This document shows, one piece after another, positions 1 through 64,000 of a stretch of DNA of 64,000 nucleotides; within the stretch, counting starts at the first letter, position 1; each line of letters begins with the position of its first letter. The notes beneath the pieces were generated by a model. It was not told the origin of the DNA. It saw nothing but the letters and a program-made list of their open reading frames with translations, and did not search any database. The translations under genes and the position numbers were made by a program. The stretch covers positions 124,001 through 188,000 of the IMG/VR virus record IMGVR_UViG_3300036781_000418; one strand, given 5' to 3'.

Positions 1-740
1 ACCTTCATGTCCTGGCCACAGTCCTTGCACTTGATAGTCACCACTTGATCAGGACCCCAGTCGTTCAGGTTCTCGGCCGCCTTCGTGATGGACTCGATCT
101 GTGGCGACGTCAGCGTCTTGATCCACTCTTCAATGTGTTCACGCTCCGTGGTGGTGTCTACTGACTCGATCATGCAGAGTAGGTTGTGGACCGACAGCTT
201 CTTCACGTCGTCGATCGTCATCTCCTTCGACATACCAGTCATCTGGAACATCTCAATGACGTCACGGAAGCGGAGTGGGCGGGTCACCACGACTTCACCG
301 GAGCTAAGGGTAACCTGACGAACCGTCTCAATCAAGGTCGGGTCCAACTGCTTCATGGCGAGCAGCATGTTGTCAAGGTTGACGATGTAGGAGTGGTCCT
401 TGGCCTCGGCACAGGTGTGCTTCACCTCGATACCGAACTCATTACCGTACGTTACCAACCGTAGGAAGAACAGCAGGGCGTCGATGTCGCGACCGAAGAG
501 CTCCAGTGGCTTCTTGATGCTCGGTGCGCACTCGGCGACGATGTCCTCGATGGCGCGACCATTGAACAGCAAGTCCTGGTTCTTCAGGCTAATTTCGTTC
601 AAGGCCGACAGCGGCTTGATTTGAATTTCACCGGTTGAGTAGCTGGCCTCCAACTCACCGTTGTGGTACAGGGCACCACGTGACGGCAGCTGGAAGACGC
701 GGCCTGGGAGACGGTGCTTGAGGAGTGGATTGGTTGACAT
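1..740 (-). CDS. Baseplate hub protein, T4 gp26-like (3' end runs off the window)
   Basis: Manual translation from ATG at 740: MSTNPLLKHRLPGRVFQLPSRGALYHNG...IQIKPLSALNEISLKNQDLLFNG...DIDALLFFLRLVTYG...KHTC...C-x-x-C. This resembles gp26/gp51-like hub proteins. It is missing from the ORF track because there is no stop inside the window. Confidence 0.65.
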   Translation of the reverse strand, partial: MSTNPLLKHRLPGRVFQLPSRGALYHNGELEASYSTGEIQIKPLSALNEISLKNQDLLFNGRAIEDIVAECAPSIKKPLELFGRDIDALLFFLRLVTYGNEFGIEVKHTCAEAKDHSYIVNLDNMLLAMKQLDPTLIETVRQVTLSSGEVVVTRPLRFRDVIEMFQMTGMSKEMTIDDVKKLSVHNLLCMIESVDTTTEREHIEEWIKTLTSPQIESITKAAENLNDWGPDQVVTIKCKDCGQDMK

Positions 741-762
741 TCCGTGAGTTCCTTCTGGGATC

Positions 763-789
763 TAAATATGGGGTAGAGGATGGTATTTA
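763..789. promoter_or_regulatory. Pair of oppositely oriented T4-type late promoter boxes (TAAATA at 763-768 on +, 784-789 on -)
   Basis: Both boxes sit in the 78-nt gap between two divergent structural genes. The same hexamer precedes many late genes. Confidence 0.65.
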
Positions 790-818
790 CGACCAACCAC
801 CCAACTCGAAAATGACAC

Positions 819-3800
819 ATGGCGGATACCAACGAAATTGAAGCCCTAAAAACGCTTCAGCGGATCGAGAAGCTGCTGCGTTCGAACTCGGCTACGTCCA
901 GCGCTCCAGCCGCCGAACGGCTGTCCGCAAAACGACTCCCTGGCGGCGCGAACAACGACACCATGAAGGACGCGGCGGACGCGAACAAGACCCTGCGTGC
1001 CGTGGCTGGAGCGTCCAAGAAGCTGAACGCCACGACGATCGCGCTAACGGACTCATTTAAGTCCCTCAACACCGACATTCGTCGTGCCTCGGTTGGCATT
1101 GGTACGTTCACAAGCCAGCTGTCTAAGGCGTTGTCCGCCCTGAAGGGCGAGGTTGCTGGAAAGCCGGCCGAGCAGGCTGAGGTCGTTGGAACTGAGAAGC
1201 CGCTGACTGAACTTGGTGACATGCTCGTCGCCACGACCAAGAACTTTAGCAACCTAAACTCGGAGCTGGAGAAGCTGGTTGGTAACTACGCTAGGCAGGC
1301 GGGCGTTGGCTCTGGTCCAGCCCCACTGCTTGGTGCAATTCCACGTGCTCCTGGCCCAGCACCCGCCCCAGCACCGGCTCCAGGGAAGGTCCCCGGTGCC
1401 CTCCAACAGACCCCGGTGTTGAGCACCATTGGAACGTTCCTTAAGGGGCTCTCGACCTCAACGGTTGGTCTCTACAGTATGACGGAGGTGCTTGGTAAGC
1501 TGTGGAAGGTCACGCAGCAGGTCACCGGTGACTTCTTCGCTCTATCCAAGGTTGGCCTCGGTTCAGCTGGAAACTTGCAGACGTTGTACGTGAACGCCGC
1601 CAAGGCGGGCATGTCGCTGGCTGACTACTCCAAGCTCCTCCAGAACAACGTGTCCTTGGCCGCACGGGCTGGATCACTGAACAACTTTGACAAGCTAACG
1701 TCCGCCGCCGACAAGCAGCTTGCCCAGCTTGGCGTCTTCGGTGAGGACGCCAAGAACCTGCAGGCCACGCTGCTGAACACGGCCACGCTGGCCGGGGTTC
1801 CACAGGCCCAGTTTGCCGACGTCCTGAACGATCAAATTTCAACGTTCGACAAGCTCCGTAAGGTCACCAACCTGACCGCCTCAGAGTTCGCCGACCTTGT
1901 TACGACGGTCTCACAGTCTGATCAAGCCCAAAAGGAGTTGGTTGGTCTCGCCCCAGATGAACGGGCTGCACGTCAAAGCCAGCTCGTTGAGCTGGCCGCC
2001 ACGGGCCGTCAACTTGGTCTGAACGCGGACGCATCGAAGAAGTTGACCGATGCCTTGATCGCCCAGCGCGGTCAGACGGTCAAGCAGCGGTTTGAAGCCG
2101 CTGGCCGAATCCGCCAGCTCGGTGCGTTCCTTGGCTTGGGCGACCAGGCTGAAGAGGCCGCACAGATTACCATGAAGGGTCGTAACGCGACGGTCGAGGA
2201 ACAGCAACGCGCACGTGAGATCGCGGGTAACCTTGATCAGGCCAACCAACAGCAGTACGGTGAGAACGGGTTTGGCGGTCAGAATGTCCAGGACCAACTT
2301 GAAGAGGCGCTGAAAGGCACCGCGTTCGGTGGTCTCATGGAGGCCCAACGTCCAGCCCAACTTGCTGGTCAGTCGGCTGAGGTCTTCAACAAGGACTTTG
2401 GCAAACACGTTGGCGCGTTCGGTCAGGCGGTTGGTAACCTCCTGAAGTACGTGGCCGGAATTGGTGCAAGTCCACTTGGCCCACTGCTGGACGTCGCCGC
2501 CGGCGCGATCGCCGGTGTCTTTGGGAAGTCGCTTATCACGCCGTTGTTCAACATGCTGACCAAGGCGTTCCCAAGTCTGGGCGCCAAGCTGTTCAAGGGG
2601 GTTGAAGGCGGAGCTGAAGCTGGTGGCGGTGGCGTCATGGACAAGATCCGAAGCCTCTTCTCAGCCGCTAAAACGGACGGCGCCGCCCTTGGAACTCGCG
2701 CTCGAGCAAGTATCGCCGGGTTCAAAGAATCTGGCGCTGGCATCCGTGCTGGAGCCGTTGATTGGGTTAAGAACATTGGTCCAAGCACCACCAAGTGGTT
2801 TAAGGACATGGGTGCGACGATCAAGGACCTCAGCGAAACGGTCAAGGCCACGCCAAAGAACGCCTGGGGCGCCACGGTTGACGGTCTAAAATCCATTGGT
2901 TCAACGGTCAAGGATCTAGCGTCAGGTACGAAAACCTTCCTGTCCGACGCGCCGTTGTCTAAGATCGGTACGCTGTTTTCAGATGCGGCCAGCTCGGCTA
3001 AGGTTGGTCTAACTGGGCTTAGCGATATTCTAATCGGTGGTCTCGCCGCAGCCGGTCCCGCTATCAAGACCTTCTTTAAGAGCACGTTCCTCGTCAGCGC
3101 CATCATCGACGGCGTCAGTGAACTGTTTACCGGTGCTATCACCGCGGCCTTCAGTTCAGACGGTGGTGGTATCTTGGATCGCATCGGTGGTGTACTGTTC
3201 GCGGCGCTGCGCGCCATCCCAGCGATGATCACGGACACGATCGACTACATCTTTGGCACGAACCTCACGAACATCCTTGATCAGATTCTGGCCCTAGCAC
3301 GCACCACGCTGATGACGATCTCTGAAAAGGCGGTCGGATTGGTGGTTGAAATCCTGTCCCACATCCCGTTTGTCAAGGACTCAAGGATGTTTAAGGACTT
3401 GAAGGCCTACAACGAGAAGCAGACCAAGGACATCGAGGCTTCCTACGACACGATCTCTCAGCTGCAGGCCGATTCTTCGTCGGACATCATCTCGGTTGGT
3501 AAAAAGCGTAAGGAACAATACGACGCCCAAGAGGATGATGCCAACAAGGCGACTGACAAGGCGATCCAAGCCACGAACAAGTTCAACTCCACCATCATGG
3601 CCGGCTCGGTCACGACCGCGGGCTTGATCGCCGACGCTCAAGCCCTCCAAGGCCAACAGCTCGCCGTGCCAGGAGCGCAGTCCCAGGCAACGGTGAATTC
3701 TCAGGGAGTGACCCAGCAGGCCCCAGTAAATACAGGCACAGATCAAGCTACCGGCGCGCCGAACTCGCAACCAGCCCAGCTCACTCTCGCCGACGTCGTC

Positions 3801-3956
3801 ACCGCGCTAAACAAGCTCATGGCGATCAACCAGCAGAGTGTTGACGCTGAACAACGACAGGTGGAGCTCGCCGAGCAGATGCTGAGCTCAACGGCTCGCA
3901 CGACAAGGACGTTTATGTCCTCTGAGTCGATGAATGCGATGTTGCTGCGCGCCTAA
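819..3956 (+). CDS. Tape-measure-like tail/baseplate protein
   Basis: 1045 aa, rich in Ala/Gly/Leu/Gln, mostly helical, with hydrophobic segments in the C-terminal half. It follows a late promoter and lies next to the baseplate hub and portal genes. Confidence 0.5.
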   Translation: MADTNEIEALKTLQRIEKLLRSNSATSSAPAAERLSAKRLPGGANNDTMKDAADANKTLRAVAGASKKLNATTIALTDSFKSLNTDIRRASVGIGTFTSQLSKALSALKGEVAGKPAEQAEVVGTEKPLTELGDMLVATTKNFSNLNSELEKLVGNYARQAGVGSGPAPLLGAIPRAPGPAPAPAPAPGKVPGALQQTPVLSTIGTFLKGLSTSTVGLYSMTEVLGKLWKVTQQVTGDFFALSKVGLGSAGNLQTLYVNAAKAGMSLADYSKLLQNNVSLAARAGSLNNFDKLTSAADKQLAQLGVFGEDAKNLQATLLNTATLAGVPQAQFADVLNDQISTFDKLRKVTNLTASEFADLVTTVSQSDQAQKELVGLAPDERAARQSQLVELAATGRQLGLNADASKKLTDALIAQRGQTVKQRFEAAGRIRQLGAFLGLGDQAEEAAQITMKGRNATVEEQQRAREIAGNLDQANQQQYGENGFGGQNVQDQLEEALKGTAFGGLMEAQRPAQLAGQSAEVFNKDFGKHVGAFGQAVGNLLKYVAGIGASPLGPLLDVAAGAIAGVFGKSLITPLFNMLTKAFPSLGAKLFKGVEGGAEAGGGGVMDKIRSLFSAAKTDGAALGTRARASIAGFKESGAGIRAGAVDWVKNIGPSTTKWFKDMGATIKDLSETVKATPKNAWGATVDGLKSIGSTVKDLASGTKTFLSDAPLSKIGTLFSDAASSAKVGLTGLSDILIGGLAAAGPAIKTFFKSTFLVSAIIDGVSELFTGAITAAFSSDGGGILDRIGGVLFAALRAIPAMITDTIDYIFGTNLTNILDQILALARTTLMTISEKAVGLVVEILSHIPFVKDSRMFKDLKAYNEKQTKDIEASYDTISQLQADSSSDIISVGKKRKEQYDAQEDDANKATDKAIQATNKFNSTIMAGSVTTAGLIADAQALQGQQLAVPGAQSQATVNSQGVTQQAPVNTGTDQATGAPNSQPAQLTLADVVTALNKLMAINQQSVDAEQRQVELAEQMLSSTARTTRTFMSSESMNAMLLRA

Positions 3957-3974
3957 CTAAAGGATTCCTGACCC

Positions 3975-5714
3975 ATGTCAATGTTTACTGGCTACTGGCA
4001 GATTCTTACGCCGAAGACGCGTAAGGACTTCTACACCACGTTGTCCACCGACGCCTACGACCCTCGTGCAACCGACGGTTCGTCCCTCTCCGCCGTCAGC
4101 TGGTACGCCAGCGTTATGCGTGGCCCAAATACCCGCATGTCGCAGTACAAGCAGTTCGACGCGATGGACGCCGACATCGACATCGCCCGCTCGTTGGACA
4201 TCATCTCCGAGGAGATGACCAACATGGACGACAAGACGAACCTACCGTTCATCATCGACTGGCAGAAGGAGGACAACCAAGACGTGTCCGACTCCGCCGT
4301 CGTGACCGTTCGTGCCGCCCTGCGGCAGTGGACGCAGCTCCAGCAGCTGACACGCCGCAACTTCCAAATTGCACGGAAGATGGTGCTGTACGGAGACTGC
4401 TTCTTCAAGAAGTCGTCTGACACTCGGCGCTGGGAATACGTCGACCCTATCAACGTCGTCGGGATTGAGGTTGACCAGTACGGCAACAAGATCTCGTACC
4501 ACATCAAGCAGCCAACGGCGAACGCTCAGGCGGGCGTGACACGTGGTGACCAAGTCTTCATCGTGCCGGCCGCCGCCATGATTCACTTCTCGATGTCCGA
4601 CGAAATGGGCGACTCCGCTCCGTTCGGTCAGTCGATTCTGCGCCCAATCTACCGCGTCTACCGTCAGCTCTCGATGCTGGAAGACGCGGTGATCATCTAC
4701 CGTATCGTCCGAGCCCCCGAACGTCGTGTGTTCTACCTTGACGTGGGCAACATGAACGCCCAGCAGACGAAGCGCTACATGGAGACCGTCAAGGCCGAGC
4801 AGCGCCAGAAGCGTATTCCAGGCGTCAGCTCGAACAACGCGTCCGACGTTGTCGACGGTGCCTACGATCCACAGTCCATCTCACAGGACCTGTTTTTCCC
4901 CGTTACGGCCGGCGGCCGCTCCTCACGCGTTGAGGTGCTGCCAGGCGGTACTGAGGACTTTGGCACGACCCTGCTGAAGAAGTTTGAAGAGAAGATCTTC
5001 CGCGGTCTGCGTATTCCAACGTCCTACATGGGCGCTTCCACCACCGGTGGTACGGACCCACAAACGAACGACGGTAAGGTCGGTATCGCGTACATCGAGG
5101 AGCTCCGCTTCTGCAAGTTCATTCAGCGTCTCCAGATGCGCATGAATCAAATCTACGACGAAGAGTTCAAGGTCTACATGAAGGTCTGCGGCCTGCAGAT
5201 CGACGATGAAGTCTTCCAGATTCGACTGCCTGAGCCAGCCAACTTTGCCCTGTACCGCCAGGCCGCCCTTGACGCCGACCTTGTGTCGTCCTTCAAGAAC
5301 ATCGAGGACACCGACCTGCTGTCACGTCGTCTGCTTCTCAAGCGCTACCTTGGCCTGACCGACGACGAGATCCAGATGAACGAAGTTCTCCGCAAGGAAG
5401 AGCAAGGTATCGAGGACACGCCAGACTACACGGCGATCCAACAGCTGTACGACCCAGCCATCTACAAGAACCGTGATCCAATCAAGATCAAGAAGGCCAG
5501 TGAGCCTGAACCTGGTGATGAGGGTACCGGTCAAGAGCTTGGTGGCGACATCGGCATCGGCGGCGAGACCGGCGGATTTGGTGGAGGCGAGCAGCCAGGT
5601 GGTGAAGGTAGTGAGGAGGCCGACCTCCTGACACCTGAACCAGAAGAGACCGGTGGCGCTGAGCCAGCCGCTCCGGCCGCCCCAGCAGGTGGTGAAACTG
5701 AACAACCCGCGTAA
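3975..5714 (+). CDS. Portal protein, T4 gp20-like
   Basis: Motifs MLEDAVIIYRIVRAPERRVFYLDVGNM, QDLFFP, RSSRVEVLPGG and ELRFCKFIQRLQ. Has an acidic, Gly-rich C-terminal tail. Confidence 0.95.
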   Translation: MSMFTGYWQILTPKTRKDFYTTLSTDAYDPRATDGSSLSAVSWYASVMRGPNTRMSQYKQFDAMDADIDIARSLDIISEEMTNMDDKTNLPFIIDWQKEDNQDVSDSAVVTVRAALRQWTQLQQLTRRNFQIARKMVLYGDCFFKKSSDTRRWEYVDPINVVGIEVDQYGNKISYHIKQPTANAQAGVTRGDQVFIVPAAAMIHFSMSDEMGDSAPFGQSILRPIYRVYRQLSMLEDAVIIYRIVRAPERRVFYLDVGNMNAQQTKRYMETVKAEQRQKRIPGVSSNNASDVVDGAYDPQSISQDLFFPVTAGGRSSRVEVLPGGTEDFGTTLLKKFEEKIFRGLRIPTSYMGASTTGGTDPQTNDGKVGIAYIEELRFCKFIQRLQMRMNQIYDEEFKVYMKVCGLQIDDEVFQIRLPEPANFALYRQAALDADLVSSFKNIEDTDLLSRRLLLKRYLGLTDDEIQMNEVLRKEEQGIEDTPDYTAIQQLYDPAIYKNRDPIKIKKASEPEPGDEGTGQELGGDIGIGGETGGFGGGEQPGGEGSEEADLLTPEPEETGGAEPAAPAAPAGGETEQPA

Positions 5715-5742
5715 ATAAGCCATCACCCGTATTGGAGTCCCT

Positions 5743-6354
5743 ATGCAACAGATCCTAAAAGAATACCTCGCCCCTCAGGTGGCCAACCTCACCGAGATGA
5801 AGCAACACAATGGGGACACGTACCTCAGCGGCATCTTGATGCAGTCGGAGGTTATCAACGGCAACGGTCGTAAGTACCGTCGCGGCGAGCTTTCATCGGT
5901 CGTCGAAGAATGCTTTAAGAAGCTGAAGTCCGGCATGTACATCATGGGTGAACTGAACCACCCAGATACGCTGTCCATCGACCTGAACAACGTCTCCCAT
6001 GCCATCACCGAGATGCGCATGGACGGCAACAACGTCGTCGGTCGTATGAAGCTGCTCGGCACCCCGAAGGGTCAGATCGCCAAGGCCATCATGGAAGGTG
6101 GCGTCCGGTTGGGCGTCTCCTCACGTGGTACAGGCTCAGTCAATGAATCTGGTGAAGTGTCTGGCTTTAACTTCGTGACGATGGACATTGTGTCCGTGCC
6201 GTCCGCCAAGGACGCCCTACCTGACCTCGTCTACGAGTCACTAAACTCCAAGAAGATCGTCACGCTGGCCGAGTCCGTGGTGCACGATGAGAAGGCTCAA
6301 GCCCACCTGTTCAAGGCGGTGTCCGCACTGATCCAATCGATCACCAAGAAGTAA
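5743..6354 (+). CDS. Prohead core protease, T4 gp21-like
   Basis: NGNGRKY, GELNHP (catalytic His), GVSSRG (catalytic Ser) and DIVSVPS. TAAATA box at 5712-5717. Confidence 0.95.
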   Translation: MQQILKEYLAPQVANLTEMKQHNGDTYLSGILMQSEVINGNGRKYRRGELSSVVEECFKKLKSGMYIMGELNHPDTLSIDLNNVSHAITEMRMDGNNVVGRMKLLGTPKGQIAKAIMEGGVRLGVSSRGTGSVNESGEVSGFNFVTMDIVSVPSAKDALPDLVYESLNSKKIVTLAESVVHDEKAQAHLFKAVSALIQSITKK

Positions 6355-6426
6355 ACCCACGTTCAAAACGTGACAACCGGGTCAGGTAAATACTTGACCT
6401 TCCACTCAACTAAAGGAGTTCATCAC

Positions 6427-6591
6427 ATGGACTACAAAGAAACGCTCACCGACATGGTGAAGACCCTGATCGCACAAGACCAAGAAGGCGCACGCGCCAT
6501 TGCTCAAAGCATCGTTGTGGCAAAGTCACAAGGCCTCATGCACGGTACCTCAGCTGCTGAAGCTGAAACCACCACGCCTGAAGCGGAATAA
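6427..6591 (+). CDS. Small prohead-core-like protein
   Basis: 54 aa from the ATG after an AAGGAG RBS. Lies between protease and scaffold, where T4 has small core genes. TAAATA at 6387-6392. Confidence 0.5.
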   Translation: MDYKETLTDMVKTLIAQDQEGARAIAQSIVVAKSQGLMHGTSAAEAETTTPEAE

Positions 6592-6596
6592 GTCGT

Positions 6597-6633
6597 AGAC
6601 CACCAAAAACGTTGAGTTTTTGGTGGTCTTTTT
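6597..6633 (+). terminator. Rho-independent terminator
   Basis: agaccaccaaaaac / gtttttggtggtct stem followed by a T tract. Confidence 0.8.
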
Positions 6634-6737
6634 GTGTGCTCGCTAAATATCACATGGCGATATTCGACCAAGGTTGAAGAAGCCGGCACAAATACCCGGG
6701 GTCTACGTTAGTGGACCTCACGTTTAAGGAGAAAGCA

Positions 6738-7637
6738 ATGGACGAAATTCTGCAGAAGCTGCTTGAGTCCGAGCTACTCAGTGAAGACACCCGCGCGCTC
6801 ATCAAAGAGCAGTGGACGACCCACGTTGAAGCTTACAAGGCGCAAGTCGCCGAGGAAACTTCCACCAAGGTCCGCCTGGAACTGACCGCTCAACTTACTG
6901 AACAGTTCACGCAAGAGCGTGACGAACTGGTCACGCAAGTCGACTCCCTCATCACTGAAGTTCTTACCAAGGAACTGAAGGAACTGAAGGACGACATCGA
7001 GTACTACCGCGATCTCGAAGCCACCTACGCTGAACGCCTCGTTGAAGAAAAGACTCGTCTCGCTCATGAAGTGCAGACGGAACTTGATCAGCTCGTCGAT
7101 CATCTGGATTCCTTCCTCGACCAAGTCCTCGCCGAAGAGTTCGAAGAACTCAAGGAAGACATTGAAGTCGTGAAGGCCAACCAGTTCGGCAAGAAAATCT
7201 TCGAAGCCTTCGCTGACACGTTCGCCAAGGCGCACGTAGATGAAAAGAGCGCAACCACCAAGCTGACCGTTTCGGAAGGTAAGGTAGTTGACCTGGAAAA
7301 GCGTCTTTCCGAAGCTGAGGAAAGCCGCAACCAACTGGTCCGTGAAGCCAAGCTTGAGAAGGTGCTCGCACCGCTGCAAGGCAAGAAGCGTGAACAGATG
7401 GCGATGCTCCTCAAGTCAATCGACACCGAGAAACTTGACGAGAGCTACAACTTCTTCATTGGCCGCATCATCAAGGGCGACTCGCAAGAGCAGCTTACTG
7501 AAGGTAAGGCTGATGATCGCAAGACCACTGTCGTGACAGGTGACAACACTGGACGCGTGGTTGATAAGACGCCAGCCCAACTGCAACTGGATGAAGAAAT
7601 GAAGAGCTTCTTCCGTGCCGCTGGCATTAAAAACTAA
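6738..7637 (+). CDS. Prohead scaffold protein, T4 gp22-like
   Basis: Acidic coiled coil with KIFEAF motif, directly upstream of the major capsid gene. Many L-x-E sites. TAAATA at 6644-6649. Confidence 0.85.
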   Translation: MDEILQKLLESELLSEDTRALIKEQWTTHVEAYKAQVAEETSTKVRLELTAQLTEQFTQERDELVTQVDSLITEVLTKELKELKDDIEYYRDLEATYAERLVEEKTRLAHEVQTELDQLVDHLDSFLDQVLAEEFEELKEDIEVVKANQFGKKIFEAFADTFAKAHVDEKSATTKLTVSEGKVVDLEKRLSEAEESRNQLVREAKLEKVLAPLQGKKREQMAMLLKSIDTEKLDESYNFFIGRIIKGDSQEQLTEGKADDRKTTVVTGDNTGRVVDKTPAQLQLDEEMKSFFRAAGIKN

Positions 7638-7660
7638 CCCGTCCTCTCTAGGAGAAACAA

Positions 7661-8947
7661 ATGCATCAACTACTCAAGGAACAAGCCACCTGGGAACAAG
7701 CCTCCGGTAAGCTGCTTGAAGGCGTCCCAGCCGACAAGGTCAAGCTGACCAAGGCCCTGATGGAACAGCAACGCGCTGCCATCCTGAAGGAAACCGCCGG
7801 TGGCACTGGCACGATCGCTTCGGCAATCGACAACTTCCAAAAGATCACGATTCCGATGATCCGTCGTATCGTTCCTGGAACGATCTCGACCGACCTCGTC
7901 GGCATGCAGCCAATGTCCGGTCCAGTCGGCCTGGTCTACTCGCTGCGCTTCGCGTTCTCGGAAGCTGTTGACACCAACGGCGCCACGATCAACGACATCA
8001 CCGCTGGTGACGAAGTCTTCGCGAACAACTCGAAGATGAAGCGCTTCTACTCAACCGCAAACGTCGGCACGACTGGTTACCCACCAGCTCTGACCGCCAC
8101 CACCTCGACCGGTGTGTCCGCAGCTACTGCTGACTACGAAGGTTTCGGCGGTCGCGCGCTGCGTCTGCAGGTCCTGAAGCAAACCATCACCGCTGGCTCG
8201 CGTAAGCTGCAAGCACGTTGGACCGTTGAAGCCGCTCAGGACATCACGTCCCAGCACGGCCTCGATCTCGAAAACGAACTGACCGCCGCTCTGGCCGCTC
8301 AGATCGCTCACGAAATCGACAACGAAATTCTGACTGACCTTTTGGGTCTGGCTGGTTCCGTCGGTACGTACGACTTCGCTGCTCAACCAGCGAACCTCAC
8401 CCCGAACTACCTTGGCGACTCGTACGCCAACCTCGGTGTTCTGATCAACAAGCTCGCCGGTGAAATCGGTGCTAAGACCCGTCGTGGCCCAGGCAACTGG
8501 CTCGTTGGTTCTTACCTGATCACCTCCTTGCTGCAGTCTGCTGCGAAGTCCGTGTTCGCTCCTGCGATCGCTGGTTCCTTCGACATGCCAGTCGGCAACA
8601 AGATGGTTGGTACGCTGAACGGTCAGATGAAGGTCTACTCGTACAACTGGGGTCTGAACGACGCCTGGACGATCGCTGACTCCGCCGACAACGCCACTGG
8701 CGCGACCGGTGAAGACATCCTGATCGGTTACAAGGGTGGTGCATCGGAGCTTGACTCCGGTTACTTCTACTGCCCATACGTGCCGCTGATGTCCTCTGGT
8801 GTGATCACTGATCCTAACACCTTCAACCCAGCTGTTTCGCTGATGACTCGATACGGTAAGGCCACGTTCACGAACGCTGGTACTTCCCTCGGGAACTCGG
8901 CTGACTACTACGCACGTATCCGCGTGCTGAACGTCGCCTTCAGCTGA
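7661..8947 (+). CDS. Major capsid protein, T4 gp23-like
   Basis: IPMIRR, VGMQPMSGPVGLVYSLR, SRKLQARWTVEAAQD, EIDNEI, GYFYCPYVPL and LMTRYG. Confidence 0.97.
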   Translation: MHQLLKEQATWEQASGKLLEGVPADKVKLTKALMEQQRAAILKETAGGTGTIASAIDNFQKITIPMIRRIVPGTISTDLVGMQPMSGPVGLVYSLRFAFSEAVDTNGATINDITAGDEVFANNSKMKRFYSTANVGTTGYPPALTATTSTGVSAATADYEGFGGRALRLQVLKQTITAGSRKLQARWTVEAAQDITSQHGLDLENELTAALAAQIAHEIDNEILTDLLGLAGSVGTYDFAAQPANLTPNYLGDSYANLGVLINKLAGEIGAKTRRGPGNWLVGSYLITSLLQSAAKSVFAPAIAGSFDMPVGNKMVGTLNGQMKVYSYNWGLNDAWTIADSADNATGATGEDILIGYKGGASELDSGYFYCPYVPLMSSGVITDPNTFNPAVSLMTRYGKATFTNAGTSLGNSADYYARIRVLNVAFS

Positions 8948-8949
8948 TC

Positions 8950-8970
8950 GAAGCGGCTTCGGCCGCTCTT
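8950..8970 (+). terminator. Hairpin terminator after the capsid gene
   Basis: agcggc-TTCG-gccgct followed by a short T run. Confidence 0.6.
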
Positions 8971-9038
8971 GATAAGTGTTCAAAATGGAACCCACAATGT
9001 GGGTTCCATTTGTGGCATCTGCACCGTACAATTGCTAC

Positions 9039-9236
9039 ATGAGCCTCTACATTGAACACCTCACCACCGCCGATCACCTTATGGCCGCCGGACTGGGGTG
9101 CGTGGTTGTAACAACCCTGTATGCTGGCTTGGCGGTGGTCCTCAACTACTACCATCGAGTTACCGACTTGATCTTCCTGCTGATTGGCGTGGTGGGTTGC
9201 CTCATTATGGTCTACGCCCTCTTTGCCATGATCTAA
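9039..9236 (+). CDS. Small two-TM membrane protein
   Basis: Two hydrophobic segments. Preceded by TTCCAT-N17-TACAAT (9004-9032). Confidence 0.55.
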   Translation: MSLYIEHLTTADHLMAAGLGCVVVTTLYAGLAVVLNYYHRVTDLIFLLIGVVGCLIMVYALFAMI

Positions 9237-9237
9237 T

Positions 9238-9801
9238 ATGACCACCAAAACTAAACCAGCTGACAAGCTGCGGCTTGTGATCTCGCTTCGAAACGAAGCT
9301 CATGATCAGCCGCCAGTTCGACTTGGCTTCATCAACGACTATCGACCTGACCTGGCTGGCTGGGCCGCTAAGCAACACACCCAAGACAACTGGGCGTACG
9401 GCGAAGCGTACGCCCGCAAAGGCGACCCTCCGCGCTACGGATACCATGAAGATGGCAGGGTGTATTCCCTTCGCTGGAAGCGCAGTGAGGTCAACACCTG
9501 GCTGAACGACGTAGATGACGATGGTAAACTTATTCCAATCATTGAAGAGGTTCCAGCCGACCTCCAGCCGACCATCATTAAAAACGTTCCAATGAACGGC
9601 TTCCGCTTGGTCAAAACAGTTACACGTTACAGCACCTCCAACAAGGTCTGGCGCGTTCAAGATCCACGTGGCTTCCAACTTGAGATCAGTTCGGCCAACC
9701 TTGAGACGCTGATCCACAGCACCATCATCTTAGGCGGCCTGATCGACGGCTACTGCGTCTGGAACGGCAAGGTCCTCCAGATCGTGCCCACCCCCACCTA
9801 A
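9238..9801 (+). CDS. Hypothetical phage protein
   Basis: 187 aa with a globular C-terminus (VWRVQDPRGFQLEISSANL) and phage-like codon usage. Confidence 0.6.
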   Translation: MTTKTKPADKLRLVISLRNEAHDQPPVRLGFINDYRPDLAGWAAKQHTQDNWAYGEAYARKGDPPRYGYHEDGRVYSLRWKRSEVNTWLNDVDDDGKLIPIIEEVPADLQPTIIKNVPMNGFRLVKTVTRYSTSNKVWRVQDPRGFQLEISSANLETLIHSTIILGGLIDGYCVWNGKVLQIVPTPT

Positions 9802-9822
9802 CCTTACCACCGTTCAACCTGT

Positions 9823-9848
9823 CAGGCACCCAATGGGTGCCTGTTTTG
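9823..9848 (+). terminator. Rho-independent terminator
   Basis: caggcaccc-aat-gggtgcctg followed by TTTTG. Confidence 0.75.
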
Positions 9849-9887
9849 CGTTCGGAATCGTAAATAGCACTCCAACTAGAGAGTCCC

Positions 9888-10628
9888 ATGAAGCTTCAAC
9901 AGCTACACGAAAGCGGCAAGTACTCCGAGATCATCAACGGAGTAATCACGCCCGCCACCAACTTTAGCAACGACTCCTACTGTTTGAAGAGCACAGGTGC
10001 CAAGAAGCTAGCGGTCTACGCCGAGCTCACCACCCTTGGAAATATTTTCAACGGCATCTCAGCGGCCAGGGACGTGATCCTGTCAAGCCTGACGGCGCTC
10101 ACCTCCATCAAGGGCCTGCCTGACAACGTCGAAACCCTGCGCCTTGAGGCGCTGCCAAACATTAGGAGCCTTGAAGGCTGTCCGTCAACGCTCCGAACCT
10201 TCTCATCTCAGCGATGCGGCCTTACCTCGCTGAAGGGCCTACCACGCACGTTGGCCGGCAGCCTCTATCTATCGCACAACCACGAGCTCTCCGATCTAAC
10301 TGGCATGCCCAGTGAGGTTGGCTACAGCATCAGCATCACGGGTGGAGCCACCATTGATTTGACTGGCATCCACAAGAAGCTCAAAAGTATGGGCTCAGGC
10401 TCAAAGAACACCAGCATCTTTAAGTGCGATTCGTTTAAGGGTGGCGTCCTTGGACTGTTGATGATTGAGGATCTAGGTAAAGTTGACCTGGGCAGCGCCA
10501 ACTTCGAACAGTTGAACGCCATCATCAACAAACACCTGCATGAGGACGCCAAGGTGTCAACTGACCGCATGCTGACATGCCAAGAAGAGCTGATTGACGC
10601 CGGTTACGACGAGTACGCAAAGCTATGA
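9888..10628 (+). CDS. LRR-like repeat protein, probable internal head protein
   Basis: Repeats LTSIKGLP / IRSLEGCP / LTSLKGLP / LSDLTGMP. N-terminus MKLQQLHE. TAAATA at 9861-9866. Confidence 0.7.
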   Translation: MKLQQLHESGKYSEIINGVITPATNFSNDSYCLKSTGAKKLAVYAELTTLGNIFNGISAARDVILSSLTALTSIKGLPDNVETLRLEALPNIRSLEGCPSTLRTFSSQRCGLTSLKGLPRTLAGSLYLSHNHELSDLTGMPSEVGYSISITGGATIDLTGIHKKLKSMGSGSKNTSIFKCDSFKGGVLGLLMIEDLGKVDLGSANFEQLNAIINKHLHEDAKVSTDRMLTCQEELIDAGYDEYAKL

Positions 10629-11356
10629 AGATCAAACAACTACACGAAGTCAAGGTTCCAGAAGGCGCGTCCTTCTCCATGGACAAGCACAGCATCATGA
10701 CCATCCATACACTGGATGAGCACGGCCACGTGCTGCCCGACGTCGCCGCCTTCAAGTTCAAGGTGGCCGGTATCATCGCCCAGAACATCGGCTTGACCTC
10801 CCTCGAGGGTCTACCGAAGGTTATCAAGGGCAGCCTGGTGGTCAGCAAGAACAAGCTGACCACGATGGTGGGTGGGCCTACTGAGGTTCACGGCGTCATG
10901 GATGTGAACAGCAACGAACTGACCTCGATTGAAGGCGTTCCACGTAAGCTGACCAAGTTAGCCGCCAGCGACAACCGTATCAAGTCGTTGCACAACATTC
11001 ATAAACACATTGATGAGTTCATTCCACCATCAAAGACCGCCGCCGGCTACAACAGTGGCTACTATGGAACTGTGGCTGCTGGGGGTCTTGAATTTAGTGA
11101 CAATCCTCTAACCGAAGCGGCCCTTGGTATTTTGAAGATCAAAGGGTTTGACACGATTGTCTTTGTGAGTGAGTCAAGTGGCCCTATGTACGCCGCGATG
11201 GTACTTGTCAATCGCGCCATTAGCGACAATGTCCGTAAGAACGCAGACGGCCATGGCGACAACCTTGGTTGGTCCTGCCCGGTTACGAACGCCCAGCTTC
11301 TTGAAATGCAGGAGCTGTGGATGGATTTGGGTCTAGAGGACCTAGCCCAGCTGTGA
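10625..11356 (+). CDS. LRR-like repeat protein, paralog of 9888..10628
   Basis: LTSLEGLP / LTSIEGVP / IKSLHNI repeats, N-terminus MKIKQLHE, and a similar C-terminal helix (QELWMDLGLEDLAQL). Confidence 0.7.
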   Translation: MKIKQLHEVKVPEGASFSMDKHSIMTIHTLDEHGHVLPDVAAFKFKVAGIIAQNIGLTSLEGLPKVIKGSLVVSKNKLTTMVGGPTEVHGVMDVNSNELTSIEGVPRKLTKLAASDNRIKSLHNIHKHIDEFIPPSKTAAGYNSGYYGTVAAGGLEFSDNPLTEAALGILKIKGFDTIVFVSESSGPMYAAMVLVNRAISDNVRKNADGHGDNLGWSCPVTNAQLLEMQELWMDLGLEDLAQL

Positions 11357-11398
11357 TTCCTCTAAATACGTAGATTATCTCCATCAGGGACACCATAC

Positions 11399-12277
11399 AT
11401 GAGCACGATCTTGGAGCTTCTACAGCTCACTGAAGCAAAGAACCACATGGGCGAGAAGACCTACGCTTCATGGGATTCTTGGAAGAAGGCCATCCGTAAG
11501 GCCTATCCAGAAGTTTGGTTCGACGGCGACAAGGACATTGCTAACGCGATGATCGGCGCAAAGCCATACAAGCAAGGAAGCACCCATCAAGTGGGTGAGT
11601 GGGACGGCAACGAAGGCTGCATCCACAACCTGTCTGAAGGCAAAAAGGACAAGAAAAATCCAGCTGACATGAGCCCAACCAAGCTCTACAACTACGTATT
11701 GGATGTGATGATTGGCGACGACGATGAAGAAGGTCAGGAACGTTTCATCAATGCCTTGCGTGGCAACAGTGGCGGTACAAAACGAGCCCGTGAAGACGCA
11801 AAACAAGACATGCTTCGGTACATTGAACGCGAAGGCCTAACTGAAGGCAAGTCCAAGATCATGGACAAGATTTATCCAAAGACTAAGGGTCCAGCTGAGA
11901 AGTCAGGCCGGCACATGAAGGCTGGTTACTACGTCTTCGACGAAGACGGCGTGCCAGTGCATGGACCGTTTGACACGGACCGCAAGGCGGAGCGTGAAGC
12001 GGCCCATCTGAACGCTGGTAAGAACCGCGGCTTCTACATGGACTACCTCGAAGCTGGTGATGAAGTTTCTGAAGGTCAGCTTGTCGAGGACGAAGGCATC
12101 GATAAGATCGATGCTTGGAAGGCCGCTGTAAAGAAGGCCCACCCAGACGTCGCCGCCAAGTTGAAGTTTAAGGCCAACGTGGAAGACGACACCCTTGAAG
12201 CCTGCATCTCTGGCCAGGACCGCCTCTACGGTGTGTTCGACCTTGATAAGGAACGCGGCCAAGTACTTGGCAACTAA
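11399..12277 (+). CDS. Modular polyprotein-like probable internal head protein
   Basis: Modules of about 62-76 aa separated by LTE|A, LSE|G, LTE|G and VSE|GQLVE|. First and last modules are homologous. TAAATA at 11363-11368. Confidence 0.6.
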   Translation: MSTILELLQLTEAKNHMGEKTYASWDSWKKAIRKAYPEVWFDGDKDIANAMIGAKPYKQGSTHQVGEWDGNEGCIHNLSEGKKDKKNPADMSPTKLYNYVLDVMIGDDDEEGQERFINALRGNSGGTKRAREDAKQDMLRYIEREGLTEGKSKIMDKIYPKTKGPAEKSGRHMKAGYYVFDEDGVPVHGPFDTDRKAEREAAHLNAGKNRGFYMDYLEAGDEVSEGQLVEDEGIDKIDAWKAAVKKAHPDVAAKLKFKANVEDDTLEACISGQDRLYGVFDLDKERGQVLGN

Positions 12278-12286
12278 GGAACCACC

Positions 12287-12571
12287 ATGGCAAGCATCAC
12301 TCCAAACGTTACCCTCTACACCCAGCACATCACTGAGGCCGGCCAATGCCGCTCCGTGTTGACGGCGCTCAAGGCACTGGTCGACGGTGGTACGTTCCGT
12401 CAAAACTTGATCAGCCTCAACTCCATTGAAGCCAACCTCACCAACCTACCGTATCCAGACGAACTAGTTGGTCGCGTCAACGCGCTGAGCGTGGCGATTC
12501 AGGAACTTGAGACGACCCTTGGCATCATTGAAAACGGCATCCGCGGAGCCTTGCTCTACCCACGTCAATGA
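12287..12571 (+). CDS. Hypothetical protein
   Basis: 94 aa with an RBS, in the late cluster. Has ITE|A near the N-terminus. Confidence 0.6.
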   Translation: MASITPNVTLYTQHITEAGQCRSVLTALKALVDGGTFRQNLISLNSIEANLTNLPYPDELVGRVNALSVAIQELETTLGIIENGIRGALLYPRQ

Positions 12572-13272
12572 AGCTGATCGACCTACGCAAGGTGCGCCTC
12601 ATCACGAAGACCAGCGTGGCCGCCGCCAAGCAGCCACGCATTGACCTGCCAATCTTCGGTATCAGCATTGGAACTGAGCAGTCAACGGGCGACACCTCAC
12701 GAGTCAACGAAGCGGCGGAGTATTCCGACCATGATGAGTACATCATGCAGCTGTGGAAGAAGCACAAGCTAAAGCCTATCGCTGAAGGTCAGTACGCCAA
12801 CGTGTACCAACATCCAACGCACGCAAACGTCGTTGTGAAGATCAGCCACAATGACGTGCCTTACATCAAGTACCTTAAGTGGGCCGAGAAGCAGCATGGC
12901 AACCCCTACCTGCCGCACGTGTTGAGTCTCCATGAGTACAAAGACGAAGCCTTCGAAAAAGGCGAGGTGTTTCACATCGTCTTCATGGAGAAGCTTTACC
13001 CACCGTCCAAGAAGGACGTGAAGAACTTCCTGCTCCACTCTGGTCTCTATGAGATCGGCATTGACGCTGAAGAGTTTGGCAACGTCACCGATGAGGATCT
13101 TGAGGAGGCTATGAAGTCCGACTCAATTGACCCAAAGCTTAAGTCTATTCTTACTTACATCAGGCGTTCACCGTACGCTTTCGATATCCATGATCAGAAC
13201 TTCATGGTCCGCAAAGGCGGTCAACTTGTTCTGACCGATCCAACCTCACATATCGGGCACGTCCCAAAATGA
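12568..13272 (+). CDS. Protein-kinase-like (Ser/Thr/Tyr kinase fold) protein
   Basis: IAEGQYANVY (Gly-rich loop), VVVKIS (ATP Lys), VFMEKL (hinge), DIHDQNFM (catalytic loop) and LVLTDP (DFG equivalent). Confidence 0.8.
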   Translation: MKLIDLRKVRLITKTSVAAAKQPRIDLPIFGISIGTEQSTGDTSRVNEAAEYSDHDEYIMQLWKKHKLKPIAEGQYANVYQHPTHANVVVKISHNDVPYIKYLKWAEKQHGNPYLPHVLSLHEYKDEAFEKGEVFHIVFMEKLYPPSKKDVKNFLLHSGLYEIGIDAEEFGNVTDEDLEEAMKSDSIDPKLKSILTYIRRSPYAFDIHDQNFMVRKGGQLVLTDPTSHIGHVPK

Positions 13273-13601
13273 AACACTCCTTCAAATCCTACCTAGCAGA
13301 GGCCGAGGTCAACGCGGCGGTTGAAAAGCCAAAGGCGCCTGACGCTTCATCACCTGACGCGAACGCGATGAAGATCGCGGCTGAGTTCCTTGACACGACG
13401 CCTGAACACCTTGAAATTATTGACAAGGGAACTGAAGCGAAGGTGCTCGACACTGGTCGTGAAATCGCCAAGAAGTTCATCAAGATGGCTACTGGCTCTT
13501 GGGTCATTCGCCAGTTCAAGGCGCTAGGCAAGATGTTCGCCCGCGTTGAAGCACCAAACGGCAACGCCCGCACATACCAGTCGGACGTCGCGACGGAGTA
13601 A
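13269..13601 (+). CDS. Probable internal head protein with T4-type capsid-targeting N-terminus
   Basis: Starts MKHSFKSYLAE|AE, resembling the T4 internal-protein targeting peptide (MKTYQEFIAE type). Confidence 0.6.
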   Translation: MKHSFKSYLAEAEVNAAVEKPKAPDASSPDANAMKIAAEFLDTTPEHLEIIDKGTEAKVLDTGREIAKKFIKMATGSWVIRQFKALGKMFARVEAPNGNARTYQSDVATE

Positions 13602-13605
13602 GTAA

Positions 13606-14769
13606 GTGCCCACCACCGCCATCAAGCACCTGGCCAAGAAGACCCACCACTCGATCGATCGCGTCGAGCACCTGTGGAAGAAGGCCAAGGACATTGTCAC
13701 CAAGGAGTATGGAGCCGACCACCAAGGCTACTATGCGCTGGTGATGGGCATCACGAAGAAGATGCTTGGGCTTAGCGAGCGACTGTCGTTCGGCGACTAC
13801 CTGGTGTTGAAGGAAGTGGACACTGGTAAGTCAGTGCTCTATCAATCCATCGTGAAGCTGTTGAACGCTGGTAAAGAGGTGCGAGTGCGGATCAACCGAG
13901 TTGGAGCTGATACAAGTTCACTCAAGATGTTCTTCGACGGTAGTCTATGGACTTCTCGGGCCCTAGGCTCAAGTGACGATATTATTCGCTTCAACGGCAC
14001 CTGTGAAGTTGGTGCTGGTGCGCCGAGGCTCCTCAGCGCTTCTACAGCTCTAGAACAACATCTCAAACATGACGATGCTGACGACGACTACACCATCAAG
14101 AAGGACAGTTGGGCCGGCGGCTACTTGGTGACCAACATTGACAAGGTCGATGAAGCTGAAGACGTGTCCGTCCTTTGGCTCGCGATCATGAAGCTGACCG
14201 ACGCTGGGCATCATATTGAAGTCAACTTCGACAACTACAATCGAGCTGGCACCTTCTCAACTTATCAAGGCATTCTGCGCAGCTCACGCCACACCACTAC
14301 ACCTGAGTTTTTTGGAGTGTACATTGACCCACAGCGCGATAAGCATCAGCTGAACTACTCCTATAACCTCACTGAGTTCTTCAAGCCTGAAGACGCAGAC
14401 GACATCTTTAAGTTGGAGAAGCATGGTGATACGTACCGCATCTCAAAGATGAAGAAGGTTGACGAGTCAGCTACCAACACCGTGTTGTTCACGCTTATCC
14501 ATAAGTTGCTGGATGCTGGACACCATGTGAAGGCTGACTTTACCTCGGGGAACACAGCTGACTGGCCGTTCCCCGACAATTCGAAGCGCTATCAAGGCGC
14601 ACTTAAGGTGGTTGGCAACCACATCGCCCTGTACGGCACCATTACCACCGGATCGAAGCTGCCTGATACTACCTCTGGTCGCGTTGTCAGCGCTATCAAC
14701 GCTGAAAACGCCGACGAACACTTCAACCTCGAGAAAGACGGTACAGACTATGTACTACGAAACGCCTGA
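13606..14769 (+). CDS. Tandem-module polyprotein-like protein
   Basis: GTG start. A 58-aa leader domain is followed by three homologous 100-113 aa modules separated by LKE| and two KVDE| sites. Confidence 0.7.
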   Translation: MPTTAIKHLAKKTHHSIDRVEHLWKKAKDIVTKEYGADHQGYYALVMGITKKMLGLSERLSFGDYLVLKEVDTGKSVLYQSIVKLLNAGKEVRVRINRVGADTSSLKMFFDGSLWTSRALGSSDDIIRFNGTCEVGAGAPRLLSASTALEQHLKHDDADDDYTIKKDSWAGGYLVTNIDKVDEAEDVSVLWLAIMKLTDAGHHIEVNFDNYNRAGTFSTYQGILRSSRHTTTPEFFGVYIDPQRDKHQLNYSYNLTEFFKPEDADDIFKLEKHGDTYRISKMKKVDESATNTVLFTLIHKLLDAGHHVKADFTSGNTADWPFPDNSKRYQGALKVVGNHIALYGTITTGSKLPDTTSGRVVSAINAENADEHFNLEKDGTDYVLRNA

Positions 14770-15151
14770 CGGCGACGCACCACCTTCCAAGCCAATGGAC
14801 GCCTTGATTGGCCTCCTGCTGAAGGCCCGTTCTGCCGCCCACCTCAACCACTGGAAGACAAAGTCCTTCGCCATGCACATCGCCTTGGAGGAGCTCTATG
14901 AGCTTCTCGCCGAGTTCGTTGATCAGCTGGCTGAAGTATGGATGGGCATGTCGACCGATGAGCTGAACATCGATCAGAATCAACCGTCTGGCTTCGTAGT
15001 CGGCGATCCGCTGACGTTCATCAAGCAGCTCAGTGTGGCACTTGAGGAGTTCGCTAAGCTTATCCCGCAGCTCCCACCCCTTGTAAATATCTACGAAGAG
15101 CTTCAAGGTGCCGTTGCCCGAGTGAAGTTCAAGCTCGAGCGCCTCGCTTAA
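14750..15151 (+). CDS. Ferritin/Dps-like four-helix protein (phage type)
   Basis: AHLNHWKTKSFAMHIALEELYELLAEFVDQLAE matches the HxxHW...H.AL..Y..L....D.L.E Dps-like pattern. ATG at 14750. Confidence 0.7.
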   Translation: MYYETPDGDAPPSKPMDALIGLLLKARSAAHLNHWKTKSFAMHIALEELYELLAEFVDQLAEVWMGMSTDELNIDQNQPSGFVVGDPLTFIKQLSVALEEFAKLIPQLPPLVNIYEELQGAVARVKFKLERLA

Positions 15152-15162
15152 CAGGATCTACC

Positions 15163-15513
15163 ATGGGTAACCCATTTGACTTCGCCAAGCCCGTCATCAA
15201 GTTCAACAAGCTTGACGACCTTCCAAAGAAGCCGCACACCCCACAAGAGGTGATCGCGGCCCTGAAGGTCCTGCACAAGATGGTGCACGCTCAGGCGGAC
15301 CACTACGGTGGTAAGCACGGGATTCTGCTCCCAGCGCAGATCTCGGAGGAGTCGCTGCTGTCCTCGCTTATGAACCTGAAGAATGAAGCGGATGAAGCCA
15401 AGCTGGACGCCGAGCTGGACCTTGAAGAGGCTGCCGAGGACCTGATGGACAACATGGACGCTGAGAACATCGTCCGCTTCGGCACGCTTCTAAGCTTGCT
15501 TATCAAGCCATGA
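15163..15513 (+). CDS. Hypothetical protein
   Basis: 116 aa with an acidic helical C-terminus, in an operon with its neighbours. Confidence 0.6.
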   Translation: MGNPFDFAKPVIKFNKLDDLPKKPHTPQEVIAALKVLHKMVHAQADHYGGKHGILLPAQISEESLLSSLMNLKNEADEAKLDAELDLEEAAEDLMDNMDAENIVRFGTLLSLLIKP

Positions 15514-15848
15514 ACCTAGCCGACTTGCTTGAAGCTCGCTATGAGGTAACGGACTCATCTCCGATTATCTACATCGCCATCAAGAAGTTGCTGGCTAAGA
15601 CCGAGTACATCTACCTCAAGTGCAACGTTCGAGCTTCCTTCGCCATCGGTGGCAAGGTACAGAAGCTCCACGTTAACGGAAAGTTGATCAGCATTTCCGA
15701 AGGTGGCGGTCTGCGGTATGTAGACTGGCAGTCTAAGTCGGTACGCGACGTTACCAAGATCATCTATCCTGACCTTAACACCATTGACGACGAACTGCGC
15801 ATCGACAAAGATCCGCATGACGATGCGTACATGATTGAAAACTTCTAG
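15510..15848 (+). CDS. Stand-alone copy of the module repeated in 13606..14769
   Basis: MNLADLLE| leader, then IIYIAIKKLLAK ... TIDDELRIDKDPHDDAYMIEN, matching both ends of the repeated module. Confidence 0.65.
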   Translation: MNLADLLEARYEVTDSSPIIYIAIKKLLAKTEYIYLKCNVRASFAIGGKVQKLHVNGKLISISEGGGLRYVDWQSKSVRDVTKIIYPDLNTIDDELRIDKDPHDDAYMIENF

Positions 15849-15869
15849 GCGGCGCCATGTAAATACGGG

Positions 15870-16466
15870 ATGGATAAACATCTCGTCTTCATTCATGGGC
15901 TCAACGCCACGAGCAACTCCTTCAACTACCTTACGGCGAAGCTGAACCTTCCAAGTGAGCGCGTGACGTGCATCAACTACACGTCTCAGCAGGAGCTGCT
16001 GCTTTCACTGCACCAAGTCGATGAACTGCTCCCATCAAGTGGGGAGCTCGTTCTCATTGGGCACTCGCTTGGCGGCATCATCTCAACGTTGCTGGCCCAC
16101 AAGTACCCAGAGCGCGTCAAGCAGGTGATCACGATCGCCTCGCCGTTCGGTGGATCGAAGGCGGCCATCTTCATGCAGTGGATTCCTGGTACGTCACCTG
16201 TACTGCAGGACATTACGCCGTACTCACGGCTCATCAAGCTGTCACAGTCCAAGCCGGCCGCGCTGGTTCACTCCATCATCACGCAGGGTGCGTCCATCAT
16301 CGGCTCGTCGGAGCCCAGTGACGGCGTCATCACGGTCGCTTCGCAGCTTATGACGCCCGCGGGCAAGCATACGGCGAAGATTAGATCCAACCACTTCGAG
16401 GTGCTGATGATGCCGCGCACCGCTAAACTAATCCAAAAAATTCTGGAGATCAAACCACATGGGTAA
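15870..16466 (+). CDS. Alpha/beta hydrolase (lipase/esterase-like)
   Basis: VFIHGL, GHSLGG nucleophile elbow, SDGVITV and a C-terminal NHFEVL His. TAAATA at 15860-15865. Confidence 0.85.
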   Translation: MDKHLVFIHGLNATSNSFNYLTAKLNLPSERVTCINYTSQQELLLSLHQVDELLPSSGELVLIGHSLGGIISTLLAHKYPERVKQVITIASPFGGSKAAIFMQWIPGTSPVLQDITPYSRLIKLSQSKPAALVHSIITQGASIIGSSEPSDGVITVASQLMTPAGKHTAKIRSNHFEVLMMPRTAKLIQKILEIKPHG

Positions 16467-17997
16467 TAAGTTCATCAAGCGCGCCAACGCGACCGCTGAG
16501 TACACGCCTGAAGCCTTGGCCGACTTCACACGCTGCGCGAAGGATCCAATCTACTTCATGACGAACTACGTCTGGATCTCGGATCCAAAGAAGGGACCAA
16601 CGCTGTTCAAGCTCTTCGACTATCAGATCGAGATGGTGCAGCACATCCACGAGAACAAGGACACCGTCATCCTTGCATCACGTCAGCTTGGTAAGACCAC
16701 CGTGGTGGCCATGTACATGCTGTGGTTCGCGCTGTTCCACAAGCGTAAGAAGTGCATCATCGCCTCCAAGGGCATGGGCCACGCAACTGAAATTATGTCA
16801 CGGATCAAGTACGCCTATGAGGAGCTGCCGAACTGGTTGAAGTGCGGCTGCAAGTTCTACAACCGTACGTCCATTCAGTTCGACAACGGCTCTGAAATCA
16901 AGTGCGAGGCAACGTCCATCAACACCGGTCGAGGCGACTCCCCTTCAATCTTGTTCATCGATGAGTTGGCGTTTATCCCACGTCGCATTCAAGATGAGAT
17001 GTGGGCGTCGATTACGCCGGCTCTCTCAAACGGCGGCAAGTTCATCATGACTTCAACGCCGAACGGTGACAACGAACTCTACTCCACCATCTGGCGTGGT
17101 GCCAACTCGCAGCAGAACTCCTTCAAGCCGCTGCGTGTCATGTGGTACCAACATCCTGACCGTGGCCAAGAGTACTACAACGAGATGAAGGGTAAGCTTG
17201 GTGAGCTTAAGACCCGTCAGGAGTTGGACTGTGAGTTCCTGTCCTCCGACGCACTGCTCATCAACTCCATCGTGCTGGCTCAGCTTCGTTCACAGGTGCA
17301 CGTGGAGACGAACCTCGGCTTCAAGTTCTTCCAACCAATGGACTCGCTGCCAGGCCGTGACAAGACCTACCTTGTCGGCCTGGATCCGGCAACCGGTCAT
17401 GGTGGTGACTGCTCCGTGATCGAGGTGTTCGCGTTTCCGTCGATGGAGCAGGTTGCCGAGTTCCGTTCAAACGAGATCAACATTCCACTGCTGTACGCCA
17501 AGCTCAAGTGGCTCCTTAACTTCCTGTCACAGAACCGCAACGGTGGCGAGGCTGAGGTGCACTGGACGTTTGAGCGCAACGGCATCGGTGAGGCCTTGTC
17601 CGCGCTGTACTTCAACGATGAGACGCAGCCCGAACATCCGCAGCTGTTGTCCGAGGGCATGGACAAGTTCGGCGTCTACACGACGGGCAAGCAGAAGATC
17701 CTCTCCTGTCTAAAGCTCAAGCAGCTTGTAGAGAAGTCGGAAAACGGCCTCAAGCTGAACTCTCAGGACCTGCTCGAGGAGCTCAAGAACTTCGTCTCGA
17801 AGGGTGGCGGCTACGCGGCGAAGCCTGGTGGCACGGATGACTGCGTCATGGCCGTCGTGCTGGTCGTGCGACTCCTGGAGCGGCTCGCCTACTCAAACGA
17901 AGAGGCCTTCAAGCGTGTGAACGAGTACGTCTCCGTGGACGATCAGGCACAGCTTCCAATGGACGACTCCGACGAGCCAATGCCGTTCTCCTTCTGA
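16459..17997 (+). CDS. terL: Terminase large subunit, T4 gp17-like
   Basis: LFDYQ, ASRQLGKTT (Walker A), LFIDELAF (Walker B), STPNG, VGLDPATG and DDCVMA nuclease motifs. Confidence 0.95.
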   Translation: MGNKFIKRANATAEYTPEALADFTRCAKDPIYFMTNYVWISDPKKGPTLFKLFDYQIEMVQHIHENKDTVILASRQLGKTTVVAMYMLWFALFHKRKKCIIASKGMGHATEIMSRIKYAYEELPNWLKCGCKFYNRTSIQFDNGSEIKCEATSINTGRGDSPSILFIDELAFIPRRIQDEMWASITPALSNGGKFIMTSTPNGDNELYSTIWRGANSQQNSFKPLRVMWYQHPDRGQEYYNEMKGKLGELKTRQELDCEFLSSDALLINSIVLAQLRSQVHVETNLGFKFFQPMDSLPGRDKTYLVGLDPATGHGGDCSVIEVFAFPSMEQVAEFRSNEINIPLLYAKLKWLLNFLSQNRNGGEAEVHWTFERNGIGEALSALYFNDETQPEHPQLLSEGMDKFGVYTTGKQKILSCLKLKQLVEKSENGLKLNSQDLLEELKNFVSKGGGYAAKPGGTDDCVMAVVLVVRLLERLAYSNEEAFKRVNEYVSVDDQAQLPMDDSDEPMPFSF

Positions 17998-18046
17998 ACC
18001 TGAACGTACTCGGTGACTCGGGTGCCGACGGTGCTATGATGCGCGA

Positions 18047-18304
18047 ATGAGCGTATACATCTTTGCAGTCGATCCGGACGGTGACGTGGTACACCGTCGG
18101 TTCACACAGGGCGATCTCCTGAAACAAGGCATGGAGGCCGCCGAGTGGTTCCGGAAAAATGGACATAGCCATGTGTCCATCTCCTACGAGAACGAGAACC
18201 TCGTCGGAAAACCTGGAGTAGCGGCCGTCGAGAACGGTAAGACCCCCGACGGTGAAGCGTACGAGTGGTCCAAGGCTGGTCGAGCCGGAAAGATGCGGAG
18301 ATGA
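18047..18304 (+). CDS. Hypothetical protein
   Basis: 85 aa, preceded by a TATGAT -10-like box. Confidence 0.6.
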   Translation: MSVYIFAVDPDGDVVHRRFTQGDLLKQGMEAAEWFRKNGHSHVSISYENENLVGKPGVAAVENGKTPDGEAYEWSKAGRAGKMRR

Positions 18305-18540
18305 ACTTCGCACACTACGCCCTCGGTTACTTCACCCAGTCGCTGGACGACCCGGCGTTCTACTACGTCTTCCGCAAGCCTGAACTGCCCAACACCTTCA
18401 TGGTGGAGATGCCGGAAGGCCACCTTCGGATGGTGTTTGAGCGTGAGTTCGTAGACCGTGGCGTGCTCTGTCGAGAGTATGTCAAGCACCCGGACTATGC
18501 GCACTCCTCCAACTTCTACATCAGGTACTACTTCGTATGA
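18301..18540 (+). CDS. Hypothetical protein
   Basis: ATG at 18301 overlaps the previous stop (ATGA). Confidence 0.55.
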   Translation: MNFAHYALGYFTQSLDDPAFYYVFRKPELPNTFMVEMPEGHLRMVFEREFVDRGVLCREYVKHPDYAHSSNFYIRYYFV

Positions 18541-18737
18541 TTGATCTAGCAAGCCAGCGGTCCAAGGATGTGATGCTTATGTTGAGCAGCTGCATAATCA
18601 CGTTTGGTATTGGTTTCCTCTGGGGCATGTGCGCCGGTCCCAGCGTTGAAACTGATATGCAGATTGGTTTCGGCTTTACCGCCGCAAACCTCGTCTTCAT
18701 TGCACTGTTCAGGTGGATGGCATGGCTGACCGATTAA
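18537..18737 (+). CDS. Small membrane protein
   Basis: Two hydrophobic segments and an ATGA overlap. Confidence 0.5.
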   Translation: MIDLASQRSKDVMLMLSSCIITFGIGFLWGMCAGPSVETDMQIGFGFTAANLVFIALFRWMAWLTD

Positions 18738-18976
18738 ACCCTGTTCAAGAAGACGGACCGTGGACGGTCGCGCAGGAAGGTCGAGCACTGTACTCCGATG
18801 ACTTCCACCATGACGTGACCCTCAAGATCATGGGGGACTTTGCTAACGATGAAGACCGGACGGCGTACGCCAAGCACCTCGCCGCCATCCTGAACATGGC
18901 CATCCTCCAGGAAAAGCTGGTGCAAGCCAGAACCGTTACACTTTCTTCACGAGAGCGCCCGGAAGGCGGCGTATAA
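18713..18976 (+). CDS. Hypothetical protein
   Basis: 87-aa ORF in a co-directional run; start uncertain. Confidence 0.45.
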   Translation: MDGMADRLNPVQEDGPWTVAQEGRALYSDDFHHDVTLKIMGDFANDEDRTAYAKHLAAILNMAILQEKLVQARTVTLSSRERPEGGV

Positions 18977-19005
18977 TGGCCTCACGATAAATCCTGGAGA
19001 GCGTC

Positions 19006-19464
19006 ATGCAGTATGTCTGCCTTGATCGAAAAGGAAAGGTGTTGGGTCTTGTCGCCAACAATCCATACAGCTACGGGCTGATCAATAAGGACGCCGTGCC
19101 GAAGGGCACGCACAAGGCCAAGGCCAACTGGGACTTTGAGTCGTTTGAAGAAGTTGAGGCGATCGCCGAGATGCTCACGACCTTGACCAAGGCCCAGTGG
19201 ATTGCCTACGACGAAGGCCCCAGCCACTCCCCGCGCTTTGGCATCATGGAGATGTTCAAGGCTGGCGATGAAATCTCCTATGGATACAACGGTGACAGCA
19301 ACCCATGCTGCACCGTGATTCGAATCACGCCCACCCTTGTAGTCGTCGGCTCCGACGGTGAGCGTTTTCGTCGACGTGGATCCACCTCCACGTGGCGTCG
19401 TGAAGGCAGCCGTGGTTGGACCTTGTCCAAGGGTCACCACTCCAGCCGCAACCCAAGCTACTAA
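19006..19464 (+). CDS. Hypothetical phage protein
   Basis: 152 aa with a GGAG RBS and an upstream TATAAT. Confidence 0.65.
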   Translation: MQYVCLDRKGKVLGLVANNPYSYGLINKDAVPKGTHKAKANWDFESFEEVEAIAEMLTTLTKAQWIAYDEGPSHSPRFGIMEMFKAGDEISYGYNGDSNPCCTVIRITPTLVVVGSDGERFRRRGSTSTWRREGSRGWTLSKGHHSSRNPSY

Positions 19465-19478
19465 AACAAGGGAACGAG

Positions 19479-20216
19479 ATGAGTAAGATCCATTGGAAGG
19501 GTGAAGAGGTCTATCACTTCCTCTACAACTATGCCAAGATCATGTTGGACAACCCTGACATCGGCATCGCTGAAGCCGCTCGTCAAGCTCAAGAACTCTC
19601 AATCAAGGAAGGCTGGATTCAGGTCGGCCGACGTCGTGAAATCCACAACGCCTCGTTCATGAACGCGGAGTGGCGCGAAAAGCTAATCGGCATGCGTGAG
19701 AAGGTCTTGAAGGACCGCATTCTCGCAGCCGAGGCCGTCGCTGAGGAACCCAAGCCGATCGACCACGCACACGAGGCCTTGGTTACGAACGTGCTGGCTC
19801 TACTGGGCGACACACGCATTCAGCACAAGCTGCGTGAGGTAATGGGGTTACCGAACATGCTGAACTACCCCACCACCGACGCCGCGAAGGCCGTCATCTC
19901 GCCCAAGGAGAAGACCGAGGCCGTCAAGAAGAAGAAACGCATCTTCATCGTCGGCCTAAAGGGTTCCCAGCCTGACGCCATCAAGCGGTTCGCTGGAGCT
20001 CGCTTAGACCTACACTTCCTCGACGCTGGTGACAGACGTGAGCGCATGCGTGAGCAAGCCCGCTCCGCCGACGTCTCGATCGCGATGCTCAGCTTCGTCA
20101 ACCATGGAGTGACGGACGCCGTCAAGACGGCCGCTGAGAAGGCTGGTAAGGAGTACAAGCAAATCTCCGGCACCTTGGGCGATCTGCAACGCGTGATTGG
20201 TCTGATTCCATCCTAA
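19479..20216 (+). CDS. Hypothetical protein with a DUF2325-like C-terminal Rossmannoid domain
   Basis: C-terminus IFIVGLKG...ADVSIAMLSFVNHGVTDAVKTAAEKAGKEY resembles DUF2325. Confidence 0.5.
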   Translation: MSKIHWKGEEVYHFLYNYAKIMLDNPDIGIAEAARQAQELSIKEGWIQVGRRREIHNASFMNAEWREKLIGMREKVLKDRILAAEAVAEEPKPIDHAHEALVTNVLALLGDTRIQHKLREVMGLPNMLNYPTTDAAKAVISPKEKTEAVKKKKRIFIVGLKGSQPDAIKRFAGARLDLHFLDAGDRRERMREQARSADVSIAMLSFVNHGVTDAVKTAAEKAGKEYKQISGTLGDLQRVIGLIPS

Positions 20217-20282
20217 ACGTAGGTCACCTCGATCCTTCAGAAAGGGCCCTATGGGCCCTTTGTTGCGTCTTACAATTGCAGT

Positions 20283-21425
20283 ATGGATGCACTTCACTAC
20301 ATCACACAATTCAAGCTGACCCCAGCGTGGGCTTCCATGCTGAGCACGGTCGAGGACTCCACATGGCACCGTGAGGAGAACGTCGCGGTACACACCGAGA
20401 TGTCGATCACAAAGTACCTGGAAAGTTACTCAACGATCCACACCGCCCAACAGCAGAAGCTCTGTCTCCTGGCCTTGCTCTACCACGACGTTGGTAAGCC
20501 CGCCGCCGAGGAGCTCAAGACGAAGGAGGACGGAACAACGTATCGCCGGTACTCTGGCCACGAACAGGACTCCGCCGTCGCGTTCATGCAGGACTATGTT
20601 CGAGTGCCGGAGCTGCGCACACTCCTGAACCTGCAGGAAGCACGTGCCGTCCGGTGGATCATCGAGAATCACCTGCCGTATGGCTACACGCGAGAGGAGA
20701 AACGCGGAGGCCTCGCCGTTGCACTACGTGGGGCCCTGAGCACCGCGGGCGTGGTCGATGAGACGTTCTATGCGTGCCTCCGCTCCGATGCAGCCGGCCG
20801 CATTTCCGACGACCACGAGGTGAAGCTCGCAAACGTTGAGTCCTGGATCGCTGAGTTCGACCTCCTGCCGAAGGAACCACGAACTTCGTTCAAGACGAAC
20901 CGGAACATGTACATCCTTGTCGGGCCGTCCGGTTCTGGTAAGACGACGTGGCGCACTCGGATGTCGACCCTCACCAACGGCATCTTCGGCATTCGCATCA
21001 TGTCGGTGGACGACCTGCGCGTGGCGTACTTCAACCTTGTTCACGCTGAGCTTCAGCTGGATGAAGCCGAACGGTACCGTCAAGCGTGGGACTTCACATG
21101 TGCTGACAAGGAGTTCACTAAGTGGGCGGACGCGGCAATTGACCGTCAGTACAAGCTAGCGGAGCAGCATCACTGTTCCGTGATCGTGGACATGACGAAC
21201 GGCGGCCGCAAGAAGCGAGTGCAGTGGACGGACCGTGCGAAGAAGGAGAAGCTTAACGTCATCATCGTTGAGTTTTGGAGCACCTTTGAAACGCTCATCA
21301 AGCGTCAGAAGACGCGCGGCGACAAGGCCGTTCCGGCCAGCGCGGTTCACAGTCAACTCTACGCTACCAACACCGCGTGGCAGGGTTATGAGTGTGATAC
21401 CGTCATCTTGGAGATTGGAGCCTAA
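20283..21425 (+). CDS. HD-domain phosphohydrolase fused to a P-loop polynucleotide-kinase-like domain
   Basis: WHREENVAVHT, LLYHDVGKP, GHEQDS, IENHL and SDAAGR (HD domain); LVGPSGSGKTT and VIVDMTN (kinase). Confidence 0.85.
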   Translation: MDALHYITQFKLTPAWASMLSTVEDSTWHREENVAVHTEMSITKYLESYSTIHTAQQQKLCLLALLYHDVGKPAAEELKTKEDGTTYRRYSGHEQDSAVAFMQDYVRVPELRTLLNLQEARAVRWIIENHLPYGYTREEKRGGLAVALRGALSTAGVVDETFYACLRSDAAGRISDDHEVKLANVESWIAEFDLLPKEPRTSFKTNRNMYILVGPSGSGKTTWRTRMSTLTNGIFGIRIMSVDDLRVAYFNLVHAELQLDEAERYRQAWDFTCADKEFTKWADAAIDRQYKLAEQHHCSVIVDMTNGGRKKRVQWTDRAKKEKLNVIIVEFWSTFETLIKRQKTRGDKAVPASAVHSQLYATNTAWQGYECDTVILEIGA

Positions 21426-21427
21426 CC

Positions 21428-21769
21428 ATGCTGATCGCCAGGTACTTCCCGTCCTTCTGCGATGACGATGACTTCGACGACTACGTCACTGAAGTCCTGA
21501 CAATGGAGGCGCTGCTCGCCCTCCCTTGGGTAAAGGAGTGGGAGAAGCTGGACGGCTTCACCGGCTGGTTTATCCGTGAACACATCCTCATCGCGGGTGT
21601 CGACACCACGGGGCCAAGGGCACGTCAAGGTTGGCCAATCAAAGACGGCTGCTACGTGGCCTACGCGATCTACAACCGCGCTGAACCCTACCTGTGGGCG
21701 CCCACGGCAACTCGCGATCTGGTGCAGCTCTCGCTTCTGCCTTGCGTCTCAGACGTGAAGACATACTAA
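21428..21769 (+). CDS. Hypothetical protein
   Basis: 113-aa ORF downstream of the HD-kinase gene. Confidence 0.55.
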   Translation: MLIARYFPSFCDDDDFDDYVTEVLTMEALLALPWVKEWEKLDGFTGWFIREHILIAGVDTTGPRARQGWPIKDGCYVAYAIYNRAEPYLWAPTATRDLVQLSLLPCVSDVKTY

Positions 21770-21792
21770 CCACCGCGCCACCAAACGCACAC

Positions 21793-21812
21793 GAGGGACC
21801 TTCGGGTCCCTC
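21793..21812. terminator. UUCG hairpin (terminator or stabiliser)
   Basis: gagggacc-TTCG-ggtccctc, with only a weak U tract. Confidence 0.55.
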
Positions 21813-22021
21813 AACTGTTATGCGCTTCACCTAACACGCCCACGACAACCGGCGTCCCATACTGCCACGTCCACGCAAGACTACCGACCCAGTCAGCCGC
21901 ATACAATTCATCTTCTACGCTGTTGAACAAACGGTGTTGATCGAGAAAGTCGCTAAATAGACAAGCTGCTTAACTGCAGTGTTTCTCGATTTTCATTTTT
22001 TCAAGTTTAGGAGATTTTTGT

Positions 22022-22888
22022 ATGACCACGAAACTGACCGTAGCCGACCTCGCCGCAGCCTTTGACAAGAAGGCATCCGCCGGCAATGGCAACCCTACCT
22101 GGAAGTTGTTCTTCTCTTTCTGGAAAGCACCCGTCGATTCCACGACGACCGTTCGCTTCCTGCCTGACGCTGACACCAGCAACCCCTTCGCCTTCCTCGT
22201 CCAGAACTTCACCCATGAACTCTTCATCAATGGGAAGAAGCAGGTCGTCGCCTGCTTGAAGATGTACGGTGAGGACTGCCCGATCTGCGCGCTGTCTGCT
22301 CACTTCTACGACGAGAAGAGCCCTGACCACAACAAGGAAATGGGCAAGAAGTTCTACCGCAAGATGTCGTACATCGGCCAAGTGCTGGTTCTGGACACCC
22401 CAGTTCCACACCCAGACGAAAACCAACTCGTGAAGCTGATCGACTTTGGACCGCAGATCTTCAAGCAGATCGACGCTGGCTTCAAGAGCGGTGACATGGA
22501 CGAAGTTCCGTACGACTACAAGGGTGGATACAACTTCCGTATCCGCAAGACCTTGACTGGCCAAGGTCAGAACTCGTACATCACCTCGAACTTCGCGCCG
22601 AAGCAACAGCCTCTGGCCGACGATCTGATCGAGAAGATTCAGCTGTTCAACCTCGCTGAGTACCGCGAGAAGAAGACTCCGCGTGAAACGCTGGAAGCTA
22701 TGCTGCTGTCCGCTTCGACGGGCGCTCCGATGGAAGTTGCTGGCAGTGATGCACCAGCCTCGACCGACGACGCACCAGCGACCGCACCGGCTGCGACTCC
22801 CGTCGCAACTCCAGCCGTGACCTCGGGCATGTCAGCGGTAGAAGCGCTTCGCGCTCGAACTCTGGCCATGGCCCAGAACGCTGAGTAA
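22022..22888 (+). CDS. Single-stranded DNA-binding protein, T4 gp32-like
   Basis: TTVRFLPD, CLKMYGEDCPIC, KKFYRKMSY, FGPQIFK, GYNFRIRK and YITSNF. TAAATA at 21954-21959. Confidence 0.92.
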   Translation: MTTKLTVADLAAAFDKKASAGNGNPTWKLFFSFWKAPVDSTTTVRFLPDADTSNPFAFLVQNFTHELFINGKKQVVACLKMYGEDCPICALSAHFYDEKSPDHNKEMGKKFYRKMSYIGQVLVLDTPVPHPDENQLVKLIDFGPQIFKQIDAGFKSGDMDEVPYDYKGGYNFRIRKTLTGQGQNSYITSNFAPKQQPLADDLIEKIQLFNLAEYREKKTPRETLEAMLLSASTGAPMEVAGSDAPASTDDAPATAPAATPVATPAVTSGMSAVEALRARTLAMAQNAE

Positions 22889-22903
22889 GTAACTGCTTAA
22901 GCA

Positions 22904-22931
22904 GCAGGGCTAAGGGATTCCTTAGCCCTTT
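22904..22931 (+). terminator. Rho-independent terminator
   Basis: agggctaagg-gatt-ccttagccct followed by TTT. Confidence 0.7.
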
Positions 22932-22953
22932 TCTCGTCTCTACAGGAGTAAAC

Positions 22954-24027
22954 ATGGCTCTCTCGTTCCTCAAGGATTTTAAGAAGACTGCCGCCAAGCT
23001 CGACACCGTCGGCGTTGGCATTCGATCAACTGAGGTGTGGCTCAGCACCGGTAACTACGCGCTTAACCGCGCCCTGAGCGGGGACTTTCTCAAGGGCATC
23101 CCACTGTCCAAGCTGACGCTGTTCGCCGGCCCATCGGGCTCGGGCAAGTCGTTCATTGCGGGCAACCTTGTCAGGCAAGCCCAGCTTGATGGGTATCACA
23201 TCCTCTTCCTCGACTCTGAACACGCGATCGACGTTGACTACCTCGCCAAGATCGGCGTGGACGTCAGTGAAGAAGCGCTGACCTACATGTCGGTGGCCAC
23301 CATCGAGGACGTGAACGCCATCTTGGCGAACTTCTTCTCGGGCTACATCAAGTCCTACGGCAAGGACAACCCCGACGCCCAAAAGACGCTCATCGTCATG
23401 GACTCACTCGCCATGCTGTCATCCTCCACCGAAATGGAGAACTACGACGGCAAGGGCATCGTCAAGGGCGACCAAGGCCAGCTGGCCAAGCGGCGCAAGG
23501 CCATGCTGCGGATGGCGGTTGGCCACATCGGTCGACTGCCAATCTCCATGGTGTTGACCGACCACGTGTACCCACAGGATATCATGATGGGCGACGGTGC
23601 TTGGGCCATCACCAACTCAACCAAGTTCTCGGTGTCGATCATCGGCATCATTACGAAGTTGAAGCTGCGTGAAGAGGGTGAAGTTACTGGTGTGCGCATG
23701 AAGTTCGAGACCTACAAGTCTCGCTTCGCGAAGCTGGGCACGAAGGTCGAGCTGGAGGTGCCGTACAACAAGGGCATGTCCTCAACAAGTGGTCTGCTTG
23801 AGTTGCTTGGCCCAGATGGTATGGGCGTGATCGCCAAGGGTACCCAGCCCGGTGAGAAGCTGTCTTGGGTTTGTGAATACGGCGAGGTTCGCCTCGTGTT
23901 CAAGGAGAAGGACTTCACCGACGTACTCGCACGAGAGGTGCTTAAGCATCCAATGTGTGCGCCGATGTTGGCCCGAGCCGAGGTTCCAGAAGTGGAACCT
24001 ACTGACGACGAAGTCGAAGCAGTTTGA
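22954..24027 (+). CDS. uvsX: RecA/UvsX recombinase
   Basis: STGNYALN, GPSGSGKS (Walker A), DSEHA and IVMDSL (Walker B). Confidence 0.92.
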   Translation: MALSFLKDFKKTAAKLDTVGVGIRSTEVWLSTGNYALNRALSGDFLKGIPLSKLTLFAGPSGSGKSFIAGNLVRQAQLDGYHILFLDSEHAIDVDYLAKIGVDVSEEALTYMSVATIEDVNAILANFFSGYIKSYGKDNPDAQKTLIVMDSLAMLSSSTEMENYDGKGIVKGDQGQLAKRRKAMLRMAVGHIGRLPISMVLTDHVYPQDIMMGDGAWAITNSTKFSVSIIGIITKLKLREEGEVTGVRMKFETYKSRFAKLGTKVELEVPYNKGMSSTSGLLELLGPDGMGVIAKGTQPGEKLSWVCEYGEVRLVFKEKDFTDVLAREVLKHPMCAPMLARAEVPEVEPTDDEVEAV

Positions 24028-24098
24028 ACGGAGGGGCTTCGGCCCCTCTCGTCCTATGTGTGGGTGTCCAACGGCACCCACCTTGATAAAGTACTCGA

Positions 24099-24563
24099 AT
24101 GAACATCTTTAAGCTTAGCACCGACATCAATCAGCTGCAGCTCCAGATGATCGCGTTCTTCGATCGGTGGGAACAGCAGATCAAGCTGGCTGAACCTCTC
24201 TTTAAGATCGAGGGCTCCAAACTCGAGGACCTTGCACGCACGATTCCACAGCACCAGTTCCACTTTGCTGGGCTGGCCCAGGAGGCGAAGGCTGCGGTTA
24301 AATACTTCGAGTCCATGCTTGAACAGCAAGAGGCCATCTACGCCAAGAACTACGCGCACGGCAACCGTGCCTACGGTTCACGTGAGGTCCAGCAGTTCAT
24401 CCAAGGCGAGAAGGAGGTGGTTGAGATGAAGCAGTTGATCGTCCAAGCCGCCTTCTACCAAAACCAGCTCGCTGAAATCGTCGAGGCCATCAAACAAATG
24501 GGGTGGATGCTCGGCCATATCGTCAAGCTCCGTGTCGCATCACTTGAAGAGACCATCATCTAA
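24099..24563 (+). CDS. UvsY-like recombination mediator
   Basis: All-helical 154 aa between UvsX and UvsW, ending IKQMGWMLGHIVKLR as UvsY-like proteins do. Confidence 0.65.
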   Translation: MNIFKLSTDINQLQLQMIAFFDRWEQQIKLAEPLFKIEGSKLEDLARTIPQHQFHFAGLAQEAKAAVKYFESMLEQQEAIYAKNYAHGNRAYGSREVQQFIQGEKEVVEMKQLIVQAAFYQNQLAEIVEAIKQMGWMLGHIVKLRVASLEETII

Positions 24564-25060
24564 TGAACAAATTTTACAACTCCTTCTCCGACTACCAGTT
24601 CAACCAGCAAACCATGCAAGTGGCGCCACCGATCACCAGTGGTGGAGTTCTGGGTGGTGGCGTATCGTACGGCGTCATTGCGCAGCCAGTCCAGCTGACC
24701 GCAGCCGCGCCAGCGTTCGTCACGTACCAAACCTACAACTTGACAAGTGGCGCCCAGATGGGCTGGTCTGACATGAAGGTGGAGGCTAACCCGGCCACGC
24801 AGCCGTCCACGCACCACGACTGCTTCAACCAACGCGCCGACAGCACCGATAGCATCACCACGATGTTCGCTGGCTGGTTGCCTGACGGCCGCAACGTCGT
24901 CATGACGTTGAGCCCAGAGCAGAACATCACACCACGTGACTCGCTCAAGCTGCAGGAGCTGATCGCCTTCATGACCGATTCCAAGGCCAAGGGCAAGCTT
25001 AACCCGTACGCCTACGCCATGAAGCACCACATCATCCAGCACTTCAAGCTGGAGGTCTGA
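24563..25060 (+). CDS. Hypothetical protein
   Basis: 165 aa, translationally coupled on both sides. Confidence 0.6.
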   Translation: MNKFYNSFSDYQFNQQTMQVAPPITSGGVLGGGVSYGVIAQPVQLTAAAPAFVTYQTYNLTSGAQMGWSDMKVEANPATQPSTHHDCFNQRADSTDSITTMFAGWLPDGRNVVMTLSPEQNITPRDSLKLQELIAFMTDSKAKGKLNPYAYAMKHHIIQHFKLEV

Positions 25061-26472
25061 TGACCAAGAAGGCCGACATCTGGGTGCATGACGAAGTCTA
25101 CGCCCACATCAAAGGTCTTCAACCCCAGGACCGACAGTTCCTTTGGAACAAGTTTGGCATTGAGGTTGAAGGCTCCTTCTACATGCCGGCCCGCCGCACT
25201 GGTCGCTGGGACGGCAAGTTGCGCTTCTTCGACAAGGAAGACCGCATCTTCATTCGGCTGTTGGATGAGCTGATTCCCTACCTTGACAAGTGGGGCTACG
25301 AGGTTGAGCTGCACGACGAGCGTAAGCCCGTCCAGCTTATCAAGTCGCGCATCACTGAGGACTACTTCATCAAGGATCCGGACCAGCCAATCAAGGTGAA
25401 GCTGCGCCCATACCAAGTGCACGCCATCAACAAGGCGATGGACTCAACGTACGGCATTCTTGAGATGGCAACGGGCTCAGGTAAGTCGTTGACGATCGCC
25501 GGCATCTGCGCCCTCTTTACGGAGAACGACAAGCGCTGCATGGTGATCGTGCCGTCGGCCGACTTGGTTGGCCAGACGTCAGCCTCCTATCAACTCGTCG
25601 GCATTCCACATGGTACCTACTCAGGCAGTGCCAAGGACCTCTCTCAGCCACACGTCGTGGCCACGTGGCAGGCCCTGCAGAACAACCCTTCGATCGTGAA
25701 GGACTTCGACTGCATCATCATTGACGAGACGCACGGCGCAACGGCCGAGGTCGTGGGCAAGCTGATCTGCGACCACGCCAAGCACGTGCCGTACCGCTTC
25801 GGCTTTACAGGCACGATGCCCAAGAAGCAAACCGACCTCTACACCTTGCGGGGTTCGATCGGTGAGGTGCTCTACCAAATCTCGGCGGCCGAGCTCATTC
25901 AAATGGGTTACCTCGCTGATTTGGAGATTACGCCGGTTGAGGTGCAGGCTGACGTTGATGAGGAGTTTCCAGACTACGGCTCTGAGAAGACCTACTTGGC
26001 GTCCAACACCGAGCGACTTGACCTGCTGGCCGACTTCATCGTGAACACGTGCGAAAAGCACGGCAACACGCTGGTCCTTGTCAACTCCATCAAGCAGGGC
26101 CGCAAGCTGGAAAAGCTGATCAAGGACTCCGTCTTCCTCTGTGGTGCGACGGAGAACGAGGTCCGAGCCGAGTGGTACTCAACCTTCGCTGACCGTGACG
26201 ATTTGATCGTGATCGCAACAGCTGGGATCGCGTCAACCGGAATTTCGATTGACCGTATCTTTGCCCTTGTTATGATTGACTCTGGCAAGTCGTTCATTCG
26301 GTGCATTCAGTCCATTGGACGCGCAATTCGGAAGAACGGCGACAAGGTACGAGCGGCCGTGTACGACATCTACTCCTCCCTGAAGTGGAGTAAGAAGCAC
26401 GCTAGAGAGCGTCAGAAGTTTTACAAGGAAGCGAAGTACCCACTTAACAAAGTTGCAAAGGTGAAGGCATGA
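25060..26472 (+). CDS. uvsW: UvsW-like SF2 DNA helicase
   Basis: LRPYQ, ATGSGKS, DETH, GFTGT, STGISI and QSIGRAIR. Confidence 0.92.
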   Translation: MTKKADIWVHDEVYAHIKGLQPQDRQFLWNKFGIEVEGSFYMPARRTGRWDGKLRFFDKEDRIFIRLLDELIPYLDKWGYEVELHDERKPVQLIKSRITEDYFIKDPDQPIKVKLRPYQVHAINKAMDSTYGILEMATGSGKSLTIAGICALFTENDKRCMVIVPSADLVGQTSASYQLVGIPHGTYSGSAKDLSQPHVVATWQALQNNPSIVKDFDCIIIDETHGATAEVVGKLICDHAKHVPYRFGFTGTMPKKQTDLYTLRGSIGEVLYQISAAELIQMGYLADLEITPVEVQADVDEEFPDYGSEKTYLASNTERLDLLADFIVNTCEKHGNTLVLVNSIKQGRKLEKLIKDSVFLCGATENEVRAEWYSTFADRDDLIVIATAGIASTGISIDRIFALVMIDSGKSFIRCIQSIGRAIRKNGDKVRAAVYDIYSSLKWSKKHARERQKFYKEAKYPLNKVAKVKA

Positions 26473-26789
26473 CCGAAGCTGTACCGACACGCGTAGTTGT
26501 CCAGTTTAGTGTTGAGGACATGGATGGGTTGGTGGTAGCGTTTGGTGAAACCGCCGTCATTTACGTTGATGGAAAACACTGCGCCTCCACGATGAAGTAC
26601 ACAGGGCTAGATTTTAAGATTAAGGCGGATAAACATGGTTGAACTAGAAGACGTCGAGCTGAAGCTCTTAGCCACAATGGTGGCCGAGGTTCGCTGCAAA
26701 TCCAACGAGGTTGGTGACATCCATACGGCGGTCTTGGAGGCCGTGCGCATGGTGTTGTACCGCTACGGTGGCTCGATCGTGGAGGCGCA

Positions 26790-27167
26790 GTGGCCATGAC
26801 AACTTCAACTGAAATCCGTGAGTGGTTCAGCGATGACGCCGAAAATCGACAGCGTGAGACGATCAGCCACTTCATCTGCGATAAGCGCGTGGACGTTGAG
26901 GAGCGGTTGGCCATCTGGCGAGAAACGCCAGACAACTTGGCTACCACTCTCAACTACATCACCGATGTCGACCTGCCCGTGTTTGAGTCAATGTACTCAG
27001 ACTTCAACATTTTCGAGGTGGTGGCTGAAATTGGTAGCAAGTACCAGGAGGTTGACCTTCGTGAGGTCACTGGCTACTTGACGGAAAAGTACACCACTGA
27101 AGAGCTGCGTGCCCTTGACGTCGAGCTCATGGAACACGGCGCCCACTACGTTATCTTGGATTGGTAA
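26790..27167 (+). CDS. Hypothetical protein
   Basis: Acidic 125-aa ORF. Confidence 0.55.
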   Translation: MAMTTSTEIREWFSDDAENRQRETISHFICDKRVDVEERLAIWRETPDNLATTLNYITDVDLPVFESMYSDFNIFEVVAEIGSKYQEVDLREVTGYLTEKYTTEELRALDVELMEHGAHYVILDW

Positions 27168-27170
27168 ATC

Positions 27171-27578
27171 ATGTACTACACCGCAACTATCCTTACCCTT
27201 GATCAACCAACCGGCAACGGCCGAACCTACACGACTGAGGTGGCGCGTGAGATGATCGAGCAGCATTACAAGCGCCACATTCAAACTGGCAAGGCCAGCT
27301 TCGGCCAGTTTGGATACCCAACTGAAGAATCCAAACAGGCAACGATCGACCTGAACTCGGTCTCGCATGTAGTCGAAAGTCTGCGTGTCGAAGACGGCAA
27401 GTTGGTGGGCACCATTCGCGTGCTTGGATCTCCATTGGGCAATATCCTCAAGGAGCTGTTGTTGAACAACACCCCCAACTGTGGCTTCCGCCCGCGCGGT
27501 CTTGCCTGTGTCACTCACGAAGGCGTCATCTTCAACTACGAGTACATCAGCATCGACTTCACTCGCAACCCTGCATGA
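27171..27578 (+). CDS. Prohead-protease paralog lacking the catalytic His and Ser
   Basis: Aligns by eye with 5743..6354 over its full length (GNGRTY, IDLNSVSH, VLGSPLG, IDF), but has GQFGYP and GFRPRG at the catalytic motifs. Confidence 0.75.
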   Translation: MYYTATILTLDQPTGNGRTYTTEVAREMIEQHYKRHIQTGKASFGQFGYPTEESKQATIDLNSVSHVVESLRVEDGKLVGTIRVLGSPLGNILKELLLNNTPNCGFRPRGLACVTHEGVIFNYEYISIDFTRNPA

Positions 27579-27844
27579 AGGCGCGTCAACTCAAGTATGC
27601 CTTGCAGCGCCAAGGCCCGCGCCGAATTCAGGCGGAGGGTATGGAACGGTACCCTGAAGACGGCACGCCACCCAACTACGTGGCTATCACGAAGATCGTG
27701 GTGCCAACACAGCGAGACAAGGACGAGCTGTTGAGGGCGATAGAGTACATTCACTATCTGCGTGAGCTAGACACCGACTACATCGCGGTGAATACGCTGG
27801 CCCACATGTACCTACGCCCTGAACTTATCGAAGTAGCACCATGA
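27575..27844 (+). CDS. Hypothetical protein
   Basis: 89 aa with ATGA overlaps. Confidence 0.55.
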   Translation: MKARQLKYALQRQGPRRIQAEGMERYPEDGTPPNYVAITKIVVPTQRDKDELLRAIEYIHYLRELDTDYIAVNTLAHMYLRPELIEVAP

Positions 27845-28359
27845 TCATCCTCAACGAAATCAACCGTCTGTACCTGCTGGACAGCCTTACCTCGCCGTTG
27901 CCTGAAGGCAGCCGCTTTCACTGGACGTTCAGTGCCCAGCAGCTCGACTTCATGCTCTCGGAGATGCAGTACCTTGAGGAGTACGAGGGCAGCTGTGTGA
28001 GCCTGATTACTGAGGACTCCACCATCACCGTGCCGACCAGCTGGAACGTGATGATCGTGGACCGTGAGACGTACACCGTTGAGATGATTCCAGCCCACCT
28101 CGCGGCCGTGTTCAACCACGACGTCATGGTGTTCTCGCCGACCGACACGAAGTTGCAGACCGTAAAGATTCGTGTCGACCAGCTGCTTGAAGACCACCGC
28201 ATCGTCTACCCATCGTTCGACAAGTCGTCCGCGATGGTCTACGGCATCGCCCCGAAGCTGCAGCTTGGCCGTGACCCAATGGCACGTGGCATCATCGTTG
28301 GCCCGTCCGACCTCTTCCGCTACATCAACCGCAAGACGGTTGGCGACATTCTCTCCTAA
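27841..28359 (+). CDS. Hypothetical phage protein
   Basis: 172 aa, globular composition, strong phage codon usage. Confidence 0.65.
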   Translation: MIILNEINRLYLLDSLTSPLPEGSRFHWTFSAQQLDFMLSEMQYLEEYEGSCVSLITEDSTITVPTSWNVMIVDRETYTVEMIPAHLAAVFNHDVMVFSPTDTKLQTVKIRVDQLLEDHRIVYPSFDKSSAMVYGIAPKLQLGRDPMARGIIVGPSDLFRYINRKTVGDILS

Positions 28360-28367
28360 GGAAAACC

Positions 28368-28787
28368 ATGTCTGGACTTGTTGAACAACTTGAACTGAAG
28401 ACCGACAACTCGGAGTCGTTGGAACATGCCATTGCCATCTGCATGAAGTGGAACTCAAGGGTGTCCTCCTTCTACGTTACCGAAGAGAATGGCTTGCCAT
28501 GGATGCACCTCTGCTGGGGTGACGGCAAGGACCAAAAGCTAGGCGTGAACTTCTTTCCAGCACCGCTGGAGAACCCGAAAATGGTTACCGACCAGGTGTG
28601 GAGTTGGCTCCAAGCTCAGTTTAAGGACCAGAAGAGCGGCTGTAAGCGGTGGCCTGGATTTGACACCCTTGGTGATGGAACCGATTCGCCGGGCTTTTAT
28701 TTCAAGAGCTGCCATGACTTTTCTGGTGCGAAGGGGGTCTACCCCTTCATCAAGGTTTCACCGTACTACATCTACTATTCCAAGTAG
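28368..28787 (+). CDS. Hypothetical protein
   Basis: 139 aa with an AAGGA RBS. Confidence 0.6.
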   Translation: MSGLVEQLELKTDNSESLEHAIAICMKWNSRVSSFYVTEENGLPWMHLCWGDGKDQKLGVNFFPAPLENPKMVTDQVWSWLQAQFKDQKSGCKRWPGFDTLGDGTDSPGFYFKSCHDFSGAKGVYPFIKVSPYYIYYSK

Positions 28788-28840
28788 GCCGGGCTAAATA
28801 GGCGATCATTAAGCGGGCTAGACCCGCTTTGAGGTCTCCT

Positions 28841-29416
28841 ATGTCAATGAATTTCCCTGATGCCGTGGCGTTCGCCATGAAGTACGAGGTTGGACCCTTC
28901 TTCAACCAAGCCGATCCAGAAACTATCGCAGGTCTGATCGCAACCCAAGCACAACGCCACAAGGTCGGCTACACCAACGACCCGCATGATAAAGGTAGTG
29001 AGACCAAGTTTGGTGTCGCCATCACCGCCAACCCTGGTGTCAACATCACCACCCTCACGTGGCCACAAGCGGTGGAGATCTACCGCGCAAAATATTGGAT
29101 GGCCGGCGGCTGCCACCTCCTCAACGAACGTGTAGCGGTGATCCACTTCGACGGTTGCGTCAACCATGGCGTAGGTCGCGCCTCGAAGTTTCTGCAGCAG
29201 ATCGCTGGAGTCAACCAAGACGGCAACGTCGGTCAAGTGACCGCCAACGCCCTCGCGGCGATGGACCCACTTAGCGTGTGCTCGCGAATTGCCGCTCGCC
29301 GCGAGCAGTTCTACCACGACATCGTCATCAACGATCCAACCCAGTCTAGGTTCCTCAATGGGTGGCTCGCACGAATCGAGGACGTGTTGGCAACCGTGTC
29401 TAAACCAACGTTCTGA
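28841..29416 (+). CDS. Glycoside hydrolase family 108 endolysin with PG-binding C-terminus
   Basis: DPHDKGSETKFGV, FDGCVNHG, FLQQIAGVNQDGNVG and RFLNGWLAR. TAAATA at 28795-28800. Confidence 0.88.
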   Translation: MSMNFPDAVAFAMKYEVGPFFNQADPETIAGLIATQAQRHKVGYTNDPHDKGSETKFGVAITANPGVNITTLTWPQAVEIYRAKYWMAGGCHLLNERVAVIHFDGCVNHGVGRASKFLQQIAGVNQDGNVGQVTANALAAMDPLSVCSRIAARREQFYHDIVINDPTQSRFLNGWLARIEDVLATVSKPTF

Positions 29417-29453
29417 CGTTACCTTGGTTGACCGGATATTACAGGAGCGTACA

Positions 29454-29702
29454 ATGAACTCTGATGAAGCCCCTCCACGGCTGTTCACTAAGGTGACGGC
29501 CGCTCAGGTAAACTATGACTCTGATTTTGTTGAGTACTGCGTTGGACAAGAACAAGCACGACTGAAGGCCGCTGGACAGACGATGTCACAAGCGGCCGTT
29601 CTCGCCTTTAGGCGTGAAGTGCTGCGGACGATGATCACTGGACGCCCAGACCTTGCGATGAACTTGAGGACCAACAATCAACTACTCTTTGAAAATCAAT
29701 AA
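29454..29702 (+). CDS. Hypothetical protein
   Basis: ATG after a GGAG RBS; TTGACC-N16-TACAAT nearby. Confidence 0.5.
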   Translation: MNSDEAPPRLFTKVTAAQVNYDSDFVEYCVGQEQARLKAAGQTMSQAAVLAFRREVLRTMITGRPDLAMNLRTNNQLLFENQ

Positions 29703-29711
29703 GGAAAATAA

Positions 29712-32183
29712 ATGAATCTGTTCAAGCGAAGTGGCACTAAGGTGCCATTCGATCTCTCTAAATGGCAAGCGCACATCGCCAAGATGTGCGAGGGGGTTCC
29801 AGGCGTCTCGCCGTCAATGATCGAGATCGCCGCACAACCGCACTTTCAAGACGGCATGACGACACGTGAGCTGGACGACATCGCCCTCAAGTCAATCGTC
29901 AGCCTCATCGACGAGGAGCTGAACCCAGACACTGGCGACGTGAACTACCAGATGGTCGCGGGCAAACACCGCAACACCATGCTTCGCAAGGACGTGTTCG
30001 GTTCATGGGTGGTGCCGCACCTGTACGACATCGTCAAGCAGAACGTCGCCGACAAGCTCTACACGCCAGACCTGCTGACGTGGTACACGGAAGACGAGTG
30101 GAACTTCTTCAACAAGCACGTCGACCATGAGAAGGACGAGAACCTACCATACGCCGCGGTTGAGCAGCTGATCGAGAAGTACCTAGTCCGCAACCGCGCC
30201 ACGGGCCGTGTCGTTGAAACGCCGCAAGTCCGCTACATGGTCGCCGCGGCCACGATGTTCCACGCTGAGAAGAAGGACCGCCTTAAATGGGTGCGTGACT
30301 TCTACACCGCCGCGTCGGACGGCCAGTTCACGCTCGCCACGCCAGTCCTTGCCGGCCTCGGCACCAAAACCAAGCAGTTCTCCTCGTGCGTGCTGCTTCG
30401 TACGGACGACGACCTTGACTCGATCTTCGACACGGGCAAGGTGATGGCCAACTACGCGGCCAAGCGCGCCGGCATCGGTCTTGAGTTCGGTCGCATGCGA
30501 CCGCTCGGCGCCCCGATCCGTGACGGTGAGGTGATGCACACGGGTATCCTACCCTTCTTGAAGAAGTGGTTCGGCGACCTGCGGTCCTGCTCACAAGGCG
30601 GCATCCGCAACGCGTCGGCCACGATGAACTTTCCAATCTGGCACTACCAGTTCGACGACTACATCACGATGAAGAACAACAAGGGCACCGACGAGACTCG
30701 TGTCCGTCAGCTCGACTACTGTGTCGTGCTGAGCTCGTTCTTCTGGAAGCGGTTCCTCGCCAAGGGTGACATCACCTTCTTCGATCCGAACCAAGTGCCT
30801 GACCTCTACGAGGCCTTCTACCGCGACATCGAGCTGTTCGAGAAGCTGTACGTCAAGTACGAGAAGCGCACTGACCTGCGCACCAAGGTGCAGCCCGCCG
30901 AGCTGGTGATGAAGGGCTGGATCATCAACGAGCGCTCCGACACCGGTCGCATCTACTTCCTGAACATCGACAACGTCCAGCGCCAAGGCTCACTTGATCC
31001 GCGCCAGTACCCCGTCTACCAGACGAACCTCTGCACGGAGATCATGCTCCACACCGAGGCGATCGGCAAGACGGTCAAGACACGGATTGTCAAGGCGATC
31101 AACGAGGCGTTGGACTTCACGTGTGACCTGCCACGTTCGATGTCCAACCCAAAGATCGTCGAGAGGACCGCCGAGACCATTACGTTCGAGCTGGATGAGG
31201 ACGTCGGTCGCATCGCGCTGTGCACCCTCGGTTCCATGAACTGGGGCGCCGTCCGTCACCCAGAGGACCTGCGCCGTCCACTGCGCCTGCTCCACCGCGG
31301 CCTCCACAACCTGCTGCAGTACCAGGACTTCCTGTCGTCGCACTCGTACATGCACAACCTTGAATTCGAACCGCTCGGCATTGGCATCACAAACCTCGCG
31401 TACTGGCACGCCAAGCGCAAGCTGAAATACGGCACCGAGGAGTCGCTGGCCGAGGTCAAGCGCTGGAACGAACACCAGAACTTCTACCTCACCGAGATGT
31501 CGGTCGACCTTGCCGAGGAGAAGGGTCCATGCTTGAAGAGTGCCGACACCTGCTACGGTAAGGGCATCTTCCCATGGGAGCGTCGTGCACCAGGCGTCAA
31601 CGAGTTGACCGACTTCACGCCGGATCCAGACCTGCCGTGGGAGCCGCTTCGTATCCGCATGGTCAAGTTCGGCGTTAAGAACGCCCACACCGGTGCGATC
31701 GCCCCCGTCGAGTCCTCGTCGGTCGTGCTGAACTCAACGAACGGCGGTAACCTCGTCAAGCAGCTGATCGTCACCAAGCGCTCCAAGGCCGGTGACTTTG
31801 TGCAGGTGGTGCCTGAGTACCGCAAGCTGAAGAACTACTACGAGTTGCAGTGGGAGCAGCCTGACTGCCTGCCGTATTTGAAGACGATGGCCGTGCTGCA
31901 GGTCCACACCGACCAAGGCATCTCGATCGACACGTACTACACACCACGGAACTTCCGCTCCGAGGATCCGGAGAAGGACGGCAAGATCGACGTGAACGTG
32001 GTCATTCGCAACCACCTCTTGGCGCACAAGTGGGGCATCAAGTCCTTCTACTACCACCTGGTCGAGAAGCAAGCCTCGGTGGACGCGATGCGTGAGGAAC
32101 CGGCCTCGATCGACGAGGTCAACGCCATGCTGCAAGAGCTGGCACAGGCCGAGGAAGAGTACTGCGAGAGCTGCGTGCTGTAG
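29712..32183 (+). CDS. nrdA: Ribonucleotide reductase class Ia alpha subunit with ATP cone
   Basis: ETPQ, LATPVLAG, FSSCVL, SCSQGGIRNASAT, TNLCTEI, ALC, PVESSS, SFYY and C-terminal CESC. Confidence 0.96.
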   Translation: MNLFKRSGTKVPFDLSKWQAHIAKMCEGVPGVSPSMIEIAAQPHFQDGMTTRELDDIALKSIVSLIDEELNPDTGDVNYQMVAGKHRNTMLRKDVFGSWVVPHLYDIVKQNVADKLYTPDLLTWYTEDEWNFFNKHVDHEKDENLPYAAVEQLIEKYLVRNRATGRVVETPQVRYMVAAATMFHAEKKDRLKWVRDFYTAASDGQFTLATPVLAGLGTKTKQFSSCVLLRTDDDLDSIFDTGKVMANYAAKRAGIGLEFGRMRPLGAPIRDGEVMHTGILPFLKKWFGDLRSCSQGGIRNASATMNFPIWHYQFDDYITMKNNKGTDETRVRQLDYCVVLSSFFWKRFLAKGDITFFDPNQVPDLYEAFYRDIELFEKLYVKYEKRTDLRTKVQPAELVMKGWIINERSDTGRIYFLNIDNVQRQGSLDPRQYPVYQTNLCTEIMLHTEAIGKTVKTRIVKAINEALDFTCDLPRSMSNPKIVERTAETITFELDEDVGRIALCTLGSMNWGAVRHPEDLRRPLRLLHRGLHNLLQYQDFLSSHSYMHNLEFEPLGIGITNLAYWHAKRKLKYGTEESLAEVKRWNEHQNFYLTEMSVDLAEEKGPCLKSADTCYGKGIFPWERRAPGVNELTDFTPDPDLPWEPLRIRMVKFGVKNAHTGAIAPVESSSVVLNSTNGGNLVKQLIVTKRSKAGDFVQVVPEYRKLKNYYELQWEQPDCLPYLKTMAVLQVHTDQGISIDTYYTPRNFRSEDPEKDGKIDVNVVIRNHLLAHKWGIKSFYYHLVEKQASVDAMREEPASIDEVNAMLQELAQAEEEYCESCVL

Positions 32184-32246
32184 TTCGATGGGGGCTTGGT
32201 CCCCCATCTCGAGTTGTAAACCTCGCCATCCAATTAGAATGACACC

Positions 32247-33404
32247 ATGACCGACTACACCAAGCAGACCAACTACTCAAAGCGTCGAATGTTCCTCGAC
32301 GTGGAAGGGGCCGTAACCATCCAACGGTACGACCAGTTCGCCTTTCCAAAGCAGGACAAGTTCACCAAGACCCAGCGCGGCCAGTTCTGGATTCCTGATG
32401 AGGTCACCCTTACGAAGGACCGCATCGACTTCACCAACGCAAACGAGGCCACCCGCTTTGTTTTCACGCAGAATCTCCTCCGCCAGACGGCCCTGGACTC
32501 GATCCAAGGCCGCGCACCTGTTCAGATCTTCACACCCGTATGCTCCGTTCCGGAGACTGAAGCGTGGGTCCAATGGTGGTCGGCCTTCGAACAAATTCAC
32601 TCTGAGTCGTACTCACACATCATCCGCAACATCTACCAGATGCCATCGGACCAGTTCAACGCTATCCATGATACAGCCCCTATCGTAGGCATGCTGTCGG
32701 GCATTGACAAGTACTACCAAGACCTGCACGTCATCAACTCGGCGATCGTCACGAAGCTGAACCTTCAAGCCGAACTGTCCAAGGCGCCAGTGCTCGAGGC
32801 GGTGCTCGCCCCCGCGATCAAGTGGCTGGAGGTCTTCACCTCTGAAGAACGCCACATCAAGGCGATCTACCTTGCCCTTGTCGCGTCGTACGGCCTTGAA
32901 GCCATCCGCTTCATGGTCTCCTTCTGCACGTCGCTCGGCATGGTGGAGAACAAGATCTTCATCGGCAACGGCAACGTGATCCAGTTGATCTTGTCGGACG
33001 AGTTGCTCCACACCGACGCGACCGCGTGGATGATCAACACCAACGTCAAGACGGATCCGCGCTTTGCACAGGTTGCGGCCGAGTGCCGCAAGGAAGTGTA
33101 CGACATGCTGATCGCCGTCCGTGACGAAGAAGCGGCTTGGGCCAAGTACCAGTTCTCCAAGGGCACGATCCTCGGCATGAACGAGAAGATCATGGTGTCG
33201 AAGGTGGACCACACGGCTGAGCACCGCTTCCGCGACATCGGCATCAAGTTCGACTCAGGCATCAAGTCAGATCCGTTGCCTTGGATGGGCAAGTACACCA
33301 ACACCAACAAGTCGCAGACCGCTCTGCAGGAAAATGAGTCCGTCAGCTACATGCTGTCGGCCATGACCTCCGAGGTCCGGTACGACGAACTTCCATCTCT
33401 GTAA
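32247..33404 (+). CDS. nrdB: Ribonucleotide reductase class Ia beta subunit
   Basis: FWIPDEV, LDSIQ, EQIHSESY (radical Tyr), LEAIRFMVSF and DELLH. Confidence 0.96.
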   Translation: MTDYTKQTNYSKRRMFLDVEGAVTIQRYDQFAFPKQDKFTKTQRGQFWIPDEVTLTKDRIDFTNANEATRFVFTQNLLRQTALDSIQGRAPVQIFTPVCSVPETEAWVQWWSAFEQIHSESYSHIIRNIYQMPSDQFNAIHDTAPIVGMLSGIDKYYQDLHVINSAIVTKLNLQAELSKAPVLEAVLAPAIKWLEVFTSEERHIKAIYLALVASYGLEAIRFMVSFCTSLGMVENKIFIGNGNVIQLILSDELLHTDATAWMINTNVKTDPRFAQVAAECRKEVYDMLIAVRDEEAAWAKYQFSKGTILGMNEKIMVSKVDHTAEHRFRDIGIKFDSGIKSDPLPWMGKYTNTNKSQTALQENESVSYMLSAMTSEVRYDELPSL

Positions 33405-33407
33405 ACC

Positions 33408-34073
33408 ATGGCCACCATCATCACGTCGTCTGGCACGACAGTTCGCACCGTCCACACGTCACCGTTCAACGGGGCCGCAATCAAGACGCTGTTCCCAAAG
33501 CACCGTCAGAAGTTCAGGGTTAGCTTCTACTTGAACGACCCAACGCTGTTTTCACCATCCGAGAACGCGACGATCATCGAGCACATCAAGGTGTTGGAGC
33601 AGGCCGTCGTGCGACTTGAGCTGCCAGTGATGTCGTTTGTGCCGACTACCGTAGCGATGTCCGTTGGCGCTACCGTCAACTGGGCGTCGAGGATTACGGC
33701 TGAACCACACTCGCCGATCGGGGTGATCTTCATGGACGACCTCCGATCAGAGGTGATTCGCTCCTTGAACGTGTTCGCCGTTTCCCAAATGCGCTCGCCC
33801 TTTAGCATCATGGTTGAGCTGCTTGACGTCAACGATTCCGTCGTTGAAACACTGATCGCCTCGGTGATGTTCAACGCCTTCTCACGTAGTGAGTTGGACT
33901 ACGCGCCGCTTACCAAGCAGGTCACTGGCACGATCACCGATATTGGCCCGTCTCAAGCGCCGCAAAACGGCCGCACAGTCAACTTGAACATGCCCAACAC
34001 CCAAGAGTTCGATCACAACGTGATCGTCGGCCAATTTGAAATCGATGGACTCGTGTCCATGATCTACCCATAA
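33408..34073 (+). CDS. Tail-tube (gp19/gp48/gp54)-like protein
   Basis: PKHRQKFRVSF, LELPVMSF, IGVIFMDD, FSIMVELLD and SELDY resemble the tube-protein pattern; recognition is by eye only. Confidence 0.45.
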   Translation: MATIITSSGTTVRTVHTSPFNGAAIKTLFPKHRQKFRVSFYLNDPTLFSPSENATIIEHIKVLEQAVVRLELPVMSFVPTTVAMSVGATVNWASRITAEPHSPIGVIFMDDLRSEVIRSLNVFAVSQMRSPFSIMVELLDVNDSVVETLIASVMFNAFSRSELDYAPLTKQVTGTITDIGPSQAPQNGRTVNLNMPNTQEFDHNVIVGQFEIDGLVSMIYP

Positions 34074-34081
34074 GGAAAACT

Positions 34082-34330
34082 ATGTACACCGTCTACTCCA
34101 AACCTGACTGTCCGCAGTGCGACGCCGCGAAGGCGCTGCTGACCTTCAACGGCCACCCGTACCGTGAGGTCATTCTCGACGTCGGTCAAGCCAAGCTTGA
34201 TGAATCCACGTACATCTCACGTGAGGACCTGCTCCAGCAGATTCCAACGGCCCGCACGATGCCACAAATCTACGAGGGCATCAAGCTCGTCGGTGGGTTG
34301 ATCGACCTGAAGCGTCACCTGATCACATGA
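34082..34330 (+). CDS. Glutaredoxin (NrdC-like)
   Basis: VYSKPDCPQC, RTMPQI and VGGL. Confidence 0.92.
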   Translation: MYTVYSKPDCPQCDAAKALLTFNGHPYREVILDVGQAKLDESTYISREDLLQQIPTARTMPQIYEGIKLVGGLIDLKRHLIT

Positions 34331-34755
34331 AGATCATGGACATGAAACCTGAGCTCGGCACCTACGTTTGGCTGACCCCGACTTCTGGCACGGTTGAGGG
34401 CCTGCGCGCCTGGGCCGGAGTTCAAGGCTTTGAGTCGCTGATCGACTTTACCAAGCTCCACGTGACCGTGCTCTACTCAAGGTCGTACCTTCCGGTGATC
34501 CCTGATAAGACCTGGTTCTACCCAGCGACGGCGTCGGGCTTCAAGCAGCTAGACAAGAGCATGTTCGTCATGACCCTTGACTCGCCTGGTATCGTGCAGC
34601 GTCATGAGAAGCTGATGTCAATTGGCGCCACACACGACTGGGCGACCTTCATCCCACACATGTCCCTGTGGAAGGGGCCACCTCCGCCGCAACTCGAGCC
34701 GCCAGGGTTCACGATGATCTTCACGAACGAGCAGTGCGAACCGCTCAAGCCATAA
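34327..34755 (+). CDS. acb1: Acb1-like anti-CBASS 2H phosphodiesterase (T4 gp57B family)
   Basis: GTYV, LHVTVLYSR, MTLDS, GATHD, PHMSL and EPLK parallel T4 Acb1 as recalled (GLYV, IHSTICYSR, LVLDS, GATHD, PHITL, EPLK). Confidence 0.85.
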   Translation: MKIMDMKPELGTYVWLTPTSGTVEGLRAWAGVQGFESLIDFTKLHVTVLYSRSYLPVIPDKTWFYPATASGFKQLDKSMFVMTLDSPGIVQRHEKLMSIGATHDWATFIPHMSLWKGPPPPQLEPPGFTMIFTNEQCEPLKP

Positions 34756-34779
34756 AGGACCTTCGGGTCCTTTTCTTTT
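34754..34779 (+). terminator. Rho-independent terminator
   Basis: aaaggacc-TTCG-ggtccttt followed by a T-rich tract. Confidence 0.85.
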
Positions 34780-34832
34780 GCTCAGACCCTTCACGCGAGT
34801 TCGCTCGTAGAGGCATTAGCTGGCAGATAGTG

Positions 34833-34933
34833 CGGGTTCACGTGACGGCGACACGGTTGAGGCTGAGGGCCTCCCGATCGGTGAAGGTGGTTGGCTCTGC
34901 ATCGGAACCAAACAAGTGCAACCGGTGACCCCG
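34833..34933. ncRNA. Candidate structured element, copy A (homologous to 58025-58115 in reverse orientation)
   Basis: Four colinear conserved blocks shared with copy B, with potential closing stems. No known RNA family recognised. Confidence 0.45.
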
Positions 34934-34975
34934 GGTGACGCCAGGTCTAAATACTGAAACAAGTAGAGAGCTACC

Positions 34976-35362
34976 ATGACGCCAGTAACCGCCGCCGCAA
35001 TGACGATCACCGCCTTCGGCTTCACCATCAACCTGATCTCCCTGATGATCATCCTCCTGATCATTGGCCTGGTGGTGCTCTTCATTCGCATTCAGCTCAG
35101 CAACCGTCTCGACTTCGCCGACATGCTCACGAAGGACGGTCACACCGTGTCCTTGACGAAGGTCCTACAGCTGCTTGGCGGGACGACCTCCACGTGGGTC
35201 GTGATCAAGCTCGCCTCTTCAGGTGCGCTCGGCGTCGAGATCTTCGCCACGTACCTGGCCTACGTCGCCTCCATCGAGGGGTTCAGCAAGTTCATCTCCG
35301 CGAAGTACGGCTACCGTGAGACCGGTGCCAGCGGTAAAGGCGACCCGACTAAGCCAGAATAA
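34976..35362 (+). CDS. Holin-like membrane protein
   Basis: 128 aa with several hydrophobic segments and a basic C-terminal tail. TAAATA at 34948-34953. Confidence 0.5.
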   Translation: MTPVTAAAMTITAFGFTINLISLMIILLIIGLVVLFIRIQLSNRLDFADMLTKDGHTVSLTKVLQLLGGTTSTWVVIKLASSGALGVEIFATYLAYVASIEGFSKFISAKYGYRETGASGKGDPTKPE

Positions 35363-35414
35363 CCGGGTTGCTATAAGGTTATGATGGCGATGTACTGACC
35401 ACTCAGGGATCATC

Positions 35415-35690
35415 ATGACCTCCTTCCAAGAACCAGCCCCGTTGTCGCCGTCCTACGGCGGTGAGCGGCTGGCCTCCAAGATTCTGATGGGCTCGCGTGT
35501 ACGTCGTGAAATCTTCGACCCGACGAACCTCGAGCACCTCCAGAGCTACCGCACCTACCTGACCACTGGCAACTGGGGTGACGTCCAGTTCTACTACGAA
35601 AACCCGTTCGCCACCGTGCCGGCCACCGTCAACTACAAGTTCGCGATCGCCGCCCTGAACTCGACGTTGGGCGACGGCAACGTCAACTGA
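35415..35690 (+). CDS. Hypothetical phage protein
   Basis: 91 aa, preceded by a TATGAT box. Confidence 0.6.
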   Translation: MTSFQEPAPLSPSYGGERLASKILMGSRVRREIFDPTNLEHLQSYRTYLTTGNWGDVQFYYENPFATVPATVNYKFAIAALNSTLGDGNVN

Positions 35691-35706
35691 TCCCACCCAA
35701 CCCAAA

Positions 35707-35734
35707 CAAAGGGGACGCCATTGGCGTCCCCTTT
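35707..35734 (+). terminator. Bidirectional terminator-like hairpin
   Basis: aaaggggacgcc-att-ggcgtcccctttt. Confidence 0.75.
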
Positions 35735-35749
35735 TCGTATGATGGTGAT

Positions 35750-36238
35750 ATGGAACAACTCACCACCAACCCAAACAGGATCGACCTTGACGAGGCCTAC
35801 ATGCAGATGGCCGAGATCTGGGCGAAACGCTCCAAGGCGAACCGCAAGCAGGTCGGTGCCCTGATCGTCAAGGACAAGCAGATCATCTCGGACGGCTACA
35901 ACGGCATGCCAAGTGGCGCCAGTGACGACGTCTGTGAAGTCATGGTCTACCCTGACTCATACGATGGGCGTGACGGTATCGGTGGATCACCGGACAAGCT
36001 CATGAAGACGAAGAACGAGGTCCTCCATGCCGAGTCCAACGCCCTCATGAAGGTGGCCGAGAATGGTGGTGTTGGCGTCCAAGGCGCGACCCTCTACGTG
36101 ACCATGTCGCCGTGCCGTGACTGCGCCAAGCTGATCAAGCAGGCCAAGATCGCCCGTGTGGTTTACCGTGAAGAATACCGTGACACCGGTGGCGTCGACT
36201 TCCTCCGTGAATACGGTGTGCAGGTGATCAAGCTATGA
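35750..36238 (+). CDS. dCMP deaminase
   Basis: QVGALIV, DGYNG, HAESNA and SPCRDC. Confidence 0.93.
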   Translation: MEQLTTNPNRIDLDEAYMQMAEIWAKRSKANRKQVGALIVKDKQIISDGYNGMPSGASDDVCEVMVYPDSYDGRDGIGGSPDKLMKTKNEVLHAESNALMKVAENGGVGVQGATLYVTMSPCRDCAKLIKQAKIARVVYREEYRDTGGVDFLREYGVQVIKL

Positions 36239-36807
36239 GCCTTGACACCCTTACGACTGAGCTAAACGGCCGCACCCTTCGATACGACGGCGTCAGCATC
36301 GTCAGCCCTGAAGCCGTGCCCGACCTGTTCATGAAGGGCGTCAACCCTTGCCTGCTCCGCGTGAACGTGCTGGACCCTGACATCGAGACGTTCAACCGCC
36401 TAGTGCCACTGGATCCAGTCAACGTGGTTGGACCTGAACCGATCACGTTCAACCGTGGCTGGCTTCTACCTAGGCTGACGGCGAAGCTGGACGTCCAAGC
36501 ACACGTCATGACGCTGCTCCAGGCAAAGCTGTTGACTGGGTGTTACCTCAAGCACGAGCAGGTCGATGCGGCCATGAAGCGTACCGAGGCGGAGCTGGCC
36601 CTGTTCACCAAGCATGGGATGGACGACCTGCTCCGCTGCCTCATCTGGGTGATTGAAAAGTTCAAGGAGCACAAGGTCGTGTACGGCGTCGGTCGTGGCT
36701 CGAGCTGTGCGTCGTACGTGCTCTTCCTGATTGGTCTCCACCTGGTGGATCCAATCAAGCATGAAATCCCAATTGAGGAGTTCTTCAAGCCGGCTGAGCA
36801 GCCGTGA
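36235..36807 (+). CDS. DNA polymerase III alpha (DnaE)-like N-terminal palm fragment
   Basis: EAELALF, GVGRGSSCASYVLFLIGLHLVDPIKHEIPIEEF, which is the GRGS region of DnaE. Confidence 0.85.
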   Translation: MSLDTLTTELNGRTLRYDGVSIVSPEAVPDLFMKGVNPCLLRVNVLDPDIETFNRLVPLDPVNVVGPEPITFNRGWLLPRLTAKLDVQAHVMTLLQAKLLTGCYLKHEQVDAAMKRTEAELALFTKHGMDDLLRCLIWVIEKFKEHKVVYGVGRGSSCASYVLFLIGLHLVDPIKHEIPIEEFFKPAEQP

Positions 36808-36854
36808 AAGCTAAATAGGGAAGCCCAAAACCCTATTTAACAGGAGATGCCCTT

Positions 36855-37079
36855 ATGGCAGTTATTCGCAGCGCTCGCGGTGAGCTCATCGACACCCGTC
36901 TGATGGCCATCAAGGCCCAGCTGGCGAAGGCCCCGCTTCCAAAGGCCGTTCAGGCCCGCCAAGTTGAGATCACGGAACTTGAAGGTGGCAAGGTCGAAGA
37001 GCAAGTTGTTACCGCCGAAATGATGGAGATGATGGCCGCGGCCGAAGTCTCCGATGTTAAACCCAAGAAAGCAAAGTAA
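36855..37079 (+). CDS. Hypothetical phage protein
   Basis: 74 aa. TAAATA at 36812-36817 and a CAGGAG RBS. Confidence 0.6.
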   Translation: MAVIRSARGELIDTRLMAIKAQLAKAPLPKAVQARQVEITELEGGKVEEQVVTAEMMEMMAAAEVSDVKPKKAK

Positions 37080-37408
37080 TGAGCTTCGAAAAGCTACGTC
37101 CAATTCTGAACACCGTGCTCTTCACCTTCCTCGATAAGACCGAGGGTGCAAAGGGCGCTTTCTCTGAACGCACACGTGGCGGCATTATCCTGCCAACCGT
37201 CAAGTCCACTCAGCGCGACGACCGCTGGGGTCGAGTCGAGGCGGTCGGTCCGGACGTCTACGGCCTTGAAGTAGGGGAGTTCATCCTCATCGAGGCCCTG
37301 CAGTGGAACCGTTCCGAGGTCTTTGAGGGCGACAAGCTCTGGAAGACCGATGACACCAAGATCCTCTTGGTTACGACCGACGAGAACCTCACCGTCAACT
37401 ACGGATAA
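37079..37408 (+). CDS. GroES-like co-chaperonin
   Basis: LRPILNTV, TRGGIILP, GRVEAVGPD and VGEFIL. Confidence 0.8.
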   Translation: MSFEKLRPILNTVLFTFLDKTEGAKGAFSERTRGGIILPTVKSTQRDDRWGRVEAVGPDVYGLEVGEFILIEALQWNRSEVFEGDKLWKTDDTKILLVTTDENLTVNYG

Positions 37409-37411
37409 ATC

Positions 37412-37627
37412 ATGATGAGTGCTTGTGCATGTATGGGACCAGCGGGCGACTGCCCATGTCTTCGCCGTCAACGTGGCCAGAAGGTGGAGATTACGGAGAC
37501 GTTCATCTCCCCAAGCCTCTTCGCCCTCTTGACTGACGAGGACAAGAACACCGTCAATGAGATCAAGCGGAAAGCACTTGGTCTGTGGATGGCTGAGAAA
37601 CATGCCAAGAAGGTAGTCAATGATTAA
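37412..37627 (+). CDS. Small Cys-rich hypothetical protein
   Basis: CACMGP...CPC N-terminus. Confidence 0.5.
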   Translation: MMSACACMGPAGDCPCLRRQRGQKVEITETFISPSLFALLTDEDKNTVNEIKRKALGLWMAEKHAKKVVND

Positions 37628-37931
37628 CACGGTGCTACTGTCTAAAGTCGAGGTGAAGAAGCTGTTGGCTATTCTACTTGATGAAAGCCTGACTGACGTT
37701 GCTGCTTGGAACCAAACGTACGCGATCTTTCATAGTCGAGATGTTGAGCGTGCGTACATGCATGAGAATCACCTCGTCACGCAGGAGTATCAGGAAAATG
37801 TCAATGCGGACGATGTTCGCTGGTCGCTGTTTGACTCTGAACTTGGTGGGCAGGTGGACTTTCCTAATCGCACCGAGATGATCGGTGAATTGGCAATATA
37901 CGAATACCTACTTCGGAAGGCGAAACCATGA
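37620..37931 (+). CDS. Hypothetical protein
   Basis: 103 aa in an overlapping run. Confidence 0.5.
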   Translation: MINTVLLSKVEVKKLLAILLDESLTDVAAWNQTYAIFHSRDVERAYMHENHLVTQEYQENVNADDVRWSLFDSELGGQVDFPNRTEMIGELAIYEYLLRKAKP

Positions 37932-38191
37932 TCATCAGCAGCGAAGGCCTCACCTTCTCCTATGAGCGTGACGGCAGGTACTGGGTGCTGCACATTGACA
38001 AGAGCCCAACCCCATTGAGGTGGGACCCTAGCGCGACGTTCACGCCCAAATCGCTCGATCTTCCAGTGCTACGTGCTGAGTATCGGCGCGCCATCGGCGC
38101 CATCATTGACGACATGTTTTCGTACCTGTCGTTCAATGATCGCCACGAAATTTTCAACCTAACCATCAAGCACATCCCTTGTCCTTTCTAA
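37928..38191 (+). CDS. Hypothetical protein
   Basis: 87 aa with an ATGA overlap. Confidence 0.5.
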   Translation: MIISSEGLTFSYERDGRYWVLHIDKSPTPLRWDPSATFTPKSLDLPVLRAEYRRAIGAIIDDMFSYLSFNDRHEIFNLTIKHIPCPF

Positions 38192-38209
38192 CTTTGTGAG
38201 TTTACATGC

Positions 38210-39307
38210 ATGACCTTTATCATCCTTACCTTCCTAGCGGCCTTTCTCATTGAAGGACTAGGAACCGCCACCTCGGTCATTGGTCTCAGTGCGCTCTTCG
38301 GCGCCAACCCAATCATCATCGCGCTGGCCATCGCCCTCGACTTGGGCAAGATCGTCGTGGTCTCCCTGTTGTACAAGTACTGGAGCACCCTGGGCAAGGT
38401 GATGAAGTCGTACGCGTTCATCGCGGCCGCGATCACCATGGTCATCACGTCCGCTGGGGCCGCGGGCTACCTGACTGGCGAGTTCCAGAAGGCCATCATG
38501 GGCTCACAGGAAAGTGGGCTGCGTGTTGAGGCGCTGAAGGGCGAGCAGGCCAAGCTGGAAGAGCGCAAGAAGCAGATCGACAACCAGATCGAGCACCTGC
38601 CCGAGAAGTACACGGCGACCGCTCGGATCCGCATGATCAACCAGTTCAAGGACGAGCAGAAGACGGTGACGGCGCGGCTTGGTGAGATCACCACGCAGCT
38701 GCCCGACCTACAGGTTCACCAGCTGGGTGTGGAGGCGAAGGCTGGACCGATCCTGACCATCGCCAAGTCGTTCAACATCCCAGTCGAGCAGGCGATCAAG
38801 TACGTCATCCTCATGATCATCGTGGTGTTCGACCCGTTGGCGATCTTCTTGATCATCGCCGGCAACTTCTTGGTGGAACAGCGGAAGAAAGGTCAACAGG
38901 CGGAATACATCGAGCGTATCAAGGATGAGGTGCGCACGAAACGTATACCTGTCATGACGCCACCGCCACCGCCACCGCCTGAGAAAGAGACACCCGAGCC
39001 AACCGATGAGACCACAGCGGTGATGGAGGAAGCGCCCGTCATGCCGATCTACGAGGTCTTGGAGCCGACTCCACAGCCACTTGAGGAGCCACCAGAACCG
39101 CCTGAGGTGAAACCAGCCGACCCCAATGAGATCACCCTCAACGACCTCGGTCCAAGGGCCGAGATCACGCTTGACACCGTGAAGGGTAAGCTGCACCGCT
39201 CCTCAATGCACGACGCTGACGAGGGCGACGTGGAGATGGACGTTGGGGTTGGGCTGCACGGCAAACCTTCGCGTGCTCGTACCGTGTACCAAGGCCAGAG
39301 ACGATGA
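38210..39307 (+). CDS. Multi-TM membrane protein with coiled coil and Pro/Glu-rich tail
   Basis: Three N-terminal TM segments, a coiled coil, a further TM segment (IIVVFDPLAIFL) and a poly-Pro tail. Confidence 0.7.
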   Translation: MTFIILTFLAAFLIEGLGTATSVIGLSALFGANPIIIALAIALDLGKIVVVSLLYKYWSTLGKVMKSYAFIAAAITMVITSAGAAGYLTGEFQKAIMGSQESGLRVEALKGEQAKLEERKKQIDNQIEHLPEKYTATARIRMINQFKDEQKTVTARLGEITTQLPDLQVHQLGVEAKAGPILTIAKSFNIPVEQAIKYVILMIIVVFDPLAIFLIIAGNFLVEQRKKGQQAEYIERIKDEVRTKRIPVMTPPPPPPPEKETPEPTDETTAVMEEAPVMPIYEVLEPTPQPLEEPPEPPEVKPADPNEITLNDLGPRAEITLDTVKGKLHRSSMHDADEGDVEMDVGVGLHGKPSRARTVYQGQRR

Positions 39308-39358
39308 CAGGTTCGATGTTCGCTACAATGAAAGTATCGACATCGAAAAGGAGCCTTC

Positions 39359-40276
39359 ATGGCCGTCAACACGCTTTGGGTAGATCGCTACAAACCAAAG
39401 ACCCTCGCTGACCTCGTTCTCCAAAACGAAAGCGTCCGCAAGATCTTCGCCAAGTACATCGAGGAGAAGAGCATTCCCAACCTGCTCTTGGTTGGGCCAG
39501 CTGGTACGGGCAAGAGCTCAATGTCCAACGTCCTCAAGCGTGAGCTTGAGATCGACCGCCTTGACACGTTGCGCATCAACTGCTCGGATGAAGGCATCGA
39601 GGCGATTCGCGACAAGGTCAAGTCCTTCGCCACGACCCTGCCGTACGGTGACTTCAAGCTTGTCCAGCTTGAGGAGATTGACGGCCTCGGCCACCAAGCC
39701 CAGAAGATGCTGCGCAGCTTCATGGAGGACGTGACCCACACGTGTCGGTTCATCGCCACGGCGAACAACAAGAACCTGCTCCTCCCAGCCATCCAGTCGC
39801 GGTTCCAGACCTTCGAGTTCCAAGCTCCGGGCCGTGACTTCGTCATGCTCCGTGGTGCGGAGATCATGGAGAAGGAGGAGATCGCCTTCGACCTTGACAC
39901 CATCGAGCGGTTGGCCGCCATCACCTACCCCGACGTTCGCCAGTTCATCCAGCAGCTGGAGAAGAACTCGACGTCAGGCGCGTTGAAGATCGTCGCGGCT
40001 GAAGCCTCAGCCCAAGACTGGAAGCTCAGCCTGCTTGACCTGATGGGAACCAGCAACTGGGCCGCCGCACGAAAGCTCGTGTGTGAGAACTCCAGCAAGG
40101 AGGAGCTCGTCGACGTCTACCGCTTCCTCTACCAGAACATCCACCGCACTGACGTGTCTCAGGCGAAGCGTGACTTGGCGGTCGTCGTCATTGCCAAGTA
40201 TCAGTACCAACATCCATTCTGTGCCGACGGGGAACTCAACCTCGCGGCCTGCTTCATTGAACTGGGGATTTTGTAA
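39359..40276 (+). CDS. Clamp loader AAA+ subunit, T4 gp44-like
   Basis: WVDRYKPKTL, GPAGTGKS, LEEID and IQSRF. Confidence 0.92.
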   Translation: MAVNTLWVDRYKPKTLADLVLQNESVRKIFAKYIEEKSIPNLLLVGPAGTGKSSMSNVLKRELEIDRLDTLRINCSDEGIEAIRDKVKSFATTLPYGDFKLVQLEEIDGLGHQAQKMLRSFMEDVTHTCRFIATANNKNLLLPAIQSRFQTFEFQAPGRDFVMLRGAEIMEKEEIAFDLDTIERLAAITYPDVRQFIQQLEKNSTSGALKIVAAEASAQDWKLSLLDLMGTSNWAAARKLVCENSSKEELVDVYRFLYQNIHRTDVSQAKRDLAVVVIAKYQYQHPFCADGELNLAACFIELGIL

Positions 40277-40632
40277 TGGCCGATACCGCAGACCGTCGCT
40301 CAGAGGGCGACCTTTCAATGACTGACAGTGCAATACAGAATCGGCTCACCTACCGACACTGTCAAGCTCATGGCATCTGCGTGAGCTGCAAAACCAAGGA
40401 GGTGCGAGGCCGTTCGTACTGCTACGACTGCTCAATCACGCAGAAGCTCCACACCTACCGGACGGGGTTGAGGCACTTCATGACCGACGCCGGGCTAGAC
40501 AACACAACGAACGTCCTCAACGTGGTTGAGGGCATGATTGATCGGCACCAGCTGTCGCTGGATGAAATGGTGCTGCTCAATTCACTCCTGGTGCTCATCA
40601 GCAAAGCACACACTACAAGGAAAACAACATGA
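40276..40632 (+). CDS. Hypothetical Zn-finger-like protein
   Basis: CVSC ... CYDC. Confidence 0.45.
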   Translation: MADTADRRSEGDLSMTDSAIQNRLTYRHCQAHGICVSCKTKEVRGRSYCYDCSITQKLHTYRTGLRHFMTDAGLDNTTNVLNVVEGMIDRHQLSLDEMVLLNSLLVLISKAHTTRKTT

Positions 40633-41159
40633 TCATCACCCTCTGCGGCTCCGCCCGCTTCGAACGTCTCTTCAAGGCCTGGAACGAGGCCCTCACCCTC
40701 GGTGGCCACACCGTCTTCGACCTATCAGTCTATCCGAGCGAGAAGGCGGGCGTCAAGCAGTGGTACAACGACGTCGAGAAGATCCAGCTCGATGCGGCCC
40801 ACCTCGCCAAGATCGCCGCCTCAGACGCGATCGTCGTCATCAACCGCTACGGCTACATCGGTGAGTCCACCCTGCGTGAGGTGATGTTCGCCAAAGCCGC
40901 CGGCAAAAAGCTCTACTTCCAAGAAGGCTGGATGCAAGGCTATGGCTTCGACCCAGATGCCGAACGACGTGTTCAAGATGGCGACATCGTCGACGAGTTC
41001 GAGGCCTCAGCCATCAAGGACGGCATCGCCCTCCCCGTTAAGTCGCCCATCAACACGGGTTGGTACTCCACCGACGTCACAGGCGACACGTTGCTTGAAA
41101 GTTGTGACCAAGATGGCATCTACTGGAAGCGCGTCTCCGACGCCATAAACGCGGAGTAA
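40629..41159 (+). CDS. Rossmannoid (nucleoside-deoxyribosyltransferase-like) hypothetical protein
   Basis: ITLCGSARF ... HLAKIAASDAIVVIN..GYIGEST.REV.FA...GK. Confidence 0.5.
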   Translation: MIITLCGSARFERLFKAWNEALTLGGHTVFDLSVYPSEKAGVKQWYNDVEKIQLDAAHLAKIAASDAIVVINRYGYIGESTLREVMFAKAAGKKLYFQEGWMQGYGFDPDAERRVQDGDIVDEFEASAIKDGIALPVKSPINTGWYSTDVTGDTLLESCDQDGIYWKRVSDAINAE

Positions 41160-41161
41160 CC

Positions 41162-41680
41162 ATGGCCGCACGCGACGCACTGGACCTCTTTGGCTTTCTT
41201 GGCCAGCTCAACTCAGGCAACACCAACGCCTACGCTGAGCTGACTGACGAGGCGAAGAAGGTCGCCCACCCGTTGGTGATCATGCGGTGGTTGGCAGGCA
41301 CCACCGATCCACAGCAGATTCTCCGCCTCAACATGTTCGTCAACCCATACGTCTTCAGCTTGGGCGACGAGAAGGAGCTGCTGTTCCAGCTCTCCGCGGC
41401 GGCCTGTACTGGCTACCAACGTAGCACCTGGTTGAAGGGGCCTGGACAGGACAAGCGATCCAAGCTGCTCCTTGAGACCGTTGCTCAAGCCTACGAGTGC
41501 ACGAACCGGGATGCGGGTCACCTACTCGAGTTGATGAGTGAGGCCGATGTGCTACTATGTGCAGAGCAGCTCGGCCTCGAGAAGGAACAGGTGACGAAGC
41601 TGAAGGCTGACTTCAACAAAGGTAAAGATGAAGCGCGAGGAACTAAGACAAGCGGCAAGCCATCGGCGCGTAAGCGCTGA
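41162..41680 (+). CDS. Possible clamp loader small subunit (gp62-like)
   Basis: Helical 172 aa (PLVIMRWL...LNMFVN...LLF) near gp44; weak recognition. Confidence 0.45.
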   Translation: MAARDALDLFGFLGQLNSGNTNAYAELTDEAKKVAHPLVIMRWLAGTTDPQQILRLNMFVNPYVFSLGDEKELLFQLSAAACTGYQRSTWLKGPGQDKRSKLLLETVAQAYECTNRDAGHLLELMSEADVLLCAEQLGLEKEQVTKLKADFNKGKDEARGTKTSGKPSARKR

Positions 41681-42362
41681 ATCGGCTGAGCAGTCTCGTT
41701 GGGACTGCGAATACTGCAACCACAGCTGGGCCACTGAGAACGGCTTCATGGGGCACACCTGTAAGGGTCGAGCGAAGCTTGACCAGTTGCAGTCGATCAC
41801 TGGACAGGTGGCGTACTCCTACTACGGTGACTGGATGCGGGCACGTCGAAGGTCGGTGCCTAGCGCGGAGAAGTTCCTGACCTCTCGGTACTACAACACG
41901 TTCATCCGCTTCGCCGACTTCGCCGACAAGACGGCGATTCCCAACACTGAGCAGTTCATCAAGCAGATGGTCGAGCTCAACTACGACCCGGTGCTGTGGA
42001 CGAACCGTGGAGTCTACGCGGCGTACCTTGAATGGTTTGACCGGGCCTACCCACCCGAGTCGCAGTTCATGGAGTCACTTGACCAGCTTACTCGGCTGGC
42101 GGCCGATGGTGAAGTGCAGCTCACCAACATCTACGAGTACCTCGGTGCTGAGTCGTTGGTGAAGCTTGTCCGTCGTCGCAAGGTCTCGCCGTGGTTCCTC
42201 GTGACGTCGAAGAAGTTCATCTCATGGGCGACGGCCTTGCCAACCCTTGAGAAACAGCTCGTGACGGACTGCGTGAACGTGGGTGCGTACGGCCTGAAGC
42301 TTCAAGCTCGGCCTGATCTTGTCCACATGTTCCGTGCCGCGTCGGCGGAGGTTGGCCTATGA
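41628..42362 (+). CDS. Hypothetical protein with N-terminal C2HC zinc finger
   Basis: CEYC ... HTC; coupled by ATGA to the DnaE core fragment. Confidence 0.65.
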   Translation: MKREELRQAASHRRVSAESAEQSRWDCEYCNHSWATENGFMGHTCKGRAKLDQLQSITGQVAYSYYGDWMRARRRSVPSAEKFLTSRYYNTFIRFADFADKTAIPNTEQFIKQMVELNYDPVLWTNRGVYAAYLEWFDRAYPPESQFMESLDQLTRLAADGEVQLTNIYEYLGAESLVKLVRRRKVSPWFLVTSKKFISWATALPTLEKQLVTDCVNVGAYGLKLQARPDLVHMFRAASAEVGL

Positions 42363-42937
42363 TTGGTGACATTGACATCGACACGGCGACCTCCTTCGAT
42401 CCGACGAAGGTCTTCCCATGGATTCGCGCCAGCATGGTGAAGGACGGCCAGTTGTTGAAGCACCCGTGTGGCGTCTACCCACAGCGCATTGCTCGAGACC
42501 CGATCACTGGCCTGGCCGCCGTGCCGTACGACGTGGCTGAGGACCTCGGCTTCATCAAGCTCGACTTCCTTCACCTGACCGTCTACGACAACCTCAACTC
42601 GCGTGAGGAGCTCGAGACGCTGGTCAACAAGGAACCGGAGTGGACGCTGCTACAGCTCCCCTCCACCCACAAGAAACTCTTTCAACTGGCAAAGCACGGT
42701 GAGCTCCTGATGAAGCTCAAGCCGACGTCGTTGGAGGAGCTGGCCGACGTGCTGGCGCTCATCCGCCCCGGTAAGTCGACCCTCGTTCCGCTCTACACCA
42801 AGAGCAAGACGACGGCTCGCCAGCTCCTCTGGGCGCAGGACTCGGAGAACGGCTACACCTTCAAGAAGGCCCACGCGTACGGCTACGCCCTGGTCATCGT
42901 GCTCCAACTTCACCTCATTGACATGGGACGGATATGA
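42359..42937 (+). CDS. DnaE-like catalytic core fragment
   Basis: GDIDID (catalytic DxD), KHPCGVY, GFIKLDFL, LFQL, LALIRPG and YTFKKAHAYGY. Confidence 0.85.
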   Translation: MIGDIDIDTATSFDPTKVFPWIRASMVKDGQLLKHPCGVYPQRIARDPITGLAAVPYDVAEDLGFIKLDFLHLTVYDNLNSREELETLVNKEPEWTLLQLPSTHKKLFQLAKHGELLMKLKPTSLEELADVLALIRPGKSTLVPLYTKSKTTARQLLWAQDSENGYTFKKAHAYGYALVIVLQLHLIDMGRI

Positions 42938-43224
42938 AACGTAAAGGCGTCAAAAATTCGCTGCAGTATCACGGCTGGACCGCCGATCAGTTCAAGGCGC
43001 TGACCACTGAACACCTGATCACCATCTTGGCGGCGTCACGGATGATCATCACGTGCGGGTGTCACTACCACTGTGGTGACGACTACCTGGATCCAAGCGA
43101 CCGTGCCTTCAACAATGGACAGCGCGCGTTACGTGAAACCGTTAAGATAGCCTTGGTAGGTCGTGAACACCGCCCTCGTTCTTGCGCGCCGGCGTGCCGG
43201 GAGAAGAAGCAACTGCGGTACTGA
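42934..43224 (+). CDS. Hypothetical protein
   Basis: 96 aa with an ATGA overlap. Confidence 0.5.
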   Translation: MKRKGVKNSLQYHGWTADQFKALTTEHLITILAASRMIITCGCHYHCGDDYLDPSDRAFNNGQRALRETVKIALVGREHRPRSCAPACREKKQLRY

Positions 43225-43303
43225 CCCGGCACCGTTACACCTTCGTCGTTATCCGGTCTCGTAACGGTGTATAATCGGACGTACACACTTACACGAGGGA
43301 CGT

Positions 43304-44059
43304 ATGGGTGCCAACAGCAAAAGCAAGGACCGTAAGCTCGATCCAGAGCTCGCGGTCAAGACCGTCGCGGAGGCCGTGAAGGTTCGCGACGAAATCAGCG
43401 GCTACTACCGACGGTACCATGGGCTCGCCAAGATCGCCATGGTTTTTCTGAACGTGAAGCCGCACAACTTCAAGAAGGCCGTCGACGCCATCTACTACCT
43501 TGGTGGAGCTGGTGAGTACGCGGACCGACTCGCCGCGACGCTTGACAGCGTCGCCAAGATGTACATGATCCTTGACTTCATCGGCGAAGGCAAGGTCGTT
43601 GAGGAGTACTTGAAGGACACGTACGGCATCAAGATCTCCATCCCCGCCAAGGAGCGGATCAAGGAGGTCAAGATCGGTGACCGTGAGCGTGTGACCATCA
43701 ACAACCTCATGAAGCCGAAGTCGCACGGTATCGACATGGATGAGATGAAGACGAACCGCGACCTCGTCAAGTTTTGCTTCGACGGGTGCCTTGGGCTGCA
43801 GTCCACAATCTGCAGCACCGCGGACTACATCAAGGACCACCTCAAGCCGAAGATTGAGAACGCCCTCCTCATCCAACCGCCCGAGTACGCCCGCTTCTTC
43901 AACATCGCGAAGGCCAAGCTCGGCAAGAAAACTGAGGAGAGACAGGCCCGCAAGAAGAAGGGTTTCGAGACCTCGCACGAGGGTATGAACCTTGGTTTCG
44001 CCCAACTCAAGGCGACTCCCATCAAGGACTTGATCGCGGCCTCGAAGGCGAACGAGTAA
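43304..44059 (+). CDS. Hypothetical basic helical protein
   Basis: 251 aa; TATAAT at 43270-43275 and a GAGGGA RBS. Confidence 0.7.
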   Translation: MGANSKSKDRKLDPELAVKTVAEAVKVRDEISGYYRRYHGLAKIAMVFLNVKPHNFKKAVDAIYYLGGAGEYADRLAATLDSVAKMYMILDFIGEGKVVEEYLKDTYGIKISIPAKERIKEVKIGDRERVTINNLMKPKSHGIDMDEMKTNRDLVKFCFDGCLGLQSTICSTADYIKDHLKPKIENALLIQPPEYARFFNIAKAKLGKKTEERQARKKKGFETSHEGMNLGFAQLKATPIKDLIAASKANE

Positions 44060-44167
44060 AATCCGTACACCCCGTTACAGATTTGTCTACATAATCCTGG
44101 AGGAGGATGTAGAATCTCTCCATGCGTTGATCCACAACGTACAACCTGGCAACCTTGGAGAGCTATC

Positions 44168-45223
44168 ATGAACCTTCGTACCCTGTTCGCCCTGACCCTA
44201 GCGGTCGCCCTGACCGCCTGCGGTGGAGGTGGTGGATCCGACAACGGATCAACTCCCCCGCCTCCACCGCCTCCCCCACCCGCGCCGACGGCCACGCTGA
44301 CAAGCTCAGCCGCCTACGCGATCGTTGGAACACCCTTCACGCTGACGTGGAGCTCCAACCAAACCGCCTGCACCGGCACGAACTTCACGGCGAGCGCAGC
44401 CTCCGGCACGGTCACCCCGACCCTGACGGCAGGCACCGCCACCTTTACCGTCACGTGCGGCACAGCGACGGCCTCGGTGACCACGAAGGTCCTGCCCGAG
44501 TACACCGCGATTCCGGACGTCGGCTTCCAAGCCGCCCTCATCAACCTCCACGTTCCAGTGAGCGCTGGCCAGGTGAAGACCGCCGACATCGCGGGTATCA
44601 CAAGCATCGTGATGTCCAGCACCCAGAGCCCCACCATGCCTGGCCAAGCGAGCATCGCGGACTACTCCGTCAGCGACCTCACCGGCCTCGCGAACTTCGT
44701 GAGCCTCACCACCCTGTACGCTGAGCACCAGAACCTTGACAACCGCGTGGACTTCTCGCAGAACCCGGCATTGGTCAACCTGCAGCTGTGGGACAACAAG
44801 ATCACCCACCTGGACGTCTCCGCCCTGGTGAACTTGCAGATCCTCGGTACGGGCTGCTTGGACCTCGACGCCCTGGACGTCTCGAAGAACGTCAACATCG
44901 TCGAGCTGGACCTGCAGAACACCGCCACCTGCGTCACCCGCGCACGCACCCTCGACCTCTCAAAGAACGTCAAGCTCCAGCGACTGTACACCCAGTACAC
45001 GCAACTGGCGAGCCTTGACCTCTCGCACAACCCGCTGATGACGGACGTTTGGGTCTCGAACAACCAGCTGACCTACTTGAACCTCAAGGGCGTCGGACTG
45101 CTGAAGATCCTTGACACCCGCAACAACCCTGGCTTGACACAGATTCTCGTGTCCACCCTGCCGCCTGCCAACCAGGCTGGTTACCTCCAAGATCCAGGCC
45201 AGGTCTTCGTGATCGCGCCCTGA
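44168..45223 (+). CDS. Lipoprotein with Ig-like domain and internalin-type LRRs
   Basis: Signal peptide with lipobox LTA|C, Gly/Pro linker, IPDVGFQAALI cap, and LRRs LTGLANFVSLTTLYA / LVNLQLWDNKITHLDVS / LTYLNLKG. Confidence 0.85.
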   Translation: MNLRTLFALTLAVALTACGGGGGSDNGSTPPPPPPPPPAPTATLTSSAAYAIVGTPFTLTWSSNQTACTGTNFTASAASGTVTPTLTAGTATFTVTCGTATASVTTKVLPEYTAIPDVGFQAALINLHVPVSAGQVKTADIAGITSIVMSSTQSPTMPGQASIADYSVSDLTGLANFVSLTTLYAEHQNLDNRVDFSQNPALVNLQLWDNKITHLDVSALVNLQILGTGCLDLDALDVSKNVNIVELDLQNTATCVTRARTLDLSKNVKLQRLYTQYTQLASLDLSHNPLMTDVWVSNNQLTYLNLKGVGLLKILDTRNNPGLTQILVSTLPPANQAGYLQDPGQVFVIAP

Positions 45224-45236
45224 TCCTTGATGTAGG

Positions 45237-45280
45237 TTGCCAACTGGGGTGATAGAGGTACGATGCCTCTATCACCCCAG
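45237..45280 (+). promoter_or_regulatory. Sigma70-like promoter with the -10 box in the loop of a 15-bp inverted repeat
   Basis: TTGCCA-N16-TACGAT; arms ctggggtgatagagg (45244-45258) and cctctatcaccccag (45266-45280). Confidence 0.6.
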
Positions 45281-45289
45281 AGGCATTTC

Positions 45290-46378
45290 ATGGACCACCT
45301 TAAGATCATCTCACAACTCAAGTCGCCAATCATCTGCGCACTGCCGTATGGCTCCAGGCTGTATGGAACCTCAACGCCTTCGTCTGACTACGACTACAAG
45401 GCCGTCTACATGCCCACGCTCCGTACCCTGCTCCTCAACAAGGAGCTGAAGGTGGAGCGAGCTCGCTTCCACGCCGACGGTACCCGAGCCGCGGACGGTG
45501 ACTCCATGACGGCCGACGGCCTGGAGATCGAAAGCTTCTCGATCCACAAACTGTTCCATGACTACGTGCGTGGTCAAGCCTACGCAATGGAGCTCGTGTT
45601 CGCCATGCAGCAAGGCTTCACGTTGACCGACGCGACGCTGACCACCGTGTGGGGCCAGTCGACCATGGCCACGCTGTCCAAGGAGCTGGTCGCCAAGGCA
45701 CCCCACAAGAACGTCTACTCCATGGTCTCCTTCGCGGTGAAGCAGACGATGGACTACGTGCAGCGTGGAGAACGGTTGAAGGCCGCCTCGAACGTGCTGC
45801 GCAAGGTCAAGAACTGGGAGTTGTTGCTCAAGACGAACGGTGCGGTGCCGCGGCTCGACACGATGGTCGCGTACGCGGACGACACTGGGTATGGAATCAT
45901 CACTGAGCGCGTGATCGACAACGTAGCTCGTGCGACCGGGTTGACCATCGGCGAGTCCATGAACCAGTCGAAGAAGATGGACACGCTCAAGCTGAACGGC
46001 CGCGAGTACCTTGAGACGACCCGCTTGGACCACCTCATCGGCGCGCTGGAAAAGTTGGTGGAGAGCTACGGCACACGCACCAACGAGGCCGCCGAGAAGG
46101 ACGTCGACTGGAAGTCGCTGAGCCACGCGGTGCGTGTGTACCAGCAGGTTGAGGAGTTCCTTGACACTGGCTTCATCACGTTCCCACGTGCCAACGTCCA
46201 ACAGTTGATCGACATCAAGGAAGGTCGAACGTCGCTTGAGGACGTGAAGGTCCTGCTACGCGACCTTGACACGCGCATTCACCCGCGTTGTGTCACGCCA
46301 ACTCAGACCGAGATCGCCGAGCTTGACAAGCAAGCCGACGCCATCCTATACAGCTGGGTTTACGAGGCCACGCTGTAG
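45290..46378 (+). CDS. Pol-beta-family nucleotidyltransferase (RlaP-like)
   Basis: YGSRLYGTSTPSSDYDYKAVY and C-terminal KSLSHAVR. Confidence 0.85.
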   Translation: MDHLKIISQLKSPIICALPYGSRLYGTSTPSSDYDYKAVYMPTLRTLLLNKELKVERARFHADGTRAADGDSMTADGLEIESFSIHKLFHDYVRGQAYAMELVFAMQQGFTLTDATLTTVWGQSTMATLSKELVAKAPHKNVYSMVSFAVKQTMDYVQRGERLKAASNVLRKVKNWELLLKTNGAVPRLDTMVAYADDTGYGIITERVIDNVARATGLTIGESMNQSKKMDTLKLNGREYLETTRLDHLIGALEKLVESYGTRTNEAAEKDVDWKSLSHAVRVYQQVEEFLDTGFITFPRANVQQLIDIKEGRTSLEDVKVLLRDLDTRIHPRCVTPTQTEIAELDKQADAILYSWVYEATL

Positions 46379-46810
46379 CGCGTAGATCGTCGCCTTTGGG
46401 CGAATTTCGACGAACTCAGGAATTACGGGGACACGACGACGTTTGATTCGTCCATGTCCACGTAGGTCCGTGGAGAACCCACGGCCAACGAGTCGACGAA
46501 CGTGCGCCAAGGCGAAGGTCTTGTAGATCGGCTGCGTGATCTCGGACAGGCCAAGCTTGGAGAGTTCAAAGGACAACGGGTGTCGTACCCCTGACTGTTC
46601 CCAATCTCCAGCGACGTTGATGAACGCCTCGAGGTCAACGCCTTCCTGCTGCGCAAAGTCAAGGACGTACGCCGTAAGCTCGTCCTCCGTGATGTTGTCC
46701 ACGATGACAAGGTACTGCTCGTGGCGGTGCTCGAGCAGGCTGAGCATCATCATGTTGGCGTTGCCAGTGACGTGTTCAACGATGAGGTTGGAGATCTTCT
46801 TCTTGGTCAT
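46346..46810 (-). CDS. Hypothetical late protein
   Basis: 154 aa with a minus-strand TAAATA at 46835-46840. Confidence 0.7.
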   Translation of the reverse strand: MTKKKISNLIVEHVTGNANMMMLSLLEHRHEQYLVIVDNITEDELTAYVLDFAQQEGVDLEAFINVAGDWEQSGVRHPLSFELSKLGLSEITQPIYKTFALAHVRRLVGRGFSTDLRGHGRIKRRRVPVIPEFVEIRPKATIYALQRGLVNPAV

Positions 46811-46942
46811 GTAGTGCAGGAGTCGGTGTCCTGGTATTTATGGACCCCGGTTGCACCGTAACGATTCTTGAACCTGTTACAGAATCCTAGTGTACTTATC
46901 TCAGGATAAGCGTAGAATTCAACCATGTTCTAGGAGAACGCC

Positions 46943-47296
46943 ATGTTTAAGAATCCACGCCTGTTGATCTTCATCGCCCTCATCATCGTCGTCTGCCGCT
47001 CCCTGTTCGGATCGTGGCGTGCGACGGAGATCGGACAAGGCGCGCACTTCGGAGTTGGAGTGATCATCTTCGGCTTGCTCTTCTTCCTGTGGGCCATCAC
47101 TATGTTCGGGTCGTTCCGAAACGTTGTGATTGTCCTGACCGCCTTCACCGCGGTCGGCGCGACCCTCGTTTTCTGCGCGGCCTTTACCATGGCCTTCGCC
47201 TTTCATATCCTTGGTGGTCAGCCAATCACTGACCCGGACGGTGCCTTCATGACGATGGTCACATTCGCCAAGGAATTCTGGCACTTGGTGTTCTGA
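46943..47296 (+). CDS. Multi-TM membrane protein
   Basis: Very hydrophobic 117 aa with an AGGAG RBS. Confidence 0.65.
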   Translation: MFKNPRLLIFIALIIVVCRSLFGSWRATEIGQGAHFGVGVIIFGLLFFLWAITMFGSFRNVVIVLTAFTAVGATLVFCAAFTMAFAFHILGGQPITDPDGAFMTMVTFAKEFWHLVF

Positions 47297-47297
47297 C

Positions 47298-47708
47298 ATG
47301 ATAATCTACCACGCTTCACCGACACAGCTGGCCAGCTTCGGGCCAACCCCTGCCTGGTTTTCCACTAACACCCGTGACGCCGCGGGTTGGCATAAAGCCG
47401 GTGGCCAGGTGAAAAGCTACACGCACATCTGCACCTTCGCCGGCGTTATCGCGCCGATCACGACCGTGGTTGAGCTCGCCAAGCGGGTGTGGCCGAACGA
47501 CGAGTTCATCTACTCGATGCTGGACCCGCACATCGGCGAGTTTGAGGTGAGCAAGATCGAGGAGTTTGTCCGAGTGCTCAAGGTTGCCGGGTTTGACGCG
47601 GCCTATGTTGAGGACTACGACCCGCACGACTTCGAGCACGGTCGAACCATCAGCATGTGCGTCCTTAACCCGTCGAGCACGGTGCAGGTTCAGATCTTCA
47701 TGGAGTAA
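47298..47708 (+). CDS. ADP-ribosyltransferase-fold-like protein (tentative)
   Basis: IYHAS...F...AWFSTN...A..W and AGFDAAYV...CVLNP resemble the YHG/FFT/GYDG pattern of ART-PolyVal-like domains. Confidence 0.4.
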   Translation: MIIYHASPTQLASFGPTPAWFSTNTRDAAGWHKAGGQVKSYTHICTFAGVIAPITTVVELAKRVWPNDEFIYSMLDPHIGEFEVSKIEEFVRVLKVAGFDAAYVEDYDPHDFEHGRTISMCVLNPSSTVQVQIFME

Positions 47709-47726
47709 CGTACCCTGGTGCGGTGA

Positions 47727-47769
47727 TGTACAACGTGGGGCTGGTGTCTTAAAATGGCACCAGCCCCAC
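47727..47769 (+). promoter_or_regulatory. Sigma70-like promoter with the -10 box in the loop of a 12-bp inverted repeat
   Basis: TGTACA-N17-TAAAAT; arms gtggggctggtg (47735-47746) and caccagccccac (47758-47769). Confidence 0.6.
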
Positions 47770-47784
47770 AACCGTTTACACACC

Positions 47785-49152
47785 ATGAACTTCGCCGACG
47801 TCCTGAAAACCTGTGAACAAGCCAGTGGTGCTGGCTCCAAGAAGGTCATCAAGGAGGCCTTGGGTCGCTTTGACGCGACTTCACGTCGCTTGATGTACTA
47901 CCTGTTCAACCCGTTCTACACGTTCGGCGTCAAGAAGTACGATCAACCAATCTGTCACACGGTCAACGAAAATGACCTGGACACCGCGATCAACGAGCTC
48001 TTCCTGACGCTGGACCAACTCCGCAACCGCGAGCTGACGGGCAACGCCGCCCGCAACGCCGTGACGGACATTCTCGAGCTCTTCACCGAGGACACGGCCA
48101 AGTACATCGCCCGTGTGATCGACAAGGACCCACAAGCTGGGTTCTCCAACGAGACCTACAACAAGGTCTGGCCTGACGATCCAGTGCCAATCTTCTCCGT
48201 GATGCTGGCCGACAAGTTGGCCGTGACGGAGACCGAGGCCGACGACGGTGGTGACGACTTTGACCAGATCGTCTACCCCATCTGGTCGGACGTGAAGTAC
48301 GACGGTGAACGCAACCTCTGCATCGTCAAAGAAACCGACATCACCTACCTGTCGCGCTCGGGCTTGGAAGCCGAGCACATGTACGGCCTGTTCGACGAAG
48401 AGCTCATCAAGATCCGCGCACACCTTGGCTATGACTTCGTGATGGACGGTGAACGGATGGCCGCCTCCTACATCGACACGATCAACGCCAAGAAGTCTGG
48501 CGCTGAGGGTGAGGTTGGTAAGAAGGCCATGCGCTTCCGAGTCTTCTTCATGATGTCGCTTGACAACTGGAACGCTCAGCAGTGCGCCACCACGATGCGC
48601 CAGAACCGTGCCAACCTCACCGCCATCTTCGCGGCCTGTGAGTGCGTCAAGCTGACCCAGACCGTTGGCCGTGAAGTCGTCGACCATGACGACATGATGA
48701 GCCACCTCGACGAGGTCACCAAGCCCGGTTACGACGGCCAGAAGAAAGGCCACGAGGGTTTGATCCTCAAGCAGTACGAAGCCTTGTACTCATGGGACCG
48801 CTCCATGTCATGGTGCAAGGTCAAGAAGTTCTACGAGGTGGACGTTCGCATCATGACCTACGAGATGGGTCGCAAGTCCCTGTCGCACACCATCGGTCGT
48901 GTCAACTACGTCGGCTTCCTTGAAGACGGTCGTCGTGTTGAAGGTGGCGTTGGATCTGGTCTGCGCCTGAAGTCGCGCAACGACGGCGCCCCAACCCGTG
49001 ACGAGCTGCTCGCCAACTGGGAGAAGTACGAAGGTACGACCATGGTGCTGAAGTACCAGGAAGTCTCGAAGGCCAAGGACAAGCAAGTCCTCAGCCTGCG
49101 CTTCCCCACGGTCTTCCGTTTCCGCGACGACAAGATCATCAACGTTGACTGA
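47785..49152 (+). CDS. lig: ATP-dependent DNA ligase
   Basis: VMLA, VKYDGER (adenylated Lys), YLSRSG, VMDGE, EGLILK, WCKVK and SLRFPTV. Confidence 0.93.
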   Translation: MNFADVLKTCEQASGAGSKKVIKEALGRFDATSRRLMYYLFNPFYTFGVKKYDQPICHTVNENDLDTAINELFLTLDQLRNRELTGNAARNAVTDILELFTEDTAKYIARVIDKDPQAGFSNETYNKVWPDDPVPIFSVMLADKLAVTETEADDGGDDFDQIVYPIWSDVKYDGERNLCIVKETDITYLSRSGLEAEHMYGLFDEELIKIRAHLGYDFVMDGERMAASYIDTINAKKSGAEGEVGKKAMRFRVFFMMSLDNWNAQQCATTMRQNRANLTAIFAACECVKLTQTVGREVVDHDDMMSHLDEVTKPGYDGQKKGHEGLILKQYEALYSWDRSMSWCKVKKFYEVDVRIMTYEMGRKSLSHTIGRVNYVGFLEDGRRVEGGVGSGLRLKSRNDGAPTRDELLANWEKYEGTTMVLKYQEVSKAKDKQVLSLRFPTVFRFRDDKIINVD

Positions 49153-49162
49153 GGAGTTTGAC

Positions 49163-49333
49163 ATGAAGTGGGAAGCTATTAGCGGTGCCATCGCCATCTG
49201 TGCCTTCATGGGCATGTTGGCCTATACCGACTCGACCAAGAACAAGGCCGACGCGGAGATCAAAATCTCCTGCAACAACCTGCGGGCCGCCGCCGTTGCA
49301 GCCAGTCAGCCTACCCCGGTCTGCAGCCTGTAA
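49163..49333 (+). CDS. Small exported or membrane-anchored protein
   Basis: GAGGAG RBS, N-terminal hydrophobic helix and two Cys. Confidence 0.5.
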   Translation: MKWEAISGAIAICAFMGMLAYTDSTKNKADAEIKISCNNLRAAAVAASQPTPVCSL

Positions 49334-49466
49334 CACAGAACCTGCGCAAGCTCGGCGACACCAGGGATGACCGGTGTCGCCGATTCGTTTGTGGTGGTAT
49401 GATCAACACCTACGCCGAACGGTTGCAACCGACGACCGCCTGGCACCAACGACCATACAAGAAGAC

Positions 49467-49826
49467 ATGACCGAAGATGAGCTGATCACTGAGGTGAAGC
49501 GCCTGGCCTACGAGCTCCATGTGGTGACCATGGCCCGTGGCAAACTGTACCGGCGCGCCAAAGACTCGTTTGCGCCTGGTGAGGCCAAGCAGATTATCAA
49601 CAAGGTCTGGACTGAGACCTTGAACAACTTCCAGAAGGAAAACAGGCCTGGCTACTTGGTGATCAACGATCCGTCCCTGACGCGGATGATGCCTGAACCG
49701 ACACCTGAGCCGCCAGTCCCCGAGCCAGTGGTTGAGCCAGAACCAGCCGCGCTTGAAGCGCCAACCGAACAACCAGCTGAAGCACCAGTTGAGGAGTCCA
49801 AAGATGACGACCGAAGCAGTCCATGA
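49467..49826 (+). CDS. Hypothetical protein with Pro/Glu-rich tail
   Basis: Start chosen at the internal ATG downstream of a TATGAT box. Confidence 0.55.
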   Translation: MTEDELITEVKRLAYELHVVTMARGKLYRRAKDSFAPGEAKQIINKVWTETLNNFQKENRPGYLVINDPSLTRMMPEPTPEPPVPEPVVEPEPAALEAPTEQPAEAPVEESKDDDRSSP

Positions 49827-50715
49827 TTTTCTGCACTGCGGAATTGACCGCGATGTTTTGAAGGCGCGATGTGACCTAGTCGACCAGCTCATCAACTTCG
49901 TCGACCGTGCTGAGTGCCTGTGGGAACACAGCGGTCAGCGGGGCGGTGGCCAGCAGCGCGTAGCCGAACTTGGAACGTACAAGGACGTCTGTGAAGGCGC
50001 CATGTTCAAGAAGGTTCGACTGCACCAACACCAGCCGGCGCTCATCAAGCACCTGGCTAACGTGAACTCCGTGTTGCACACTCACGAGTTCCTGCGGACA
50101 ACTTGGCGGCGCAACGCCTACTTCCTGTGCCACGAAGACGAGAAGATGGGCAGTCCACCGCTGAACATTCCAGTTGAAGAGCTGAAGCTGTGGGTGTATG
50201 AGTTTGGTCCCGTGCCGTCGCCGAGCTTGAATGCCAACGCGCCGACGGCCGACGTGCTGGGTGCGTTGGGGAACGCCTACCACACGTTCAACGTTTCTCG
50301 ACTTCGAGTTCGTGCGCTGGACGTCATCCGCGACCTGTTGTCAAACGACGACCATTTCAAGTACATTGACGAGTCAATTCGACGCGTTGAGGGTCAAATC
50401 AGGCGAGCGCTCTACGACCAGATGACGGCTCAACTGGTGAACATCAGCATGTTCGGCATGCTGGCTGGTGGAACGCACCTGGCGAAGGCCACACAGTTCC
50501 TCTACAACTTCAACCTGCGGCCACATGGCTCCGTTGGCGTGACGCTCATTCAGTACCTGACGCACGAACATCGTTATCCAGGCTATTGGATGTCTAAGAC
50601 GGAGACTGACCTCCGAGCCGACATCGACAAGCGCTACGCCGCGCGGATCAAGAACTTAAAGGTGGATAAGTTGGCCGACCTTGATGTGCAGCAGGATGGC
50701 GAACGCTCGAGCTGA
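49804..50715 (+). CDS. Hypothetical protein
   Basis: About 303 aa with a GAGGAG RBS. Confidence 0.65.
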   Translation: MTTEAVHDFLHCGIDRDVLKARCDLVDQLINFVDRAECLWEHSGQRGGGQQRVAELGTYKDVCEGAMFKKVRLHQHQPALIKHLANVNSVLHTHEFLRTTWRRNAYFLCHEDEKMGSPPLNIPVEELKLWVYEFGPVPSPSLNANAPTADVLGALGNAYHTFNVSRLRVRALDVIRDLLSNDDHFKYIDESIRRVEGQIRRALYDQMTAQLVNISMFGMLAGGTHLAKATQFLYNFNLRPHGSVGVTLIQYLTHEHRYPGYWMSKTETDLRADIDKRYAARIKNLKVDKLADLDVQQDGERSS

Positions 50716-51060
50716 GTTCTCGGACGCCAGCTCTGGCGTCCGCACCATCATGTCGCCGTACCGTAGCTGAACGATCCAGCCGAGCTGTTCCTTGAACGCG
50801 GTCTCTGGGAAAAAGATCATGGGCTGAACGCCAAGCTTGATCTCAAGCTTGGACAGCTCGTCAAGGCTGTTGATGTAGTTGACCTCGCTGTTCGCGTAGG
50901 ACGACAGCTTCGAGCGGAAGAACTCGTTGATGCGGCCAACCTTGATCACCTGCTCCCATTCACCCATCAGCTCATCACTCATCTGATCGATGAGCTTTGG
51001 GATGTCTTGCGGCGGGGTGGGGGCGCCTGCCTTAGGGAACGCGAAGATCTTAGCTGTCAT
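50656..51060 (-). CDS. Hypothetical protein
   Basis: 134 aa, coupled by ATGA to the phosphoesterase gene. Confidence 0.65.
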   Translation of the reverse strand: MTAKIFAFPKAGAPTPPQDIPKLIDQMSDELMGEWEQVIKVGRINEFFRSKLSSYANSEVNYINSLDELSKLEIKLGVQPMIFFPETAFKEQLGWIVQLRYGDMMVRTPELASENSARAFAILLHIKVGQLIHL

Positions 51061-51869
51061 ACCTCAATTGAAGCCGTTCCGTCGTAGCGGTGGTACTTTA
51101 GATCCACTTCAAAGTGGTAGCCACCTGGGTTGCACAGCACCTGCGTGCGGTACAGCTGTCGGTTGATCGTGTCATGGGTGTGACCGAAGATCCAGTAAGC
51201 GGGCGCGTTGTCGTCCATCATCATCAGACCGCAGTCGGAGGCGAAGCCGCCGTTCATGGAGCTGCCGTGACGCGGGTGGCACAGTGAATGGGACGGCACG
51301 TGGTGGGTCACCACGATCGTCTTGCCGTCGTGCTTCGACGCAAGGGCCAGGCCGATTCGTTCACGGTTTACCTTGTTCATCTCGAACATGTCGCCGGCCG
51401 TGAATAGTTGGGCCGAGTGAACGTCACCGATCGTGATCTCACGGAAGTCCCACATGCCGTTCTGCACTACCAGGGTCTCCAATGGGTTTGAACCGCCGTC
51501 GGCCCAGAGCACGGACATGATGAAACGCACATCGTCGATGTAGACCGTCTTCACGCCCTTGACGACGTACGTGACGTTCGTCAGGGTAGTCCAGGCCGGA
51601 CCCATGATGGCCGCCTCGTACTCGTTCATGTTGTAGCCGTAGAACTCGTGGTTTCCAGCGACCATCAGGACGTGCTTGAAACGCTTCGACAGGACTTCCA
51701 AGACGACCTGCAAGTAGTTGCGCTTGGCGCAGATGTCACCAGCCAGTACCAGGACGGTTGCCTCGTCACCGAGGAGCGTCGGGATGTGGTCCTCAACTAG
51801 GTCGGCGACGGAGCGCTTTTGGCCCACCTTGAACTCAAGGTGGAGGTCGGAGACGTATCGAATCTTCAT
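51057..51869 (-). CDS. Calcineurin-like metallophosphoesterase
   Basis: SDLH, AGDI, AGNHE, VVTHH and WIFGHTH. Confidence 0.92.
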   Translation of the reverse strand: MKIRYVSDLHLEFKVGQKRSVADLVEDHIPTLLGDEATVLVLAGDICAKRNYLQVVLEVLSKRFKHVLMVAGNHEFYGYNMNEYEAAIMGPAWTTLTNVTYVVKGVKTVYIDDVRFIMSVLWADGGSNPLETLVVQNGMWDFREITIGDVHSAQLFTAGDMFEMNKVNRERIGLALASKHDGKTIVVTHHVPSHSLCHPRHGSSMNGGFASDCGLMMMDDNAPAYWIFGHTHDTINRQLYRTQVLCNPGGYHFEVDLKYHRYDGTASIEV

Positions 51870-52039
51870 GATGCTTTCTTGAGCTCGAGCTGGAGTTCCA
51901 TCCAACACTTAAGCTTCTGCTTTAGTTCTACAACGACACCCGGCTTGCTGAGCGCACCTTGGATCGCCGCGAGCTGGAGCTCGGCGATCAGGGCTTCGCG
52001 TCTCGCCACGTACTGGGCGAACAAGTAGATGTTACTCAT
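51866..52039 (-). CDS. Small helical protein (57 aa, below the ORF-track cutoff)
   Basis: MSNIYLFAQYVARREALIAELQL...; downstream of a minus-strand TAAATA (52045-52050) and overlapping the next start (ATGA). Confidence 0.55.
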   Translation of the reverse strand: MSNIYLFAQYVARREALIAELQLAAIQGALSKPGVVVELKQKLKCWMELQLELKKAS

Positions 52040-52157
52040 GCGTATATTTACCCATTTTGGTGGGTTGTGAGTCCCAAATTGAGGTACATGGGTATGAACC
52101 CAACTTGCTACAATTCAAGCTGTTGTTCCACCAAGTCGTGCTCACGCACACCCACTT

Positions 52158-52433
52158 ATGCAAAAGCGTTTTCAAGATCACACCTCCAGCGTGGCGTTGT
52201 ACGCCGTCCTTAACGAGGACGGGACGTACTTCGCGGGGTTTGACCCACTTAAAGGTGAGGCTGTCAAGGTCGTAGACCCACTGAGAGCCAAGCTGTTCAC
52301 CAACAAGTTCAAAGCGTCTCTTCGTCCAGGGGAGCAGCTGGTGGAGCTGCTCGTCACGCTGTCCTTAGACAACACCCACGTCTCCAAACCCTTCCGCCCA
52401 AAGCGTCGGACCGATCCAACTACAACGGAGTAA
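52158..52433 (+). CDS. Hypothetical phage protein
   Basis: 91 aa. Confidence 0.55.
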   Translation: MQKRFQDHTSSVALYAVLNEDGTYFAGFDPLKGEAVKVVDPLRAKLFTNKFKASLRPGEQLVELLVTLSLDNTHVSKPFRPKRRTDPTTTE

Positions 52434-52436
52434 TCC

Positions 52437-52832
52437 ATGTCAAGATACCGTAACGACAACAGTGCCGGCGTTGCTATCCTCGCGGTGCTGTTTATCATCC
52501 TCGCCTTCTGTGGCGTCGTCGGTGCCATTGGCACCGCGATCTACTTCCAGTTCTCAACGATCATGCATGGGGTGCTGGCCCTAACCAACTGGGTGCCAAC
52601 GATGGGGGTCAAGACCGGAATCTTCGTCGGCACCTGCCTCATCATGTTGTACTTCCGAGCGTTGTACACGTTCGGTGGCATGGCGCTGGGTTGGTTCGTG
52701 TTGGGCATGTCCTGGTGGCAACCGCCGTTGATCTTCTTCCCGTTCATCGCCTTCGCCCTCTTCGGTACGTCGCTTCTCGCGGCCGTCACGCTGCTGGGTT
52801 CGGTGGTCGTTGACTTTTTCGATCGGAGATAA
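52437..52832 (+). CDS. Multi-TM membrane protein
   Basis: About four hydrophobic segments. Confidence 0.65.
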   Translation: MSRYRNDNSAGVAILAVLFIILAFCGVVGAIGTAIYFQFSTIMHGVLALTNWVPTMGVKTGIFVGTCLIMLYFRALYTFGGMALGWFVLGMSWWQPPLIFFPFIAFALFGTSLLAAVTLLGSVVVDFFDRR

Positions 52833-52835
52833 TTC

Positions 52836-54173
52836 ATGTCACGTAAGCTAGTTTCAGTCCGCACCATCGACGCGCTGCGCCCGATTCCCGGTGCGGACGC
52901 CATCGAGGTCGCAACCATCGGCGGCTGGGAGCTCGTGGTGAAGCGTGGCGAGTTCGAAGTGGGGGTCCCATGCCTGTACTTCGAGATCGACTCATTCCTA
53001 CCCAAGCACGTTCCGGCCTTCAGCTTCCTAATGACTCGTGGACTGCGCACCTTTGAGGGCGTCGAAGGCCACAAGCTGAAGACGATCCGCCTGCGTGGTC
53101 AGCGTTCGCAAGGCCTGGCCCTGCCGCTTACCATGTTCGCCTTCATGGAGCCGCTGCTCCGCGGTGTCCAAACAACGGACGAGGAGCTGGCCAACTACTG
53201 GCTGCCCGCCGAGAAGATTCCAATGTGGCGGGAGTACTTCTTCGGCATGCACGAGTACGAGGCCGCCCTGGCTCCACAGGACTTTGACTGGGCGCCGATG
53301 TTCGACGTGGTGAAGTGGGAAGTTGAACTGCCCGCCAGCTTGAAGGGTCAGGCCAAGGGCACGTTCCCGTCGTTCATCCGCAAGACGGACCAAGAGCGCT
53401 GCCAGAACATGAAGCAGGAGATCTTCGGTTCCCCTGACGAGACGTACGTGTTTGACGTCTCCACGCTGCCACAGGAGGCGATCGACGCGATGCTCCAGAA
53501 GGGTCACCTCCAAGTGATCAACGGCATCTACCACCGCATCGTGTCGGGGTTGGCTGGCCAAGATCCTGACACCGTGTACGAAGTCACGTTGAAGGTGGAC
53601 GGTTCGTCGTTCACCGCCTACGTCAAGGCCGACGACGATGGCAACGTGGTCACGGGTGTCTGCAGTCGGAACCTTGAGCTGAAGGTGAACGACGAGAACA
53701 AGGACAACGCGTTCGTCAAGATGTTCGTGGAGAGCGGTCTCCAGGCCGCGATGATCGAGATGTACAACAACCCAAACAACCACATTCCGGACGGTCGCCC
53801 ATTCGCGTTTGCGGTGCAGGGTGAGTTGATGGGGCCTGGCATTCAGAGCAACCGTGAAGGCTTCACGGAGAACAAGCTGTTCGTGTTCGACATCTTCGAC
53901 ATCAACCAAGGGTTCTACATGCCGCCGATGTTCCGACACGACGTCGTAGAGGAGCTGCAGAAGTTGGGCGCCAAGCTTGAACACGTGCCGATTCTCGACG
54001 CTTGCGCAAAGCTGTCCGACCTCGGGCTGCACGACATCGCGTCGATCTTGGCCTTCGCCAATGGCCCCAGCATCAACAACCCGGTTCGGGAAGGCGTCGT
54101 CTTCAAGCGCATGGACGGTCAGTTCAGCTTCAAGGCGATCAGCAACCTGTACCTGGAAATGGAGAAGGACTGA
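52836..54173 (+). CDS. ATP-dependent RNA ligase (DRB0094/Rnl5-like)
   Basis: N-terminal IPGADAIE..GGW..VV..YFEIDS; KTDQER, TLKVDGSS (motif I), CSRN, QGEL.GPGIQ.N, FVFDI, REGVVFK and SFKAISN. Confidence 0.92.
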   Translation: MSRKLVSVRTIDALRPIPGADAIEVATIGGWELVVKRGEFEVGVPCLYFEIDSFLPKHVPAFSFLMTRGLRTFEGVEGHKLKTIRLRGQRSQGLALPLTMFAFMEPLLRGVQTTDEELANYWLPAEKIPMWREYFFGMHEYEAALAPQDFDWAPMFDVVKWEVELPASLKGQAKGTFPSFIRKTDQERCQNMKQEIFGSPDETYVFDVSTLPQEAIDAMLQKGHLQVINGIYHRIVSGLAGQDPDTVYEVTLKVDGSSFTAYVKADDDGNVVTGVCSRNLELKVNDENKDNAFVKMFVESGLQAAMIEMYNNPNNHIPDGRPFAFAVQGELMGPGIQSNREGFTENKLFVFDIFDINQGFYMPPMFRHDVVEELQKLGAKLEHVPILDACAKLSDLGLHDIASILAFANGPSINNPVREGVVFKRMDGQFSFKAISNLYLEMEKD

Positions 54174-54313
54174 TGGAACCGAACAAGATGCTCGTTGAGC
54201 TCTTCGGCGGCATTATGGTCAGGCTCGCGATCGTCGCGGCGATCGGTGCCGTGTCCACGTTTGCCTGGATTATCTACGGCCTAGTGCACCTCATCAGGTA
54301 CATCGTGACCTGA
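54173..54313 (+). CDS. Small membrane peptide
   Basis: 46 aa, hydrophobic, overlapping the ligase stop. Confidence 0.45.
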   Translation: MEPNKMLVELFGGIMVRLAIVAAIGAVSTFAWIIYGLVHLIRYIVT

Positions 54314-54328
54314 ACCTAAAACCATTGG

Positions 54329-54368
54329 TGTACACAGCGGGTGAGGTCGTTAAAATGACCTCACCCGC
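54329..54368 (+). promoter_or_regulatory. Sigma70-like promoter with the -10 box in the loop of a 12-bp inverted repeat
   Basis: TGTACA-N16-TAAAAT; arms gcgggtgaggtc (54337-54348) and gacctcacccgc (54357-54368). Confidence 0.6.
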
Positions 54369-54407
54369 ACATGTATGCGGATGGCGTGTAACTTTGAAGG
54401 GAATTCT

Positions 54408-55061
54408 ATGTGGGACAAACTCAAGGGTTTGGTCATTGAGTCGGATCCGGCCCCCGCCGCGTCCGCACCTCAAGTGGCCGCACCTGGAAAACCGTTGGTG
54501 ACACCAATGGGCAGCACTCCGATCACGTTCACTCCGCCTGGTGTGAACATGGACTTCGTCAACGCGATCAAGAAGGCGATCTTCAGCCGGCCGAGCGCGT
54601 ACCTCACGCTCCTGGAGGCGTCCACGAAGTTGGAGGCCTTCATCGCGGATCCGAACATGCGGATGAAAGCCGCGTGGCAGACTTCGGGTGGTGGTCGCTC
54701 CGCACAGGAAGTCGTGAACGCGGTCACCGCCCACTTGGCGGACGTGGACGGTGAAGAACGCAAGTTCAACGTCGCCGTACAGAACCAGATTCAGACGGCC
54801 GTCGGCACGTTGGTCAACCAAGCCGCCACGCTGCGACAGGACAATGACAACTGCCGCAAGCAGGTCGAACAGCTGACACAGCAGATCACCCAGCTCAACG
54901 ACCGCGTCACGCAACAAGACACGATGGCCTTGCAGCTCGACGGTCAAATCACCGACTCGCGCGCGAAGCTGGATCAGTCCTCCAACGAGTTCAAGGTCGC
55001 CGCACAGGTCGTGCGTGACGAGCTCTCCGCCCACCGCACCACCATCACCTCCACCCTTTAA
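54408..55061 (+). CDS. Coiled-coil protein
   Basis: Pro/Ala linker, small helical domain and a long Gln-rich heptad C-terminus. Confidence 0.75.
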   Translation: MWDKLKGLVIESDPAPAASAPQVAAPGKPLVTPMGSTPITFTPPGVNMDFVNAIKKAIFSRPSAYLTLLEASTKLEAFIADPNMRMKAAWQTSGGGRSAQEVVNAVTAHLADVDGEERKFNVAVQNQIQTAVGTLVNQAATLRQDNDNCRKQVEQLTQQITQLNDRVTQQDTMALQLDGQITDSRAKLDQSSNEFKVAAQVVRDELSAHRTTITSTL

Positions 55062-55070
55062 GGTACCACC

Positions 55071-56090
55071 ATGTCGAATGAACTGACAACGCAACAAGCG
55101 AAGTCCTTCTGGGCTCGCCCAGAAGGCAAGACGGGTATGCTCGCCATCGCGGGCGGTGGCGTCGGCCTCTGGCTCGCCGGCCCCTTCCTCATCGGCCTCT
55201 TCGCGACGGCCATCACCCTCGTCGGCCAGGCGATCACGCTGACGATTCTCGGCGCGATCCTCTTCGCGCTGTGGATGATCTTGTCGAACAAGAAGTTCCA
55301 GACGCTGGTCTCCTACTTCTTCAAGTCCGCGATGCGCTCCCTCACCGGTGTGATCGTGGAGATCGATCCGATCGGCATCATGAAGTCGTACGTCGAGGAC
55401 ATGAAGAAGAAGCGCGACGTCATCTCCGAGGCGCGCGACAAGCTCAACGGCCAGGTGAAGAACCTCGAGCAGAAGATTCGCGACAACGACAGTGGTCGTG
55501 AAAACGCGATGGCCAAGGCGAAGGTTGCACAGGAAAAGGGCATGGGCGCCGCGCTTCAAGTGCAGGCCCGCCAAGCTGGCCGCCTGGAAAAGCTGAACGA
55601 AGGCAGCTTCAAGCCGATGCTCGCCAAGATGAACGCGCACAAGAAGGCGTTGGACAAGTACTACGAGGTCACGGGCATCGTGATCGAGGACTTGCAGAAC
55701 GAAGTTGAGATGCGCGAGATCCAGCGCAAGACCATCTTGGCCTCGTACTCCGCGATGAAGGCGGCTTCCGCGATCATCAACGGCGGCACGAACGAGAAGG
55801 AGCTCTTCGACCAAGCCACTGAGTTCGTCGCGATGGACTACGCCGCGAAGCTGGGTGAGATCGAGTCCTTCATCGAGAACTCGCAAGGCTTCGTCGACGG
55901 CATCGACATCGAGAACGGCGTCTACGAGGCGTCCGCCCTCAAGAACCTCGAGCTGTGGGAAGGTTCCGACTCCATCCTGCTCGGTCATGGCAAAGCGGCG
56001 CTGGTTCAAGCTGACCTGAGCGTCTCGCCGCTGACCACCAAGATCGGCAACGACTCGCTGGACTACGCAACGCTGCTGTCCCGCAAATAA
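55071..56090 (+). CDS. Membrane-anchored coiled-coil protein (PspA/IM30-like tendency)
   Basis: Two N-terminal TM segments followed by about 250 aa of heptad-rich helices. Confidence 0.7.
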   Translation: MSNELTTQQAKSFWARPEGKTGMLAIAGGGVGLWLAGPFLIGLFATAITLVGQAITLTILGAILFALWMILSNKKFQTLVSYFFKSAMRSLTGVIVEIDPIGIMKSYVEDMKKKRDVISEARDKLNGQVKNLEQKIRDNDSGRENAMAKAKVAQEKGMGAALQVQARQAGRLEKLNEGSFKPMLAKMNAHKKALDKYYEVTGIVIEDLQNEVEMREIQRKTILASYSAMKAASAIINGGTNEKELFDQATEFVAMDYAAKLGEIESFIENSQGFVDGIDIENGVYEASALKNLELWEGSDSILLGHGKAALVQADLSVSPLTTKIGNDSLDYATLLSRK

Positions 56091-56191
56091 GTATGGTCCC
56101 TGGCAGCCGCTCCTTGGCTGCCAGCATAGAATGACCTACGCCTCTGAGCGTGTATTAGCGTGTTCAACACTTCAAACCTGAGGGTTTAATC

Positions 56192-57934
56192 ATGGGAAAA
56201 CTGAAGACACTCCCCAAAGCCATCATCGGACTTATCGTCATCGGTGGTGTCGCTTTCGGAGTCAACACCGCCATCAACAAAGGCTACTTCAAGCAGAAAA
56301 CTGAAGTGGCCGTCCAGGTGCCGGACAAGATCGACGGCCTTGGTGGTGGCATCACCTCCACCGCACCGAAACCGACCGCAACCACAGCCATCAACGTGAT
56401 GGCCGCCACAACGGGTGAGACCCTCCGCGTGAAGACCATTCCGTGGAACGGCACGCTTGGCCTGATGCACGCCCAAGCGTCCGGCGCCTTCCGTGCCCAC
56501 AACCTCAACGTGGACATCAAGCGTGAAGACGACTACTCCAAGATGATCGCCGACATGGCGGCCTTCGCGAAGGATCCGACGCAAGGTGTTCACTTCACGG
56601 TGATCATGGGTGACGGCCTGCCGGCCTACATCATCGGCCTGAACGAGGCGCTCAAGCCCTTCGGTCAGCAGGCTGAAATGATCGCGGGTATCGGCTACTC
56701 GCGTGGTGAGGACAAGTGCGTGATCGCGGACGAGGCCAACCCTCGCGGTGCCCTGATCGCCGGCGTCCTTGGTGACGGCGACATCAACATCTGCATCAAG
56801 TACGCCGCGGACAACGCCATCCCGATCAACGCCAACCCGAAGACCTACGACCCCGACGCCATGAACTTCATGGGCACCGGCTCGTTCGTTGAAGCGGACG
56901 AGAAGTTCATCTCCTCGGCCCGCAACAACTACAAGGGTGGTGCGTGTGAAGAGCGCAAGAACACGAAGACCGGTGACAAGCAGACGGTCTGTGTCACGGG
57001 CTCGGCCACCTGGACTCCCGGTGACGTGAAGGACTTCAGCGAGCTGAAGAAGCTTGGCAAGTCGCTTCGTGTGATCGGCTCTACCAAGGAGTACGCATGG
57101 CAGATGCCAGCCGCGATCATCGGCAACAAGACGTGGATGGCCAACAACCGCCCGACGGTCGAAGCCTTCCTCGCCTCCATCCTTGAATCCGGTGAGAAGG
57201 TCCGCGGTGACAACCAAGCGCTGATGGTCGCCTCCGCCGAACAGGCCAAGGTGATCGGTGAGCAGGACGCTAGCTACTGGGCTGAAATGTTCAAGGGCAC
57301 GACGGACGTTAGCCCCAACGGCAAGACGATTCAGCTTGGTGGCTCCACCACCAACGGTCTCTCGGACGCGGCCTTCATGTTCGGCTTGAACGGAGCGGAC
57401 GACCTCTACTCCAAGGTGTACAACGTGTACGGCAAGATCTCGGTGAAGTACTTCCCCGACCTCATGCCCGGCGGTCTCCGCCCATACGGCGACGTCGTAA
57501 ACAAGTCGTTCATCCAAGCGTTGCTCGCCAAGGCCACCAACGTCGCGCAGGTCGACAAGCCGGTTTACTCCAGCACGACGACTGAAACCTTCGCGGCCAA
57601 GTCGTACGCCATCGAGTTCGAAACCGGCAAGGCCACCTTCTCGCCCTCCGCGGTCAAGGTGCTGAACGACCTGTTGGATCAAGCCGCCGTGACGACGCTG
57701 AACGTGCAGATCAACGGCCACACGGACAACACTGGTGATTCTGGCACGAACATCGGGCTGTCCAAGGACCGAGCCGAAGCGGTGAAGAACTTCCTGATGA
57801 AGAACGCACCGTCCACCTTCACGGCCGAACGTGTCCAAACGCGCGGCTACGGTGACACGCAACCGATCGCGGACAACAACACCGTCGCGGGCAAGGCCAA
57901 GAACCGCCGCGTTGAGGTTATCCTCCGCAAGTAA
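56192..57934 (+). CDS. ABC-type substrate-binding domain fused to a C-terminal OmpA/MotB peptidoglycan-binding domain
   Basis: N-terminal TM anchor and an NMT1/THI5-like body (YSRGEDK, TWTPGD); C-terminal FETGKA, INGHTDNTG, NIGLSKDRAEAV, RGYG and NRRVE. Confidence 0.88.
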   Translation: MGKLKTLPKAIIGLIVIGGVAFGVNTAINKGYFKQKTEVAVQVPDKIDGLGGGITSTAPKPTATTAINVMAATTGETLRVKTIPWNGTLGLMHAQASGAFRAHNLNVDIKREDDYSKMIADMAAFAKDPTQGVHFTVIMGDGLPAYIIGLNEALKPFGQQAEMIAGIGYSRGEDKCVIADEANPRGALIAGVLGDGDINICIKYAADNAIPINANPKTYDPDAMNFMGTGSFVEADEKFISSARNNYKGGACEERKNTKTGDKQTVCVTGSATWTPGDVKDFSELKKLGKSLRVIGSTKEYAWQMPAAIIGNKTWMANNRPTVEAFLASILESGEKVRGDNQALMVASAEQAKVIGEQDASYWAEMFKGTTDVSPNGKTIQLGGSTTNGLSDAAFMFGLNGADDLYSKVYNVYGKISVKYFPDLMPGGLRPYGDVVNKSFIQALLAKATNVAQVDKPVYSSTTTETFAAKSYAIEFETGKATFSPSAVKVLNDLLDQAAVTTLNVQINGHTDNTGDSGTNIGLSKDRAEAVKNFLMKNAPSTFTAERVQTRGYGDTQPIADNNTVAGKAKNRRVEVILRK

Positions 57935-57977
57935 AAGTTACACGCTATGGTCGGGTTCCCTCCCTGACCATCTTTAT

Positions 57978-58006
57978 AGGACGAGTCGAAAGGCTCGTCC
58001 TTTTTT
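57978..58006 (+). terminator. Rho-independent terminator
   Basis: aggacgagtc-gaaa-ggctcgtcct followed by T6. Confidence 0.85.
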
Positions 58007-58024
58007 GACTCGTGAGCACCACCA

Positions 58025-58115
58025 GACGGCGACCGGTTGCACCCGAATATACGATGCACAGAGCACAACACCGTAGCCGGCCAGTGCCTCAGACGTCGCC
58101 TCGTGTCGCCGAACG
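58025..58115. ncRNA. Candidate structured element, copy B
   Basis: Reverse-complement homolog of 34833-34933. cggcgac and gtcgccg can close the domain. Confidence 0.45.
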
Positions 58116-58136
58116 ACGTACACCTGAATTCACTCG

Positions 58137-58165
58137 TTCACAACGGCTTGGCCGATCGTTATGAT
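58137..58165 (+). promoter_or_regulatory. Sigma70-like promoter for the permease/ATPase genes
   Basis: TTCACA-N17-TATGAT. Confidence 0.6.
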
Positions 58166-58194
58166 GGTCGAGCGTGTACTAACCGAGATCAACT

Positions 58195-58974
58195 ATGAAC
58201 GTTCTTGAACCCTACCACCTAGGACGGCGCTTCAACCTGAAGCTGCTGTCCGGCATCTCAGCTGGCGTGATGTTCGTCGCGTGGATGCTGGCTCCCGCCT
58301 CCACTGGCATTCCGTCGCCGCTCGCCATCGCGATAGCGTGGAACAACATGGCCTTGTCACAGGGCCTGTTGATCGAGCTGTTCAACTCGATGGTGGTGAT
58401 CTGGCAGGCCCTGCTGTTCTCCGCCATCCTGTCATGTGGCATCGCCTTCCTCACGACGGCCGACATCTTCAAGGGTGTTGGGACGTTCATCGCCTCACTC
58501 CGGTTTCTAGGGTTTGCCGGCCTGACGTTCCTGTTCACGCTGTGGACGAGCAGCGGCACGTCCCTGAAGCTCGCGCTCCTCACCTTCGGCATGACGGTGT
58601 TTCTGACGCGCTCCACGATCGACGTGATCAAGTCCATTCCGCAGTCGGACATCGACTACGCCCGTTCACTCGGGCTGAGTGGCTGGCGACTCGCGTGGGA
58701 GGTTGGTGCTTGCGGCAAGCAGGCGGACATGCTCGACCTGGTGCGCCAGAACGCGGCCATCGGTTGGACGTTGCTCTCCATGGTGGAGGGCCTTGTCCGA
58801 AGTGAAGGCGGTGTCGGTGCGATGTTGCTCAGCCAGAACAAGTACTTCAACCTCAGCGCGGTCTTCGCGATCCAACTCACCATCCTCGCCTACGGCATTC
58901 TGCAGGACGTGGCGTTGAGTTGGATCCGTGGCGTCATCTGCCCGTGGACGCGCATTAACCGGAGCGACGAATGA
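58195..58974 (+). CDS. ABC transporter permease (NitT/TauT-like)
   Basis: About six TM segments and an EAA-loop-like IDYARSLGLSGWRLAWEV. Confidence 0.85.
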   Translation: MNVLEPYHLGRRFNLKLLSGISAGVMFVAWMLAPASTGIPSPLAIAIAWNNMALSQGLLIELFNSMVVIWQALLFSAILSCGIAFLTTADIFKGVGTFIASLRFLGFAGLTFLFTLWTSSGTSLKLALLTFGMTVFLTRSTIDVIKSIPQSDIDYARSLGLSGWRLAWEVGACGKQADMLDLVRQNAAIGWTLLSMVEGLVRSEGGVGAMLLSQNKYFNLSAVFAIQLTILAYGILQDVALSWIRGVICPWTRINRSDE

Positions 58975-59366
58975 CCTTCGTTATCATCAACACCAACTTG
59001 GCGGTTCGCCCGGTCCGTGATCACCCCATTCCGAATCACCGTGACCGACTTGAAGTGCGCCCCCACCTGTGGAAGAACGAAAAAGGAGATGGGTGGTACT
59101 GTGCACGGAAACCGGCTGGCCACTCATACCCAGAATACTCGATCAACGGCATGGCGCCCACGGCGCTTGAAGCCTGGGCCAGGTGGAAGATACGAGACCA
59201 GCGCCGAGTTCGCATTCCTCGCGCTGGCATTCAGAACAAGCGTGATACGCGCAACTGGTTCTTCGACGGTTGCTTCTACATCAGCTCCTACATTTCGCAT
59301 GAAGGAGTTCTGCGCATCATCCACGGCTACGACCCAATCACCGACGAACTCATCTTGAGGGGCTAA
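58971..59366 (+). CDS. Hypothetical phage-type protein inside the ABC operon
   Basis: 131 aa, ATGA-coupled, rich in basic and aromatic residues. Confidence 0.5.
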   Translation: MTFVIINTNLAVRPVRDHPIPNHRDRLEVRPHLWKNEKGDGWYCARKPAGHSYPEYSINGMAPTALEAWARWKIRDQRRVRIPRAGIQNKRDTRNWFFDGCFYISSYISHEGVLRIIHGYDPITDELILRG

Positions 59367-59367
59367 C

Positions 59368-60162
59368 TTGAACTACGAGAAACACGAGCGACTCCTGACG
59401 GTCGACCACCTCAACCTGCAGTACGGTGAGAAGATCATTCTGCGTGACGTCAACGTCTGCATCGACAACATCACCCGCCCTGACACGGTGCAAGGCCAGG
59501 TGGTCGCGCTCCTTGGCCCATCGGGTATCGGTAAGACGCAGCTCTTCCGCTGCCTGTCGGGCATGCAGCAAGCGACCAACGGGCACGTGCTCATCGGTGA
59601 TCAGCAGCTGCAAGTCAACGGTGGTGAGGTTGGCGTGGTGCAGCAAGCCTACCCACTCTTCGCCCACCGTACGGTGCTCAGCAACCTGCGCCTGGCCGCC
59701 AGAAAACTTGGCAAAAACTCCGAGCCGGAGATTGAGCGGCTGCTCACCCACTTCGGACTGCAGGACAAGAAGAAGTCCTACCCCACCGAGCTGAGTGGCG
59801 GTCAGCGCCAACGCATCGCGATCATCCAGCAGCTGCTGTGTTCCAACCACTTCCTGCTCATGGACGAGCCGTTCAGCGGCCTTGACGTGATGGCGAAGCA
59901 GCGGGTGTTCGACACGATCCGCACCGTGAGTCAGGCTCATGACCTGAACACGATCATCTTCACGACACACGACCTGGAGGCGGCCGTGAACTTGGCCGAC
60001 AACATCTGGGTGCTTGGCCGAGTTGAAGGCCAGCCGGGCGCGACGATCGTGCAGCAGATTGACTTGGCCGCGGCCGGCCTTGCATGGTCGCCGGACATCG
60101 AGCACCACCCGAAGTATTGGCCCATGGTGTTGCAGCTCAAGGAGCTGTTCAAGCACCTTTAA
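59368..60162 (+). CDS. ABC transporter ATPase (NitT/TauT-like)
   Basis: GPSGIGKT, VVQQ, LSGGQRQR, LMDEPF and TTHD. TTG start. Confidence 0.93.
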   Translation: MNYEKHERLLTVDHLNLQYGEKIILRDVNVCIDNITRPDTVQGQVVALLGPSGIGKTQLFRCLSGMQQATNGHVLIGDQQLQVNGGEVGVVQQAYPLFAHRTVLSNLRLAARKLGKNSEPEIERLLTHFGLQDKKKSYPTELSGGQRQRIAIIQQLLCSNHFLLMDEPFSGLDVMAKQRVFDTIRTVSQAHDLNTIIFTTHDLEAAVNLADNIWVLGRVEGQPGATIVQQIDLAAAGLAWSPDIEHHPKYWPMVLQLKELFKHL

Positions 60163-60245
60163 CCTGGTCCGTGAACCTTCATTCGTGCATGTTCGAACGA
60201 CGGCTTACGGACTAAAATGAAGTACCTTTAACTAGGAGGCGTGTA

Positions 60246-60515
60246 ATGAAGCTTAAGACTTTCCCGAAGGTTGTGATTGGTTTGGTGGTGCTCGGCGTGG
60301 CCGGCTTTTTCTTGTCCAAACAGGACTTGAGCAAGCTCGTTCCGCCGAAGAAGGTCGAGGTGGTGGAGCAACAGCCCGCCCAAGACAGTCCACCGGTCGT
60401 GCAACAGCAAGAACCCGTCCAGCAGGATCCGCCTGCCGCTCAGCCGGCGCCGCAGCCCGCTCAACCAGCACAGCAGGACGCCGGTTTGGCGGCCGTGCTG
60501 GGCAAGAAGAAGTGA
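60246..60515 (+). CDS. Small membrane-anchored Gln/Pro-rich protein
   Basis: N-terminus MKLKTFPKVVIGLVVLG is homologous to that of 56192..57934. AGGAGG RBS. Confidence 0.65.
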   Translation: MKLKTFPKVVIGLVVLGVAGFFLSKQDLSKLVPPKKVEVVEQQPAQDSPPVVQQQEPVQQDPPAAQPAPQPAQPAQQDAGLAAVLGKKK

Positions 60516-60523
60516 GGTGAACC

Positions 60524-61150
60524 ATGGTCACACGTGCAAAGACAAGCACACCAGCCACGCTGGACAAGGCCACCAAGCCACTTTGGACTGCCTTGGACCC
60601 TGAGAACTACAAGGGTCCGAACTTTGACAAGGAACCGCTGAAGGGCCTTGGACTGTTGGTTCGCGACGAGGTCACCGGCTACACTGGCATGGTCACTCAA
60701 GTCAGCGTCCTGCTGAGCGGTAACGTCCAGTTCGCCGTTCAGCCGTCCTCCACCGACTGTGGGGTGACAATGCCCGACGCGATGCAGTTGGACGTACATT
60801 CGCTCAAGGCCGTCGGTGATGGTCTGTCGAAGACCGTCATCAAGGTGCCGAATCCGACGACCATTCCGCTCGGCGTCGAGGTTGAGGACATCATCACTGG
60901 TATTAAGGCGATAACGACCCAGAAGACCACGTTCATGAACGGCTGTGAGGTCTTCTTGCTTGAGGTCGCGTTGAAGAACCGCCAGCCACTGACGGAGTTT
61001 GCCCACCACATCAACGCCATCCGCCTCAAGGTAACTGGCAAGAATGACAAGACCAAGCAGCTCAACTTGCCGCCCGCTGACGACCGGGGCCGCCCTCCTG
61101 GTGGACCGAGCAAACGGCTCACCCACACTCCCACCACACGTCTCCGTTAA
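60524..61150 (+). CDS. Hypothetical protein with a tandem-duplicated small beta domain
   Basis: LGLLVRDEVTGYTGMVT..LSGNVQF versus LGVEVEDIITGIKAITT..MNGCEVF. Confidence 0.65.
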   Translation: MVTRAKTSTPATLDKATKPLWTALDPENYKGPNFDKEPLKGLGLLVRDEVTGYTGMVTQVSVLLSGNVQFAVQPSSTDCGVTMPDAMQLDVHSLKAVGDGLSKTVIKVPNPTTIPLGVEVEDIITGIKAITTQKTTFMNGCEVFLLEVALKNRQPLTEFAHHINAIRLKVTGKNDKTKQLNLPPADDRGRPPGGPSKRLTHTPTTRLR

Positions 61151-61159
61151 GGACCAACC

Positions 61160-62050
61160 ATGAAGAAGACACTTTCCCTGCTGCTCGGTGTTGTGCTGAG
61201 CATGGGTGCCCACGCCGCCTCAGTTGGCATCGCCAGCGGCAACACCACGGGCACCAACTACCCGATGGCCGAGGACATCAAGCGTGTGTGCAGCACGCCG
61301 CAGTCGCCGATCTATAACGTGGTGTCTGACGGTTCGGTGGACAACATCTTCAAGATCTACAACGACAAGTCCGTCCAGTACGGCATCATTCAAGCCGACG
61401 CACTGGTCTACCAGCAAGGCATCGACAAGAAGATGATGAGCAACATCTTGATGGTGTTCCCGTTCTTCTCGACGGAGATTCACCTGATCGTGAAGGACGG
61501 TGCGCCCATCACCGACATCAGCCAGCTGCGTGGCAAGCGCGTGGTTGAAGGTCCTGAAGGTTCCGGCACGTGGGTGACGGTGCAGGTGATCAAGGCCCTC
61601 ACCGGACTTCAGTGGACCGCCATCAACAAGAGCCAGCAGGACGGCTTCAACGCGGTGATGAGCAACCAAGCGGACGCTGAGTTTATTGTGGCTGGCGCGC
61701 CAATCAGCCTGCTGCAAAAGTCGACTGGGTTTCGCCTCGTGCCCATCAAGCACCCAGCGCTGGACGGCTTCAAGTTGTACACGAAGACGATGCTGAGCTC
61801 TGGCATGTACCCGTCGGTCCGTGGCACAGTGTCCACGTACAAGGTGGACAACGTGTTGGCGACGTACGCCTTCAAGAACCAATACCAGCGGGAGATTGGC
61901 GACCTCGTGACGTGCATCGCGAGGAACATCGGTGAACTCCAGCAGACTGGACATCCGAAGTGGCGTGACGTCGATCCGGCGGATATTAACCGGATTGACT
62001 GGCCTGCACATCCGGCCGCCGTCGCCGCCATCAAGCGCGTTTCCCGGTAA
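61160..62050 (+). CDS. TAXI-family TRAP solute-binding protein
   Basis: Signal peptide, IASGNTTGTNY, SDGSVDNI, YGIIQAD, TEIHLIV, QLRGKRV, GSGT and DAEFIVAGAP. Confidence 0.85.
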   Translation: MKKTLSLLLGVVLSMGAHAASVGIASGNTTGTNYPMAEDIKRVCSTPQSPIYNVVSDGSVDNIFKIYNDKSVQYGIIQADALVYQQGIDKKMMSNILMVFPFFSTEIHLIVKDGAPITDISQLRGKRVVEGPEGSGTWVTVQVIKALTGLQWTAINKSQQDGFNAVMSNQADAEFIVAGAPISLLQKSTGFRLVPIKHPALDGFKLYTKTMLSSGMYPSVRGTVSTYKVDNVLATYAFKNQYQREIGDLVTCIARNIGELQQTGHPKWRDVDPADINRIDWPAHPAAVAAIKRVSR

Positions 62051-62067
62051 ACACGGACTTCTCCTCC

Positions 62068-62100
62068 GTCGGCCCGAACCTGTGAAGGTCTCGGGCCGAC
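62068..62100 (+). terminator. Long GC-rich hairpin after the TAXI gene
   Basis: gtcggcccga...tcgggccgac perfect 10-bp arms, no U tract. Confidence 0.45.
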
Positions 62101-62601
62101 TCGTCTCCAGATCTGGCCCGTTACACTCGAGTAAGTTTTACTACCTGCCGGCGGCCCCGAGTAAGACTTACTTAAATGTGTAACAAATAGGCGTTGAAGT
62201 AGTAACTTTTACAGCGCTATGTTATAGTGGTTCCATCACTTCATAATATGGCGTGTAATAAGCCCGGACAATAAGAAAGCCGGGTAGAGGAGCTCTGTAG
62301 TACCCCTTCCCGTTACAAAAGATCGTCATCACGATCCGGCGTAGCTGTACGCGGAAGCTCAGTTTTGACCGAGTAGGGTAGAAGTTTGCCCTTGCGAAGC
62401 GTTTGTCGGTCCAGTTAGTTATTGCTTAAGTTTGAGTGGCAGAATATCGAGGCCATATTATGGTTTCGATAATGACGAATATTATCTAGATCTGAACCCA
62501 AATTCAGAATCGAAATAAGTGCAGTTTCTATGTTTGTGCTTCGAAATATACGTTAAGATGCTACTCGCAATCACAAACCTTTTGCTCTAAGGCCCACTGC
62601 A

Positions 62602-63219
62602 ATGTCTGATGTGAACACAGCCCGAGAAAATGGCAAGAAGATCCTTCTGGTCTCTTCGCCAGTTCAAGCAATTCTGATGAACAAAGTGCTGATCGATGAG
62701 ATTCGATCCGGCTTTTGGGCGAATCACCGACCATCCGGCCATGGTGATCACTGGACTGAAGTCGAAGCGATCGTGTCGACGGACGGTCAACTCGGTCCGA
62801 TCAACTGGTCGGCACCACGCACCTACAACGTACTCAACCTCGACTTCTTCAACCCCAACGCTGACAAGCTCGTCGCGCTGGCCAAGTCCGTGAAGCCGAA
62901 CTCCAACGAGCGCTCCGTCAAGAAGGAGCTCATCGAACTTGGTCGCATCATCGGCGGCCGCCTGGCTTCGCGCACCTCCGAGCCGATCAAGCTCGAACGC
63001 GGCAACCACAAGCCTGGCACCTTGACCGCCTCGGTCCGCAAAGCCCGTGAAGCTGGTTGCACCTTGGCCGACGTGATCGCCCTCTCGAAAAGCGGTACGG
63101 CCGCCGCGAGCGTGAAGCCGAAGACGACCACCGTCAAGAAGCGCGTTGAAGACGCGGGTCTCGAACTTACCGGTGCGATCGCTGGTCCGATCACCCACGT
63201 CGCCGCCCTCGCCGAGTAA
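62602..63219 (+). CDS. Hypothetical protein with basic C-terminus
   Basis: 205 aa with phage codon usage. Confidence 0.7.
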   Translation: MSDVNTARENGKKILLVSSPVQAILMNKVLIDEIRSGFWANHRPSGHGDHWTEVEAIVSTDGQLGPINWSAPRTYNVLNLDFFNPNADKLVALAKSVKPNSNERSVKKELIELGRIIGGRLASRTSEPIKLERGNHKPGTLTASVRKAREAGCTLADVIALSKSGTAAASVKPKTTTVKKRVEDAGLELTGAIAGPITHVAALAE

Positions 63220-63289
63220 ACCTCTGGCGCCTCACAACGGGCCGTAGACCATGTCGGTTCACGGCCTTTGTTTCATCTAGGAGCACACC

Positions 63290-64000
63290 ATGGACTTTGC
63301 CATTTTCAAGGCGGCGGTCTCGAAGCGATTCGAGTTTCTCGCCAGGCACTCGCTGTTTCGCGTCAACCTCGACGCTGACAACGGTCAAGGCACGATCATC
63401 TCGGGCCGCGACCGCATCTGGGCAACCTACCTGAGCGCCTTTCCGGCCGGCGCGGACCCCATCTTCCGTGAACGCACGGAACACGACTGCAACTGCTGCA
63501 AGTCGTTCATCCGCGCGGTCGGCAACTGCGTCGCCATCGTGGACGGCAAGTTGGAAACCCTCTGGGACCTGAAGGTCAGCGATCCAAACTACCAGATCGT
63601 CGCCGACGCGATGGCCGCCTTCGTGCGCAACGGCAAGGTGACCGACATCTTCCTGCACATGGAGTCCACGGCTGGCCGTGACAAGACGTTTGAGCAAGTC
63701 CTCGGCGGCGAGAACATCACGTGGAACCACCTCGCTGTCACGCTGCCGCGCGACACGGTGGTGGACAAGCATGACATCCCGTCGACGCTGAACGGTCCGC
63801 GCGACGACCACCAAGTCCTGCACCGCTCGCTCACCGAGTTCAGTGTGGAAGCCTTGGACATCGTGCGTGAGCTCATCGCGCAGAACTCCCTTTACCGCGG
63901 TGAAGAGGACAAGTACGCCACGACCGAGTTCCACAAGCTGAAGACGGTGTTCGACACCCTGCTCACGGACCAGGCCAAGGACCTCTTCGTCTGGACGAAG
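63290..64000 (+). CDS. Hypothetical phage protein (partial, runs off the window)
   Basis: Manual translation: MDFAIFKAAVSKRFEFLARHSLFRV...YLSAFP...RERTEHDCNCCKSFIRAVGN; AGGAG RBS. Confidence 0.75.
   Translation, partial: MDFAIFKAAVSKRFEFLARHSLFRVNLDADNGQGTIISGRDRIWATYLSAFPAGADPIFRERTEHDCNCCKSFIRAVGNCVAIVDGKLETLWDLKVSDPNYQIVADAMAAFVRNGKVTDIFLHMESTAGRDKTFEQVLGGENITWNHLAVTLPRDTVVDKHDIPSTLNGPRDDHQVLHRSLTEFSVEALDIVRELIAQNSLYRGEEDKYATTEFHKLKTVFDTLLTDQAKDLFVWTK

What the first reader, a model, noticed from the sequence alone, without database searches (positions are those of the whole stretch)
45237..54368. Three sigma70-like promoters hide their -10 box in the loop of a perfect 12-15 bp inverted repeat
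Seen in sequence: at 45237-45280, 47727-47769 and 54329-54368, a -35-like hexamer (TTGCCA, TGTACA, TGTACA) is followed by a left arm filling most of the spacer, then a 7-11 nt loop containing TACGAT or TAAAAT, then a perfectly complementary right arm. The arm sequences are unrelated between sites, so architecture rather than sequence is conserved. None has a U tract, so they are not typical terminators. The downstream genes are the nucleotidyltransferase, DNA ligase and the transport locus. Inference: promoters gated by cruciform or hairpin extrusion (supercoiling- or ssDNA-dependent), or by pairing of the nascent 5' RNA with the non-template strand. Read-through RNA would also display a -10-like loop. 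A 9-bp inverted repeat abutting TATAAT at 43230-43275 may be a variant.
Basis: partly seen in the sequence, partly recalled or inferred. Interest (0 to 1): 0.62.

Follow-up and report, generated by a model that had tools for sequence, protein, structure and literature searches.

The report
Promoters nested inside RNA hairpins
Three strong stem-loops in a T4-like giant soil phage really do carry a promoter-like -10 box in their loop, but they look like a variant of a trick known from phage T4 (a promoter nested in a hairpin that folds only on RNA arriving from upstream), not a new supercoil-gated promoter.

Summary
There are perfect inverted repeats of 15, 12 and 12 bp at 45244-45280, 47735-47769 and 54337-54368. 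Each has TACGAT or TAAAAT in the loop, a -35-like hexamer 16-17 nt upstream, and no U tract.

The window lies in a complete 342.6-kb T4-like phage genome with a Gp23 capsid and a gp55 late sigma. No phage RNA polymerase was detected.

Sites 2 and 3 belong to a promoter class, TGTACA-N16/17-TAnAAT. This class is strand-biased, intergenic and conserved in related giant phages. Site 1's TACGAT is not a hexamer this genome favours between genes, so its promoter status is doubtful.

The predicted start (A, 7 nt after the box) falls inside the 3' arm at all three sites. The promoter's own RNA therefore cannot form the hairpin; only read-through RNA can.

The same design is common in this genome for the T4-type late motif TAAATA. 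Fifteen hairpins begin 0-7 nt into the motif, and most end 0-5 nt before a start codon. All 14 that could be scored lie behind a co-oriented gene.

In relatives, 7 of 14 -10-in-loop hairpins bury a leaderless ATG in the 3' arm.

This matches the T4 gene e / soc / 49 / I-TevI principle. Cruciform gating is neither supported nor excluded. No RNA data exist.

The parts
45237..45242 (+). Site 1: -35-like hexamer TTGCCA
   Evidence: It matches TTGACA at 5 of 6 positions and lies 16 nt before TACGAT. In the RNA fold its UGCC pairs with GGCA of the ribosome-binding region, but this extension is not beyond chance.
45244..45280 (+). Site 1 hairpin: arms 45244-45258 and 45266-45280 (15 bp, perfect), loop TACGATG with -10-like TACGAT at 45259-45264, predicted start A at 45271
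   Evidence: Core RNA energy is -30.7 kcal/mol; DNA energy is -17.2, z -9. TACGAT is not enriched between genes. The last arm base, G45280, is the first G of the GAGG ribosome-binding site. The ATG is at 45290.
45290..46378 (+). Gene downstream of site 1: RlaP-type nucleotidyltransferase (362 aa)
   Evidence: PF10127, 1.3e-9; phrog_388, 7e-43.
44168..45223 (+). Co-oriented upstream gene of site 1 (351 aa, leucine-rich repeats); its stop lies 20 nt before the hairpin
47727..47732 (+). Site 2: -35 hexamer TGTACA
47735..47769 (+). Site 2 hairpin: arms 47735-47746 and 47758-47769 (12 bp, perfect), 11-nt loop with -10 TAAAAT at 47750-47755, predicted start A at 47762
   Evidence: Core RNA energy is -29.5 kcal/mol. 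RNA from 47762 onward is unstructured, at -0.9 kcal/mol. The core TGGTGTC-TTAAAATGGCACCA is 21/22 identical to a leaderless promoter elsewhere in the genome.
47785..49152 (+). Gene downstream of site 2: ATP-dependent DNA ligase (455 aa); ATG lies 15 nt after the hairpin
   Evidence: searches (PF01068; phrog_114, 1e-63), and relatives.
47298..47708 (+). Co-oriented upstream gene of site 2 (136 aa, or 99 aa from 47409; no family hit); its stop lies 26 nt before the hairpin
54329..54334 (+). Site 3: -35 hexamer TGTACA
54337..54368 (+). Site 3 hairpin: arms 54337-54348 and 54357-54368 (12 bp, perfect), 8-nt loop with -10 TAAAAT at 54351-54356, predicted start A at 54363
   Evidence: Core RNA energy is -26.5 kcal/mol. 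The flanks add -16.2 kcal/mol, which is marginal (p 0.026). The extended stem reaches about 54385.
54408..55061 (+). Gene downstream of site 3: 217-aa coiled-coil protein of unknown function. The ATG at 54408 has a GAAGGGA ribosome-binding site and lies 39 nt after the hairpin.
   Evidence: The homologue in relative G001 aligns from residue 11 of the longer frame, which favours the 54408 start.
54173..54313 (+). Co-oriented upstream gene of site 3: 46-aa hydrophobic ORF overlapping the RNA-ligase stop; its own stop lies 23 nt before the hairpin
43230..43275 (+). GTTACA at 43234-43239 lies 30 nt before the box.
   Evidence: The fold is not significant. GTTACA-N30/31-TAnAAT is a recurrent layout.
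36812..36839 (+). Example inside the window of the late-promoter version: TAAATA motif forming the 5' arm of a 9-bp hairpin, with an ATG 15 nt after it
   Evidence: genome coordinate 160812.
49352..49383 (+). For contrast: an 11-bp hairpin after the ligase unit, in the ordinary order. A T-rich tail follows, then a -10-like TATGAT about 13 nt downstream.

Best explanation
Each site is a promoter nested inside an RNA stem-loop. The stem-loop acts on RNA, not on DNA.

Proposed mechanism:
- Transcripts that start further upstream run through the co-oriented upstream gene and copy both arms. They fold into a very stable hairpin, with a core of -26 to -31 kcal/mol.
- That hairpin ends, blocks or silences those transcripts just before the next gene. 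The possible effects are 3'-end formation, termination, or occlusion of the translation start region.
- Host sigma70 RNA polymerase also binds the TGTACA / TAAAAT promoter whose spacer is the 5' arm and whose -10 box is the loop.
- It starts at the A 7 nt after the box, which lies inside the 3' arm. These transcripts lack the 5' arm, stay unfolded, and express the downstream gene.

Shown here:
- The repeats exist and are far beyond chance.
- The promoter class of sites 2 and 3 is real and conserved.
- The predicted start geometry places the start in the 3' arm.
- The same nested design recurs genome-wide with late promoters.
- The scorable nested hairpins all occur behind co-oriented genes.
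- The phage is T4-like.

Inferred, not shown:
- That the promoters fire.
- The exact start sites.
- Which effect the hairpin has on read-through RNA.

For site 1 the promoter half is doubtful. That hairpin may act on all transcripts.
For: Phage identity:
- The genome has a Gp23 capsid (2e-86) and a gp55 late sigma (phrog_234, 3e-30; T4 gp55 itself 4e-7).
- No sigma70 region 2 or RNA polymerase beta was found, so host polymerase is used.

Promoter class:
- TGTACA-N15-19-TAnAAT occurs 6 times, all + strand and intergenic.
- It occurs 27 times in five relatives against 0 in the control.
- It lies upstream of the ligase in several relatives.
- There is a conserved A at +12 (45 of 83 boxes) and a pyrimidine at +11 (63 of 83). 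All three sites have both.
- Fifteen boxes have an ATG opening a long ORF at +11 to +14, mostly +12. These are leaderless candidates and fix where transcription should start.

Folding:
- RNA from the predicted starts folds at only -3.1, -0.9 and -11.3 kcal/mol, no better than shuffles.
- Read-through RNA folds at -42.9, -41.8 and -45.4 kcal/mol, with z of -7.1, -4.8 and -5.4.

Genome-wide parallel:
- Fifteen perfect hairpins of >=8 bp begin 0-7 nt after the start of a TAAATA motif. Few begin elsewhere within +/-60 nt, at most five per 10-nt bin and all 30-60 nt upstream.
- In 10 of the 14 with a start codon found, the 3' arm ends at or within 5 nt of an ATG opening an ORF of 70-1208 aa.
- 14 of 14 lie in tandem gaps against a 71:25 baseline, giving 0.74^14 = 0.015.

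Relatives:
- 14 hairpins of >=8 bp enclose TAnAAT. In 7 of them an ATG at exactly +12 opens an ORF of 156-519 aa and sits in the 3' arm.
- TAnAAT is found in 10 of 232 loops (stem >=9, loop >=6). I estimate about 2 expected from its intergenic density.

Other:
- Sense RNA is 4-7 kcal/mol more stable than antisense at all three sites.
- Precedent: in T4 genes e, soc, 49 and I-TevI/II/III, segB, and mobE of phage Aeh1, read-through RNA forms an inhibitory hairpin. A promoter within its 5' part gives translatable RNA (PMC3014915 section 29; PMC2988022 section 12).
Against: - No transcript data exist. The only public run holding this DNA is the soil metagenome it probably came from.
- The perfect cores end 9, 15 and 39 nt before the start codons. 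They therefore do not themselves bury the start sites of the ligase or the 54408 gene.
- The flank pairing that would bury them is no better than shuffled flanks at sites 1 and 2 (p about 0.25) and marginal at site 3 (p 0.026).
- None has a U tract, so efficient intrinsic termination is not expected. The genome's ordinary terminators have 3-5 nt loops and T tails.
- Across all -10 boxes there is no general excess of structure over random intergenic positions.
- The peak of hairpin centres on the -10 box is modest, at 16 against about 9.6 per bin.
- The promoter upstream of site 2 (TGTACT at 46891-46896, TAGAAT at 46913-46918) is of the same class, so no temporal logic follows.
- Hairpins are not kept at the orthologous gaps of relatives at 40-55% protein identity.
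- Arms that are perfect, with no G-U pairs or mismatches, are what a DNA-level role would also predict.
Confidence: 0.55

Rival explanations
1. The hairpins are only 3'-end, terminator or stability elements of the upstream transcription units. The -35/-10 look-alikes are inactive: AT-rich loops that happen to resemble a -10 box.
For: - Each hairpin begins 20-26 nt after the stop of a co-oriented gene.
- Hairpins punctuate every unit boundary in this 10-kb stretch, including an ordinary one at 49352-49383.
- AT-rich hexamers in general are common in loops. TAnAAT is enclosed at 2.15% against 0.4-1.7% for other A/T hexamers.
- TACGAT at site 1 has no intergenic preference.
- A TTGACA-like hexamer plus TAnnnT occurs 63 times in the genome, 41 of them inside genes.
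Against: - Sites 2 and 3 match a conserved promoter class at the -35, spacer, -10 and +11/+12 start context all at once. My estimate of the chance expectation for the -35/-10 pair genome-wide is about 0.15, against 6 seen.
- The site 2 core is 21/22 identical to a leaderless promoter 78 kb away.
- There is no U tract, and the loops are unusually long for terminators.
Confidence: 0.2
2. The inverted repeat extrudes as a cruciform in negatively supercoiled DNA, or as a hairpin in single-stranded DNA, and so switches the promoter. Extrusion could hide it by destroying the -35/-10 spacing, or activate it by presenting the -10 box single-stranded.
For: - The arms are perfect at 12-15 bp, with an AT-rich centre that would melt first.
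- DNA hairpin energies are -15 to -17 kcal/mol.
- Precedents exist. N4 early promoters are extruded hairpins. An N4 hairpin placed between the -35 and -10 of rrnB P1 abolishes activity in a gyrase-dependent way (PMC4496689). The Horwitz and Loeb 1988 cruciform promoter is cited in PMC6060812.
Against: - The loops of 7-11 nt and GC-rich arms are unlike the 5-7 bp stem and 3-nt loop of N4 (PMC4496689).
- No N4- or T7-like polymerase was found, although that control was silent.
- The analogous late-promoter hairpins occur only where read-through RNA can arrive: 14 of 14 tandem against a 74% baseline.
- In 10 of the 14 where a start codon was found, the hairpin abuts or lies within 5 nt of it. A DNA switch has no reason to require that.
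- There is a sense/antisense folding asymmetry.
- From general knowledge, T4-type DNA replicates as nicked, branched concatemers, which are a poor substrate for stable supercoil-driven extrusion.
Confidence: 0.08
3. The stem-loops are RNA processing or protein-binding sites, for example an RNase III-type cleavage site or an operator for a phage RNA-binding protein that reads the UUAAAAUG loop. They would set the 5' end or the translation of the downstream message.
For: - TTAAAATG occurs 6 times on the + strand and never on the - strand. Two of these are the loops of sites 2 and 3.
- T4 uses loop-specific RNA operators such as gp43, and endonucleases such as RegB (PMC3014915).
Against: - The other four TTAAAATG copies are ordinary -10 contexts without a comparable stem.
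- The site 1 loop differs.
- No candidate binding protein was identified.
Confidence: 0.07
4. Independent terminator-like hairpins and promoters overlap by accident in very short intergenic gaps. The overlap itself has no function.
For: - In this genome, -10 boxes lie before, on the edge of, inside and after hairpins in all registers: 10 after, 5 before, 4 on the 5' arm edge or the arm-loop junction, 2 in the loop.
- Promoters even overlap stop codons.
- Overall hairpin density around -10 boxes is nearly flat.
Against: - Random overlap would rarely give loops long enough to hold a hexamer, because most real hairpins here have 3-5 nt loops.
- The late-promoter hairpins show a very sharp register.
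- In relatives, the start codon sits in the 3' arm in half the cases.
Confidence: 0.05

Closest known systems
T4-type inhibitory leader hairpins with a nested promoter (T4 genes e, soc, 49, I-TevI/II/III, segB; mobE of phage Aeh1)
   Same: - The phage is of T4 type.
- A promoter lies within the upstream part of a stable stem-loop, so its own RNA lacks the 5' arm while read-through RNA folds (PMC3014915, PMC2988022).
- Fifteen late-motif hairpins in this genome match the T4 layout closely.
   Different: - At the three reported sites the promoter is sigma70-type with a -35, not the late TATAAATA type.
- The -10 box sits in the apical loop and the 5' arm fills the spacer.
- The perfect 3' arm stops 9-39 nt short of the start codon, so burial of the ribosome site, the defining effect in T4, is not shown.
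- In relatives the buried element is a leaderless ATG rather than a Shine-Dalgarno site.
Rho-independent terminators directly followed by, or overlapping, the next promoter
   Same: - A GC-rich stem lies 20-26 nt after a stop codon, between co-oriented genes.
- The genome has many terminator-then-promoter pairs within 40 nt.
   Different: - There is no U tract.
- Loops are 7-11 nt, against 3-5 nt in the genome's typical terminators.
- The promoter is inside the hairpin, not after it.
Hairpin promoters of phage N4 virion RNA polymerase
   Same: An inverted repeat is centred on the promoter's recognition element. The architecture rather than the arm sequence is conserved.
   Different: - N4 hairpins have 5-7 bp stems and a 3-nt loop with conserved bases. 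A phage single-subunit polymerase reads them on the template strand with gyrase and SSB (PMC4496689).
- Here the stems are 12-15 bp, the loops are 7-11 nt with a sigma70 -10 box, and no such polymerase was found (weak test).
Cruciform-repressed sigma70 promoters (Horwitz and Loeb 1988; N4 hairpin inserted into rrnB P1)
   Same: An inverted repeat occupies the promoter spacer region of a sigma70-type promoter.
   Different: - Those are engineered or selected constructs with the repeat between the -35 and -10 (PMC4496689, PMC6060812).
- Here the repeat straddles the -10 box and the start site.
- There is no evidence of extrusion.
Single-strand promoters of conjugative plasmids (Frpo, ssi; own knowledge, not checked here)
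   Same: A DNA hairpin is involved in sigma70 promoter function.
   Different: In those, the stem itself re-creates the double-stranded -35 and -10 boxes on transferred single-stranded DNA. Here the -10 box is in the unpaired loop and the -35 lies outside the stem.

Membership tests
T4-type nested-promoter inhibitory RNA hairpin (gene e / I-TevI class) | Phage of the T4 lineage using host RNA polymerase with temporal promoter classes | tested here: met
   - Gp23 at 2e-86.
- gp55 late sigma at 3e-30.
- No sigma70 region 2 or RNA polymerase beta.
- About 100 oriented TAAATA motifs lie 25-45 nt before start codons.
T4-type nested-promoter inhibitory RNA hairpin (gene e / I-TevI class) | Promoter placed so that its transcripts start downstream of the 5' arm | tested here: inconclusive
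   - By the class rule (A at +12), starts fall at 45271, 47762 and 54363, all inside the 3' arm.
- No start site has been mapped.
- The site 1 -10 box is doubtful.
T4-type nested-promoter inhibitory RNA hairpin (gene e / I-TevI class) | The 3' arm sequesters the Shine-Dalgarno site and/or start codon of the downstream gene | tested here: not met
   - The perfect arms end 9, 15 and 39 nt before the ATGs. Only the first G of the site 1 GAGG is in the arm.
- The minimum-energy folds extend to the ribosome site (site 1) and to nucleotide -1 (site 2), but these extensions are no better than shuffled flanks (p 0.27 and 0.23; site 3 p 0.026).
- The feature is met elsewhere: in most of the late-type hairpins (10 of 14 within 5 nt of the ATG) and in 7 of 14 hairpins in relatives.
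T4-type nested-promoter inhibitory RNA hairpin (gene e / I-TevI class) | Read-through transcription from an upstream co-oriented unit | tested here: met
   - There are co-oriented upstream genes at all three sites.
- All scored nested hairpins are in tandem gaps.
- The existence of the transcripts themselves is not testable here.
T4-type nested-promoter inhibitory RNA hairpin (gene e / I-TevI class) | Lower translation from long transcripts than from promoter-proximal transcripts | not testable with these tools
   This needs reporter, toeprint or ribosome-profiling data.
Intrinsic (Rho-independent) terminator | GC-rich stem with a short loop just downstream of a gene | tested here: met
   - Stems of 12-15 bp lie 20-26 nt after stop codons.
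- The loops of 7, 11 and 8 nt are long, although folding shrinks two of them to 3-5 nt.
Intrinsic (Rho-independent) terminator | U-rich tract immediately after the stem | tested here: not met
   - The tails are AGAGGCAT, AACCGTTT and ACATGTAT.
- None passes the scanner's rule of 5 T in 8.
Clade-specific sigma70-type promoter TGTACA-N16/17-TAnAAT | TGTACA at -35, a 16-17 nt spacer, TAnAAT at -10, pyrimidine-A at +11/+12, intergenic and gene-oriented | tested here: met
   - Sites 2 and 3 meet every element.
- The class is conserved in relatives.
- Site 1 meets only the spacing and the +11/+12 element. TTGCCA and TACGAT are not this class.
N4-type extruded hairpin promoter | 5-7 bp stem and 3-nt loop with conserved bases, read by a phage-encoded single-subunit virion RNA polymerase | tested here: not met
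   - Stems are 12-15 bp and loops 7-11 nt.
- PF00940 gave no hit, but its control genomes were also silent, so the polymerase part is inconclusive.
- The defining features are taken from PMC4496689.
Supercoil-driven cruciform switch at a sigma70 promoter | Extrusion at physiological superhelical density that changes promoter output | not testable with these tools
   Only DNA hairpin energies could be computed, at -15 to -17 kcal/mol. Probing and topology-dependent transcription assays are needed.

The most novel reading that the evidence does not exclude
In this clade of giant T4-like soil phages, hairpins that straddle the -10 box may form a distinct switch for sigma70-type promoters, many of them leaderless.

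The same inverted repeat would work twice. As RNA it would silence every read-through copy of the gene, burying a 5'-less AUG or blocking the leader. As DNA it would make the nested promoter sensitive to template topology or melting.

Expression of repair genes (nucleotidyltransferase, DNA ligase) would then be confined to transcripts born at that promoter under particular DNA states.
Probability: 0.1. Interest if true: 0.6.

Novelty: new variant of a known kind. Interest (0 to 1): 0.33.

Why it matters
If the nested promoters fire as predicted, this uncultured 342-kb phage uses a T4 principle on a large scale. That principle is that only RNA born at the proximal promoter is usable.

The scale here is at least 15 late promoters plus the sigma70-type sites. 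The principle is also extended to early or middle-type promoters and, in relatives, to leaderless genes.

This gives a sequence-only rule for finding transcription-unit boundaries and promoter classes in uncultured T4-like giant phages.

It also offers compact natural insulator-plus-promoter parts of about 60 bp.

It does not reveal a new kind of promoter control. The supercoil-gating idea remains untested.

Tried and rejected
- RNA evidence: the one search for sequencing runs found only a DNA run, a soil metagenome that is probably the source. Read laying was therefore not used, because contigs cannot show RNA ends.
- Covariation at the same sites: no relative closer than 55% ligase identity exists in viral contigs or metagenome contigs. 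The protein after site 3 found nothing in viral contigs. The phage collection gave only a 99-bp match.
- Orthologous gaps in four relatives: the hairpins are not kept upstream of the nucleotidyltransferase or the 54408-gene homologues. The ligase promoter is kept, but with different or no repeats.
- Extended stems burying the ribosome site: they are seen in minimum-energy folds but rejected as evidence, because shuffled flanks do as well at sites 1 and 2.
- General rule that -10 boxes sit in structure: rejected. Mean cross-pairing and energy gain equal those of random intergenic positions.
- My first naive estimate of the chance of a repeat enclosing a -10 box (0.003 per promoter) was too low. 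Other A/T hexamers are enclosed at 0.4-1.7%, so the enrichment is about 2-5 fold, not 100-fold.
- Tandem-gap test in relatives: 9 of 9 are tandem, but the baseline is 91%, so it is uninformative.
- AsiA (PF09010) and T7-type polymerase (PF00940): no hits, but the controls were silent too, so absence is not shown.
- An in-loop AUG as a start codon: the loop ATGs at 47753 and 54355 are out of frame with the downstream genes (read).

Full report
**1. The observation**

I read the four places directly and ran two repeat scans.

| Site | Arms | Arm length | Loop | -35-like hexamer | Spacer |
|---|---|---|---|---|---|
| 1 | 45244-45258 / 45266-45280 | 15 bp | TACGATG | TTGCCA 45237-45242 | 16 nt |
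| 2 | 47735-47746 / 47758-47769 | 12 bp | 11 nt, holds TAAAAT | TGTACA 47727-47732 | 17 nt |
| 3 | 54337-54348 / 54357-54368 | 12 bp | 8 nt, holds TAAAAT | TGTACA 54329-54334 | 16 nt |

The consensus scanner lists all three as sigma70-like and none as terminator-like.

The window is bases 124001-188000 of a single 342,591-bp virus record. The record has direct terminal repeats and is rated complete. That genome holds 23 perfect repeats of >=12 bp, against 0-1 in shuffled genomes. Only these three of the 59 repeats of >=10 bp have TAnnnT in the loop.

**2. What the genome is**

- It encodes a T4 Gp23-type capsid protein (2e-86).
- It encodes a homologue of the T4 late sigma gp55.
- It shows no sigma70 region 2 and no RNA polymerase beta subunit. 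A T7-type polymerase search also gave no hit, but its control genomes were silent, so that absence is not shown.
- It is therefore a giant T4-like phage that should use host polymerase.
- Its source is a soil metagenome, and no RNA run holds it.
- The genes after sites 1 and 2 are an RlaP-type nucleotidyltransferase and an ATP-dependent DNA ligase.
- The gene after site 3 is a 217-aa coiled-coil protein. An OmpA-domain protein, an ABC ATPase and a binding protein follow 2-7 kb further on.

**3. The genome's own promoter vocabulary**

A crude gene call gave 420 genes. K-mer enrichment between genes showed two oriented motifs.

*The late motif.* The dominant motif is (C/G)TAAATA(G). There are about 100 copies, lying 25-45 nt before start codons on whichever strand the gene is on. 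In a phage with gp55 this is the counterpart of the T4 late promoter TATAAATA (PMC3014915).

*The sigma70-type motif.* The second motif is TAnAAT.
- There are 97 intergenic copies, 83 of them on the + strand.
- It is 61-81% intergenic against a 17.8% background.
- It is followed by a pyrimidine at +11 and an A at +12, counted from the first T of the box.
- In 15 cases an ATG at +11 to +14, mostly +12, opens a long ORF. These are leaderless candidates and mark where transcription should begin.

*The subclass with a -35.* A subset carries TGTACA 16-17 nt upstream.
- There are six copies, all on the + strand and intergenic. Two of them are sites 2 and 3.
- The same pattern occurs 27 times in five related phage records, strongly strand-biased. 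It never occurs in the reversed-pattern control.
- It precedes the ligase gene in several relatives.

Sites 2 and 3 are therefore good promoter candidates. Site 1 is not: TACGAT is 19% intergenic, which is background. TTGACA-like plus TAnnnT pairs are common inside genes.

**4. Geometry**

With the +12 rule the starts fall at 45271, 47762 and 54363. These are the 5th to 7th base of the 3' arm.

- RNA from those points is essentially unstructured: -3.1, -0.9 and -11.3 kcal/mol, no better than shuffles.
- RNA that enters from upstream folds at -42.9, -41.8 and -45.4 kcal/mol, with z of -7.1, -4.8 and -5.4.

So the hairpin can exist only on read-through RNA.

**5. The same design elsewhere in the genome**

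- Fifteen perfect hairpins of >=8 bp begin 0-7 nt after the start of a TAAATA motif. Few begin elsewhere within 60 nt on either side; at most five fall in any other 10-nt bin.
- For 10 of the 14 where a start codon was found, the 3' arm ends at or within 5 nt of an ATG opening an ORF of 70-1208 aa.
- Several have a U tail that is simply the complement of the motif's A run.
- A T4-type late start about 6 nt after the motif (own knowledge) would lie at the end of the 5' arm.
- All 14 that could be scored lie behind a co-oriented gene, although 25 of 96 late motifs lie in divergent gaps (0.74^14 = 0.015).
- Relative G002 has seven such hairpins and G005 three.

**6. The sigma70-type version in relatives**

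Whole records of four relatives were fetched.
- Fourteen hairpins of >=8 bp enclose a TAnAAT box.
- In seven of them an ATG at exactly +12 opens an ORF of 156-519 aa and lies in the 3' arm. Read-through RNA would bury that start codon, while the promoter's own RNA would begin with it.
- Leaderless boxes are 8% of all boxes (97 of 1226). The excess is real but less striking if only true promoters are counted.
- The enrichment of TAnAAT in loops is moderate. It appears in 10 of 232 loops (stem >=9, loop >=6) against about 2 expected from its intergenic density. It is enclosed at 2.15% against 0.4-1.7% for other A/T hexamers. The positional peak is 16 against about 9.6 per bin.

**7. Comparison with what is known**

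T4 genes e, soc, 49, the intron endonucleases I-TevI/II/III, segB, and mobE of phage Aeh1 have a stable RNA structure that hides the ribosome site on transcripts from upstream promoters. A promoter in the 5' part of that structure gives transcripts that lack the inhibitory arm (PMC3014915 section 29; PMC2988022 section 12).

The late-type hairpins of this genome match that description. The three reported sites work like it in geometry but fail one defining feature:
- Their perfect 3' arms stop 9, 15 and 39 nt before the start codons.
- The flank pairing that reaches the ribosome site (site 1) or nucleotide -1 (site 2) is no better than shuffled flanks.

They also fail the U-tract feature of intrinsic terminators. 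I therefore describe them as a variant that works like the T4 class. What they do to read-through RNA remains open; the options are 3'-end formation, a block, or occlusion.

**8. The cruciform idea**

Precedents exist. N4 early promoters are extruded hairpins. A hairpin placed between the -35 and -10 of rrnB P1 silences it in a gyrase-dependent way (PMC4496689). The Horwitz and Loeb promoter is cited in PMC6060812.

- In favour here: the arms are perfect and the centre is AT-rich. DNA hairpins fold at -15 to -17 kcal/mol.
- Against: the tandem-only distribution, the way most late-type hairpins abut start codons, the sense/antisense asymmetry of 4-7 kcal/mol, and stems and loops unlike those of N4.
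- It cannot be excluded without probing.

**9. Limits**

- No transcript data exist.
- No relative is close enough for covariation.
- The hairpins are not kept at orthologous gaps of distant relatives.
- There is no general excess of structure at -10 boxes.
- The promoter upstream of site 2 is of the same class, so no temporal logic can be inferred.
- The gene calls are my own crude ones.

**10. Verdict**

- The promoter reading is supported for two of the three sites.
- The gating mechanism is not supported.
- The most likely explanation is an RNA-level nested-promoter hairpin, a variant of a known T4 device.
- Interest is modest.

Noticed in passing
whole genome; in the window e.g. 36812-36839; genome coordinates 44168, 90701(-), 104912(-), 118102, 239702, 252885, 281106(-): Fifteen hairpins start 0-7 nt into the late-promoter motif TAAATA, and most end 0-5 nt before a start codon. 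In several, the U tail of the hairpin is the complement of the motif's A run, so promoter and terminator share the same bases.
   Followed up: yes
window 43234-43275 and about 46877-46918; genome-wide, and in relatives G001 and G005: There is a three-part promoter layout. (C)GTTACA sits at a fixed 30-31 nt before the TAnAAT box, with a TGTACA- or TTTACA-like -35 in between. G001 also has a second mode at 20-21 nt. GTTAC/GTAAC also forms the arms of several hairpins. This may be a site for a phage transcription factor.
   Followed up: partly
genome-wide; in the window the -10 boxes at 9027, 20271 and 32235: There are fifteen candidate leaderless genes in this phage (TAnAAT, then ATG or GTG at +11 to +14, mostly ATG at +12, opening ORFs of 59-519 aa). 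Relatives have 10-36 each. This is unusual for a T4-like phage and may be a hint about the unknown host.
   Followed up: partly
genome-wide, e.g. genome 234, 19247, 22457, 118790, 129712: [quoted passage not shown]
   Followed up: no
window 54173-54313: A 46-aa hydrophobic ORF has its ATG overlapping the RNA-ligase stop codon (TGATG). My gene caller missed it. It is the gene directly upstream of site 3.
   Followed up: partly
window 45290-54173: There is a cluster of nucleic-acid repair genes: an RlaP-type nucleotidyltransferase, an ATP-dependent DNA ligase, a metallophosphoesterase on the minus strand (51057-51908), and an RNA ligase with a PHA02142 OB domain (52836-54173). The order is kept in four relatives.
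   Followed up: partly
window 56192-62050: A 580-aa protein with a C-terminal OmpA domain, an ABC-transporter ATPase (59368-60162) and an NMT1-like substrate-binding protein (61160-62050) are encoded by a phage.
   Followed up: no
genome 249553-249575 compared with window 47742-47762: The core of site 2 (TGGTGTC-TTAAAATGGCACCA) is 21/22 identical to a leaderless promoter 78 kb away. That promoter has a short imperfect hairpin burying its ATG. Promoter cassettes may have been copied within the genome.
   Followed up: partly
relative G002 (L052-L068), ligase region 89727-92074: The ligase homologue matches in two pieces about 950 bp apart (query residues 2-182 and 186-452). This suggests an insertion, such as an intron or a homing-endonuclease gene, in that relative.
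   Followed up: no

What the first reader, a model, noticed from the sequence alone, without database searches (positions are those of the whole stretch)
54408..62050. Phage-encoded envelope/transport locus: peptidoglycan-anchored ABC importer plus membrane coiled-coil proteins and a TAXI binding protein
Seen in sequence: nine co-directional genes inside an otherwise purely phage region. They encode a Gln-rich coiled-coil protein, a 2-TM coiled-coil protein, an NMT1-like binding domain fused to OmpA-C, a NitT/TauT-like permease and ATPase, a small anchored protein and a TAXI solute-binding protein. Established: these family motifs form a complete ABC importer in bacteria, and OmpA-C binds peptidoglycan. 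Complete ABC importers are uncommon in lytic phages. Inference: the module may import a nucleotide or cofactor precursor during infection. Alternatively, because the coiled-coil partners are not normal importer parts, it may be a membrane-integrity, stress-sensing or superinfection-exclusion machine. Codon style matches the flanking phage genes, and a phage-type ORF (58971..59366) is inserted mid-operon, which argues for long residence in the phage.
Basis: partly seen in the sequence, partly recalled or inferred. Interest (0 to 1): 0.8.

Follow-up and report, generated by a model that had tools for sequence, protein, structure and literature searches.

The report
Jumbo-phage PspA-like membrane module with ABC importer
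A giant phage carries a bacterial gene set that pairs a membrane-repair-type protein (PspA/ESCRT-III-like) with a cell-wall-tethered ABC importer; the set is real and conserved, has been captured by huge phages more than once, and has already been noted in two recent surveys.

Summary
The window is part of a 342.6-kb IMG/VR contig related to Ralstonia jumbo phage RsoM2USA.

Six genes form a conserved core: a coiled-coil protein, a 2-TM protein, an NMT1-type binding protein fused to OmpA-C, a permease, an ATPase and a TAXI protein. They keep this order in 11 related jumbo-phage contigs, with variable small ORFs inserted between them.

The 2-TM protein models as a PspA/Vipp1/ESCRT-III hairpin. 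Its sequence match to PspA is below threshold.

The first five core genes are a native bacterial chromosomal operon, found in Burkholderiales and Chitinophagaceae and in MAGs of other phyla. In Burkholderiales it often sits next to a DUF4118 histidine kinase and response regulator. Lak megaphages and a 462-kb phage also carry it, and an AU test rejects a single phage origin.

The TAXI protein and its membrane anchor are phage additions. RsoM2USA keeps the coiled-coil protein, PspA-like protein, anchor and TAXI but lacks the ABC genes.

The most likely role is inner-membrane maintenance plus solute uptake during a long infection. Substrate and mechanism are untested. The operon type (Ravi 2024) and PspA-adjacent ABC systems in huge phages (Yuan & Chen 2026) are published, so this is a new member of a known kind.

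The parts
54408..55061 (+). Cytoplasmic coiled-coil partner (217 aa). It has an N-terminal amphipathic motif (MWDKLKGLV), a Pro/Ala-rich disordered linker, a small three-helix head and one helix of about 118 residues.
   Evidence: AF2 model with pLDDT 83.6. No PDB fold match. The ESM Atlas lists 94 clusters of bacterial hypothetical proteins of about 230 aa. Orthologues lie directly upstream of the PspA-like gene in phages and bacteria. The Lak and RsoM2USA copies were confirmed by hhalign (98% and 97.6% probability).
55071..56090 (+). Membrane-anchored PspA/ESCRT-III-like protein (339 aa). It has an N-terminal conserved motif, a two-TM hairpin (about residues 23-72), a long helical hairpin and a conserved C-terminal region.
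   Evidence: The top Foldseek PDB hits are almost all Vipp1, PspA or ESCRT-III (7o3w at E 5e-4; 4whe at TMt 0.80, rmsd 2.1). Pfam PspA_IM30 is the top hit but below threshold (E 0.017, residues 99-225 against profile positions 23-148). D99-P100 is conserved. The family has 1,569 representative clusters. The RsoM2USA orthologue was annotated as PspA in PMC8504454.
56192..57934 (+). Substrate-binding protein tethered at both ends (580 aa). It has an N-terminal TM anchor (KLKTLPK motif), a linker, an NMT1/SsuA-class periplasmic binding domain (about 75-426) and an OmpA-like peptidoglycan-binding domain (476-572).
   Evidence: The OmpA-domain residues D512 and R527 are invariant in alignment A3.
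57978..58001 (+). Intrinsic-terminator-like hairpin after the binding-protein gene, followed by a promoter-like site at 58137-58165 ahead of the permease gene.
   Evidence: 10-bp stem with 6 G-C pairs and a T-run. This is a consensus match only.
58195..58974 (+). ABC importer permease of the NitT/TauT family (259 aa).
   Evidence: NCBIfam TauC/SsuC hits are weak. The family profile hits CmpB (9u9z, 1.3e-7) and NrtB (8w9m, 2e-5). A variant EAA loop is conserved in 65 homologues.
58971..59366 (+). Window-specific inserted ORF (131 aa). It is not part of the conserved module.
   Evidence: It has no homologue in the related loci. Other small ORFs, or none, occupy this position in relatives.
59368..60162 (+). 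ABC ATPase (264 aa, TTG start) with intact catalytic motifs.
   Evidence: PF00005 at 96.8 bits. Walker A, Q-loop, LSGGQ, Walker B (DEP) and H-loop are at least 90% conserved across homologues.
60246..60515 (+). Small membrane anchor (89 aa): a TM helix with the KLKTFPK motif plus a Pro/Gln-rich linker. It is the split-off anchor of the TAXI protein.
   Evidence: It is fused to the TAXI N-terminus in L007 and L008 (356-369 aa). It is a separate ORF in the window, L004, L006 and RsoM2USA (gene 53). It is 42% identical over 43 aa to the anchor of the 580-aa protein (E 2e-4). The same motif occurs in proteobacterial orthologues.
60524..61150 (+). Window-specific inserted ORF (208 aa, phrog_16275, internal repeat). 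It is not part of the conserved module.
61160..62050 (+). Secreted TAXI-family solute-binding protein (296 aa, cleavable signal peptide). This is a phage-specific addition to the module.
   Evidence: TIGR02122 at 92.2 bits, above the 84.35 cut-off. PDB 1us4 at 6e-11. It is conserved at this position in the phage clade and in RsoM2USA (gene 52, 42% identity). It is absent next to the bacterial operons.

Best explanation
The locus is a bacterial envelope operon carried by a jumbo-phage lineage.

The operon has five genes:
1. A cytoplasmic long coiled-coil protein.
2. A PspA/ESCRT-III-like protein held on the cytoplasmic face of the inner membrane by a two-TM hairpin. This replaces the usual amphipathic helix.
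3. An NMT1-class binding protein anchored in the inner membrane at its N-terminus and bound to peptidoglycan by a C-terminal OmpA-like domain.
4. A NitT/TauT-type permease.
5. A catalytically intact ABC ATPase.

This phage lineage added a TAXI binding protein. Its membrane anchor is a paralogue of the anchor of the OmpA fusion, so TAXI probably docks at the same complex as a second ligand input.

Shown here: the gene content, the folds and families, conservation, bacterial origin and repeated capture by huge phages.

Inferred: during the long latent period of a jumbo phage, the PspA-like protein and its coiled-coil partner stabilise or repair the inner membrane and so keep the proton-motive force. 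The tethered ABC importer brings in a small solute at the same site. The substrate is unknown; the nearest solved permease relatives carry bicarbonate and nitrate.
For: - Phage context and gene calls.
- The same six core genes lie in the same order in 11 IMG/VR contigs at 54-74% identity (30-41% for the coiled-coil protein), with variable inserts between them.
- The five-gene operon lies in isolate genomes of Burkholderiales and Chitinophagaceae with ordinary chromosomal flanks.
- A DUF4118 histidine kinase plus OmpR-type regulator is adjacent in two different arrangements.
- PspA/Vipp1/ESCRT-III fold, and a below-threshold PspA_IM30 match in the same register.
- Independent sampling through the PspA-like family finds the same neighbours again.
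- Lak megaphages and LR756500 carry the five genes.
- LR756500 nests inside Chitinophagaceae on the tree, and one phage clade is rejected (p-AU 4.6e-8).
- RsoM2USA keeps the coiled-coil protein, PspA-like protein, anchor and TAXI without the ABC genes.
- ATPase motifs are intact.
- Literature: Ravi et al. 2024 describe operons with a TM-bearing PspA/Snf7 homologue, an ABC ATPase, a permease and a PBPB-OmpA protein (PMC11237479). Yuan & Chen 2026 report PspA in 184 huge phages, 15 of them next to complete ABC transporters.
Against: - The PspA assignment rests mainly on a model of modest quality. Mean pLDDT is 63.7, and only residues about 100-220 are confident. The Foldseek E-value is 5e-4, and long helical hairpins match promiscuously.
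- Pfam PspA_IM30 is far below its cut-off (15.2 bits against 33.9). hhalign against E. coli PspA alone is not significant (E 0.09).
- No expression, localisation, interaction or transport data exist for any member.
- A terminator-like hairpin and a promoter-like site separate the first three genes from the permease and ATPase. In this phage the locus may therefore be two transcription units.
- A Runella-type bacterial variant lacks the PspA-like gene, and RsoM2USA lacks the ABC genes. The parts can therefore exist apart.
- TAXI proteins also occur alone in other Burkholderiaceae jumbo phages, so TAXI's link to the module could be positional only.
Confidence: 0.6

Rival explanations
1. The locus is a plain nutrient-acquisition auxiliary metabolic module. 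The ABC importer and TAXI protein scavenge a nitrogen, sulfur or carbon compound or a vitamin precursor for phage replication. The two helical proteins are unrelated neighbours.
For: The permease, ATPase and binding protein belong to the NitT/TauT / NMT1 class that imports nitrate, bicarbonate, taurine, sulfonates and thiamine precursors. ATPase motifs are intact. A terminator-like site separates the helical genes and binding-protein gene from the permease and ATPase. TAXI proteins recur in other jumbo phages.
Against: The coiled-coil and PspA-like genes sit directly upstream of the OmpA-fusion gene across several bacterial phyla and three huge-phage lineages. The binding protein is tethered to membrane and wall, which is not needed for simple scavenging. 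RsoM2USA kept the helical pair and lost the importer.
Confidence: 0.2
2. The locus is a superinfection-exclusion or anti-phage envelope machine. The wall-tethered membrane complex blocks DNA entry by other phages, in the way Zorya uses a MotB-like peptidoglycan-binding subunit.
For: It is a phage-encoded membrane complex with a peptidoglycan-binding domain. The OmpA part matches ZorB models at domain level (4.5e-13), and the ATPase matches generic defence ABC/AAA models.
Against: The PADLOC hits are domain-level only, and no system-specific component matches. The bacterial copies lie among housekeeping genes with a two-component regulator, not in defence islands or prophages. The family is broadly and vertically distributed within Burkholderiales and Chitinophagaceae.
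Confidence: 0.07
3. The locus is host DNA mis-assembled into a phage contig, or a passenger with no function for the phage.
For: The genes are of bacterial type, and GC3 is at the upper end of the phage range.
Against: Eleven independent phage contigs from different samples share the locus, most of them with the same phage genes on either side. All core ORFs are intact at 54-74% identity. Codon usage matches the phage. Two short MAG contigs with near-phage sequences (L016, L017) look like mis-binned phage fragments, not the reverse.
Confidence: 0.02

Closest known systems
Bacterial operons with a TM-bearing PspA/Snf7 homologue, an ABC ATPase, a permease and a PBPB-OmpA protein, described by comparative genomics in Ravi, Anantharaman, Aravind, Gennaro et al., mSystems 2024 (PMC11237479)
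   Same: A PspA/ESCRT-III-like protein with a TM segment, an ABC ATPase, a permease and a solute-binding protein fused to OmpA, in one operon. That paper also proposes a link between membrane remodelling and solute transport.
   Different: That description includes an AAA+ ATPase, which is absent here. The coiled-coil partner family, the DUF4118 kinase/regulator association and the phage copies are not described there. Nothing has been tested experimentally.
Huge-phage PspA loci reported by Yuan & Chen, bioRxiv, 24 Oct 2026 (10.64898/2026.10.24.761521)
   Same: PspA encoded by huge phages, with complete ABC transporters (binding protein, ATPase, permease) next to 15 of 189 pspA genes. They propose a role in mitigating membrane stress.
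   Different: It is a survey-level observation. In the passages read it gives no OmpA fusion, TM anchoring of the PspA-like protein, coiled-coil partner, TAXI/anchor addition, bacterial donor operon or independent-capture analysis. I could not check whether this contig is among their 15.
Classical PspA / Vipp1 (IM30) of the Psp response (E. coli pspABCDE; PDB 4whe, 7abk, 6zvr, 7o3w)
   Same: Predicted helical-hairpin ESCRT-III-type fold, an Asp-Pro motif at the start of helix 1, and location on the cytoplasmic face of the inner membrane.
   Different: The sequence match is below the family threshold. A two-TM hairpin replaces the amphipathic helix alpha-0. There is a conserved extra C-terminal region, and there are no PspB, PspC or PspF partners.
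NrtABCD / CmpABCD and TauABC / SsuABC importers (NitT/TauT family)
   Same: The permease profile hits CmpB and NrtB. The ATPase hits the SsuB, TauB and NrtD class. The binding domain is NMT1/NMT1_2 class.
   Different: The binding protein has a TM anchor and a C-terminal OmpA-like domain. The EAA loop is a family-specific variant. The substrate is unknown.
TAXI-TRAP solute-binding proteins (e.g. Thermus TT1099, PDB 1us4; phage RSL1 'TRAP transporter solute receptor like protein')
   Same: The 296-aa protein passes the TIGR02122 and PF16868 thresholds.
   Different: No TRAP membrane subunit is encoded in the locus. In part of the clade the protein is fused to a TM anchor paralogous to that of the ABC binding protein.

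Membership tests
PspA/IM30/ESCRT-III superfamily (339-aa protein) | ESCRT-III-type fold: a long alpha1-alpha2 hairpin followed by further helices | tested here: met
   17 of the top 18 Foldseek PDB hits are Vipp1, PspA or ESCRT-III. The best is 7o3w at E 5e-4; 4whe gives TMt 0.80 and rmsd 2.1 A over 121 columns. Caveat: model pLDDT is 63.7 overall and above 80 only for residues about 100-220.
PspA/IM30/ESCRT-III superfamily (339-aa protein) | Sequence match to Pfam PF04012 PspA_IM30 at the gathering threshold | tested here: not met
   15.2 bits against a cut-off of 33.9 (E 0.017). It is the top family and is matched by 5 of 30 members, in register with the conserved Asp-Pro motif. hhalign against E. 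coli PspA gives E 0.09.
PspA/IM30/ESCRT-III superfamily (339-aa protein) | N-terminal amphipathic helix alpha-0 for membrane binding | tested here: not met
   It is replaced by a two-TM hairpin at about residues 23-72.
PspA/IM30/ESCRT-III superfamily (339-aa protein) | Polymerisation into rings or rods on membranes | not testable with these tools
   This needs purification with EM, or multimer modelling.
PspA(TM)-ABC-PBPB/OmpA operon type of Ravi et al. 2024 | A TM-bearing PspA/Snf7 homologue next to an ABC ATPase, a permease and a binding protein fused to OmpA | tested here: met
   The same arrangement occurs in the bacterial loci.
PspA(TM)-ABC-PBPB/OmpA operon type of Ravi et al. 2024 | An associated AAA+ ATPase | tested here: not met
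   No AAA+ gene lies in the window locus or in the bacterial operons examined.
NitT/TauT-family type I ABC importer | ATPase with Walker A, Q-loop, LSGGQ signature, Walker B with catalytic Glu, and H-loop | tested here: met
   All are present and at least 90% conserved across homologues. PF00005 scores 96.8 bits.
NitT/TauT-family type I ABC importer | Permease homologous to NrtB/CmpB/TauC/SsuC with an EAA coupling loop | tested here: met
   The profile hits CmpB (1.3e-7) and NrtB (2e-5). NCBIfam TauC/SsuC hits are far below the equivalog cut-offs. The EAA loop is present as the conserved variant D-[HY]-[AC]-R-[TS]-L...W...E...G.
NitT/TauT-family type I ABC importer | Cognate binding protein of the NMT1/SsuA/NrtA class | tested here: met
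   9 of 10 family members hit PF09084 (best 2e-8) and 2 hit PF13379 (3e-10). The window protein alone is below threshold (E 0.032). The Atlas gives structural TM 0.70-0.77 to NMT1 binding proteins.
NitT/TauT-family type I ABC importer | Demonstrated substrate uptake | not testable with these tools
   No ligand can be inferred from sequence. This needs binding and uptake assays.
OmpA-like peptidoglycan-binding domain (PF00691) | Domain match above threshold, with conserved Asp and Arg in the TD...R motif. Identifying these as the residues that contact diaminopimelate rests on my knowledge of Pal/OmpA structures. | tested here: met
   65.6 bits against 27.2. PDB OmpA-like domains match down to 2e-26. 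D512 and R527 are invariant in alignment A3. Peptidoglycan binding itself was not tested.
TAXI-TRAP solute-binding proteins | Match to TIGR02122 / PF16868 above threshold | tested here: met
   92.2 bits against 84.35, and 68.9 against 27. PDB TAXI structures match.
TAXI-TRAP solute-binding proteins | Adjacent TRAP membrane component (fused DctQM) | tested here: not met
   No such gene lies in 54408-62050 or in the flanking ORFs. The rest of the 342-kb contig was not examined.
Known anti-phage defence systems (PADLOC) | System-specific protein models matched by several components | tested here: not met
   Only domain-level hits were found: the ZorB OmpA part and generic ABC/AAA ATPases.

The most novel reading that the evidence does not exclude
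The 'importer' may not be mainly a nutrient pump. It may be the sensing and energising half of a membrane-remodelling machine. In this reading the binding protein, stretched between inner membrane and peptidoglycan, reports a periplasmic ligand or the membrane-to-wall distance (turgor). The ABC ATPase would play the role that Vps4 plays for ESCRT-III, controlling assembly or turnover of the TM-anchored PspA-like polymer together with the coiled-coil partner. Huge phages would have captured this machine repeatedly to hold the envelope together during long infections. This lineage would have added a second sensor by grafting the same membrane anchor onto a TAXI protein.
Probability: 0.12. Interest if true: 0.8.

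Novelty: new member of a known kind. Interest (0 to 1): 0.45.

Why it matters
PspA/ESCRT-III proteins are ancient membrane-repair and remodelling factors. How they are regulated when no AAA+ ATPase is present is an open question.

This operon family links a permanently membrane-anchored PspA-like protein to a wall-tethered ABC system. It is large: 1,569 representative clusters for the PspA-like protein alone. It spans several phyla and has no experimental data at all.

It has moved into huge phages at least twice. That argues for a benefit to phages with long latent periods, and it gives a way to test the idea: RsoM2USA is a cultured phage with a natural 'minus-ABC' version.

For phage biology it adds a concrete, dissectable case to the recent claim that huge phages manipulate host envelope physiology. 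However, the arrangement itself has already been pointed out in two papers, so the gain here is detail and testability, not discovery.

Tried and rejected
- Megablast of the locus against 50,697 phage records found nothing, so no close sequenced relative exists.
- Sequence searches of the PspA-like and coiled-coil families against PDB chains gave only generic coiled-coil noise.
- Foldseek of the coiled-coil model gave no match (best E 1.4), so its fold is unassigned.
- hhalign of the PspA-like family against E. coli PspA as a single sequence was not significant.
- A tblastn for diverse PspA sequences in plasmids, meant to build a PspA profile, returned almost only copies about 93% identical. 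I abandoned that route.
- The representative-library search listed only strong family members, so it could not bridge to canonical PspA.
- Searching PDB with the full-length OmpA fusion was swamped by OmpA domains. The domain-only profile gave only marginal SsuA/TauA hits (E 0.2-0.4).
- PADLOC gave no system-level hit, so I rejected the defence-system reading.
- I considered and rejected a prophage or mobile-element origin for the bacterial copies, after Pfam annotation of flanks in Undibacterium, Niastella, a Massilia MAG, Serratia and Albitalea.
- I considered that the 89-aa ORF was a chance ORF. I rejected this because it is conserved, and because it is fused to TAXI in part of the clade.
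- One Pfam call failed on wrong reading frames and was repeated correctly.
- No tRNA genes are in the window.

Full report
**1. What is in the sequence**

The window is phage DNA. PHROG and Pfam searches identify these genes:
- portal, 3975-5714
- major capsid protein, 7661-8947
- large terminase, 16459-17997
- UvsX-like recombinase and a helicase
- class I ribonucleotide reductase, 29712-33404
- DNA ligase, 47566-49152
- RNA ligase, 52836-54173

No tRNA genes were found, and no near-identical DNA exists among 50,697 phage records. A scan of IMG/VR showed that the window belongs to contig IMGVR_UViG_3300036781_000418, which is 342,591 bp. By capsid protein, the closest cultured relative is Ralstonia jumbo phage RsoM2USA (52.5% aa identity). 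Next come the Stenotrophomonas CM1/RAS14 and Xanthomonas XacN1 group.

Alignment with homologues puts the start of the first gene at 54408 (MWDKLKG...), not at the upstream ATG at 54375.

**2. What each protein is**

Coiled-coil protein, 54408-55061 (217 aa):
- No Pfam, NCBIfam or PHROG assignment beyond coiled-coil noise.
- The AF2 model (pLDDT 83.6) shows a short N-terminal amphipathic helix, a disordered Pro/Ala-rich linker, three short helices and one helix of about 118 residues.
- It has no structural match in the PDB.
- The ESM Atlas places it among 94 clusters of bacterial hypothetical proteins of about 230 aa.

PspA-like protein, 55071-56090 (339 aa):
- It has two TM segments at about residues 23-72 followed by long helices.
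- Its AF2 model is only moderately confident overall (pLDDT 63.7), but residues about 100-220 are above 80.
- Against the PDB, its top hits are almost exclusively Vipp1, PspA and ESCRT-III structures: 7o3w at E 5e-4, 6zvr, 7abk, CHMP proteins, and 4whe at TMt 0.80 and rmsd 2.1 A.
- At sequence level PspA_IM30 is the best Pfam family but is well below threshold (15.2 bits against 33.9). Residues 99-225 align to profile positions 23-148, starting at the conserved Asp-Pro motif.
- hhalign against E. coli PspA alone is not significant, although it finds the same register.
- The RsoM2USA authors annotated the orthologue (ORF54) as 'Phage shock protein A', from a BLAST hit to a Lewinella protein of that name (PMC8504454).
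- I therefore treat it as a divergent, TM-anchored member of the PspA/ESCRT-III superfamily. The fold criterion is met and the sequence criterion is not.

Binding protein fused to OmpA, 56192-57934 (580 aa):
- It has an N-terminal TM anchor and a linker.
- It has a periplasmic binding domain of the NMT1/SsuA class. Nine of 10 family members hit PF09084 (best 2e-8), two hit NMT1_2, and the Atlas gives TM 0.70-0.77 to NMT1 binding proteins.
- It has a clear OmpA-like C-terminal domain: PF00691 at 65.6 bits, and PDB OmpA-like domains down to 2e-26. Asp512 and Arg527 are invariant in the family alignment. From my knowledge of Pal/OmpA structures these are the peptidoglycan-contacting pair; that was not tested here.

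Permease, 58195-58974: its family profile hits the solved CmpB and NrtB permeases. It keeps a family-specific version of the EAA coupling loop.

ATPase, 59368-60162: an ABC ATPase with all catalytic motifs intact and conserved.

TAXI protein, 61160-62050: a bona fide TAXI-family binding protein with a signal peptide.

**3. Conservation in phages**

Eleven further IMG/VR contigs, up to 350 kb, carry the same six genes in the same order: coiled-coil protein, PspA-like protein, OmpA fusion, permease, ATPase and TAXI. Identities to the window are 54-74%, and 30-41% for the coiled-coil protein. The RNA ligase lies upstream in 10 of the 11, and a conserved 205-aa gene lies downstream in the 9 that reach that far.

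Different small ORFs are inserted between the core genes in different contigs. In two contigs the permease and ATPase genes have no ORF between them. The window's ORFs at 58971-59366 and 60524-61150 have no counterpart elsewhere and are inserts of this kind.

Codon usage of the core genes matches the rest of the phage. This rules out an assembly chimera and shows long residence under purifying selection.

**4. The 89-aa ORF and the TAXI protein**

The 89-aa ORF (60246-60515) is conserved. In the L007/L008 branch of the clade, the same TM helix plus Pro/Gln-rich linker is fused to the N-terminus of TAXI (356-369 aa). In the window, L004, L006 and RsoM2USA (gene 53) it is a separate gene, and TAXI carries its own signal peptide.

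Its N-terminal motif (M-KLKT-x-PK-hydrophobic) is a paralogue of the anchor of the OmpA fusion: 42% identity over 43 aa, E 2e-4 within the window. The same motif is conserved in proteobacterial orthologues of the OmpA fusion.

I infer that TAXI is brought to the same membrane site as the ABC binding protein. This is an inference, not a demonstrated fact. TAXI proteins without this context also occur in other jumbo phages of Burkholderiaceae: RSL1, RP12/RP31, FLC and Achromobacter Motura.

**5. Bacterial origin**

I scanned one genome per GTDB species with the binding-domain alignment. This returned 61 loci. Wherever the contig extends far enough, the OmpA fusion is followed by the permease and the ATPase.

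In Burkholderiales the PspA-like gene lies directly upstream, and in most loci the coiled-coil gene is detectable before it. The genomes include Scleromatobacter, Albitalea, Caballeronia, Undibacterium, Massilia and Collimonas, and also Serratia microhaemolytica. Identities to the phage proteins are 35-58%.

Chitinophagaceae have the same five genes with the same sizes. These include Niastella, Longitalea, Flavisolibacter, Ilyomonas, Ferruginibacter and Sediminibacterium. A Patescibacteria MAG has them too.

The flanks are ordinary chromosomal genes:
- Undibacterium: a POT transporter, RtcB, cyclophilin and thiolase.
- Niastella: ketoacyl synthase, peptidase S10 and MacB.
- A Massilia MAG: malonate genes and a LysR regulator.

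In many Burkholderiales a DUF4118-type histidine kinase and an OmpR-type regulator are adjacent. In some the kinase also has the KdpD N-terminal domain. The pair is either divergent upstream or downstream on the same strand. Two arrangements with the same partner suggest functional linkage and hint at osmotic or ionic-stress control. That is inference.

A Runella-type variant has the coiled-coil gene directly before the OmpA fusion, with no PspA-like gene.

Sampling the other way gave the same picture. A profile of the PspA-like family finds 1,569 representative clusters. The three members whose contigs I inspected again had neighbours of matching size and order. The OmpA protein was confirmed in two of them and the ABC ATPase in one; the third contig was too short to annotate.

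**6. Other huge phages**

The uncultured 462-kb phage LR756500.1 carries all five genes. Its coiled-coil and PspA-like proteins are 34% and 49% identical to those of Niastella.

Lak megaphages of Prevotella also carry all five. The PspA-like protein, OmpA fusion and ATPase were found by tblastn. The coiled-coil protein and permease were confirmed by hhalign at 98% and 98.7% probability.

On a maximum-likelihood tree of the OmpA fusion, LR756500 nests inside Chitinophagaceae. The window's clade forms separate deep branches near two Oxalobacteraceae sequences. Forcing the window clade and LR756500 into one clade costs 480 log-likelihood units (p-AU 4.6e-8). I named that group after seeing the tree, which weakens the test formally.

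At least two transfers between bacteria and huge phages are therefore needed. Lak sits on a very long branch and cannot be placed.

RsoM2USA has the coiled-coil gene (gene 55; hhalign 97.6%), the PspA-like gene (gene 54), the anchor (gene 53) and TAXI (gene 52; 42% identity). It has no OmpA fusion, permease or ATPase. Given the bacterial operon structure, loss of the three ABC genes is the simpler reading.

**7. How it most likely works**

Shown: the topology and families of the parts. The coiled-coil protein, the PspA-like domain and the ATPase are cytoplasmic. The binding domain, the OmpA domain and TAXI are periplasmic. The OmpA fusion spans from the inner membrane to the wall.

Inferred:
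- The PspA-like protein, fixed in the membrane by its TM hairpin, forms ESCRT-III-type assemblies with or regulated by the coiled-coil partner. These stabilise the inner membrane.
- The ABC system imports a small solute at the same site, or senses it.
- For the phage, the benefit would be keeping the host membrane energised through a long latent period. RsoM2USA has a latent period of 270 min (abstract of PMC8504454).

A terminator-like hairpin at 57978-58001 and a promoter-like site at 58137-58165 lie between the binding-protein and permease genes. They may set different expression levels or separate two transcription units. They are consensus matches only.

Rivals: a pure nutrient-import reading, a superinfection-exclusion reading and an artefact reading are weighed in their own sections. 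The first remains possible, the second has no positive evidence, and the third is contradicted.

**8. Comparison with what is known, and novelty**

Ravi et al. [quoted passage not shown] They suggest a link between remodelling and transport.

Yuan & Chen (bioRxiv, Oct 2026) report pspA in 184 huge phages, with complete ABC transporters next to 15 of them.

My literature searches found no experimental study of this operon. The library is limited to open-access papers and preprints.

The finding is therefore a new, well-resolved member of a known kind. The added points are:
- the coiled-coil partner family
- the TM hairpin in place of helix alpha-0
- the absence of an AAA+ ATPase
- the kinase/regulator neighbour
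- the phage-specific tethered TAXI with a duplicated anchor
- the natural ABC-less variant in a cultured phage
- evidence for repeated capture

**9. Verdict**

Confidence in the identity and origin of the parts is about 0.85. Confidence in the physiological role is about 0.4. I give 0.6 for the explanation overall.

Interest is moderate (0.45). The system is uncharacterised and testable, but its outline is already in the literature.

Noticed in passing
window 54173-54313 (+): A 46-aa ORF encodes a single-TM peptide (MEPNKMLVELFGGIMVRLAIVAAIGAVSTFAWIIYGLVHLIRYIVT). Its ATG overlaps the RNA-ligase stop codon by one base (TGATG), and it lies just upstream of the module. I did not check whether it is conserved in relatives.
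   Followed up: partly
window 52437-52832 (+): A 131-aa, very hydrophobic, multi-TM protein lies directly upstream of the RNA ligase. tblastn found no homologue in the related loci.
   Followed up: partly
window 57978-58001 and 58137-58165 (+): A strong terminator-like hairpin (10-bp stem, T-run) and a 10/12 sigma-70-like promoter lie in the 260-nt gap between the binding-protein and permease genes. In relatives this gap holds variable small ORFs.
   Followed up: partly
window 819-3956 (+): A 1,045-aa ORF immediately upstream of the portal gene has no PHROG match at E 1e-3.
   Followed up: no
window 52836-54173, 47566-49152, 45263-46378 (+): The phage encodes an RNA ligase (PHA02142 OB domain plus RNA_ligase), an ATP-dependent DNA ligase and a nucleotidyltransferase close together. 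This may be an RNA/DNA repair set.
   Followed up: no
window 62602-63219 (+): A 205-aa protein with no family match lies downstream of TAXI in the 9 related jumbo-phage contigs that extend that far (49-65% identity). It is absent from the bacterial operons.
   Followed up: partly
L016 and L017 (MAG contigs JBHIVS010000199.1 and NZ_JAZQPV010000103.1): Two short contigs binned into a Pseudobdellovibrionaceae MAG and an Acinetobacter MAG carry module genes 52-76% identical to the window's. They branch inside the phage clade. L017 even has the start of the TAXI gene. They are probably phage fragments mis-binned as bacterial.
   Followed up: partly
L032 2672-5771 (-); L030 11251-13646 (+); and equivalents: A DUF4118 histidine kinase (with a KdpD N-terminal domain in Undibacterium) plus an OmpR-type regulator lies next to the bacterial operon in two different arrangements across Burkholderiales. 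No kdpABC genes are beside it. It may be the operon's dedicated regulator.
   Followed up: partly
L054 6867-9551 (Runella MAG) and L073, L076: In the Runella locus L054 the coiled-coil gene is directly followed by the OmpA-fusion gene, with no PspA-like gene between them. L073 and L076 look alike by tblastn positions. This is a four-gene variant of the operon.
   Followed up: partly
L077 (ENA contig_73048, 45.7 kb): Another contig has the PspA-like gene, OmpA fusion, permease-sized gene and ABC ATPase embedded in a long run of small co-directional unknown ORFs. It looks phage-like and may be a further phage lineage with the module.
   Followed up: no
phage records H74-H82 (RSL1, RP12/RP31, FLC1-1B/FLC4-3B, Achromobacter Motura): TAXI-type binding proteins recur in several unrelated jumbo phages of Burkholderiaceae and Alcaligenaceae hosts. 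I did not examine their gene contexts.
   Followed up: no
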